DNA of 29,803 nt, from positions 62,001 through 91,803 of the forward strand of contig JAXLQJ010000029.1 in NCBI GenBank assembly GCA_046331705.1. The letters run 5' to 3'. Shown one piece after another: positions 1 through 29,803 of this stretch. How positions within the stretch are numbered: the stretch's first letter is position 1; the number at the start of each line of letters is the position of its first letter. This stretch comes from a bacterium (GTDB lineage Bacteria; JADJOY01). Position numbers and translations under genes: made by a program. The notes under the pieces are model-generated. The model ran no database searches, was not told the DNA's origin, and saw nothing but the letters and a program-made list of their open reading frames with translations.

Positions 1-545
1 CCCCACGCGTCCAAACGCCGCCGCATCTCCTGAGCGACGCGGTGGCGCAGCAGCAGGTTGTCGCGGATCGCGGGGCGGCGCAGGTCGAGGTAGCGGTACT
101 GGAGCCTGAGCGCCTCGCCGACTTGCGACGCGTCCTCGATCGCGAACGGCAAGGGCCGCGACCGGTTGAGCACCTCGAGCTTGTGGCCAACCACCTCGAT
201 GGCGCCGGTCGCGAGCTTGGGATTCACCATCTCGGCGGGGCGCTTGCGGACGGTGCCCTCGACTCGCACCACGTACTCGTCGCGCAGCGTCTCCGCGGCG
301 CGATGCGCCTCGGAATCCGTGTCCGGCTGGAACACCACCTGGGTGATGCCCTGGCGGTCGCGGAGGTCGGCGAACACCACGCCGCCGTGGTCGCGCACGC
401 GATGCACCCAGCCCGCGAGCACCACCTCGCGCCCCTCGTCCACGTCGCGAAGCTCGCCGAGATGGTGCGTGCGATAAGGCGTGGCCTCGATGGGCAGCGG
501 CACGGAGACGCCGGCGGCTGCTGGATTCGTGGGAGTGTCGGTCAT
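1..545 (-). CDS. aspS: Aspartyl-tRNA synthetase, N-terminal part (runs off the window edge)
   Basis: Not in the ORF track; manual minus-strand translation from ATG at 545 gives MTDTPTNP...YRTHHLGELR...VVLAGWVHRVRDHGGVVFADLRDRQGITQVVF...NPKLATGAIEV...LRLQYRYLDLRRP, the AspRS anticodon-binding domain. GAGG upstream; follows hisS, the usual hisS-aspS order. Confidence 0.96.
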   Translation of the reverse strand, partial: MTDTPTNPAAAGVSVPLPIEATPYRTHHLGELRDVDEGREVVLAGWVHRVRDHGGVVFADLRDRQGITQVVFQPDTDSEAHRAAETLRDEYVVRVEGTVRKRPAEMVNPKLATGAIEVVGHKLEVLNRSRPLPFAIEDASQVGEALRLQYRYLDLRRPAIRDNLLLRHRVAQEMRRRLDAW

Positions 546-660
546 TCCGGGATCCTCTTCGGCGCGGCACCCAACGAGGGCCGAGCTCGCGACCGCGTGG
601 GTGGCGACGGGCGGACGTGGGGCGAGCGGATCGCGAACCGATCCAGGCTCCCGAGGGCGG

Positions 661-1920
661 TCATGACGCCTCGCGGCCGCCCCGAAGCCGCGTGAGCAGC
701 ACGTCGAGATCGCGGCGCACTTCCTCCTCGGCGCCGGTCGTCATGTCCTTGATCCGCACGGTGCCCGCCGCCAGCTCGGACTCGCCGATCATCAACACGC
801 GCGCCGCGCCGATCTTCTGCGCGCGCCGCATCTGGCTCTTCATGCTGGTCGCCTCGAGACTGGTTTCGATCCGCACCCCGCCGAGGCGCAGCCGGTGCGC
901 CAGCTCGAAGGCCGCCAGCCGCGCCTCGTCGCCGTGGCTCGCGAGGAAGAGGCGCGGCGACGCCGCGGGCGTGGGCCCAGCGAGCTCGAGGACGCGCTCG
1001 AGACCCATCGCGAACCCCACTCCCGGTGCATCGGGCCCGCCGAAGCCCGCCACCAGACCGTCGTAGCGACCGCCGCCAGCGACGGCGTTCTGAGAGCCCA
1101 GCCGGTCGGTGGTGACCTCGAACGCCGTGCGCACGTAGTAGTCGAGCCCACGCACGATGCGCGGGTTCGCCGCGTACGGAATTGCGAGCGTGCCGAGCAA
1201 GCGCTCGACGCCCGCGTGGTGCGCGCTGCACGCGGCACACAGATGCTCGGGCATGAGCGGTGCGTCGGCGAGCGCGGCGCGACAGCGCTCCACCTTGCAG
1301 TCGAGGATTCGGAGCGGGTTGGTGATCCGGCGCCGGTTGCAGTTCTCGCAGAGATCGGCGGCGTGCTCCGCGGCGAAGGTCTGAAGCAACGCGAGATAGC
1401 CCGGTCGACAATCGCGGCAACCGAGCGACGTGAGCTCGAGCCGGATGCCCTCGAGCTGGATCTCGCCGAGAATGGCCCAGAGCAGCGCGATGATCTCCGC
1501 GTCCGCCTCGGGCGACGCGGCGCCGATCACCTCCGCGCCGATCTGGTGGAACTGGCGCGAGCGCCCCTTCTGCGGCCGCTCGTGCCGGAACATCGGGCCC
1601 AGGTAGTAGAGGCGATTGGCGGGTGCGCGCTGCGCGAGCGAGTGCTGCACGAAGGCGCGCACCACCGGTGCCGTGCCCTCCGGACGAAGCGTCAGGCTTT
1701 CCCCGCTGCCGGTGGTGAAGGTGTACATCTCCTTCTCCACCACGTCGGTGCTCTCGCCGAGCGAGCGCACGAACAGCTCGGTGCGCTCGAGCACCGGGGT
1801 GCGGATCTCGTCGTACCCGAAGGCGCCGAACAGCGCGCGCGCGCGCTCCTCGACCCAGCGCCAGCGACCTGCCTCGTCGGGCAGGACGTCGCTCATCCCG
1901 CGAATGGTGGTGATGGACAC
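661..1920 (-). CDS. hisS: Histidyl-tRNA synthetase
   Basis: Motifs RGMSDVLP, IRTPVLERTELF, KEMYTF, LRPEGTAP, FRHERPQKGRSRQFHQIGAE, VRGLDYY, AGGGRYDGL, GFAMGLER. GTG start. Confidence 0.97.
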   Translation of the reverse strand: MSITTIRGMSDVLPDEAGRWRWVEERARALFGAFGYDEIRTPVLERTELFVRSLGESTDVVEKEMYTFTTGSGESLTLRPEGTAPVVRAFVQHSLAQRAPANRLYYLGPMFRHERPQKGRSRQFHQIGAEVIGAASPEADAEIIALLWAILGEIQLEGIRLELTSLGCRDCRPGYLALLQTFAAEHAADLCENCNRRRITNPLRILDCKVERCRAALADAPLMPEHLCAACSAHHAGVERLLGTLAIPYAANPRIVRGLDYYVRTAFEVTTDRLGSQNAVAGGGRYDGLVAGFGGPDAPGVGFAMGLERVLELAGPTPAASPRLFLASHGDEARLAAFELAHRLRLGGVRIETSLEATSMKSQMRRAQKIGAARVLMIGESELAAGTVRIKDMTTGAEEEVRRDLDVLLTRLRGGREAS

Positions 1921-2019
1921 GAGAACCTGGGGCCGCGCCTGGGCGGGCGCGGGCCGAAGGCGAATGGATCCGGATTTTCTCGAACGATTCCCAGCCGTTC
2001 GCGAGGACTTCGGCGGCGC

Positions 2020-2049
2020 AAGCTAGCGGAGGCGTGAGCGGATCGTCAA
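2020..2049 (-). promoter_or_regulatory. Putative sigma70-type promoter for hisS-aspS
   Basis: Minus strand TTGACG (2049-2044), 18 nt spacer, TAGCTT (2025-2020), about 100 nt upstream of the hisS start. Confidence 0.4.
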
Positions 2050-2059
2050 CGCGCTCGCG

Positions 2060-4621
2060 TCATCGTTCGCAGCAATCGCCCGCCGCGGCGCGCGCGCGAG
2101 CCGCGCCAAGCGTCGATGGCGAGCGGTGCGCCGCGCCCACCTCGATCGCGTCGCGGCCGAATCGCAGCGTCACCGCGCCGTCCTCGCCCGTGTTCCACAC
2201 CTCGATGCCCAGCGCCGCGAACCGCGCAGCCACCGCGGGCGCGGGGTGCACCCGCGAGCCGCGCGCGGCGCTGACGATCGCGACGCGCGGCGCCACCGCG
2301 CGCAGCAGCGCGAAGCTCGACGAGGTGATCGAGCCGTGGTGCGGCACCTTCAACACCACGGCGCGCGCGTCGCGGCCGCCCGCGACGAGCAGCTCCTCGC
2401 CAGCGCGTTCCACGTCGCCGGCGAAGAGCGCGTGCTCGCCGGCGAGCTCCACGCGCAGCACCAGCGACGCGTCGTTGCTGGTGAGCGTGGCGTGCGCGGA
2501 CGGCGGATGCAGCACCTCGACGCGCACGCCGTCGTGGCGGAGCACCGCGCTTCCCGCGTCGAGCGCGACGATGGCCGTGCCGCCGCGGGCCGCGCGCGCG
2601 AGCTCGCTGGCGAGCCAGCTCGGGACCGGGACGGAGCGCGGCAGCCACAGCTCGCCGATCGGGTAGCGATCGAGCACCGCGCCAAGACCGCCGACGTGGT
2701 CGAGCTGAAGATGGCTCGCCACCAACACGTCGACGCGCTGGGTTCCCAGCGCAGCGAGCGCTCGAACCACCGCCGAGTCTCCCGAGCCCGCGCGCCCCTC
2801 GCGCGCGGGGCCCGCATCCACCAACCACGTGCGGCCACCGGGCAGCGCCACGATCGCCGCATCGCCGTGACCCACGGCGAGAAACACGATCGAGGGAGCG
2901 CGCCGCAGCAGCGCCAGCACACGTGGGCCCGCGACGGCGACGAGCGCCGCCACGAGCACCCCCAGCGCCGCGGCGCGACGGTGCCGCCGACGGCGCGCGC
3001 CGAGCGACGCCAGCGCCAGCGCCGATCCCGCCAGCGCGACCAGCTCGGGCGCCAGCGGCGTATGACCGTCGAACCCCTGCCAGCCGGCCACGCCTCGCAG
3101 GATCCCGAGCCCGGCGGCCACCGGTAGCTCGGCCACGCGAAAGGCCGCGGTCGCGAGGGACGAGGAAAACGGCGCGAGCGCCACCCCGAGCAAGCCCACC
3201 GGCACCGCGGCGGTCGCGAGCAGCGGCACGGCCAGCGGATTGGCGACCAGCCCGAGCGCCGTCCATCGACCGAACACTCCCACCGTCAGCGGGAACGTCG
3301 CCCAGGTCGCCACCACCGTCGCCAGCCACGTCTGGGCGGCGCCGCTCGCGATCCGCGACACCAGGTCCCGCCTCGGCGCGACGGGCGCCATCGTTCGCGA
3401 GATGCAGGCGCCCGCCAGCACCAGCCCCGCGGTGGCGAGGAACGAAAGGCGGAACGAGACCGACCAGAGCGATTCCGGGGCGAGCGCGGCGATGACGACG
3501 AAGCCGAGCGCCAGGCTCTGGAGCGCGGCATTGGGACGTCCCAGCCAGCTCGCCGCCAGCGCGCAGGCGCTCGCGATGGCCGAGCGCACCACCGGCGGCT
3601 CGCCACCGGCCAAGAACACGTACGCGATCGCCGCGCCCGCCGCCCCGAGCGCCGCCAGGCGCTGGCCACGCCCTTCCTCGGAGACGCGCCGCGACCAGCC
3701 GCAGAGCCAGCGAAGGGGCCCGTGAACCGCGAGCACCACGAGTGCCACGTTGAGACCGCTCACCGCCAGCACGTGGGCCGTGCCGGTGCGCACGAAGATC
3801 TCCTGGAGGTCGCCGGGCACACCGCCCGTGAGACCGATCAGCAGCGCTTCGAGCACGGCCGCGTGCTCGGCCGGCAGCGACGATTCGAGGAGCCGCGCCG
3901 TTCGCGCTCGCCAGCGCTGGATGCGGGTCGCGAAGCCCGGCGGCACGCCGCGCTCGGGGATGGGAACGATCCACGCCGCGTCGCGAACGCGCAGCGAGCC
4001 GGCGAAGCCCGCGAGGTGCAGCGCGCGAGCACGGCGTGGCTCTCCGGGATTGCCCGCGTCGCGAATCGGGCGCAGCGATCCGCGCAGCAGCACGCGCCGG
4101 AAATCGCGCAGGGCCGCGGGCGAGACCGGTGCCACCGCACGCAACCGCGCGACCATCGGATGCCAGCCCGTGACGTCGCGGATGGCTTCCGTGACCAGCA
4201 CGAACCGGGTCTCGTCGCTGGCACCGTCGGGCAACGTGGCGATGCGGCCCACGACCACCACGTCGCGATCGATCCACGCCGCGAGCTGGCGTTCGCGTTC
4301 CTCGTCGCGCGGGATCGCCGCGCCGCGCGTCGCGCCGAGGAGCGCGAACGCCGCCCACAGGATCCACGTCGCGCACCGCGGCTCGCCGCGCACGCGCACC
4401 AGGAGCGCCGCGAGGACGAACGCGGCGATCGCGATCGCGGCGGCCTCGGGATGGAAGCGCTCGCCGAGCGCGATTCCCGAGCCGAGCGCAACCGCCGCGA
4501 TCGGCAGCGCGCGTGCGTGCGCGGCCCGCGGCGCGGCTTCGCGCACGGCGGGATCGCCGTCGGCGACGGTGGTGGCCGCGAGCGGCGACGGCCGAGGTGA
4601 GCGCCCCATGCGCCGAGCCAC
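2060..4621 (-). CDS. comEC: ComEC/Rec2 DNA-uptake channel protein (OB-like region + Competence domain + metallo-beta-lactamase domain); start may be ATG 4609
   Basis: Competence-domain motif TGTAHVLAVSGLNV, PPVVRSAI, SVSFRLSFLAT, ANPLAVP; MBL region FLAVGHGDA, LVDAG, SHLQLDHVGG, SNDASLV, LFAGDVE, LKVPHHGSITSS; many hydrophobic helices. Confidence 0.93.
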   Translation of the reverse strand: MARRMGRSPRPSPLAATTVADGDPAVREAAPRAAHARALPIAAVALGSGIALGERFHPEAAAIAIAAFVLAALLVRVRGEPRCATWILWAAFALLGATRGAAIPRDEERERQLAAWIDRDVVVVGRIATLPDGASDETRFVLVTEAIRDVTGWHPMVARLRAVAPVSPAALRDFRRVLLRGSLRPIRDAGNPGEPRRARALHLAGFAGSLRVRDAAWIVPIPERGVPPGFATRIQRWRARTARLLESSLPAEHAAVLEALLIGLTGGVPGDLQEIFVRTGTAHVLAVSGLNVALVVLAVHGPLRWLCGWSRRVSEEGRGQRLAALGAAGAAIAYVFLAGGEPPVVRSAIASACALAASWLGRPNAALQSLALGFVVIAALAPESLWSVSFRLSFLATAGLVLAGACISRTMAPVAPRRDLVSRIASGAAQTWLATVVATWATFPLTVGVFGRWTALGLVANPLAVPLLATAAVPVGLLGVALAPFSSSLATAAFRVAELPVAAGLGILRGVAGWQGFDGHTPLAPELVALAGSALALASLGARRRRHRRAAALGVLVAALVAVAGPRVLALLRRAPSIVFLAVGHGDAAIVALPGGRTWLVDAGPAREGRAGSGDSAVVRALAALGTQRVDVLVASHLQLDHVGGLGAVLDRYPIGELWLPRSVPVPSWLASELARAARGGTAIVALDAGSAVLRHDGVRVEVLHPPSAHATLTSNDASLVLRVELAGEHALFAGDVERAGEELLVAGGRDARAVVLKVPHHGSITSSSFALLRAVAPRVAIVSAARGSRVHPAPAVAARFAALGIEVWNTGEDGAVTLRFGRDAIEVGAAHRSPSTLGAARARAAAGDCCER

Positions 4622-4791
4622 AGCGCAACCCGCGCGCCAAGGATCCCCGCGGCGCCACGTGCGACCGCGCCCTGGAAATCAGGCCCGAAACGCGCGCCGA
4701 GCGCGCCACGATCGGAAGTGGCACGGGCCGGGCCGCGCCCCCGCGGGCGCACCAGCGCGCCCATGGGGCCGCACGCGGCGACGCGCGCGCT

Positions 4792-5697
4792 TCACGCCAG
4801 CACGAATCGCATCAGGTCGCGCAGGCCGCGTTCCGCCGCCGCGCATCCCGGGTAGGAGAAGAACGCGTGGTCCACGCCTGCGTAGACGTGCGTCTCGACC
4901 GGCTTGCCGGCGGCGCGGCGCGCCGCGTCCATCGCACGCGTCTGCTCGACCGGCACGACCCGATCGACGTCGCCGTGGATCTGGAAAAGCGGCGCGTCGA
5001 ATTCGCACCAACTCACCGGCGAGAGCGCGCGCCATCGCTCGGGATCGTTGGTGCCCGTCACCCATCGCCGTAGCCACGGGGTGATGCCGCGCCGGAACGA
5101 CGTGAACTCGCTCACTCCGTAGATCGAGGCCACCCGAAAGGGTCGCGGGGTGGTGAGCGCGCGCCCGCCCGGCACCTGCACGAACGGATGGTCGTCGGGC
5201 CAGCCGAGCGCCAGCAGCGCGAGCGCCGCTCCCGCCGAGAGGCCCACCACGATCACCCGCGTGGGATCGGCGTCGAAGCGCGCTGCGTTCTGCGCCCAGT
5301 ACGCCATCGCCGCCTTCACGTCGCGTACCGGACGCGGCAGCACGCCGCCTTGTTGCGCCAGGCGATAATCCGCCGAGGCGACGGTGATCCCTTCGCGGAC
5401 GAGGTGCGTGGCCAGGAAGCGGCACGCGGTCATGGCGCGGTCGCCGAGGATGAACGACCCGCCGTGGACGAGCAGGCAGGAGAGCCCATCGCTGCGCTGA
5501 CCCGCGAGGCCGCGATGGACGTCCATGCGCAGCTCGAGGCGGCGGCCGCGCCCATCGCGCGTGGTGCGAAACACGAGGTCGGGGTCGCTGGCGCGCACCA
5601 GCGGCACGGCGGAGGGCTTGCGCAGCTCGCGAAACGCCCGCAGCATCGCCGCCGGTGAGGCGGTCGCGCGGCGCGGTGGAACGGACTCGGAATCCAC
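4792..5697 (-). CDS. Alpha/beta hydrolase (HSL/BD-FAE-like esterase)
   Basis: HGGSF oxyanion motif, SADYRLA, G-L-S-A-G nucleophile elbow, HGDVDRVVP (Asp), GVDHAF (His). Confidence 0.88.
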   Translation of the reverse strand: MDSESVPPRRATASPAAMLRAFRELRKPSAVPLVRASDPDLVFRTTRDGRGRRLELRMDVHRGLAGQRSDGLSCLLVHGGSFILGDRAMTACRFLATHLVREGITVASADYRLAQQGGVLPRPVRDVKAAMAYWAQNAARFDADPTRVIVVGLSAGAALALLALGWPDDHPFVQVPGGRALTTPRPFRVASIYGVSEFTSFRRGITPWLRRWVTGTNDPERWRALSPVSWCEFDAPLFQIHGDVDRVVPVEQTRAMDAARRAAGKPVETHVYAGVDHAFFSYPGCAAAERGLRDLMRFVLA

Positions 5698-5788
5698 GCA
5701 ACCCCTCCCGGCTTCGGCCGCGCGCCGTGAGGTGCGACGACGGCGCTTGCGCTTACACTACGGGAGTCACGTGGATCGAGGAAACGGC

Positions 5789-6520
5789 ATGGCATCGACG
5801 AGCACGGATCGGCTGACGCTCGAAGAAGGGGCGGCGGGGGCGGACGCAGCAGCCGCCGCCATCCCCGATCTGCCGATCGTGGTGCTCGACACGATTCCGT
5901 ACCGCCGGGCATGGGCGATCCAGCAGGGCCTCCACGCGGATCGCGTCGCCGGCAAACGCAACGACACGCTGCTCCTCCTCGAGCACCCGCCGGTCATGAC
6001 GCTGGGCCGCACCGGCGGCGCCGAGTTCCTGCGCGGCAGCGGCCCCGTGATGCACCCGGCGCTCGGCCCGATCGAGGTCGTTCCCACCGACCGCGGCGGC
6101 AAGATCACGTATCACGGGCCGGGGCAGCTGGTGGGCTACGGCATCGTGTCGCTCGCCGCGCGACGGCTCTTTCCAGCCACCTACGTTCACGCGCTCGAGA
6201 CCGTGCTCGTGACGGCGCTGGCGAGCCTCGGCCTCGAGGCGGAAGCGATCGCCGGACGCGTCGGCGTGTGGACCCGCGGCCGCAAGATCGCGTCCATCGG
6301 CGTGCGAATCACCGAGGGCGTTTCGCTCCACGGCTTCGCCCTCAACGTCACCAACGACCTGAGCCCCTTCGCGTGGATGCACCCGTGCGGCTTGCTCGAC
6401 GTCGAGATGACCAGCACGCGCAAGGAGGGAATCGACGCGAGCTTCGCCGAGGTGCGCGCGCGGGTCGCCGACGCGTGGCTCGCCACGTTCGGCGCCAGCC
6501 CCGGGGAACGCGCACCGTGA
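5789..6520 (+). CDS. lipB: Lipoyl(octanoyl) transferase
   Basis: LLLEHPPVMTLGR, TDRGGKITYHGPGQLVGY, RKIASIGV, HGFALNV, PCGL. ATG 5789 preceded by GAGG; the ORF track's 5525 start is over-extended. Confidence 0.95.
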   Translation: MASTSTDRLTLEEGAAGADAAAAAIPDLPIVVLDTIPYRRAWAIQQGLHADRVAGKRNDTLLLLEHPPVMTLGRTGGAEFLRGSGPVMHPALGPIEVVPTDRGGKITYHGPGQLVGYGIVSLAARRLFPATYVHALETVLVTALASLGLEAEAIAGRVGVWTRGRKIASIGVRITEGVSLHGFALNVTNDLSPFAWMHPCGLLDVEMTSTRKEGIDASFAEVRARVADAWLATFGASPGERAP

Positions 6521-7434
6521 CCACCGACGGCACGCTGCCGACGACGCCGCCCCGGCGAAGGCTGCCCGAGTGGGTGCGGGTGCGCCCCGCCAGCGGCCCG
6601 GATCATCACGATCTCAAGGCGCGGGTGCGCGAGCTCGGGCTGCACACGGTGTGCGAGAGCGCTTCCTGTCCCAACATCGGCGAATGCTGGAATCGCCGCA
6701 CGCTCACCGTGATGATCCTCGGCAACGTCTGCACGCGGTCGTGCGGGTTCTGCGACGTCGCGACCGGTCGCCCCGGCACGCTCGACGCCGACGAGCCGCG
6801 CCACGTCGCGGAGCTGCTCGCCGGGCTCGACCTCGCGTACGCGGTGGTCACCAGCGTGGACAGGGACGACCTCCCCGACGGCGGTGCCGCCCACTGGGCG
6901 GCCACGATCCGGGCGATCCGCGCGCTCGCGCCGCGCATGGGGATCGAGGTGCTGATCCCGGATTTCCACGCGCGCCCCGAGCCCCTCGACCAGGTGATCG
7001 ACGCGGCACCCGACGTCCTCGCTCACAACCTGGAGACCGTCGCGTCGCTGCAGCGCACGGTGCGCCCGCAGGCGAGCTACGCGCGTTCGCTGGCGGCCCT
7101 CGAGCACGCGGCGAAGCGCGGCGTGCTGACGAAATCGAGCTTGATGCTGGGCCTCGGCGAGACCCTCGACGAGGTACGTGAAGCGCTTCGCGACCTGCGC
7201 GACCACGGCTGCCGCATCCTGACGCTCGGCCAATACCTCCGCCCCTCGCTCGCGCATCTGCCCGTCGCACGGTTCTGGGAGCCCGCGGTCTTCGACGAGC
7301 TCGGCCAGGAAGCGCGGGCGATGGGCTTCGACGAGGTCGCGTCCGGCCCGCTCGTGCGCAGCTCGTACCGCGCGGACGAGCTCGCCGCGGCGCGGGTGCG
7401 GGGCGACGCAGCGGCCGAGCCAACGGCGGGCTGA
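6517..7434 (+). CDS. lipA: Lipoyl synthase (radical SAM)
   Basis: CESASCPNIGEC auxiliary-cluster motif, CTRSCGFC radical-SAM motif, TSVDRDDLPDGGA, HNLETV, GQYLRP, GPLVRSSY. GTG start overlaps the lipB stop (GTGA at 6517-6520). Confidence 0.96.
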   Translation: MTTDGTLPTTPPRRRLPEWVRVRPASGPDHHDLKARVRELGLHTVCESASCPNIGECWNRRTLTVMILGNVCTRSCGFCDVATGRPGTLDADEPRHVAELLAGLDLAYAVVTSVDRDDLPDGGAAHWAATIRAIRALAPRMGIEVLIPDFHARPEPLDQVIDAAPDVLAHNLETVASLQRTVRPQASYARSLAALEHAAKRGVLTKSSLMLGLGETLDEVREALRDLRDHGCRILTLGQYLRPSLAHLPVARFWEPAVFDELGQEARAMGFDEVASGPLVRSSYRADELAAARVRGDAAAEPTAG

Positions 7435-7452
7435 ACGCCTTCGCCTCGGCAC

Positions 7453-7498
7453 CGCGGTGTCACGCCCCGCGCGGAACCGCCGAGCGGGTGACGCCGCG
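7453..7498. terminator. GC-rich hairpin between the convergent lipA and PrcB-like genes (possible bidirectional terminator)
   Basis: CGCGGTGTCAC (7453-7463) pairs with GTGACGCCGCG (7488-7498) with one G-U pair, plus an inner imperfect stem; no clear U tract. Confidence 0.3.
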
Positions 7499-7521
7499 TG
7501 AGCGGCGGACGCTCGACCGGA

Positions 7522-8073
7522 TCAACGGGTCGCGGGACCGGTCGAGGTCTCGGCGGTGGGCAGCTCGCGACCGCGCGCGTCCTTGGCCACCACCCGGTCG
7601 ATCGTGCCATCGACCGTGATCGCCGCCAGCGTCCACGGGTTGGTGAGCACCTGGATGGTCATCGCGCCCGGCTCGGGCTTGGTCTCGCGGAAGGTCACCT
7701 CGAGGGTGGTTCCGCGCCGCGCCGCCGACACGATCTCGACTCCGAACCCGCCCGTCAGGCGCTCGCCGAGAGCGACGCCCACGACGACCTCGCGCGAGAA
7801 GTCAATCGCGGGCTGCGCCGGCTCGGGAGGCAGCGCGAACCCGGGAACGCGCGCGCTCATGGCGTTCGCGAGCTCTTCCGCGGAGCGCGCCAGCCACACG
7901 TGCGGCGCGCCGCCGGAGCCAGCACCGCCGCCCGAGGCGATGGTGCGCATCTCCAACGCCGACCCGCTACCCCGGCCGCCCATCGCCACGACCAGTGGCG
8001 CCAAGAGTGCCAGCACCGCGAGCCGCGGCGCTCGGACGACCTCGTTTCGCAGTGCGTTCATCCGTGTCGTCAT
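7522..8073 (-). CDS. Exported protein with PrcB C-terminal-like domain (start uncertain: 8061, 8073 or 8085)
   Basis: Signal-like segment RLAVLALLAPLVVAMG, then PAIDFSREVVVGVALGERLTGGFGVEI...PGAMTIQVLTNPW, matching the PrcB_C pattern (G.R.TGG..V.I ... Q..T.P). The ORF track's longer version runs through tRNA-Ala. Confidence 0.75.
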   Translation of the reverse strand: MTTRMNALRNEVVRAPRLAVLALLAPLVVAMGGRGSGSALEMRTIASGGGAGSGGAPHVWLARSAEELANAMSARVPGFALPPEPAQPAIDFSREVVVGVALGERLTGGFGVEIVSAARRGTTLEVTFRETKPEPGAMTIQVLTNPWTLAAITVDGTIDRVVAKDARGRELPTAETSTGPATR

Positions 8074-8111
8074 CCGCGCACGCATTCGGGCGAGCGCGGG
8101 TTGCGACGAAG

Positions 8112-8187
8112 TGGTGGAGCCGAAGGGAGTCGAACCCTCTACCTCCTGACTGCCAGTCAGGCGCTCTCCCAGTTGAGCTACGGCCCC
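8112..8187 (-). tRNA. tRNA-Ala (anticodon GGC)
   Basis: Reverse complement GGGGCCGTAGCTCAACTGGGAGAGCGCCTGACTGGCAGTCAGGAGGTAGAGGGTTCGACTCCCTTCGGCTCCACCA: 76 nt, full cloverleaf, G3:U70 pair, encoded CCA. Confidence 0.97.
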
Positions 8188-8226
8188 GGATGGTGCGTCG
8201 GACGTCCATTTCCGAGCGGGCGGCGA

Positions 8227-8256
8227 AACATAGCGAAGCGCCGCGCGGACGGGCAA
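8227..8256 (-). promoter_or_regulatory. Putative sigma70-type promoter for tRNA-Ala
   Basis: Minus strand TTGCCC (8256-8251), 18 nt spacer, TATGTT (8232-8227), 40 nt upstream of the tRNA. Confidence 0.35.
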
Positions 8257-8416
8257 GCCCATGCGCGTCGCTCGATCACCGACCGGCCGCAGACCCGGCG
8301 CGACCGAGCGCGCGCGCACGCCGTGCGGCGCAGCCGGAAACCCACCGGGCTGTGCTAGGGTACCCACGGCCTCGTAATCTTGCGTGTTTCCCGACCATCG
8401 TCTCGAGCCTCCCGGC

Positions 8417-8809
8417 ATGTCGCGTGCGCTGCTCCGCGTCTTGGTCGCGGATGACGAGGAGACCATTCGGGAGCTCATGCGCTTCATCCTTCACGACCAG
8501 CAGTGCATCGTGACCATGGCCACCAACGGTCGCGAAGCCACCCAGAAGCTCGACGAGCAGCCATTCGATCTGGTGTTCATGGACATCATGATGCCGGTGC
8601 AAAACGGCGTCGAAGCGTTCCGCACCATCCACGCGCGCCATCCGGACGTCCCGGTGGTGATGGTCTCGGGGTTCGGCAAGGAAGCGCAGATCCTGCGTGA
8701 CCAAGCGCTCAAGAACGGCGCCTACAAGTTCATCCCCAAGCCGTTCTCGATCGCGGACATCCGGCGCGTCGTCGACGAAGTGCGCAGCGAGCGCCTGCCC
8801 GAGGAGTGA
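8417..8809 (+). CDS. Single-domain response regulator (CheY-like receiver)
   Basis: VLVADDE acidic pocket, DLVFMDIMMP phospho-acceptor Asp, VVMVSG, FIPKPF; no output domain. Confidence 0.92.
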   Translation: MSRALLRVLVADDEETIRELMRFILHDQQCIVTMATNGREATQKLDEQPFDLVFMDIMMPVQNGVEAFRTIHARHPDVPVVMVSGFGKEAQILRDQALKNGAYKFIPKPFSIADIRRVVDEVRSERLPEE

Positions 8810-8834
8810 GCGCGGCCCGACGCGCAACGGGCTC

Positions 8835-9806
8835 CTAGCGCGATGGCGCGGGCGCCACGGTGTCGGCGCGGCGCATCCACGTGCGACCTCCGCGCGGCAG
8901 CACCAGCCGATCGCGCGAGAGCCGTATCTCGCCACGGGACGGCACGGCCGCCGCGAATCCGCAGCCTTCCCGGGCCGGGGCCATTCGCCTGGGAACGACC
9001 GCGAGGACGCTCTCGAACGCATTGCTGTCGAGCGACCAGGTCCCTTCCCCCGCGACGCGTTCGCCGATCACGAAGCGCAAGCTGCCGTCGCGCCGGAACG
9101 CGAGCGTCTCTTCCTCACCGCACGCGTTCGCGCCCCGCCACTGCCCGAGCAGATCCTTGCGCTGCACGCTGGGTCGGACGCCGAGCGCCATGCAGCCGGC
9201 GATGGTCGCGACCAGAATGCCCGCGGCAAGCCACACCCCGCGCTCCACGGGGCGCGTCCGGCCCGCGAGCCGCGGCGCGAACGGACAGGTGAGCGCGAGC
9301 GCCGCGCCCACCGCGATCGTGTCCACGAGCACGTCGCGGGGGTCGAAGACGCGATCCGGCAGGAAGCCCTGCAGCACCTCGTCGATCATCCCGAAGGCGG
9401 TGCCCGAGAGCAGCACCAGCGCTCCGCCCTGCACGAAACCGTGCACGGGCACCACCGCCCAGGCGAGCGCCAACCCCAGCGCGCCGAAGGTCAGCACGTG
9501 GAATCGCTCGACGTCGCTGTCGCCGAGGAGCACCACGGCGATCTCGGCACCGAGCGCCACGACCACCCACGGCTTGGCCACCGCCGCAGCGACGCCGAGG
9601 CGCTCGTAGACGCGGTCGTACCGCCACGCGACGATCGCGAGCATCAGTGGAACACCGTAGGACACGAACCAGCCCAGCCCGTGCTTGCCCGCGGAGCGGG
9701 CCAGCGCGTAGCCGTCGACGCTCATCAGCAACACCACGCCCAGCGTGGCGGCCACACAGAGCCAAGGACGGGGGCGAGTCACTCGAGGAAGGCGCGACGG
9801 GCCCAT
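8835..9806 (-). CDS. VanZ-like integral membrane protein with a C-terminal soluble beta-rich domain (start uncertain)
   Basis: ERFHVLTFGALG...GMIDEVLQGFLPDRVFDPRDVLVD matches the VanZ signature (H...G ... DE..Q...P.R..D..D); several TM segments. Confidence 0.75.
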   Translation of the reverse strand: MGPSRLPRVTRPRPWLCVAATLGVVLLMSVDGYALARSAGKHGLGWFVSYGVPLMLAIVAWRYDRVYERLGVAAAVAKPWVVVALGAEIAVVLLGDSDVERFHVLTFGALGLALAWAVVPVHGFVQGGALVLLSGTAFGMIDEVLQGFLPDRVFDPRDVLVDTIAVGAALALTCPFAPRLAGRTRPVERGVWLAAGILVATIAGCMALGVRPSVQRKDLLGQWRGANACGEEETLAFRRDGSLRFVIGERVAGEGTWSLDSNAFESVLAVVPRRMAPAREGCGFAAAVPSRGEIRLSRDRLVLPRGGRTWMRRADTVAPAPSR

Positions 9807-10077
9807 GCGGGGATGACGAGCGGACGCGGGCGCGGGAACTCGAGCGGACGTCCACGGCGGCGCGTGGGGGGCGCGCGGCGAATCCCTGGACGGGTTCGAC
9901 GGCGATGCTATACCCTCGGGCCGCGAGTCCGACAACCCGAGAAGATCCGGCGCGTTGCGCCACCTCCACGCTGGCGACGCCCGGAGCCGTGCACGACTCG
10001 TGCGCCGCCCGCTCTCGGCGCGCCCCCGCGCGGTCGCGTGACGGCTCGAGCGAGCTCATCCCCATACCGTCAGGATC

Positions 10078-11073
10078 ATGATGCGGCCCGACCCGTCCGC
10101 GTGCCATTCGCATCCTCCCACCGTCGCCGCGGATTCGACGTCGCCGCCGCCGAGCACCGCGGTCGCGACGCCGTGCGACGCCGACGCCGCACCGCCTCCC
10201 GCGGCCACCGACGCGGCGCAGCCGGCACCAGCGGCCGGTCAAGGCCCCAAGCTCGACCCGCGCGCCGCGGCCGCGTTCTTCGACGATCTGCGGCGCGTGC
10301 TCTCCCAGCCCCGTCCCTCGGAGACGCTGCGCGCGCTGCTCGAGCGCGGCGTGCTGCACGAGACCCTGCCCGAGGTGGTGCGCATGGTGGGCGTCGAGCA
10401 GCCCGCCAAATCCCACGGCTGCGACGCCTTCGATCACACCATGCGGGTGGTGGACGCGGCGCGCTCGGATACCGCGCTCGTCGCTCCCGGTGACATGGAG
10501 CTGATGCTGGCGGCGCTCTTCCACGACGTCGGCAAGCCGCACACCAAGGGCATGGACGCCGAGACCGGGCGCATCACGTTTCACGGCCACCAATTCGTGG
10601 GCGAGCGGCTCACGCGGAAACGGCTCAAGGCGTTCGCGGCCCAGCGCGTGAGCATCGACGCCGAGCGCGTCTCGCGCTTGGTGCGCCACCACATGTTCGA
10701 CCTCGACGTGGAGCTCTCGGAAAAGGCCATCCGTCGCTTCGCGCGGCGGCTCGGCAGCGCCGAGATGACGTACAAGCTCCTCGACCTGCGCATCGCGGAC
10801 AAACGCGGCGGCGCGCGGCCCGACCGGATCGGCGCGATCCTGGCGTTTCGCAAGCGCGTGCGCGGCGAGCTCGAGCGCAAGGAGCCGTTCGGCCTGCGCG
10901 ATCTCGCCGTCGACGGCAACGACCTGATCGAGGCGGGGATCTCCGAGGGGCCGTCGATTGGACTCACGCTCAAGCGGCTCCTCGCCGCGGTGCTCGAGAA
11001 CCCGGACCTCAACACGCGCGACGCATTGCTGGCGCTCGCGCTGGCTCCCGCGAGCGACCCATGTTGCGAATGA
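10078..11073 (+). CDS. HD-domain phosphohydrolase resembling the C-terminal half of CCA-adding enzyme/poly(A) polymerase; no nucleotidyltransferase domain
   Basis: GVLHETLPEV..MVGVEQP...H..DAFDHTMRVV, LAALFHDVGKP, TFHGHQFVG, LVRHHM, LRIAD, LAVDGNDLI..G...GPSIG..LKRLL..VLENPDLNTRDALL. The N-terminal ~60 aa are Pro/Ala-rich low complexity. Confidence 0.85.
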   Translation: MMRPDPSACHSHPPTVAADSTSPPPSTAVATPCDADAAPPPAATDAAQPAPAAGQGPKLDPRAAAAFFDDLRRVLSQPRPSETLRALLERGVLHETLPEVVRMVGVEQPAKSHGCDAFDHTMRVVDAARSDTALVAPGDMELMLAALFHDVGKPHTKGMDAETGRITFHGHQFVGERLTRKRLKAFAAQRVSIDAERVSRLVRHHMFDLDVELSEKAIRRFARRLGSAEMTYKLLDLRIADKRGGARPDRIGAILAFRKRVRGELERKEPFGLRDLAVDGNDLIEAGISEGPSIGLTLKRLLAAVLENPDLNTRDALLALALAPASDPCCE

Positions 11074-12881
11074 AGAGCTCTCCGCGTCCTTTCGTCGCTC
11101 GGTTCGTCCTCGGACTCGCCGTCGTGTGGGCCGCGAGCACGATCGCGACCCGTGCGTCCGCGGCGCCGCCGCGCGGCCCCACGATCCTGGTGCTGCCCAT
11201 GGCGGCGGACGACTCCATTCCCGCGGCGAGCGTGGCGCGGCTGCGCAGCGCGCTCGAAGCCGGGCTCAAGAGCGCAGGAGCGCGCGCGGTCCCCGCTGCC
11301 GCGAGCGCACCGGCGAAGCTCGCCTCGCGCGAGGCGTTGCGCGGCGCTGCTGCGACTGCCGGCGCGAGCGCCGTCCTGACGAGCGAGCTCACGCGCCAGG
11401 GCGCGGGCGTTCATCTCGCGCTCGCGATCCACGACGGCACGAGTGGCACCGCGGTGTGGCGAAGCGCGCTCGACCAGCCCGACGTCGAAGGCGTCCGCGC
11501 GTTCCTGAGCGAGGTGCTGGGCGAAGCCGTCAGCGCCGCGCGCTCCACCGGCGAATCGGCGCGGCCCAGCGCGATCGGCGCAGCCGGCGCAGTCGGCGCC
11601 GAGCCACCCGCCGCAGCCGAGCCAGCTCGTGCAGCCGAGCCCGCTCGTGCAGCCGCTCCCACGAGCGCCGCCGCTGCCGCGGCAGGCTCGACCTTGCCGC
11701 CGCCCGTGCTCACGGTCGAGCCCGACGGCGGCGCAGCCGTGGTGCTCAACGCCACGCCGCGGATCGAGCCGCCCGTCGCGCTCGCGGCCGCCGCCGCGCC
11801 CGCGCTACCGTCGGTCCAGGCGTACCCATTCGAGGCGGACATTCGCGACTTCGACGTCTGCCGCTTCGGCGCGACGGCGCCCATCGCGTTCGCCGTCGTC
11901 GAAGCCGAGGGCGTACGCCTCTGGATCGCGGACGGCACGCGCCCGCCGACAGCCGCGGCCCACGTGGACACGCGCGCGCTCGAGACGTTCGTCGCCGCCG
12001 ATTGCGCGGACGTCGACGGTGACGGCATCGACGAGCTCGCGATCACCGGACGGCGCAACGGCGGCTTCCGCTCGCGGGTCTTCACCGTGACCGAGGGCGG
12101 CCAGCGCGTCGCGCCGATCGGCGAGGAAGTCGCCTTCGCCATTCGCGCCGCCCCGGTCGGCGGCGGCAAACGCAGCCTGTTCGCGCAAGACTTCCCCATC
12201 CCGGGACGGCTCTACGGCCCGATTCGCACGGTGGAAGTGCGCGGCGGCCAAGTCCTCCTGGGACGCGAGCTCGAGCTGGTGGCGGATGCCAACGTCGGCG
12301 CGCTCGCGCTGGGGCTGCCCGGACCGCAGGGCACCGACGCCGCGCTCACCATCGACTCCGACGCGCGCTTGCGCCTGATCGCCAGCGGGCGCAGCGCATG
12401 GACCGGACCCGCGCACTACGGCGGCTACGACGTTTCCTTCGAGACCGCCGAGCGTCTGGTCAGCACCACCGGCTCGCTGCCGCGCGTCTATTTGCGCGAC
12501 CGCATCGAGGTGGTCGGCCAAGGGTCGTCACCGCTGATCTTCGTCACCGAGATCGAAGCGCCGCTCGGAAACGTGCTGCCGAATCTCAACGTGGGTCGCG
12601 ACGTCACCGTCGCGGCGATGCGCTGGAACGGCCAAGGCTTCGCGCCCATCCCCGTGCCCTTCGGATACAGCGCCGCGAGCGTCGGCGAGGGCGCGCTCAG
12701 AGACATTCGCGTCACCGACGTCACCGGCGACCGCGTCCCCGATCTGGTGCTCGCCGTCGTCGACTCCGAGGGCGGCTTGCTCGTTCCTCCAAGGCCGCGA
12801 GCCGACTATGCTCGTGTTTCCGGGCACGCCGTTGACGGACTCGCCGCAATCCGCACAATAAGCCGTCTCCGGGCGGGGTGA
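11070..12881 (+). CDS. Exported protein with Ala/Pro-rich linker and FG-GAP/VCBS-type Ca-binding repeats; true 3' end probably earlier (about 12835-12860)
   Basis: ATGA overlap with the HD gene stop; signal peptide (ARFVLGLAVVWAAS..ASA); motifs ADVDGDGIDELAIT and TDVTGDRVPDLVLA. As read, the stop codon lies inside the tRNA-Met 5' end. Confidence 0.7.
   Translation: MKSSPRPFVARFVLGLAVVWAASTIATRASAAPPRGPTILVLPMAADDSIPAASVARLRSALEAGLKSAGARAVPAAASAPAKLASREALRGAAATAGASAVLTSELTRQGAGVHLALAIHDGTSGTAVWRSALDQPDVEGVRAFLSEVLGEAVSAARSTGESARPSAIGAAGAVGAEPPAAAEPARAAEPARAAAPTSAAAAAAGSTLPPPVLTVEPDGGAAVVLNATPRIEPPVALAAAAAPALPSVQAYPFEADIRDFDVCRFGATAPIAFAVVEAEGVRLWIADGTRPPTAAAHVDTRALETFVAADCADVDGDGIDELAITGRRNGGFRSRVFTVTEGGQRVAPIGEEVAFAIRAAPVGGGKRSLFAQDFPIPGRLYGPIRTVEVRGGQVLLGRELELVADANVGALALGLPGPQGTDAALTIDSDARLRLIASGRSAWTGPAHYGGYDVSFETAERLVSTTGSLPRVYLRDRIEVVGQGSSPLIFVTEIEAPLGNVLPNLNVGRDVTVAAMRWNGQGFAPIPVPFGYSAASVGEGALRDIRVTDVTGDRVPDLVLAVVDSEGGLLVPPRPRADYARVSGHAVDGLAAIRTISRLRAG
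11613..11655 (+). repeat. 18-bp in-frame tandem repeat (about 2.4 copies) encoding AAEPAR
   Basis: GCAGCCGAGCCAGCTCGT / GCAGCCGAGCCCGCTCGT / GCAGCCG. Confidence 0.8.
12832..12859 (+). promoter_or_regulatory. Putative sigma70-type promoter for tRNA-Met
   Basis: TTGACG (12832-12837), 16 nt spacer, CACAAT (12854-12859), 12 nt before the tRNA. Confidence 0.4.
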
Positions 12882-12948
12882 AGCCAGGGTGGTTAGAGCG
12901 ACGGTCTCATAAGCCGTAGGTCGAGGGTTCGAGTCCCTCCCGCCACCA
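12872..12948 (+). tRNA. tRNA with CAT anticodon (most likely elongator tRNA-Met); D-stem and acceptor stem irregular as written
   Basis: Anticodon arm ACGGT-CT-CAT-AA-GCCGT, T arm GAGGG-TTCGAGT-CCCTC, 3' ACCA. 5' GGCGGGG has only CCGCC opposite (2 nt short), and the D-stem 5' strand reads GAAGCCAG instead of AGCTCAG. Confidence 0.85.
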
Positions 12949-13149
12949 GAAGTCGTCTGTGAGCGGCACCTCGCTGGCCGATTCAGGTGCACAGACGGTC
13001 GATCGTGCAACTTTAGCCGCGCCGTTAGCTGCGCCTGTGCTGCGTCGACATTGCGTTGCGCCGAAGCGCGTGATCGACTGCGTAGACCGTGGACCTGCAC
13101 CGCAACGGCGAGAGCGAACTCGTACGTGCGGGCATGGCATCTGTCTTGC

Positions 13150-13960
13150 GACCAAGTCGAGCAAGCAAGCCGGCTTTCGTCTGGAGGCACTGCAGAACGC
13201 CGGCTGATCCGCTCCCGAAACGCGTCGATCGCCTTGTCAACGAACACGGTGCGCTCGAGACAAGCCAGGATCGTGGCGCAGTACAGGGCTGCGATGTGCT
13301 GCAGATCGGCGACTTGCTCCATGCGAGCGTGCGACGATCCACTAGTTGGCAGACGATTGAGCGCATCGATTACCACTGCTTGCGTGCCTGACTCCATCAA
13401 CCCTACGAGCGATTCCCGCAGATGGGTGAGATCCGACTCAACCGAGCCACCGCGGGGCCGATGCTCGCGCACTTGGACCGCCAAGAGACCCAGCCGGGCT
13501 CGTTCAAATGCACCCGCGAGCCATTGTCTCCACGACTCCGATACCTGGCGTAGATCGTCGGAGCGCAGGGTTGTTCCCGACGAGGTGAGTCTCCTCAACC
13601 TGCTCCGCGCGCATCCTCGACGCGTAGCGATGGCTTGCCCTACGCACTCTGCTGCATGAGCGCTGTTGCACGCATTGCCAAGTCACGTATGCCTTGATCC
13701 GTCGCTGCGCCAGCCGTAGGTCTCGTCTGTTCGACTCGCTCACGCTCCAGTTGCTCTGTGAGACGCGCGCCCGTTGCGCGGGTGTACTCGCCGTGGCGGC
13801 GGCGCTCGAGCCGGCCACCGCCGCTGACTGGCCTATCGGAAACGACGTGGGCGACCGTCCGACATCCTCGCGGCTACTCCCGCTGGCTCGGCGACGCGAT
13901 CCAGCAACGCCCGTTCGCATTGGCGATGGCGGCGTCGAGCCCACTCTGAATCGTCAGGCC
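13150..13960 (-). pseudogene. Frameshifted coding segment with weak RecA/DnaB-like ATPase-fold resemblance; may be the C-terminus of the TIR gene
   Basis: Pieces FPIGQSAAVAGSSAAAT (Walker A position without GKT) and TQAVVIDALNRL...RMEQVADLQHIAALYCATILACLE (Walker B-like strand and the following helix-strand). Boundaries approximate. Confidence 0.3.
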
Positions 13961-14049
13961 TTCCTGCTCGTTGCCGCCTGCGGGGTCTGGATCGCTCGTG
14001 AGCTCGAGGAGCGACCGCGCTTTCGAAGTATCCTGAGCGCGCCGTTCCA

Positions 14050-15619
14050 GCTGCCTCGGTTCATGAGCTCGGGCTCGATAGTGGAGGTTCGTCACCCGCC
14101 GGCGGAGCCGGTCCGATGCTCGGTGTTCTGCACGCGCGGCCTGCGCGGCCTCGCTCTGAGCGGGCTCGCTCGATCTCGTGCCGTAGCCTCTGCGCGTTCG
14201 CGCTCGGCGCGCTCTGCTGCAACGGCGCTTGTTCGGCAGCCTGCTTGCCGCCGCTTGGCGTGCTTCCTCGTCTTCGCGGCGCTTTTTCTTCTGGGTGAAA
14301 GCCGCCTTGCGCGAAGGCGCGCGATTCCTCCGGTCGATTTCCTCGGTGGCTGAGGCAAGCTCACGCGCTCCTTCAAGAGCGCAACGGCTCTTCTCCCATG
14401 CGCCCCTTCACGAAAGGCGCTGGCGCGGGCGGGCGTAGTCCTCGAGCTTGCGTTGCTGTTTCTCCTCGGCGGCCTCGCTCGCCTTGCGCGCGAGCACGGG
14501 CCGCGGCGCGTGCGGCTCCTTCGGCGCGCCTCTTCGGCGGCTTCGCGAAGCTGTTTCGCGTGAGTTCCGCTTGGCTTCGATCGCCGCAATCTCGGCGTTG
14601 ATCTCGCTCGGATCGTCCACCCGCGAACGTGCCTTCCTTAGCGTCACGATCGCCGCGTCCCAGCTCATCTCGAACGAACCGCTGCGCTCCTCCGCGAGAA
14701 GCTGATCGGTTCGTCGCCGTTCGTCCGCCCGCGCGACGACGTCAGGGTGGGGTGCGGGCACTAGGGTGACTATTGCCGTCGACGTAGCGTCCAGCTCGAT
14801 CGACTCGCCGGGTCTAGGCGTGTCGGTGATCCGTGGCTCCGACTCCGAGCCGGCGCGTCAGAGCCGCGCGCGCAGATTCCCCGCGCTGGAATCGACCGCC
14901 TCGGGTTCAGCGCACCGTGCAGCCTGCTCAGCGGCATGGTCGACCACGCGCTCGCCCCTCGAGATGTCCTCGATCCTCGGGGCGCGATGCAACTCGGTGC
15001 CAGCTAGCTCATGGTCTTCCGCTACCGGCGAATCGGACGCCGGCTGGTCCTGAAGTGCAACGGGAGCATCCCGCGGCTCATCGGAAGTGTGCGCGCACTC
15101 GATGCCGCCGAGTCACGGCTCGATTCGACCACCTGCTGCGACACTTCCGCTGCGAGCTTAAGCTCTTCGACTAGAGGTTGAGATCCCGATGGAAGCTGTT
15201 GCCCGGACCGAACATCTGTTCCCTTCTTTGTTAGCCAGCCCGAGTTCCGGCGGCAGCTCGTGCGGCTTTGGCATCCTTGCCTTCCCGACAAGTACCGGGA
15301 AGACAGGGATTGGCTGATTAAGGGCTGCGGCAACCCTCCAGCGCGCACATGGTCACCTGGTACATCGGCGCGGCGCTGCCCCTGGTAGTCCCTGTCCTTC
15401 TCGCTGCAGCTCAGCCACTGATCGCCAATAACCACAATCATTGCGTCAGAGTGACGAATCCGCTCCGCACAGAAATCCGGGAAATCTACCCCCGGCTTTA
15501 CGTTATCGTACATCGTAGAAGATATTCGTCCTGCCGAATTCGCTCGCGAGTCGATCGTAGATACGACCTGTGATGTCCTCGCCGTCCTCGCGGCGATAAC
15601 AGATGAAGATCTTCGGCAT
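14050..15619 (-). pseudogene. TIR (TIR_2-type) domain protein with acidic linker and charged coiled-coil; multiple frameshifts
   Basis: Joining frames from ATG 15619: MPKIFICYRREDGEDITGRIYDRLASEFGRTNIFYDV/DNVKPGVDFPDFCAERIRHSDAMIVVIGDQWL...GQRRADVPGDHVR/LE/VAAALNQPIPVFPVLVGKARMPKPHELPPEL/GWLTKK..DVRSG/NSFHRD/..LVEEL, a complete bacterial TIR fold including the expected catalytic Glu (VRLEV). 3' end approximate. Confidence 0.8.
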
Positions 15620-15892
15620 GGCTGTGGCGCGATCTGGACGGTGCGGAACTCGATCTTGCTACGGCCACGGCACGGGCATCAAGGCGCACTACGGCGACGT
15701 TTCGATGGAGTATTCCCGCGGTCGGAGCACCTTCTCCACTCCGCGAGGATCGGCCGTGCTCCAACCGTGTGCCGATACACAACCCTCAGAGGCTGCGGGT
15801 GGATCCGAGCGCACCCCGCCGGCCGAGGTGACGGCTTCCGGCGCGGCTGCGATGGCTTCGGCTGACACTCCTGCGGGAGAGTGCTTCGACCG

Positions 15893-15970
15893 ACCCCGCA
15901 TGATGTCGGGCGGCGCGAGCCAGCAGCGGATGCCGAAGCGCTCGATCCCACGACGGACCGCCAGCAGATC
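15893..15970 (-). pseudogene. TIR-domain remnant (alphaA-betaB-BB loop segment)
   Basis: DLLAVRRGIERFGIRCWLAPPDIMRG resembles the common bacterial TIR segment AVC..LE..GIRCWIAPRDI..G; no upstream FISY strand and no recognisable continuation. Confidence 0.55.
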
Positions 15971-16018
15971 GCAAGCCCGCCGCAAGCACTCGCCGCGCGC
16001 GCCCGCCGATGACCGATC

Positions 16019-17446
16019 TCAGCGCGACGCCGCCTCCAGCTCGGCGATGACGCGCGCGAGCCAGGGCGTTCGTTCGCGGCGCTTGGTGCGTGCGTCCCGA
16101 ATCAACCGCAGGTTGCGAGCCGTGGTCTCGGCTTCCCACGGGGCGCGCAACGAAGCGAGTGCGTCGCCGAGGTGACGATCCGCGGCCGGTGCGTCGCTCG
16201 CGAGCACCGCGAGCTCGAGCATCGTGGCGTGGTCCCAGTAATCGGGTGAACCGCTCGCCAAGCGCTGCTCGGCGGAGAAGCGAACCACCGGCAGCAAGCG
16301 ATCGCGCTCGGCCTTGGCGGCATCGTCGCCCTTCATCTCGAGCAGCGTGACGGCGTTGATGCCGGGATACGCATCGCGCCAGTCGGCCTGAAAGCCGCGC
16401 CGGTAAGCGCCGATGGCACGGTCGAGGTGGGACGCCGCGAGCGCCTCGCCCTTCTTCCCTCTGGCGCACGCCTCCGTCCAAAGATCCTTGTGGATCCTGC
16501 CGATGAGCCCGCAGGTCTCGGAGCTGGGTCCTTGCTCGGACTCGACTTCCTTGAGCACGCTGAGCGCCCGCTCGCGGAGCGTTCGCGCGAGCACGCTCTC
16601 CGAATCCTCCTTGAACAAGCGTCCGGCTTCGCGATTGAGCGCGAGCCCGAGCTGCTCGCGCACCATCACCTGGCGCTGGAGAGCGACGGGCATGCGAGCG
16701 TAGAGATCGATCATCGCTCGCCAGGCGCTCAGCGCTCGGTACGAGAGCATGAGCTCCACGATCACGCCCGCCTCGTCGACGTCCAGCTCGTCGAGCTCCT
16801 TCTCGACGGCGCCGAGGGCTTCGAGTCCCGCTTCGCCGCGCCGCAAACGAGCCTCCGCCATGCGCTCTTGCAGCTCGCGATGCTCGGTGAGCTCGTCGCG
16901 AAACACGTCGGTCTTGAGCCGCGCGAGCTTGGGCGGCTTCCACTCGCCGATGAGCTGGAAGATCGGGCTGTCGACGTGGGCCTTGCTGAACGCGAGCTTT
17001 CGCAAGCGCTTCAGGCTCGCACCGAGCGATTCGCGCAGCGCCTTGGCCTCGCGTGCGGCGAACCGGTTGTTGGCTCCGAGGTCGTAGCCCACCGCCTCCA
17101 GGAACGAGACGTCGAACGGAATGTGGTGGTGCTTGGCGAAGATCGCCTGTGTCGTGCTGGGCCGCGCCGTGTGGCGTACCCCCAGCTCGTAAAACACGTT
17201 CGCGTTGGCGCTGGTCAGATCGGCCACCGCGTACTCGCACAGCATCAGCGCCGCGAACATCTTGCGGTGGATGATGCCGCCGCCGGCGGCGTGGTCCGAG
17301 CGCAGCGGGATCAGCCCCGCATCCTCGATGGCGGGAGCGATCGCTCGCCGGTACACCTCGTCGAAATCGATGTCGGCGCGACCCGTGGGATCGGGCTTCT
17401 TGCCGAACGGCATCAGCACGAAGCAGAGCGGTTTCGGTTGAGACAT
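16019..17446 (-). CDS. Deoxyribohydrolase-like (DRHyd/NDT fold) domain + TPR-S repeats (DUF4071 / MAP3K TRAF-binding family)
   Basis: CFVLMPFGKK...DFDEVY...IAPAI...RSD...IIH..MF..L..CEYAVADLTSANANVFYELGVRH; C-terminal LLSYR-like LMLSYRALSAW, EQLGLALNR, SSETCGLIGRIHKDLW, YRRGF..D..DAYPGINAVTLL, DYWDHATMLEL, WEAETTARNLRLI. ATG 17446 preceded by AAAGGA. Confidence 0.88.
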   Translation of the reverse strand: MSQPKPLCFVLMPFGKKPDPTGRADIDFDEVYRRAIAPAIEDAGLIPLRSDHAAGGGIIHRKMFAALMLCEYAVADLTSANANVFYELGVRHTARPSTTQAIFAKHHHIPFDVSFLEAVGYDLGANNRFAAREAKALRESLGASLKRLRKLAFSKAHVDSPIFQLIGEWKPPKLARLKTDVFRDELTEHRELQERMAEARLRRGEAGLEALGAVEKELDELDVDEAGVIVELMLSYRALSAWRAMIDLYARMPVALQRQVMVREQLGLALNREAGRLFKEDSESVLARTLRERALSVLKEVESEQGPSSETCGLIGRIHKDLWTEACARGKKGEALAASHLDRAIGAYRRGFQADWRDAYPGINAVTLLEMKGDDAAKAERDRLLPVVRFSAEQRLASGSPDYWDHATMLELAVLASDAPAADRHLGDALASLRAPWEAETTARNLRLIRDARTKRRERTPWLARVIAELEAASR

Positions 17447-17614
17447 GGAGCGTCCTTTCGGTGCGGTCCCGAGGCGACGACGAGCGCGCGAGCGCACTGC
17501 GCGGCCGAGCATGCGAGGCGTGCTTGCGAGTATCCAGCGCTGAGCTTGCTCGGAATCGAACGTGGCTTGGTATCGAATCCCTGACCGGTGCCATTCGTGA
17601 CTCGCGCCGATTGC

Positions 17615-20110
17615 CTAACGATCGCGTCTGCGAATGGCATAGCCGGCCGCAAGCAGCACGGCGGGCCAGTTCGCCACAGCTTGGCGATCTTGCTCCTTGA
17701 TGCGCTCCGGAACCCGATCCCACGGCACGAGGTATGGCGATTCCTTGCGCGCGACGTCGCGCTCCTCCGCTGGCTTCCAGCCCTGGAGCAGCCGTTCGGC
17801 ATTCCAGCGTCCGTGCTCACGCTCGGCGAGGCGCTCGAGCTCGCTCAGCTCGAACCGGATGGGCTGATCCATCGGCCCGCCGCGCTCCACCACGTACCCC
17901 TCGGCGCTGATCGCTCGCTCGATGAAGGCGACTTGCGCTCGATTCGAGCGCTTGAGCCCCTCATCGAGCTGGCTCCACAGAAGAAGCGATCGATCTTGGC
18001 CACCCAGACCGGTGAGTCGCGAGGCGCGGTAGGCATCGTGCACGTGCCGTCCGCCCACCTCGAGCGCGGCGTCGTCGAGCGCGGTCTTCGCGTCGCTCAA
18101 CAGCGCGTCAAAGGTGGCCTCGTCGTCGGGCACGGGCATCACATTGGCCACGTCCGACCAGTCGCGATCCTTGAGCGTGGCCTCTGCGGCATCCTTGCTA
18201 TTCGCGACGAGCGCCACGCAGGCCCCCAGCGCCGCGGCGATTCGATATTCGAGCGCCGAGAGGTCGCCGCCACCCACACCCACGAGCTTCACGTCCTGTG
18301 CCGCCACACCCGACGTGAGCAGATCATTCCAGTACCGCAGCACCTCGCGCACGCTGAAGTCGCGCGCGCCCGGGGTGCGCCGGATCTCGGAGTAGCGCAA
18401 ATCGAGGACCGCGCCGCGAGGCAGCCGCGCCGGGACGTAGCCGATCGTTCGGATTCGTCCGCGCGAGCGCGCGCCGATGCGCGCCGCCAGCTCGCAGATG
18501 CCGGTGCGTGTCCCTCCCGAGACGATCGTGCCGCGAAAGTCGCGCAGCGCTGCGCGCAGCCGCCGGTCCACCTGCGCGCGCCGGCGTCCCCAGCCGCGCG
18601 ATGTGTCGCCAGCCAAGATCAGCACGTTGCCGAAGGCGTCGTCCTGCGACTCACGCGAGCGCGCCTCCTCGACCCGTCGGGCCAGATCCAGCAGCGCCAC
18701 GACCTCGTCGAGACCGCAGATCGCAGAACGGGCACCGCTCAGGCGATGCAGCTCGCTCGCCTCCTGGCACAGCAGCCGCGCTCCTTCGCCGCGCCAGTCG
18801 CGGCGCGTCACCTCGAGCGCCTTGCAGTAGCTCTTCAGCGCCTCGTCCGGCGCGCCCGCGAAGAGTTGCAGCCTCCCAGCCGCGTAGAACGCGAGCGGCC
18901 AATCGAGGTGCGCATCCGCGCGATCGCGGCAGCGCTCGATCGCCTGACGGATCAGCGGTCGCGCCGATCCGAGCGCCGTGACCGCGCCGCCCGCGTGGCT
19001 CTCCACCTCGCAGCTCAGGAGCGCGCACAGGTGATACGGATTGGTGGGCGCTCGCTCGAACGCTCGCGCGCGATGGCTACGCTCGCGAGCAGCATCGACA
19101 CCCGCCCAGCTCTCGGCGACGAGCGCGAGCGCCTCGTCATCCGACGGGTCCGACTCGATCGCACGCGCGAGCGACTGCCGCGCCGCGGCCAACGCCGCGC
19201 GGTCGCTCGCCGGCGCCAGGCGCAACCGGGCCCGCCCCAGCTCCCGGTGCACGCGACCGTTTCGCGAGCTGACGAACGCACCGAGGGCGTCGATCACCTG
19301 TTTCCAGGCGCCAACCGCCGCCGCAGCCTGGGCGAGCTTGAGCGCCGCGCCTTCGTCCCGAGGCAGCGCCTCCGTGACGTGCGCCAGCGTTTCGAGCTCG
19401 TTCTCGGCCCGCTTTCGATCCACCCACACGCCGTGGTGATCCCGGTAGGCGTCCACCCCCTGCGCCAGCTCGGCGAACGCGCGGTCTCCTTCCTCGAGCA
19501 TCGCCGCCAAGCGCGCCGCCAACCGATGCCAGCGCGGCGGCACCTCGAAGCCCGGCTTGTAGAGCCGGTCGTGCGCGACGTCACCCCAGACGTGCTGCAG
19601 GAACGTCCGCACCTGGATCTCGAGCTTGAGCCCGTCCACCGCGCGGCGCGTCTTCGCAGGCAGGCGGCGCACGAAGGGCGAGCTCGGCCGCACGGCGATC
19701 CGATAGTGGACGCACGAATAGCCGAACTCCGACGTGCCGAGGCGTTCCTGCACGTTCTCGCGATCCGCGGGGCTCAGACCGAAATGCGCCTCGACCCACG
19801 CGCAGAGCCGCTCGACCTCCGGCACCGTGTGCGTGATCACCCGCCCCCCGCACAGGTCGAAGAGCTCGTTCACCGGGTTTGCCAGATCCGGGTATTTCCG
19901 CACCGCTTTCTCGGCGAAGCTCGCCACCGACTTGGCGCGCGCCTGCACCATCGCCAGCGGCACGCACTCCGCGACGCCGCGCCGAAGCGCCGCTTCCACG
20001 GCCGTCGCAAGCAGGCGGTAGCGCGGCTCGATCGCCTGGTACGCCCTCACCTGCGCCGCATGCCACTCCCGCTTCTCGGCGGCATCCCGCTCCCGCTCCT
20101 CGTCCGTCAC
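17615..20110 (-). CDS. Multidomain protein: RelA/SpoT-type alarmone synthetase + TPR-like repeats + SLOG domain + two RyR domains
   Basis: Synthetase: RAKSVASFAEKAVRK, DLCGGRVI, FGYSCVHY, EIQVRTFLQHVWGDVAHDRLYK. SLOG: VLILAG...TIVSGGTRTGICELA...TIGYVP...VGVGGGDLSALEYRIA. RyR1: RHVHDAY...LLWSQLDEGLKRSNR...EGY. RyR2: LAEREHGRWNAERLLQGW....RD..RKESPYLVPWDRVPERIKEQDR...GYAI. GTG 20110 preceded by GGAGGGGG. Confidence 0.88.
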   Translation of the reverse strand: MTDEERERDAAEKREWHAAQVRAYQAIEPRYRLLATAVEAALRRGVAECVPLAMVQARAKSVASFAEKAVRKYPDLANPVNELFDLCGGRVITHTVPEVERLCAWVEAHFGLSPADRENVQERLGTSEFGYSCVHYRIAVRPSSPFVRRLPAKTRRAVDGLKLEIQVRTFLQHVWGDVAHDRLYKPGFEVPPRWHRLAARLAAMLEEGDRAFAELAQGVDAYRDHHGVWVDRKRAENELETLAHVTEALPRDEGAALKLAQAAAAVGAWKQVIDALGAFVSSRNGRVHRELGRARLRLAPASDRAALAAARQSLARAIESDPSDDEALALVAESWAGVDAARERSHRARAFERAPTNPYHLCALLSCEVESHAGGAVTALGSARPLIRQAIERCRDRADAHLDWPLAFYAAGRLQLFAGAPDEALKSYCKALEVTRRDWRGEGARLLCQEASELHRLSGARSAICGLDEVVALLDLARRVEEARSRESQDDAFGNVLILAGDTSRGWGRRRAQVDRRLRAALRDFRGTIVSGGTRTGICELAARIGARSRGRIRTIGYVPARLPRGAVLDLRYSEIRRTPGARDFSVREVLRYWNDLLTSGVAAQDVKLVGVGGGDLSALEYRIAAALGACVALVANSKDAAEATLKDRDWSDVANVMPVPDDEATFDALLSDAKTALDDAALEVGGRHVHDAYRASRLTGLGGQDRSLLLWSQLDEGLKRSNRAQVAFIERAISAEGYVVERGGPMDQPIRFELSELERLAEREHGRWNAERLLQGWKPAEERDVARKESPYLVPWDRVPERIKEQDRQAVANWPAVLLAAGYAIRRRDR

Positions 20111-20231
20111 GGCCCCCTCCCGCAATCGGCTTTCCCCTTCGCACACCGCTGCACGCTATCATCTTCGAACCCGCGCGGCGTGAAGGCGCAGCAGCGCAAG
20201 CCTAGGTGAATTCGTCTAGCTTCCCTGGCCC

Positions 20232-20294
20232 ATGCCCTCGCCGACCTACGACGTCTTTCTCAGCTACGCGTCGGCGGATCTCCCGCTCGCCGAC
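20232..20294 (+). pseudogene. Truncated TIR gene (first beta strand and helix start only)
   Basis: MPSPTYDVFLSYASADLPLAD is a typical TIR N-terminus with high-GC codons; similarity stops abruptly at about 20294 where composition changes. Confidence 0.65.
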
Positions 20295-20714
20295 AACAAC
20301 ACCCACAGAGACATCCGGTGGAGCCGCCCACAGCGACAGATGCTCGCGTTCCGTCTCTATGGCCGCGGCCGCGCGCGCTCTCGCACCACCAGTGAATACT
20401 TGCTGGCTGCTCTCATGACCCCAACCTTTCAGGATCCGGCGCCGCCGAAGAACCCGAGCGACTCCAACGCCAGAGGTCTCCGCCGTCGCCTGCTCCACAG
20501 TCGAATCTCTCGACCTATCGGATCGAGTCTCGTCACCACGTCCAGCACCAGCTCACTGTCCAACACCACCTCGCGGATACCCTCCGAGTGATCCACGACG
20601 CATTCGAAAGCATGTACCACCCCAGTACACCACGCCCGATTCTTACGAAGGAGCCGAAGCCGCCGACGCTGGCCACCGAGACGTACGAGAGGATCGAACA
20701 CATACACGAAATAC

Positions 20715-21220
20715 TCACAACAGATCCGACCCGAGTTGCTTGATGCCGAGTGAAAATCGTTCGTTTTCGCGGTCGATACCGAGGACCACCGCCTCAACTA
20801 GCTGGCCCTCTCGGTAGATCTCGCTTGGGTGACCGAAGCACCTATTGTGCATAAGATCGGAGATGTGAACCAACCCGTCGATACCTTCATCCAGGCCAAT
20901 GAAAACGCCAAAGTCGGTGACCCTCTTGACCTTGCCGCGAATGACCTCGCCGATCGCATAAGCGCGCTTCGACGATTCCCACGGATTCGGCATCATCTGC
21001 TTGAGCCCCAGTGAAATCCGCTGGTTCGCCAAGTCAACGTCGAGGACCTGAGCTTCGATCTCTTGCCCGACCTCGACGAATGTCGACGGGTGCCTCACCT
21101 TCCTCGCCCACGACATATCAGACACGTGAATTAGCCCTTCGACGTCCTTCTCAAGCTGGACGAACGCGCCGTAGTCAGAGAGGCTGACCAGTACCTCTCA
21201 CTCGCGCACCTGGCGCCAAT
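20715..21220 (-). pseudogene. Two tandem S1 RNA-binding domains closely resembling internal domains (about D4-D5) of ribosomal protein S1; probably the C-terminus of the upstream frameshifted gene
   Basis: PGARVRGT/VSLSDYGAFVQLEKDVEGLIHVSDMSWARKVRHPS...VLDVDLANQRISLGLKQMMPNPW...GEVIRGKVKRVTDFGVFIGLDEGIDGLVHISDL...VEAVVLGIDRENERFSLGIKQL; one frameshift near 21190. Confidence 0.85.
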
Positions 21221-24002
21221 AACGGTTGAAGTAGCAAACGCAGCAGCAGTGCGTACAGCGCACCCCAGACATTCGAATCAGCGCTCCAATACGTCCAGTG
21301 AGTGCAGGAAGGACACATATCGCTCTACCCGTGGAACCTGACGATCCTCGACGGCGGCTTTCCGAGACCGAGGATCGATCGAGGGCTCTCATCCGACTTG
21401 CTCGCCGCTGCCTTCCAGGCTCGTCCGCCACTTCAACCAACGCGAACCGCCCCGCCGGCAGCCCCTCGCTCGCAAGCCCAGGCAAAGACAACCGCATGTC
21501 CAAGGCGAGCCCATCTAGGTGGCGAGGCTCTTCGAGATTGATACGAGCAAGCTCGCCTGATGCCGCGCGACTCGGACTCGGCCATGCGGCATAGATACGC
21601 CGCAGAAAGCGCGACCTGCTCGAATCTCACAAATCCCGACTCAATCAACGCGCCAACGTCACGCAGCTCGCTCTGCCGCACATTCTCAGCATCTACCACG
21701 TCGAGCATCAGCTCGTCGTACGCCCGCCTCTCGAACTCGCGGCTCATGTACCACCCGCCACCGTCGCCTGTATCGATCGCGCATGCTTCCATCGCCACAT
21801 CCACTCGATTTCGCCCCATACGAGCAGGGCATCCTCCCGTAGGCCCTGGATTGGCCACTGCCAATCGCCGGCTACGCTTTTCGTCTGCGCCGACGATTCG
21901 ACCCGCCGGCGCAATAGCGTCTGGGGAATCCAGCCGGTGCAGTGATCGTACTTCGGAAGCTCCTGCAACGCGCTTATGCCCAAGCCGTGACGCGTCACGG
22001 CGACTTGGCCGGACACATGCAATCCGCGCCAGTGGCCCGATGAACCAAGTTGCAAGTCCCGCGAGCAGCAGCGCAAATCCAAACCGGCTCGTCGCTGCGC
22101 CCGGATTGATAGCCAACACAACGCAAGACCGCACAGAGCCATCGTCGCCGATACGATTCCAAGCCCCCACGAGATGGGCGCTATTCCATACGTAGCGAGC
22201 TTTGAGGTGCCGACCGCGCTGTTGCGTCTCAATCTGGGCGGAACTTGCGGATGCGGGTTGTCGCGCACGCCCCCTGATGAACCACTCCGGAACCGGCCTG
22301 ATCGACCCACACTGGGCGGCGAACCCCTCGCCCGTCAACGCGTCGCTTAGCAATGAGCCTGCATTTCTTTTGCAGTCTCCTTCTTTTTCATCACGTTTGA
22401 TCGGCTTGCGCAAACGAGAATCCCCTTGCAAGCTTACAGCACCTGACGGCAACGATTGCGCGTAAAGCAATCGTGATGGGCGCGCAGGCTCTTCGAAACT
22501 CGGACATGGATCAAGACACAGAGTGCGAACAGGCCAGACTGGGCGTCGACTCTCGACCCCGAGTACGTAAGATGTAAGACATTGAAGAAGTCCGAGTTGA
22601 CCTTGAGCAGACTGGCGCCCAACTTTTACAATGTCCACAAGACCGGCAGCCTCACCGAAAAAAGACCCGCTTTCAATTGCCAGAAGACGTTCTTCGTCAT
22701 TACATCGCGTCTATCGTCCGCGCTCGATCAAGATTCACGGGCACGACCCACTGAATTGCTTCTCGCAGCAATTGTTCGCTCTCGACAATCTTGACCACTC
22801 TTCGCTTCGCCTCGTCGAAAAGGCGCTCTTGCTGTTGTTGCATCATCTGACCCAGCGCCGAGAAGGCGGGATCCGCCTGCAGCCTACGAAACGTGCGGGG
22901 GTCGCATCGAAACGCTTGACCGACCCACTCGGCTGCGCGTCGCTCATCCCCGGCGCGAGCGTAAGCGCACGCAAGCTCAACCGCGGTGCCGGCGAAGCCG
23001 CCGCCGTGTTCGCGCGCTTGCGAAGCATAGCGATTCGCCGCTTCGTGCTGTCCGCACTTCACCGCGACTTGCGCCGCCAATACGTAAGCTCCTGCTATCT
23101 GAAGCCAACCACCCCCGTCGTGCTCCAGAATCTGATGCATCTCGCAATTGAAATCATCGCTTCTTCTAATTCGGACTTTCGGCGACTGCACGAGAGCAGC
23201 CGCGCAAGCCAGTATGTTGCAGTGCGTCCAGTCGTATTTGATTTGAATTGCGAAGGTGCTTCAGCGCCATTCCGAGCTTGTCCATTGCGAGAGCGCGGCT
23301 TGCTTCGTCGAGTTCATCCTGAATCGCGTGACGCGACGTATCACGCGGGCCTGGCGGCGAGCCGGAAGGATTCGACAGCGAAAGAGTCGCTCAAAGTATC
23401 CTGAGTCAGCAACCATGAGCCCTTCATTCACGAGCTCATCTGGACGATCTCGGCCTATCGCTTCACTGGTTGGTGTGGCCTGCAATCTACAATGGAGCGA
23501 AGTGCGACTTTGTTTTTCATTGAGCACGCTGACCACAGAGTTTACGATTCTAACTACGGTTCGGAGGAGTGGCTCGGAACGATCAATCATTCCAACAGTC
23601 CAGTCCGACTGTATTACAGACTTCCACGCCTCAAGCGCGCGCGCGGCGGCTGAATCTTGCTTCGACGGAGGCTCAAGATCGACAACAAAATAGGGCAGCA
23701 CGGCTGTCCGCGGCCGATTTCTCATCGCTGCTTCATATTCAATTTGAATGGATGTCTGTGGCCGATTCGTATTCGGTCGGTGCCCCTGACTCCGATCGAC
23801 GAGGAGGACAAGGACATCCGATCGCTCGATGGCGCGCCTACTCACATCCAGGGGCGTGGCGGCTCTGGCCGAGGTGATCGTCGAGGTCGACGACATGAAT
23901 GGCTGGGCTTTGCCACTCCCGGAGCTGACGCGCCAGCTCACGCCTAAGCTCTCGGAACTCGTGAAACGTCGATGCGATGAAGACCTGACGCTTGTTAATC
24001 AC
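21220..24002 (-). pseudogene. Frameshifted DUF4062 (TIR/NDT-like fold) + TPR protein with possible TM segments
   Basis: GTG 24002 after GGAGG: (M)INKRQVFIASTFHEFRELRRELARQL.../ATPLDVSRRAIERSDVLVLLVDRSQGHRP...TSIQIEYEAAMR...VLPYF (DUF4062 pattern VFISST..L...R...SD....YG....S...EY..A). TPR end-cap ELACAYARAGDERRAAEWVGQAFRCDP...ADPAFSAL (23191-22700). Hydrophobic stretch FGFALLLAGLATWFIG near 22050. Continuity across frames is inferred. Confidence 0.6.
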
Positions 24003-24153
24003 AGCGCCTCCGCTCGCAACTACAACTTCGTTCACACCCGACGGATGCGAATGCCGCCGCCATGGAGTCCTGTCGTCGGCAGGTCCCGGACCGTCCGGCA
24101 GGCTGTGTGGTACCACAACTGCACCTCGGCAGCACCCTTCCTCTGATCTCGGG

Positions 24154-25341
24154 TCATGCGGCGCGCGCGGGCTCGGTGGGATTGCCGAGAAGCGCGATCA
24201 GGCGCTCTTCCAGATCGTCGTCGCAGATGAGGTGGTTCACGAGGCGGTAGTCGAGCAGGACGCGGCGCACGGTCTCGGCCTTGCTCGCTCCGATGGCGAT
24301 GACGACCACGCCGGGGAGCTTCGGGTTCTTGCGCGCGGCCTCGGCGCATTGCTGAAGCTGCCGCAGCTGGATTCCGGTCCAACGCGACGAGACCTGCGCG
24401 AGCTCCTCCACGTCGGTCGCCGAGAGCGTGGGCTTGGGGATGAGCGCGCCGCCGATGTCCGCCCCCACGAGCTGGCTGAGGCGCTTCCCATCCACTCCCG
24501 CCATGTCGCGGAACTGCTTCCCGTAGCCGAGGCCGAACGCCACGCCGGGGAGGCTCACGCTCACCAGCACGGTATCCATTCGGTGGATCAAGCCCCGCTG
24601 CGACGGCCGCTCGGCGCCACCGCCGAACACGTCCTGGTAGGACGGGATGCTTCGCACGTACTTCCACACGGCCTCGGCGCCATCGGGACCGAGCTTGGAA
24701 GGCACGAACGCGGGGATGCCCATGAGCGAGCGCGCCGCGCGGCGATCGTTGTTCCAGATCTCCGAGAGCTGGCTCGCGAGCATCGACGCGGAAACCTTGG
24801 GTGGCTGAATTCCGACCTGCTCGCCGCAGATCGGGATGAAGGTCACCGGGCGCCGCTCGCCCGCGCGACGCGACACGGCGAGGTCCACGCCCTGGACGCT
24901 GGCGGCGACGCTCTTGCCCCAACACACCCCGCACACCCGCGCGCGGTTGAGGATCTTCAGCAGCTCGGCACCCGCCGCCGTTCCGAAGCGCTTCAGGCGC
25001 TCGCGGTAGGCGTCCTTCGAATCGTCGCGCGAGCCGCTCGGGAACACCGCGACCGTCGGCAGCGGCAGGTTCGGCACCCGCGTCCGCTGGATCGTCTCGA
25101 GCGCCTCCCGGAGCTGCTGACGACCCGCGCGGGTGCGCACCGCGTGCAGCGTCGCGTCGTCGAGATCACCGGACACCCAGAAGGCCTCGCGCCGCAGATG
25201 GCCGGCGCGCTCCGCCGCGGCCACGAGCCGCGACACCGTGGGCTGCGAGCAATCGAGCCGCCGCGCGATCGCCTCCTGCGTCCAGCCTTCACCCGTCAGA
25301 TACGCCGCCGCCAACGCATCGATCGAGGGCTGCTTACTCAT
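24154..25341 (-). CDS. SorC/DeoR(B. subtilis)/LsrR-family transcriptional regulator (HTH + sugar-phosphate-binding domain)
   Basis: AYLTGEGWTQEAIARRLDCSQPTVSRLVAAAERAG HTH; GVCWGKSV, FIPICG, ADIGG, VVVIAIGASKAE, VNHLICD match the Sugar-bind domain (GxxWGxT, GDI.G, V..A.G..KA, N.LITD). GGGAG RBS. Confidence 0.85.
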   Translation of the reverse strand: MSKQPSIDALAAAYLTGEGWTQEAIARRLDCSQPTVSRLVAAAERAGHLRREAFWVSGDLDDATLHAVRTRAGRQQLREALETIQRTRVPNLPLPTVAVFPSGSRDDSKDAYRERLKRFGTAAGAELLKILNRARVCGVCWGKSVAASVQGVDLAVSRRAGERRPVTFIPICGEQVGIQPPKVSASMLASQLSEIWNNDRRAARSLMGIPAFVPSKLGPDGAEAVWKYVRSIPSYQDVFGGGAERPSQRGLIHRMDTVLVSVSLPGVAFGLGYGKQFRDMAGVDGKRLSQLVGADIGGALIPKPTLSATDVEELAQVSSRWTGIQLRQLQQCAEAARKNPKLPGVVVIAIGASKAETVRRVLLDYRLVNHLICDDDLEERLIALLGNPTEPARAA

Positions 25342-25363
25342 GTCGTGTCTCCCGCCGGATATT

Positions 25364-25385
25364 CATTCATCGATCGCCGTGAATG
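25364..25385. promoter_or_regulatory. Inverted repeat, candidate operator between the divergent regulators
   Basis: CATTCA-N10-TGAATG in an AT-richer patch 23 nt upstream of the SorC-family start. Confidence 0.35.
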
Positions 25386-25546
25386 CGAATTCAGACTACT
25401 GCATGACAATTGCGACACGCCACCGTGACGGCCTATTGTCGCGCTCGGGGACGAGAACCGCACCGCACCGCTGCACTCGACCGCGCTGCCCGGGCTCCCG
25501 TGCTCGGCGGCGCGTTCGAGTGAACCGGCGCACAAGGGGGATTGCG

Positions 25547-25999
25547 ATGAGTCGACAGCCATACACCTGGGACCCGACGACGAACGCGCTCGCCATGGCG
25601 CTCTCCGGCTTCATGCGGCATTCGCGCAAGCAGCTCTCGCTCAGCCAGGAGGCGCTGGCCGATCGGGTCGGTTGCGATCGCGTGACCGTGCCGCGCATCG
25701 AGCAGGGACGCCAGCTTCCGTCGTTTCAGACGCTCGCGCAGATCCTGCGGGCGCTCGACGTGCGGCCGGCGCTCGATGGCTCGCCACTTCCGTTCACGCG
25801 CCTTCCGGACTTCCGGGACCGCGCCGACCTCATCGAGGTGGTGGACGTCTTGAGCCGGGTGCAGCCGAGCACCGTGGCCACGATCCTCGACGTGCTGCGC
25901 GCCCATCATGCCCTCGTCGCGGCCAACGCGGAGCGTTCCGGGGATCCCGAGATCGTCTTCATCCGCCCAAAGCCCACCGGGTTCGTCACCGCGCGCTGA
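25547..25999 (+). CDS. XRE-family helix-turn-helix regulator
   Basis: MRHSRKQLSLSQEALADRVGCDRVTVPRIEQGRQLPSFQTLAQILRALDV is an HTH_3 pattern; AAGGGGG RBS before ATG 25547. Confidence 0.85.
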   Translation: MSRQPYTWDPTTNALAMALSGFMRHSRKQLSLSQEALADRVGCDRVTVPRIEQGRQLPSFQTLAQILRALDVRPALDGSPLPFTRLPDFRDRADLIEVVDVLSRVQPSTVATILDVLRAHHALVAANAERSGDPEIVFIRPKPTGFVTAR

Positions 26000-26009
26000 G
26001 GACGAACCC

Positions 26010-26858
26010 TCATCCACCCGATAGCACTCCCACGGCTCGCCGGGAACGCCCGGCGAGCCACCTCCGGATCCACCAGCGATACGCCGACCAGAAGGTGGGA
26101 AACAACCGACGAAGGCCCGCGCGGCAGGCTCGGACGACGGGACGCCACGACACGCCGACGATCGCCCACGCGACCACCAGATCGAGAACCGGCCGCACCG
26201 AGTCCGAGAGCCCAGGCACGAGCCCGACGAGCAGATCCACCAGCATAAGCACGTAGATGGGACCCAGAAACACGAGCTCGAGGAAGCTCCGATACGAGAC
26301 CGTGAGTCCAGGACCTCCCGTCAACCCCAGTCCGGTCGTGTAGCTGAGCGCACCCGGCCCAACCCAGTTGCTGAAGAGCGGCGCGCCGAGCCGAAAGACG
26401 AGGTAGGGCGTGGACGCGAGCAGCAAGAACCCGAGCCCTCCGACGGCACCCGTCGCGTGCCAGAGCACGCGACGCCGTGACCAGCCGCGGCTTCGCAGTC
26501 GCAGCCACGGCGTGAAGACACAGCCCCACCACACCAGCACGGCGTAGAGCGCCAGCTCGCCGACGATCTTCCGCGGCACGCGTCGCAGCTCCTCGGCCAT
26601 GGCGTCGCGAACCGCGGGCTCCACCTCGTCGCGGACCGGCCGATACGAGGGTCCGAGGTTGCGTGTCTTCGCGAGCACGCAGCCGTGGTGGCCACAGAGG
26701 AAGCCGTATTTCCAGTGCGCGGTCGTGCGGATCTCGTCGGCCCACATCTCGTAGGCGTACGGCTCGATGGTCTGCACCTTCATCCGCGCCGCGCACGATT
26801 CCATTCCGCCGATCGCGATCGCCCACGCCACGATCGTCCGGCGGCGCTTGCGGCTCAT
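26010..26858 (-). CDS. Hypothetical multi-pass membrane protein
   Basis: ATG 2 nt after the PafA-WD40 stop; several hydrophobic segments (LALYAVLVWWGCVF, AVGGLGFLLLASTPYLVF, LVFLGPIYVLMLVDLLVGLV, VLDLVVAWAIVGV) and an Arg-rich tail; no family recognised. Confidence 0.6.
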   Translation of the reverse strand: MSRKRRRTIVAWAIAIGGMESCAARMKVQTIEPYAYEMWADEIRTTAHWKYGFLCGHHGCVLAKTRNLGPSYRPVRDEVEPAVRDAMAEELRRVPRKIVGELALYAVLVWWGCVFTPWLRLRSRGWSRRRVLWHATGAVGGLGFLLLASTPYLVFRLGAPLFSNWVGPGALSYTTGLGLTGGPGLTVSYRSFLELVFLGPIYVLMLVDLLVGLVPGLSDSVRPVLDLVVAWAIVGVSWRPVVRACRAGLRRLFPTFWSAYRWWIRRWLAGRSRRAVGVLSGG

Positions 26859-26860
26859 CT

Positions 26861-29377
26861 TCACGGCGATCCGAGCTCGCTCGGGTCGTAGGCCCACACG
26901 GCGACCCCCTTGCGGCTGCCGTCGCGAGTGGCGAGGAGCGGGCTCCGGGGGTGAAAGGCGAGCCCGCGAGGAAGCGGATCGTCCGTTCCTTCGTCGATCC
27001 GCACCATCGCTTCCCAACTGTCCGTCCGATACAGCACCACACCGCCGCGGATGACCTTCGCGGCGACGATCCGTTCGTCGTGGGAGACCGCGAGATCGAC
27101 CGCGTCGCCGGCACCACAGCCGAGCATCACGCGCTCGTCGCGGGCCTCGACGTCGAGCACGCGCAGGGTGCTCCGTCCCCCGCTCACGACGATCGCGCCC
27201 TTGCGTTGCAGCCAGCCGAGTACCTTCACCGGGGCCCCGGTCGTCGCGAAGCGGCGGATCGCGGCTTCGCCCGTCGACGCGCGCGCCGCCTCGATCACGA
27301 TGGCGCGATCGTCGCCGCCGGTCGCCAGCCAGGTGCCGTCGCGACTCCACGCGAGCGACAACACGGCACCCCGGTGGAGCTCGAGCGTGACGCGTTCCTC
27401 GCCGGACTCGCGCTGCGTACGAAGCTCCAGGTGGCCGTTGCGCAGTCCGAGCGCGAGGGTCCTTCCGTCCGGCGACCACGCGGCGCACAGCACCACGTCC
27501 GCCGTGCTCGCGAGCCAGGCCGGCGGCAACCCCGCCTCCGGCTGCCAGAGTCGGAGCGAGCCGTCCGCCGTGCTCACCACGACTTGGCGCCCGTCGGGCG
27601 ACCACGCCACCGCGCGGACGGCGCCACCCGCTGACACGTGCACCGCGGTGCAGCTCCGCCGGGCCGGATCCCAGATCCGAACCGAGCCGTCGCGCGACGC
27701 CGAGAGGATCCGCGATCCCGTGGGTGACCACGCGATCGCCGAGATCAGCTCGGGATGCGCCCCCAGCGTGGTCTCGATCCTGAGCCCGAGCGGCACCGGC
27801 GCAGCCCGTGACTCGGGCGCGGGGGTCCGGGGGAGAACGATCGTGCGCCACGTCGCCGCCTCGGCGAAGGGATCGCTCAGGTCGAGGTACGAGCACGAAT
27901 CCTTCCACACGCGCTGCCAGTCGCACGACGCCGCCGTGCCTGAGTTAGCGAGGCGCTCGACCCATTCCCCACGCAGTCGCGCGCGGCCGTGGCGCGGCGG
28001 CTCGCGCACGGCGCGCGCCAGCGCCTCCGCGGGCACGATGCGGTGATCGAGGACGCCAGCGGCATCGAGCGCCGCAAAGATCCCGCCCTCGCCGACCTCC
28101 GCGAACTTGGTGTCGAGCTCGAATAGCTCGTCGCGCAGCCGCAGAAACGCCGGGAACGAATCGATGCTCGCCCCGCGCGCGGCCAGCGTTCGCTCACCGT
28201 TCCGCCGCCAGTCACGCAACGACTCCGTGGAATGCTCGAACGGATCGACCCGACTCGCCGGCGAGATTCCGCTCGCGAGACGAGCCCGTGCAAACCCGGC
28301 GGCGACCTCGTTCCAGATCGGCAGCACGTCGCGCGCGAATCCAGCGCTGCGCGCCCGCTCTTGGTAGAGCCGGTCCTTGATCGCCCAGTCGAGCGTCGTC
28401 GCGGCGCTGAGCGGCGAGTCCGAGAGCCGCTCGAGCTGCTGCCGCCAGTGACGCAGCACCTCGTCCGCCCACGCGGGGAGCAGCCCCCGTCGCGCGGCGG
28501 ATTCCGCCGTCTCCAGGTAATGCCGCTGGATCTCGAGCGCCGTGAGCCTCCGCCCGTCCACGAGGTCGACGCGCGTCGTGAGCGAGGGATCGCACGCGAT
28601 GGCGTGCATCGCGCGCAGCGGTGTCGCGAGCGCGACCGCCGATCCCGGGCTGGAGCCGGCCTCGACCATGGCAAGCACCAGCGCCGTCGTGCCGATCTTC
28701 AGATACGCGGCGACGTGCGATTGGAGCGATTCGCCGCAGATCAAGTGCAGCCGATGGAAACCGGGTGCCGCGAGGGTTTCGTCCTTGGTGTGCAGGATGC
28801 CGCGGTTGCCGGTCGAGTCGCAGGAGGTCTCGTTGACCAGGAACGAGGCCCGCGGTGAGAGCATGAAGACGATTCCTGGCGAGGACGGCTCGAATCCGCC
28901 GCTGCCGGAGAACACGATCCGGCTCACGAGATGCGGGAGGAGCTGCTCCGGCAGCGCCCGCGGATGGACCCGATGCAAGTAAGACTCGTGGCAACCCCAC
29001 GAGGCCCCGCTGCCGCTGTAGTCGACGTTGCCGCGGAAGAGCCGCACGCTCGCGAGCGCCGGGACCTGCGCGCGGATTCGTCGCAGCAGGCGCTCGAGCA
29101 CGAGGTCGCCGGCGCCCACGAATTGCACGCATTCGGCCGGGTCCGAGCACTCGGGTGTGGCGAACTCGGGATGAAAGCCGTGATCCACGTAGAACCGCGC
29201 ACCCGAGCTCAGCCACACACCGCCGGCGTCCGCCGAGCCCGGCAACGTCGGCAGCTCTGCGGACGCCGCGCGTGTGAGCAGCTCCACGATCTGCCGACGC
29301 GAGACCGGCGATCCCTGCGCCGGCATGGGGGCGAGCGCGTACTCGGTCTCGATCCCCATCAGCGAGGCGTGGGTCAT
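26861..29377 (-). CDS. PafA/Dop-family (Pup-ligase-like carboxylate-amine ligase) domain fused to a 7-blade WD40 propeller
   Basis: MGIETEY, WLSSGARFYVDHGFHPEFATPEC, LFRGNVD..G..SWGCHESYL, LVSRIVFSGSG, LSPRA, RGILHTKDE, HRLHLICGESL, LKIGTTALVLAMVEAG, LTALEIQRHYLE, LDWAIK, PPRHGRARLRGEWV, CDW. Then seven WD40-type blades (AWSPTG..IWD, AWSPDG..LWQ, AWSPDG, AWSRDG, GWLQRK, AVSHDE, AFHPRS..VW) in one open frame. Start overlaps the upstream stop (ATGA). Confidence 0.9.
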   Translation of the reverse strand: MTHASLMGIETEYALAPMPAQGSPVSRRQIVELLTRAASAELPTLPGSADAGGVWLSSGARFYVDHGFHPEFATPECSDPAECVQFVGAGDLVLERLLRRIRAQVPALASVRLFRGNVDYSGSGASWGCHESYLHRVHPRALPEQLLPHLVSRIVFSGSGGFEPSSPGIVFMLSPRASFLVNETSCDSTGNRGILHTKDETLAAPGFHRLHLICGESLQSHVAAYLKIGTTALVLAMVEAGSSPGSAVALATPLRAMHAIACDPSLTTRVDLVDGRRLTALEIQRHYLETAESAARRGLLPAWADEVLRHWRQQLERLSDSPLSAATTLDWAIKDRLYQERARSAGFARDVLPIWNEVAAGFARARLASGISPASRVDPFEHSTESLRDWRRNGERTLAARGASIDSFPAFLRLRDELFELDTKFAEVGEGGIFAALDAAGVLDHRIVPAEALARAVREPPRHGRARLRGEWVERLANSGTAASCDWQRVWKDSCSYLDLSDPFAEAATWRTIVLPRTPAPESRAAPVPLGLRIETTLGAHPELISAIAWSPTGSRILSASRDGSVRIWDPARRSCTAVHVSAGGAVRAVAWSPDGRQVVVSTADGSLRLWQPEAGLPPAWLASTADVVLCAAWSPDGRTLALGLRNGHLELRTQRESGEERVTLELHRGAVLSLAWSRDGTWLATGGDDRAIVIEAARASTGEAAIRRFATTGAPVKVLGWLQRKGAIVVSGGRSTLRVLDVEARDERVMLGCGAGDAVDLAVSHDERIVAAKVIRGGVVLYRTDSWEAMVRIDEGTDDPLPRGLAFHPRSPLLATRDGSRKGVAVWAYDPSELGSP

Positions 29378-29803
29378 GGAGCACCGTCGCCGGCGGCGAC
29401 GCTCGACGAAGCGGGCTGGTCGATCTGCCAGATGCGGATGCCGCGCCCCTCGGCGCCACGAATCGCGAATCGATCGAGCACGGGGTGGAACGCGAGGCCC
29501 CGTGGCCACGCGTCGTCCGTGCGCTCGTGAATGATGACCTGCACGGACAATCGCTCGGCATCGAGAAGCTGCACGACACCGAGCGCGGTCTTGTACGCGA
29601 GCCAGCGGCCGTCGGCGCTCACCTGCACGGTGAACACGTCGACGTCCTCACGCCCGGCCACCCGCGGCTCCCCCGCGAAATCGTGGACGAGCACGCGGCC
29701 ATCGCCGCCGCTCGACGCGAGCCGGCGACCGTCCGGATACCACGCCACCTCGCGAACGACGTCGCCGCCATGGGGCCGGATGCGCAGCTCCGCCGCGCGC
29801 GCC
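29374..29803 (-). CDS. WD40-repeat protein, C-terminal part (starts outside the window)
   Basis: Frame open to the window edge: HGGDVVREVAWYPDGRRLASSGGDGRVLVHD, VFTVQVSADGRWLAY, RGLAFHP...IRIWQID. Confidence 0.85.
   Translation of the reverse strand, partial: ARAAELRIRPHGGDVVREVAWYPDGRRLASSGGDGRVLVHDFAGEPRVAGREDVDVFTVQVSADGRWLAYKTALGVVQLLDAERLSVQVIIHERTDDAWPRGLAFHPVLDRFAIRGAEGRGIRIWQIDQPASSSVAAGDGAP

Follow-up and report, generated by a model that had tools for sequence, protein, structure and literature searches.

Type I Thoeris consists of ThsB, a TIR protein, and ThsA, a SIR2-SLOG effector that is activated by a cADPR-isomer signal made by the TIR partner. The alarmone synthetases RelQ and RelP are single-domain proteins of about 200-250 amino acids. 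TRPM-type SLOG domains and RyR repeats are known mainly from animal calcium channels. The SLOG domain serves as the sensor in the Thoeris case that has been characterised, and TIR and DRHyd domains can act as NAD+-depleting effectors (PMC9503650). Some toxSAS modules are paired with hydrolase antitoxins (PMC7229694).

The locus described here lies in a window of 29,803 nucleotides, by which we mean the whole stretch of DNA that was analysed. A preliminary description had identified three co-oriented genes, and this was confirmed, as gene A, gene B and a TIR gene are all located on the minus strand. Gene A is an intact predicted synthetase joined to three ligand-sensor modules (TPR-S-like, SLOG and RyR). 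We found no experimental description in the literature of such a sensor-fused synthetase arranged with DRHyd and TIR proteins, which are putative nucleotide-cleaving enzymes. The features of gene A are as follows.

17615..20146, minus strand: gene A, 843 aa, comprising a RelQ-like synthetase, TPR-S-like helices, a TRPM-type SLOG domain and an RyR repeat; intact
19493..20050, minus strand: RelA/SpoT (small alarmone synthetase) catalytic domain, residues ~33-218, from Pfam, motifs and fold
18662..19429, minus strand: all-helical TPR region, residues ~240-495, sharing homology with gene B over its TPR-S region
18122..18634, minus strand: SLOG domain of the LSDAT/TRPM type, residues ~505-675, with conserved GGT..G and GG..E motifs
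17618..18079, minus strand: RyR repeat domain, residues ~690-843, from Pfam, profile and fold matches

The gene ends at position 20146, which is 36 nucleotides past the boundary at 20110 that had been given previously. Pfam RelA_SpoT matches residues 70-198 (E 1.4e-11), and all synthetase motifs are kept (R70/K72, D97-G100-R102, Y143/H147, E176-I-Q-V-R-T and H192/Y196) and are invariant in 16 of 16 homologues aligned. The domain matches RelQ/RelP by sequence (E ~1e-15), and these are also its nearest folds (TMt 0.71-0.73), with CapRel matched as well. PADLOC reported PDC-S33 alone for this protein, over residues 44-187, and gave no ThsA match.

The three sensor modules were recognised by different means. 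The TPR region matches Pfam TPR-S weakly (E 0.65), PF20308 is found in 3 of 22 homologues, and the helices are present in the structure model. Alignment of the TPR regions of genes A and B with hhalign yields a probability of 67% and an E value of 5e-5 over 189 columns. Pfam gave no SLOG match in gene A itself, whereas PF18171 is found in 7 of the 22 homologues, and hhalign relates the domain to LSDAT_prok (probability 90%, E 1.5e-6). The best PDB matches of the SLOG model (pLDDT 90.8) are the MHR1/2 regions of TRPM4 and TRPM2 (E 4e-7, TMq 0.55-0.68), and ADP-ribose-bound TRPM2 entries are among them. The matched TRPM4 entries list ATP and decavanadate, so that an ordinary nucleotide is also a possible ligand. 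The RyR repeat is matched by Pfam at residues 771-839 (E 8.3e-14), by profiles of RyR1-3 repeats (E ~1e-35) and of bacterial 'putative ryanodine receptor' chains, and by the fold of RyR3 Repeat12 structures that are titled as complexes with ATP, ADP or AMP-PCP.

The neighbouring genes are located downstream of gene A on the same strand.

17447..17614, minus strand: spacer of 168 nucleotides between genes A and B, with no terminator-like site found and a GGA a few bases 5' of the start of gene B
16019..17446, minus strand: gene B, 475 aa from M23, with a DRHyd-like N-terminus and a TPR-S/MAP3K_TRAF_bd (DUF4071) region; intact
~17003-17434, minus strand: DRHyd-like N-terminal domain of gene B, with an invariant YELG Glu
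~16073-16843, minus strand: TPR-S / MAP3K_TRAF_bd (DUF4071) region of gene B, from Pfam
14858..15619, minus strand: TIR-domain gene, which several frameshifts interrupt in the assembly

The open reading frame of gene B spans 16019-17512, and its true start was placed at M23 (position 17446). It has Pfam matches to MAP3K_TRAF_bd/DUF4071 (E 6.6e-37) and TPR-S (E 1.6e-23), and the bit scores for PF13281 (127.8) and PF20308 (83.6) both exceed the curated cut-offs. The 16 aligned homologues share 54-62% identity with gene B, and several of these homologues are assigned by their sources to different phyla. The N-terminal domain resembles DNPH1/Rcl weakly (E 0.06-0.08). The glutamate of its YELG motif (E109), which we take to be the DRHyd catalytic residue, is invariant along with the motif across 17 aligned sequences, suggesting that the domain is probably catalytic. 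The domain architectures agree with those given in the preliminary description.

The TIR gene is represented in the assembly by TIR_2 pieces in different frames, at 15506-15619 (profile positions 1-23, E 0.052) and 15325-15516 (profile positions 33-64, E 0.0083). The gene that had been reported is co-oriented with genes A and B, but the frameshifts leave no open gene in the assembly. When the ten small indels that distinguish a sister-strain contig are applied, an open TIR gene of 252 amino acids with its catalytic Glu is obtained. Its region has a weak PADLOC match to ThsB (E 0.0018). Contigs of other studies span both the junction of the TIR gene with gene B (X1) and that of gene B with gene A (X7). 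A DUF4062 gene had also been proposed upstream of gene A, but the corresponding open reading frame (20232-20591, opposite strand) matches nothing in Pfam when the cut-off is relaxed to E <= 10. It is TIR-like over its first ~16 residues only, and no continuation of this domain was found in other frames.

We propose that gene A codes for the effector in a conflict or stress system that signals through nucleotides. The RelQ-like pyrophosphokinase head would be kept off by the protein's own TPR-S-like helices, SLOG domain and RyR repeat, and binding of a small nucleotide to the SLOG domain would switch it on. With ATP as donor, the active enzyme would then pyrophosphorylate either a guanine or adenine nucleotide, yielding (p)ppGpp or (p)ppApp, or the 3' ends of tRNA, and this product or tRNA modification would bring about growth arrest. 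The likeliest ligand would be an NAD+-derived ADP-ribose-type molecule from a TIR-type enzyme. Its source at this locus would be the neighbouring TIR protein, with a possible contribution from the DRHyd domain that gene B encodes. In other loci a small NUDIX protein would clear the signal or the product. The domain architectures, the intact catalytic and ligand-pocket motifs, the SLOG fold and the recurrent NUDIX, TIR/DUF4062 and RyR neighbours are observed, and the rest of the model is inferred: which ligand binds, which way the signal runs, what is made, a role in defence and any coupling of gene B to gene A. Gating of an alarmone synthetase by a TIR-type signal is plausible, and the reading in which a signal from the TIR protein, perhaps also from DRHyd, binds the SLOG domain and turns on the synthetase is the one we tentatively adopt, with confidence somewhat short of even.

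One scan of species-representative genomes of bacteria and archaea yielded 488 relatives of gene A, which are scattered across many phyla of both domains. The gene was not found in four genomes of the same genus and one of the same family. Together, these observations indicate an accessory gene that has been moved horizontally. Neighbourhoods were compared for 76 loci drawn from the best 80 of the 488 relatives, with genes called by a crude longest-ORF pick and one representative scanned per neighbour cluster. Within 3 kb of gene A relatives, TIR_2 is present in 19 loci, DUF4062 in 18 and either one in 35, and five TIR genes are located no more than 110 nucleotides away on the same strand. SLOG-bearing RelA/SpoT proteins are therefore accompanied by TIR-type genes at other loci, as the preliminary description had suggested. 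STAND, WD40, CHAT and PIN-type conflict genes also recur in these loci. However, 41 of the 76 loci carry neither TIR nor DUF4062 within 3 kb and 15 have no recurrent partner of any kind, so the family can do without a signal generator of its own.

The commonest partner found for the family, not mentioned in the preliminary description, is a small MutT-like NUDIX gene, which is present in 39 of the 76 loci and mostly overlaps the gene A relative or is located within 100 bp of it. Thirty-three of the 39 are no more than 500 bp away, 38 are on the same strand, and many gaps range from -58 to +24 nucleotides. The two genes are fused in 3 of 22 relatives. The Nudix-box glutamates are invariant, and the partner most closely resembles MutT/NudI-type NTP hydrolases (E 6e-35 and 1.6e-22), with ADP-ribose pyrophosphatases at E ~1e-15. 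Thus, the synthetase product is no less fitting a substrate for it than an ADP-ribose signal would be.

This tight, often overlapping bicistronic arrangement and the nature of the hydrolase are reminiscent of the known toxSAS modules with hydrolase antitoxins (PMC7229694). Gene A might accordingly code for a toxic synthetase whose product is destroyed by NUDIX as an enzymatic antitoxin, in the manner of small alarmone hydrolases, and the copy studied here would be a silenced or tolerated orphan that has lost its antitoxin. We consider this improbable. The NUDIX gene is missing from 37 of the 76 loci and occupies either side of gene A (23 upstream, 16 downstream), and about 600 residues of sensor domains would be superfluous for a simple toxin. 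In addition, the window carries no conserved adjacent antitoxin gene, as NUDIX is absent from it and other contigs of the genome hold only generic NUDIX genes, and yet gene A retains all of its invariant residues. An auto-inhibited enzyme therefore fits better than a constitutive toxin.

Proteins with RyR domains, fused to TrkA_N or STAND NTPases, are found near gene A relatives in 31 of the 76 loci. This recurrence could mean that signalling runs in the reverse direction, with gene A making an alarmone second messenger when its TPR-S, SLOG or RyR module senses an infection cue, and with the TIR, DRHyd and RyR-domain proteins responding as effectors. PDB entries show that RyR repeats can bind adenine nucleotides, and the capacity of TIR and DRHyd to deplete NAD+ (PMC9503650) would suit such a role. 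Nevertheless, gene A codes for the sole RyR-domain protein in its genome, genes B and TIR have no evident alarmone receptor, and SLOG is the sensor in the characterised Thoeris case (PMC9503650). We regard this reversal as quite unlikely, and retain the model in which gene A responds to the signal.

Whether gene B belongs with gene A is a separate matter. The preliminary description had made co-occurrence of DUF4071 with homologues combining RelA_SpoT and RyR a test of its proposal, and the proposal failed it: DUF4071 is absent among the scanned neighbours of the 76 gene A loci, and no gene A relative is present in 80 gene B loci. A conserved cassette of RelA-SLOG-RyR, DUF4071 and TIR was thus rejected, and the pairing of genes A and B is specific to this lineage. 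What stands of the proposed Thoeris-like logic is the domain architectures and the proximity of TIR or DUF4062 in 35 of 76 loci, and not the association with DUF4071. Only two gene A loci (L065 and L067) hold a protein resembling the N-terminal domain of gene B, located two genes upstream of gene A. The gene B family is far larger (more than 6653 clusters, compared with 22 for gene A using the same tool) and mostly solitary, lacking a conserved neighbour in the 80 loci. Its members sometimes adjoin TIR genes, adjoin TPR-S-effector fusions in about 13 of the 80 loci, and in one case (L100) are located beside an LSDAT_prok SLOG-SLATT protein. A functional link between genes B and A is suggested by their shared strand, the 168-nucleotide gap without a terminator and the TPR-S-type module common to both.

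The three genes are situated in a low-GC stretch that adjoins a tRNA gene.

12877..12948, plus strand: tRNA-Met (CAT) gene, marking where the low-GC stretch has its left edge

This tRNA gene is interrupted by a 2-nucleotide gap in the assembly and becomes whole once CC from other runs is added. Such a setting would also suit an explanation in which the three genes merely share one variable island. Gene B, with or without TIR, would then be a self-contained DRHyd-TPR-S module, and gene A an independent stress-physiology synthetase that senses an ordinary metabolite (ATP, ADP-ribose or NAD+ status). The reciprocal lack of co-occurrence, the solitary habit and variable neighbours of the gene B family, the 15 gene A loci without a recurrent partner, and the fold matches to ATP-listing TRPM4 and to ATP/ADP-bound RyR3 Repeat12 are all in keeping with this explanation. 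However, TIR or DUF4062 is near gene A in 35 of 76 loci even though TIR_2 is rare genome-wide (4 matches in this genome of 8.2 Mb), conflict genes recur in the same loci, the patchy distribution with congeners lacking gene A is unlike that of a housekeeping regulator, and the spacer between genes A and B carries no terminator. We give this explanation serious weight as a minority view, and continue to favour ligand gating of gene A.

A more elaborate form of the gating model, which follows a 'TRPM2-logic', is more speculative and seems rather doubtful to us. An ADP-ribose-type product of NAD+ cleavage by TIR or DRHyd would bind the TRPM-type SLOG domain to trigger an alarmone burst or tRNA pyrophosphorylation. 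NUDIX would serve as a built-in timer, and the RyR repeat would either sense adenine nucleotides as a second input or bind RyR-tagged partners as a homotypic adaptor. The DRHyd-TPR-S protein of this lineage would have replaced the NUDIX/TIR set in handling the signal and would dock through the shared TPR-S module. If this were true, NAD+-derived immune signalling would be wired straight to stringent-response chemistry. Ligand gating of gene A in itself would add an effector class of a new kind to the second-messenger immunity of TIR/SLOG systems and would be the first direct tie of NAD+-derived signals to (p)ppGpp or (p)ppApp chemistry. It would also provide a bacterial function, open to testing, for each of two modules, the TRPM-type SLOG and the RyR repeat, and likewise for the DRHyd-TPR-S (DUF4071) proteins, a very widespread family with a relative in human ASK1, namely its regulatory N-terminus. 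Given the breadth of the gene A family across bacteria and archaea, any result would generalise.

Among known systems, type I Thoeris resembles the locus in that a TIR gene, frame-broken in this assembly, adjoins a putative SLOG-bearing effector, and the TIR partners of gene A are diverse and vary between loci. However, the head of gene A is a RelA/SpoT synthetase rather than a SIR2 NADase, and its SLOG domain is of the LSDAT/TRPM type, both by Pfam in homologues and by fold. PADLOC gave gene A no ThsA match. Gene A also carries the additional TPR-S and RyR modules, its family has a NUDIX partner, and TIR is present in only about one quarter of the loci. With RelQ/RelP and the toxSAS proteins CapRel, FaRel and FaRel2, gene A shares the catalytic fold and motifs, and most of its family shares with toxSAS the tight bicistronic pairing with a small hydrolase. 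It differs from all of these in its length and its three added sensor modules, and from toxSAS in that NUDIX, itself absent from this window, stands in the place of a SAH, Panacea or zinc-finger antitoxin.

The TRPM2 channel/chanzyme (MHR1/2 SLOG plus NUDT9-H NUDIX) has the SLOG fold that is best matched by gene A, and the pairing of SLOG with NUDIX recurs in the gene A family, including as fusions. Unlike TRPM2, gene A has no channel and its predicted output is that of a nucleotide pyrophosphokinase, and the NUDIX of its family is MutT/NudI-like and not NUDT9-like. Gene B, through its Pfam matches to MAP3K_TRAF_bd and TPR-S, is comparable to the N-terminus of ASK1 (MAP3K5) and to bacterial DUF4071 'TRAFs-binding domain' proteins, with a weak match to the ASK1 TPR structure (E 0.04). 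It differs from ASK1 in having no kinase domain and in a DRHyd domain whose YELG Glu is retained throughout the 17 sequences aligned.

The window has a G+C content of 70%, and genes were therefore picked with the guidance of third-position G+C. Its left third carries housekeeping genes (AspRS, HisRS, ComEC, LplA/B, tRNA-Ala and a response regulator), and an ORF containing PrcB_C is located at 7522-8487. A stretch of lower G+C content (0.56-0.68) extends from about 12.9 to 24.15 kb, and the only two long ORFs within it that have host-like codon bias (GC3 0.84-0.85) are genes A and B.

Long ORFs of the lower-GC stretch
17615-20146, minus strand: gene A, 843 aa
16019-17512 as an ORF, minus strand: gene B, with its true start at M23 (17446) according to homologue alignment

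Gene A codes for a synthetase domain followed by TPR-S-like helices, a TRPM-type SLOG domain and a RyR repeat, and this order, as proposed in the preliminary description, is borne out by Pfam, hhalign and structure models. Pfam recognizes RelA_SpoT at residues 70-198 and RyR at 771-839. In an alignment of A with 15 homologues, the synthetase motifs (R70/K72, D97..G100.R102, Y143/H147, E176-IQVRT and H192..Y196) are invariant, and the SLOG-type motifs (GGT..G and GG......E) and RyR core residues (E777, H778, R780 and W781) are invariant or nearly so. A profile of the A family matches RyR repeats in the PDB (E about 1e-35), bacterial chains titled 'putative ryanodine receptor', and RelQ/RelP (E about 1e-15). 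The AlphaFold model of full-length A (pLDDT 83.6) matches RelQ/RelP with TMt values of 0.71-0.73 and also CapRel, and it resembles entries for RyR3 Repeat12 that name ATP, ADP or AMP-PCP as bound in their titles.

The SLOG domain is not detected by Pfam in A itself; PF18171 (LSDAT_prok) is on record for 7 of 22 A homologues, and in hhalign the LSDAT_prok domain of a SLOG-SLATT protein from a metagenome aligns with A residues 507-673 (prob 90%, E 1.5e-6). A model of the domain built on 46 sequences (pLDDT 90.8) has its best PDB matches in MHR1/2 of TRPM4 and TRPM2, among them TRPM2 structures with bound ADP-ribose (E 4e-7 and up, TMq 0.55-0.68). In TRPM2, a SLOG domain of this kind binds ADP-ribose. 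A is an intact enzyme that looks auto-inhibited. Full-text literature searches returned no description of SLOG or RyR joined to RelA/SpoT, although supplementary tables of RSH subfamilies might use another name, and the toxSAS paper (PMC7229694) does not mention TPR, RyR or NUDIX.

Gene B yields Pfam matches to MAP3K_TRAF_bd (DUF4071; E 6.6e-37) and TPR-S (E 1.6e-23). Roughly 150 N-terminal residues have weak likeness to DNPH1/Rcl (E 0.06-0.08), the remainder has weak likeness to the TPR region of ASK1 (E 0.04), and the Glu of the YELG motif is invariant in 17/17 sequences. The family is very large, with at least 6653 clusters at E <= 0.001 among 8000 scored, and 16 aligned homologues are 54-62% identical to B, several of them assigned by their sources to different phyla. 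A TPR-S-type module is common to both proteins, in that hhalign matches the helical region of A (256-447) to its TPR-S counterpart in B (prob 67%, E 5e-5). A complex prediction for residues 230-690 of A and 23-497 of B scored 0.00, which counts neither for nor against binding.

When translation of B begins at M23, the spacer between A and B is 168 nucleotides and contains no terminator-like site. B is probably co-transcribed with A. A promoter scan found no sigma-70-like site in 14700-20500, a result that is uninformative in an unstudied host phylum. A piece of 50 nucleotides covering part of the spacer and the 5' end of B (17462-17513) is flanked on both sides by contig ends in sequencing runs X1, X5 and X6, and only a contig from run X7 spans it among the four runs compared. 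The window stretch occurs in activated-sludge and wastewater runs from 11 studies, and none of the runs listed as containing it is recorded as RNA.

A TIR gene had also been proposed below B. TIR_2 pieces are indeed present there on the minus strand, but because they are spread over different frames, the gene is broken as assembled. The window was compared with contigs from four runs, which belong to four studies. Genes A and B are gap-free relative to sister-strain contigs that are 1-2% divergent. An X1 contig (1681 nt, 14867-16546) and an X7 contig (280 nt) carry small indels relative to the window at 15091, 15179, 15205, 15229, 15239/40, 15336, 15340, 15509 and 15716, six of which are common to X7. 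Over 1.68 kb, X1 and the window differ by ten indel events and 22 substitutions, and the indels fall mostly outside homopolymers. When the X1 indels are applied to the window by script, a 265-codon frame opens (252 aa from its first Met). In local alignment, the restored protein best matches TIR_2 proteins confirmed by Pfam (E 1.5e-21 to one of them), and its conserved TIR motif still has the Glu.

A tRNA-Met (CAT) gene at 12877-12948 on the plus strand is also affected, as ARAGORN finds no tRNA in the sequence as assembled and Rfam scores it at only 32.6 bits. Contigs from X1, X5 and X6 carry a CC that is missing from the window behind position 12938, and its restoration allows ARAGORN to report a complete tRNA-Met. 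This suggests that there are consensus errors in that part of the assembly. Alignment of the window with the sister-strain contigs reveals numerous small gaps at 12.8-13.3, 13.45-13.79 and 14.49-14.77 kb, and the lower-GC regions at 12.9-16.0 and 20.2-24.15 kb contain no intact ORF recognizable by Pfam; frame errors may conceal real genes in both. We considered that 13-16 kb and 20.2-24.1 kb might be decayed pseudogene DNA, and natural decay is not claimed. Given the pattern of indels relative to other runs and the broken tRNA, consensus error is at least as likely as decay, and we lean toward assembly errors rather than decay in the strain as the cause of the TIR break. Whichever cause applies, the population contains an intact TIR-B-A array. 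X1 bridges TIR to B and X7 bridges B to A.

The architectures of A and B stand as first described, but a DUF4062 gene upstream of A is not supported. The ORF at 20232-20591 lies on the strand opposite to A and matches nothing in Pfam, even with the cut-off relaxed to E <= 10; it has only a short TIR-like N-terminus, and the domain is not continued in any frame. Nearby, a 136-aa ORF (20715-21125, minus strand) consists of roughly 1.5 S1 RNA-binding repeats (E 1.2e-25) and resembles an isolated piece of a ribosomal protein S1-type gene within the low-GC stretch. Farther right, an 882-aa protein (26861-29509, minus strand) joins a Pup-ligase domain of PafA/Dop type (E 4.9e-90) to a WD40 propeller, which is an unusual fusion from a little-sampled phylum.

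A scan of species-representative genomes returned 488 relatives of A, with record titles naming Chloroflexota, Planctomycetota, Verrucomicrobiota, Acidobacteriota, Gemmatimonadota, Actinomycetes, Bacteroidota, Methanomicrobia, Bathyarchaeia and a Hodarchaeota MAG. For the best 80 loci of the 488, ORFs were called by a crude rule (the longest non-overlapping ORFs of 70 aa or more) and clustered, and the clusters were named by Pfam from one representative each; the A ORF was identified in 76 loci.

Neighbours of A relatives (76 loci)
Small NUDIX protein (about 143 aa): 39/76
TrkA_N-RyR: 19/76
WD40: 16/76
STAND-RyR: 16/76
DUF4062-NACHT-TPR: 15/76

In 33 of the 39 loci, no more than 500 bp separate the NUDIX gene from A, and in 38 the two share a strand; the NUDIX gene often overlaps A, and is upstream in 23 cases and downstream in 16. 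Its Nudix-box glutamates are invariant, and its best matches are MutT/NudI-type proteins (E 6e-35 and 1.6e-22), with ADP-ribose pyrophosphatases scoring less well (E about 1e-15). A further 230 neighbour ORFs of 110 aa or more were scanned, each representing one cluster and lying no farther than 3 kb from A. TIR-type genes do recur near A relatives, with TIR_2 in 19/76 loci, DUF4062 in 18/76 and one or the other in 35/76; 15/76 loci have none of the recurrent partners. RyR domains occur on varied neighbours (TrkA_N-RyR, STAND NTPase-RyR and small RyR-only proteins; 31/76 loci), and the RyR repeat may work as an adaptor or ligand sensor common to these proteins.

The proposed association of A with DUF4071 proteins was not seen. 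Among the same cluster representatives, DUF4071 occurs at 0/76 A loci and TPR-S once (L064); a tblastn search with B over the A loci matched only L065 and L067, in each case through the N-terminal domain of B. Since the phylum-level search reached only the 6 species-level genomes of the host phylum in the collection, metagenome contigs were scanned for B, yielding 543 relatives. In the best 80 loci of these 543, many of which are short, tblastn found no A relative (0/80, E < 1e-5), and the largest neighbour cluster covers at most 7 loci. Pfam searches of 80 immediate neighbours, limited to a single ORF of 100 aa or more per cluster and to gaps < 400 nt, reveal a loose theme: fusions of TPR-S with patatin, trypsin or an endonuclease, along with TIR proteins, caspase-TIR and CHAT. 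By hand tally, about 13/80 loci have a TPR-S-effector neighbour and about 8/80 a TIR neighbour, the rest being ordinary genes. A SLOG neighbour is found in one locus of the 80 (L100), where a two-TM LSDAT_prok SLOG-SLATT effector (3778-5982, plus strand) lies directly upstream of the B relative (6001-7344) and has the SLOG subtype of A. With no reciprocal co-occurrence in these loci, the pairing of A with B is a lineage-specific arrangement, and functional coupling is putative. With its synthetase followed by a TPR-S-like region, A has the form of the TPR-S-effector fusions that neighbour B relatives elsewhere.

A was not found in four genomes of the same genus and one of the same family (74-100% completeness). 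In the host genome, A is the only RyR-domain protein, and four intact TIR_2 proteins are encoded elsewhere. A relatives occur at 27 loci in viral contigs, where only the synthetase part is present (at most query residues 19-352), and we therefore reject the idea that the full-length architecture came from phages. The window lacks NUDIX-like sequence (best tblastn match E 0.005 over 27 residues), and all NUDIX genes of the host genome are on other contigs. The NUDIX partner is MutT-like and A survives here without it, and its role elsewhere may be to clear either the signal or the product.

Burroughs et al. 2015 reportedly make statements on SLOG, DRHyd and TPR-S. These domains are also discussed in PMC7159879 and PMC9503650, both later papers of that group. 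The intact A protein, its TRPM2-kind SLOG domain and the company of TIR-type and NUDIX genes support the reading of A as a signal-gated synthetase. This part of the preliminary interpretation remains plausible, whereas a general partnership with B is not supported. On this reading, the arrangement would follow the pattern of Thoeris, but differ from it in using a new effector, an alarmone-type synthetase.

Follow-up and report, generated by a model that had tools for sequence, protein, structure and literature searches.

A PafA-like ligase joined in frame to a WD40 propeller at the end of an operon of ubiquitin-like and Pup-like genes

The window, which is the whole stretch of DNA that was analysed (29,803 nucleotides of a bacterial contig), ends with two adjoining genes on the minus strand, each of which encodes a PafA-like ligase fused to WD40 repeats. 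Paralogue B lies within the window in full, and paralogue A runs across the window end into another contig, where the gene of a Pup-like tag is also found. The features of the locus are as follows.

26861..29377, minus strand: paralogue B, PafA-like ligase-WD40 fusion, whole open reading frame, 838 aa and stop.
27833..29377, minus strand: Pup_ligase catalytic domain (glutamine-synthetase fold) with a helical C-terminal part, residues 1-515 (Pfam, AlphaFold2).
27797..27832, minus strand: flexible linker of 12 residues, 516-527 (AlphaFold2 pLDDT below 50).
26864..27796, minus strand: seven-bladed WD40 beta-propeller, residues 528-838 (Pfam, AlphaFold2).
29374..29802, minus strand: paralogue A, second PafA-like-WD40 fusion, last 142 aa with WD40 blades (Pfam WD40).
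Contig C106, L006 1-2229, minus strand: remainder of paralogue A (Pup_ligase E 1.8e-78, and WD40).
L006 2187-2384: Pup-like tag of 66 aa ending in GGQ, with a good ribosome-binding site.
26010..26798, minus strand: open reading frame of 262 aa, 62 nt past the stop of the fusion and on the same strand.

Paralogue B can be read from a GTG at 29509 (882 aa) or from the ATG at 29377 (838 aa). The ATG is likely to be the start, since it overlaps the stop of the upstream gene in an ATGA and homologues start at the same position. The Pup_ligase model of Pfam (PF03136) matches the protein with an E-value of 4e-90 and a score of 303 bits (cut-off 25), its best stretch covering residues 6-347 and being accompanied by a second one. 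The WD40 model (PF00400) matches residues about 530-838 with an E-value of 3e-30 and a score of 103.8 bits (cut-off 27). Whole-propeller models align to residues 541-817, and the closest sequence match of the propeller in the PDB is the bacterial WD40 protein 2ymu. In the AlphaFold2 model, calculated from a 30-row alignment (mean pLDDT 85.6, pTM 0.69), residues 1-515 are confident, mostly with pLDDT above 90, and residues 516-527 fall below 50. The C-terminal part has 27 beta-strands between residues 532 and 830, a number compatible with seven blades of four strands each. With a linker of such low pLDDT, the model does not define how propeller and active site are placed with respect to each other.

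The domain junction, nucleotides 27797-27832, is spanned without insertions or deletions by contigs from three other studies: X4 record 10 covers 27357-27991 with 1 differing letter, X1 record 2 covers 27760-29047 with 9, and X7 record 30 covers 27765-28809 with 1, all of them with 0 gaps. The only indels listed inside the reading frame are one compensating pair at 29048/29051 in a single X7 contig of depth 3.6. The comparison was made with assembled contigs, not raw reads, and it does not display the identity of the 38 substitutions, so that a rare stop-bearing variant is possible. Paralogue B is a real gene, in which the ligase and the WD40 part share one unbroken frame. The first-pass annotation had described a full PafA/Dop catalytic domain that continues in the same frame into a complete WD40 propeller, with the ligase at about 29377-27830 and the WD40 part at about 27780-26870; the single 838-aa frame, Pfam and the AlphaFold2 model bear this out, and the domain borders agree with those given above. 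A stop or frameshift between the two domains was looked for as well, and the contigs of the other studies contain no frame-breaking indel.

Paralogue B is the last gene of an operon of about 12 genes, which is split across three contigs. The operon encodes a RING protein, E1, E2, a protein termed X, a beta-grasp ubiquitin-like protein (Ubl), a JAB peptidase, an Mpa-like AAA ATPase, a Dop-like paralogue of the ligase (lig1), the Pup-like tag and the two PafA-like WD40 fusions, A and B, which belong to the type called lig2. The joins C29-C106 and C106-C102 are probably correct because the contig ends overlap exactly, by 55 nt and 21 nt, and open reading frames run across them. At the first of these overlaps, that of exactly 55 nt, the two protein pieces of paralogue A overlap by 18 aa. 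Between paralogues A and B, identity is 43% in the ligase part and 33-34% in the WD40 part. Contigs of other runs reach past the window end.

The upstream half of the operon comprises a ThiF-type E1, an E2 with an HPN..C motif, a Prok-RING_1 protein, the beta-grasp Ubl and the JAB protein. The predicted model of the Ubl matches the bacterial Ubl 8tyx and the Caldiarchaeum ubiquitin 6fno (TMq 0.70); its sequence ends in DAG and a tail (AG, not GG). It has an N-terminal motif of the DVSGQK type with invariant residues, which are D14 and Q18 in this copy. This half of the operon resembles the bacterial E1-E2-Ubl-JAB systems Bil, Bub and CBASS Cap2/Cap3 and the Caldiarchaeum RING-E1-E2-Ub-Rpn11 operon; a difference is the AG end of the Ubl, in place of GG. 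A 2011 study by Burroughs, Iyer and Aravind may cover the RING-E1-E2-Ub-JAB part. Our literature search found no paper that links an E1-E2-Ubl-JAB cascade to genes of the Pup-ligase family.

The AAA ATPase matches the AAA model (E 7.9e-32) and Prot_ATP_ID_OB_C (E 8.8e-7), and its score against TIGR03689 (pup_AAA), 246 bits, is below the cut-off of 505. Lig1 scores higher as Dop (267) than as PafA (212). The operon is flanked by a sigma-54 activator gene, here and in 17 of 75 related loci. Its core is found in most of these 75 loci, which belong to Acidobacteriota, Binatia, Gemmatimonadota, Planctomycetota and Verrucomicrobia. The five other genomes of the same family (74-100% complete) contain no Pup_ligase, so the system is accessory, as the first-pass annotation had supposed. 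Its picture of a lone ligase in an island has to be given up: the fusion closes a conserved operon with a Ubl cascade, JAB, an Mpa-like ATPase, lig1, a tag and a second WD40 paralogue.

Genes of a 20S proteasome were looked for as well. The genome has one match to PF00227 only, and five host genomes have 0-1 each; five PrcA/B-type queries gave no match in the 75 related loci. As judged from its genes, the operon combines ubiquitin-like and Pup-like protein tagging without a proteasome. Pup/UBact-proteasome operons outside Actinobacteria (Mpa, Dop, tag, PrcB, PrcA, PafA; here L095 and L096) have the same order of ATPase, Dop-like protein, small tag and PafA-like ligase. They differ in having two proteasome subunit genes and in the end of the ATPase, which is GQYL in L096 and different here. 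The present operon, without proteasome genes, adds RING, E1, E2, Ubl and JAB.

The open reading frame at 26010-26798 probably encodes a membrane protein, to judge from its hydrophobic stretches. It has no Pfam or PADLOC match, and none of the 75 related loci contains a homologue. It was not counted as a member of the system, its sole links being strand and close spacing, and its membership is uncertain.

The gene of the putative tag is the single match in the genome (E 2e-17, the next being 0.54) to a profile built from the related loci. The Pfam Pup model has no match in this genome, and neither this copy nor that of L061 matches any Pfam family. Of the 75 related loci, 66 have this gene; in the subset of 64 loci with both ligase types it is found in 62, and every copy ends in Q or E (GGQ in 41, GGE in 17, others in 8). 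Predicted complexes of ligase residues 1-520 with the tag gave ipSAE values of 0.88, 0.88 and 0.87, the best of 3 controls giving 0.00. These values pass a mark that 58 of 80 solved complexes and 2 of 110 mismatched pairs also attain, counts that are approximate here since own alignments were used. At least 93% of contacts are common to the runs, and the pLDDT of the partner is at least 70. In the predicted complex, tag residues 56-66 lie against the active-site motifs of the ligase (residues 12, 14, 65-67, 69 and 119-123). The score may reflect no more than likeness to the solved PafA-Pup complex 4bjr.

PafA and Dop are both members of the Pup_ligase superfamily, whose active site is marked, according to PMC2588565, by a GhExE motif in strand 1 and by further acidic, His and Arg residues. 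Paralogue B carries these residues. In 26 homologues including paralogue B, G8, E10, E12, Y13, R61, Y63, D65, H69 and E71 are invariant, as are N117, D119, H130, R153, R192, H196, E200, R209 and H211; the active-site motifs are invariant again in alignments of 30 and 46 rows. An inactive ligase site had been considered at the outset, and the full invariance of the catalytic motifs among the 26 homologues speaks for an intact one. PafA and Dop have the same active-site residues (PMC7947786).

The overall scores are divided. Against NCBIfam, paralogue B reaches 236.4 bits with the PafA model TIGR03686 and 256.3 bits with the Dop model TIGR03688, below the equivalog cut-offs of 551.3 and 492.3, respectively. 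Among PDB sequences, Dop (4b0r, 9cku), which has the same fold, scores 206 and 191 bits and PafA 147 and 145 bits. These slightly higher Dop scores count against a PafA-type reading. So does the tree, in which the lig2 clade (76 rows, support 100) stands apart from the PafA references and the five proteasome-linked references are all placed on the side of lig1; it is a FastTree calculation with these five references only and is flagged for long branches.

Local features, by contrast, resemble those of PafA. Residues 6-339 of paralogue B are colinear with residues 12-356 of PafA (4b0t), whereas Dop aligns only from residue 49-51 of paralogue B, onto Dop residue about 79-80, so that the first ~79 residues of Dop have no counterpart. 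Dop shows a one-residue gap at the YVDHGFHPE of paralogue B, whose DxxHPE stretch is thus one residue longer. GIETEY and GARFY lie close together in paralogue B, as in PafA, and a long insert is present between them in Dop and lig1. In alignment A4 the lig2 type shares this short spacing and DxGxHPE with the near-canonical PafA of L096 (543 bits against the cut-off of 551), and lig1 shares the long insert and DxxHxE with Dop. Paralogue B has in common with PafA (4b0t, and 4bjr with Pup) the Pfam family, the GxExEY, RxYxD and HPE motifs, the lack of a Dop-loop insert and the DxGxHPE spacing. As in PafA-type systems, the operon holds an Mpa-like ATPase and the gene of a tag with a G-[QE] end, and the tail of the tag is predicted to lie in the active site. 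Paralogue B differs from PafA in scoring far below the equivalog cut-off, in belonging to a separate clade together with 75 further lig2 rows and in its WD40 propeller; the tag here has no Pfam match, no 20S proteasome genes were found, and a ubiquitin-like cascade is linked.

Taken by these sequence features, paralogue B fits a ligase better than a Dop. The first-pass annotation had preferred ligase to Dop on the missing Dop loop and the PafA-like DxGxHPE spacing; that choice fits the sequence, and the genes just upstream, lig1 and the GGQ tag, agree with it. The phylogeny that it had proposed does not group lig2 with PafA among the five references.

TPR tails are common in the lig2 clade. 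At least 115 extra residues are present in 29 of 77 lig2 genes; among these 29, Pfam finds TPR in 6 and WD40 in 1, and some tails of about 200 aa have no Pfam match. Among 46 long cluster representatives, 18 have TPR_12 and 1 has WD40. WD40 tails were found in four examples of this ligase clade, two of them in this genome. The architecture had been thought unusual from the outset, which is true of the WD40 version but not of repeat tails as such, as these are common on the same clade in the form of TPR. Most lig2 genes in operons lack a repeat tail, so that a receptor domain is dispensable for the core function. Divergence is quicker in the WD40 part than in the ligase part, both between A and B and between L046 and P0130 (47% identity in the WD40 part, 62% in the ligase part). 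The four propellers align colinearly, which is compatible with a single or a multiple origin of the WD40 fusions; in the tree, B pairs with L046 at a support of 10, and A branches at the base of the clade. In the Binatia MAG with L046, no lig1, Ubl, JAB, AAA or Pup-like gene accompanies the WD40-fused ligase, and two high-scoring Pup_ligase genes lie 1.7 kb apart on a separate contig. This arrangement suggests that WD40 forms may use a different tag.

WD40 propellers serve in eukaryotic ubiquitin ligases (Fbw7/Cdc4, Cdc20, DCAFs) as substrate receptors, in the form of separate E3 adaptor subunits of a thioester cascade. The likeness to paralogue B, a seven-bladed propeller coupled to a tagging activity, would be one of logic and nothing more; in paralogue B the propeller and a putative acyl-phosphate-forming ligase are one chain. 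In the reading that we prefer, and that we judge about evenly poised between right and wrong, paralogue B is an active, ATP-dependent carboxylate-amine ligase of the PafA type that puts the Pup-like tag of the operon on lysines of target proteins, and the WD40 propeller is its built-in module for target recognition or recruitment. The combination of a conserved catalytic core with a variable C-terminal tail is counted in favour of it, and the many operon lig2 genes without a repeat tail and the L046 genome, with its WD40 form outside such an operon, are counted against it. The analysis shows the domain architecture, the conserved catalytic motifs, the content of the operon with its conservation, and the Ubl fold; from these we infer that the enzyme ligates, that the 66-aa protein is its tag, that the propeller serves as a receptor, and what becomes of tagged proteins. 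Lig1 would deamidate the C-terminal Gln of the tag (GGQ) to Glu. The ligase would then phosphorylate the Glu side chain with ATP and transfer the tag to a lysine of the protein held by the propeller. The Mpa-like AAA ATPase would recognize the tag and unfold or extract the tagged protein independently of a 20S proteasome. The two diverged paralogues, A and B, would provide two target specificities, and the branch of RING, E1, E2, Ubl and JAB would act in the same process as the Pup-like branch.

The propeller could instead be an assembly scaffold that docks the ligase to the Mpa-like ATPase, Ubl-modified proteins, X, RING/E2 or a cell structure, target choice being made elsewhere. WD40 and TPR domains are general platforms for protein-protein interactions, the operon encodes many potential partners, both lig2 copies of this genome bear a propeller with no plain copy beside them, and plain lig2 genes elsewhere do the core job. 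A conserved internal partner would not be expected to go with tails that differ in kind (TPR, WD40, about 200 aa without Pfam match) and evolve faster than the core, nor does the WD40 form of the L046 genome sit with the operon; we consider the scaffold unlikely. It is quite improbable that paralogue B is a Dop-like hydrolase that deamidates or removes the tag, or a dead tag-binding paralogue, with a propeller that brings in tagged proteins for removal or reading. The somewhat higher Dop scores, the separation of lig2 from PafA in the tree and the active-site residues common to both enzymes (PMC7947786) would suit such a protein, but there is no insert at the position of the Dop loop, the DxGxHPE spacing is PafA-like and the catalytic motifs are all invariant. 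Moreover, lig1, with the Dop-type insert and spacing, already adjoins the tag gene, and the operon would have no ligase at all if lig2 were not one.

The suggestion made at first pass, that the propeller recognizes foreign proteins in an anti-phage or other conflict system, draws on the accessory distribution (Pup_ligase in 0 of 5 family genomes), on other bacterial Ubl systems, which are reported to defend against phage, and on two genes of the window, a RelA_SpoT-RyR gene with a weak PDC-S33 match and a MAP3K_TRAF_bd/TPR-S gene about 7 kb away. It is nevertheless quite improbable. PADLOC-DB 2.0 has no match for the ligases, Ubl and X, its matches for AAA, E1 and JAB are generic only, and P0001 matches a repeat model only, through its WD40 part. 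No phage or mobile-element genes were identified adjoining the operon, and the flanking sigma-54 activator gene suggests a regulated physiology. A bolder extension of the receptor reading is rather improbable as a whole: the ligases with WD40 or TPR tails would be the first Pup-type ligases with a swappable substrate receptor, Ubl and Pup-like marks coupled on shared targets would feed an Mpa-like unfoldase without a proteasome, in a bacterial equivalent of ubiquitin-Cdc48 extraction, and the two propellers would serve two classes of target. The propeller could then, for example, read Ubl-marked proteins, and JAB could reverse the Ubl mark.

PafA is not known to have an adaptor or receptor. 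The literature search found no paper that joins a Pup ligase or PafA with WD40, or with operons of ThiF, JAMM and RING, and none on the fusion or the operon. The choice of substrates by PafA is treated as an open question in PMC10465538 and in a 2026 bioRxiv preprint. If the receptor reading is true, natural PafA-type ligases with an attached WD40 or TPR domain would demonstrate that a modular receptor can direct Pup-type tagging, in the manner of ubiquitin ligases, and the propeller would be an experimental handle on target choice. Across several phyla, the operon joins a complete ubiquitin-like cascade, a Pup-like cascade and an unfoldase without a proteasome, which raises the question of the role of two tags in one pathway. 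PafA is used for proximity labelling (PUP-IT), and natural variants that bear a receptor could serve as tools.

Close relatives of this architecture are the TPR-tailed lig2 members, on which no study was found in the literature. They are 36-49% identical to paralogue B in the ligase part, also have a C-terminal repeat domain and often lie in or beside the same operon, but carry TPR or a tail of about 200 aa without a Pfam match in place of the beta-propeller. MAG annotations give them no name other than 'proteasome accessory factor PafA2 family' or 'TPR repeat protein'.

The ligase-WD40 fusion described in the first-pass annotation, here called paralogue B, is genuine and lies in one frame, and the domain coordinates proposed for it were right. 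The frame encodes 838 residues on the reverse strand, from ATG 29377 to the end of the stop codon at 26861, with no internal stop. ATG 29377 is taken as the start codon because it forms an ATGA overlap with the upstream gene's stop and because the homologues have the same start point; the alternative GTG 29509 is less likely. Pfam matches Pup_ligase at residues 6-347 and in a second stretch (E 4e-90), and WD40 repeats and propeller models at residues ~530-838 (WD40, E 3e-30). In an AlphaFold2 model built on a 30-row alignment (mean pLDDT 85.6), the ligase part (residues 1-515) is confident, the linker (residues 516-527) falls under a pLDDT of 50, and the 27 strands at residues 532-830 fit seven blades.

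A frameshift between the two domains was looked for in contigs from other studies' activated-sludge and digester runs. Contigs of three other assemblies bridge the junction (nucleotides 27797-27832) without gaps:

27357-27991, X4 record 10
27760-29047, X1 record 2
27765-28809, X7 record 30

The only indels listed within the ORF are one compensating pair in a single low-depth contig. Thirteen studies, mostly of activated sludge, wastewater and digesters, have public runs (20 in all) whose contigs contain sequence near-identical to positions 27300-28400 of the window, so the organism or the gene is common in that habitat. Two runs (X4 and X7) have low-depth contigs with a 2-nt insertion (CT) at 29399. 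It falls in the last codons of a second ligase-WD40 gene, paralogue A, shortly before the ATGA junction, and could reflect strain variation or misassembly.

The window is the final 29.8 kb of its contig, C29. The last 55 bases of C29 exactly match the first 55 of the 8.6-kb contig C106, the other end of C106 shares 21 exact bases with the end of C102, and the ORF continues over both joins. The first join splits paralogue A within its WD40 repeats, the two protein pieces overlapping by 18 residues. The second falls in the E2 gene, whose HPN..C motif spans the junction. With the contigs joined by these exact 55-nt and 21-nt end overlaps, the remainder of the operon occupies L006 (C106) 1-8589 and L099 (C102) 252-4684.

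Genes of the operon that ends with paralogue B
Divergent, flanking the operon start: sigma-54 activator
Gene 1: Prok-RING_1 protein, 27.3 bits, slightly below the cut-off
Gene 2: ThiF-type E1, E 1.3e-28
Gene 3: E2, by homology to a gene of the related locus L061 (UQ_con 9.4e-5)
Gene 4: protein X, ~318 aa, without a Pfam match here; its L061 homologue matches DUF6301 weakly
Gene 5: beta-grasp ubiquitin-like protein (Ubl), 95 aa
Gene 6: JAB-like protein, Prok-JAB 8.8e-5, HSH..D motif
Gene 7, L006 4184-5917 (-): Mpa-like AAA ATPase with proteasomal-ATPase OB domains; nearest NCBIfam model pup_AAA, 246 bits
Gene 8: lig1, a 589-aa Pup_ligase paralogue; its N-terminal part, L006 3621-4160 (-), carries a Gly/Tyr-rich insert
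Gene 9: putative Pup-like tag ORF, 66 aa, ending GGQ
Gene 10: paralogue A, ligase-WD40
Gene 11: paralogue B, ligase-WD40

Lig1, A and B are the only Pup_ligase genes of this 8.2-Mb genome (95.7% complete). No alpha/beta proteasome pair was found in it, PF00227 having a single match, and the Pfam Pup model matches nowhere in it.

The same operon recurs in distant bacteria. A profile of the paralogue B ligase and its 25 best homologues was searched against one-genome-per-species contigs and gave 234 matching stretches, from which 75 loci were kept, from Acidobacteriota, Binatia, Gemmatimonadota, Planctomycetota, Verrucomicrobia and others. When the source-genome proteins are used as tblastn queries, ligases are found in all 75 loci, the ATPase in 59, JAB in 57 and the Ubl in 55, the misses being mostly on short contigs, and the order Ubl, JAB, AAA, ligases is fixed. 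ORF clustering and Pfam place RING, E1, E2 and X upstream in the clean locus L061 also; 28 loci have an AAA-like NTPase downstream, and 17 have a sigma-54 activator. Of the 75 loci, 66 have a small Pup-like tag ORF between the two ligases; among the 64 loci with both ligase types the count is 62. The last residue of this ORF is always Q or E (GGQ 41, GGE 17, others 8). Proteasome subunit queries matched none of the 75 loci, and PF00227 has 0-1 matches in each of five host genomes. The ATPase C-terminus is not GQYL, unlike that of the proteasome-linked relative L096; in most of 55 homologues (L021-L094) an RYL-type motif lies near it, 2-5 residues before the end.

The Ubl has a C-terminal [IV]-x-A-G motif in all 52 aligned sequences. 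The chain stops directly after AG in 14 of them and carries tails of 1-13 residues in the other 38; the source-genome copy ends AGA. Such a pattern of ends would be that of a tag trimmed before conjugation. The model of the Ubl (pLDDT 85.1) has 157 structure matches at E <= 1e-3, among them ubiquitin, the bacterial Ubl 8tyx, NEDD8 and SUMO, and superimposes on Caldiarchaeum ubiquitin 6fno with TMq 0.70 and rmsd 2.2. Two further motifs are seen in the same 52-sequence alignment: a strongly conserved N-terminal DVSGQK-type motif, with D14 and Q18 invariant, and REGRHL, with R62 and R65 invariant. These surfaces may be contacted by a particular partner or be modified.

Paralogue B had been annotated as a ligase rather than a Dop deamidase, and most of its features, though not its scores, agree. 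In a 138-row tree, lig1 (57 rows) and lig2 (76 rows, A and B included) form clean groups with support of 100 each. Lig1, which is encoded after the ATPase and before the tag gene, scores higher to Dop (267) than to PafA (212), and has Dop-like DxxHxE spacing and a long insert at the Dop-loop position, Gly/Tyr-rich and of low complexity in the source genome. The first strand of lig1 has GxDxE instead of GxExE, a change common to the L061 homologue. Lig2, encoded after the tag gene, is without the insert and shares DxGxHPE with a near-canonical PafA. When compared with solved structures, paralogue B aligns with PafA from residue 6; its alignment with Dop starts no earlier than residue ~50, which pairs with Dop residue ~79. 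Its catalytic motifs are all invariant among its homologues. Its total scores, however, are slightly higher to Dop than to PafA, and it is below both equivalog cut-offs. Nor does the phylogeny join it to PafA: lig2 is a clade of its own, and five proteasome-linked references, PafA included, fall on the lig1 side of the tree. Judged from its sequence, paralogue B probably works like PafA, yet it is no PafA orthologue.

The ligase part (residues 1-520) co-folds with the 66-aa tag at ipSAE 0.88, 0.88 and 0.87, the best of three controls reaching 0.00. Of 80 solved complexes 58 pass the mark, as do 2 of 110 mismatched pairs, counts that are rough here, where the alignments are self-made. The runs share at least 93% of contacts, with partner pLDDT of at least 70. 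In the predicted complex the helical part of the tag lies on ligase helices 413-444, and its last eleven residues contact ligase residues 12, 14, 65-67, 69 and 119-123. The pass may reflect mere likeness to the PafA-Pup structure 4bjr.

The WD40 fusion is rare, whereas repeat tails on lig2 are more frequent as TPR. At least 115 residues follow the core in 29 of the 77 lig2 genes of the loci; Pfam recognizes TPR in six of these tails and WD40 in one (L046, a Binatia MAG), and the remaining long tails, many of ~200 residues, have no match. The 150 best matches from 1.84 billion cluster representatives include 46 lig2 proteins of at least 687 aa, 18 of them with TPR_12 and one with WD40. The homologue search lists 119 other proteins, and in none do PF03136 and PF00400 occur together. 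Four ligase-WD40 proteins are found in all: A, B, L046 and the homologue P0130, the last two 55% identical. Their propellers align colinearly and are less conserved than the ligase part in each pair compared. The conserved catalytic core, the variable, fast-diverging repeat tails and the extra paralogues lead us to infer that the WD40 and TPR tails are recognition modules; the main rival to this role is that the WD40 tail is a scaffold. In its own genome the L046 fusion lies apart from all operon genes. No lig1-type gene was seen in that genome; its contig C351 (L100/L101) carries a pair of very high-scoring Pup_ligase genes with 1.7 kb between them, a spacing that fits a canonical Dop-tag-proteasome-PafA block.

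Full-text literature searches turned up no description of a Pup ligase fused to WD40 or TPR, and none of Pup-ligase-family genes sharing an operon with E1, E2, RING and JAB. The accessible text of Iyer et al. 2008 (PMC2588565) describes Pup and PafA as sporadic outside Actinobacteria and reports ligases with a 4-TM insert; WD40 is not mentioned in that text. Single-copy planctomycete relatives serve only as outgroup in the accessible text of Hecht et al. 2020 (PMC7947786). The fusion itself is confirmed, and its first interpretation, a targeted pupylation-like system possibly tagging foreign proteins, is supported in part: paralogue B appears to be one of two copies of a PafA-type ligase that carries its own propeller, and it closes a conserved, unstudied two-tag operon without a proteasome.

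The accessory status proposed for the system is borne out by five other genomes of the same family (74-100% complete), none of which has Pup_ligase. PADLOC gives no specific match for the system, and a defence role is at the stage of an idea. The rest of the window holds the following:

16019-20146 (-): adjacent RelA_SpoT-RyR and MAP3K_TRAF_bd/TPR-S genes
20001-24000: G+C of 56-62%, vs ~70% elsewhere
21433-22638, 22631-23404 and 23261-23941: ORFs of the low-G+C stretch, without Pfam match
24154-25341 (-) and 25133-25999 (+): divergent pair of regulators closely following the operon; one combines HTH and sugar-binding parts (SorC-like), the other has an XRE-type HTH
2060-4621 (-): ordinary ComEC competence-channel gene (Competence, DUF4131 and metallo-beta-lactamase domains)

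The RelA_SpoT-like nucleotide synthetase (843 aa) has a C-terminal RyR domain and a weak PADLOC PDC-S33 match, and its TPR-S neighbour has 497 aa. Together they resemble a conflict or signalling system; no link between this pair and the operon was seen. The low-G+C stretch between this pair and the regulators may be foreign DNA. The ordinary ComEC gene suggests that the window is core genome at its low-coordinate end.
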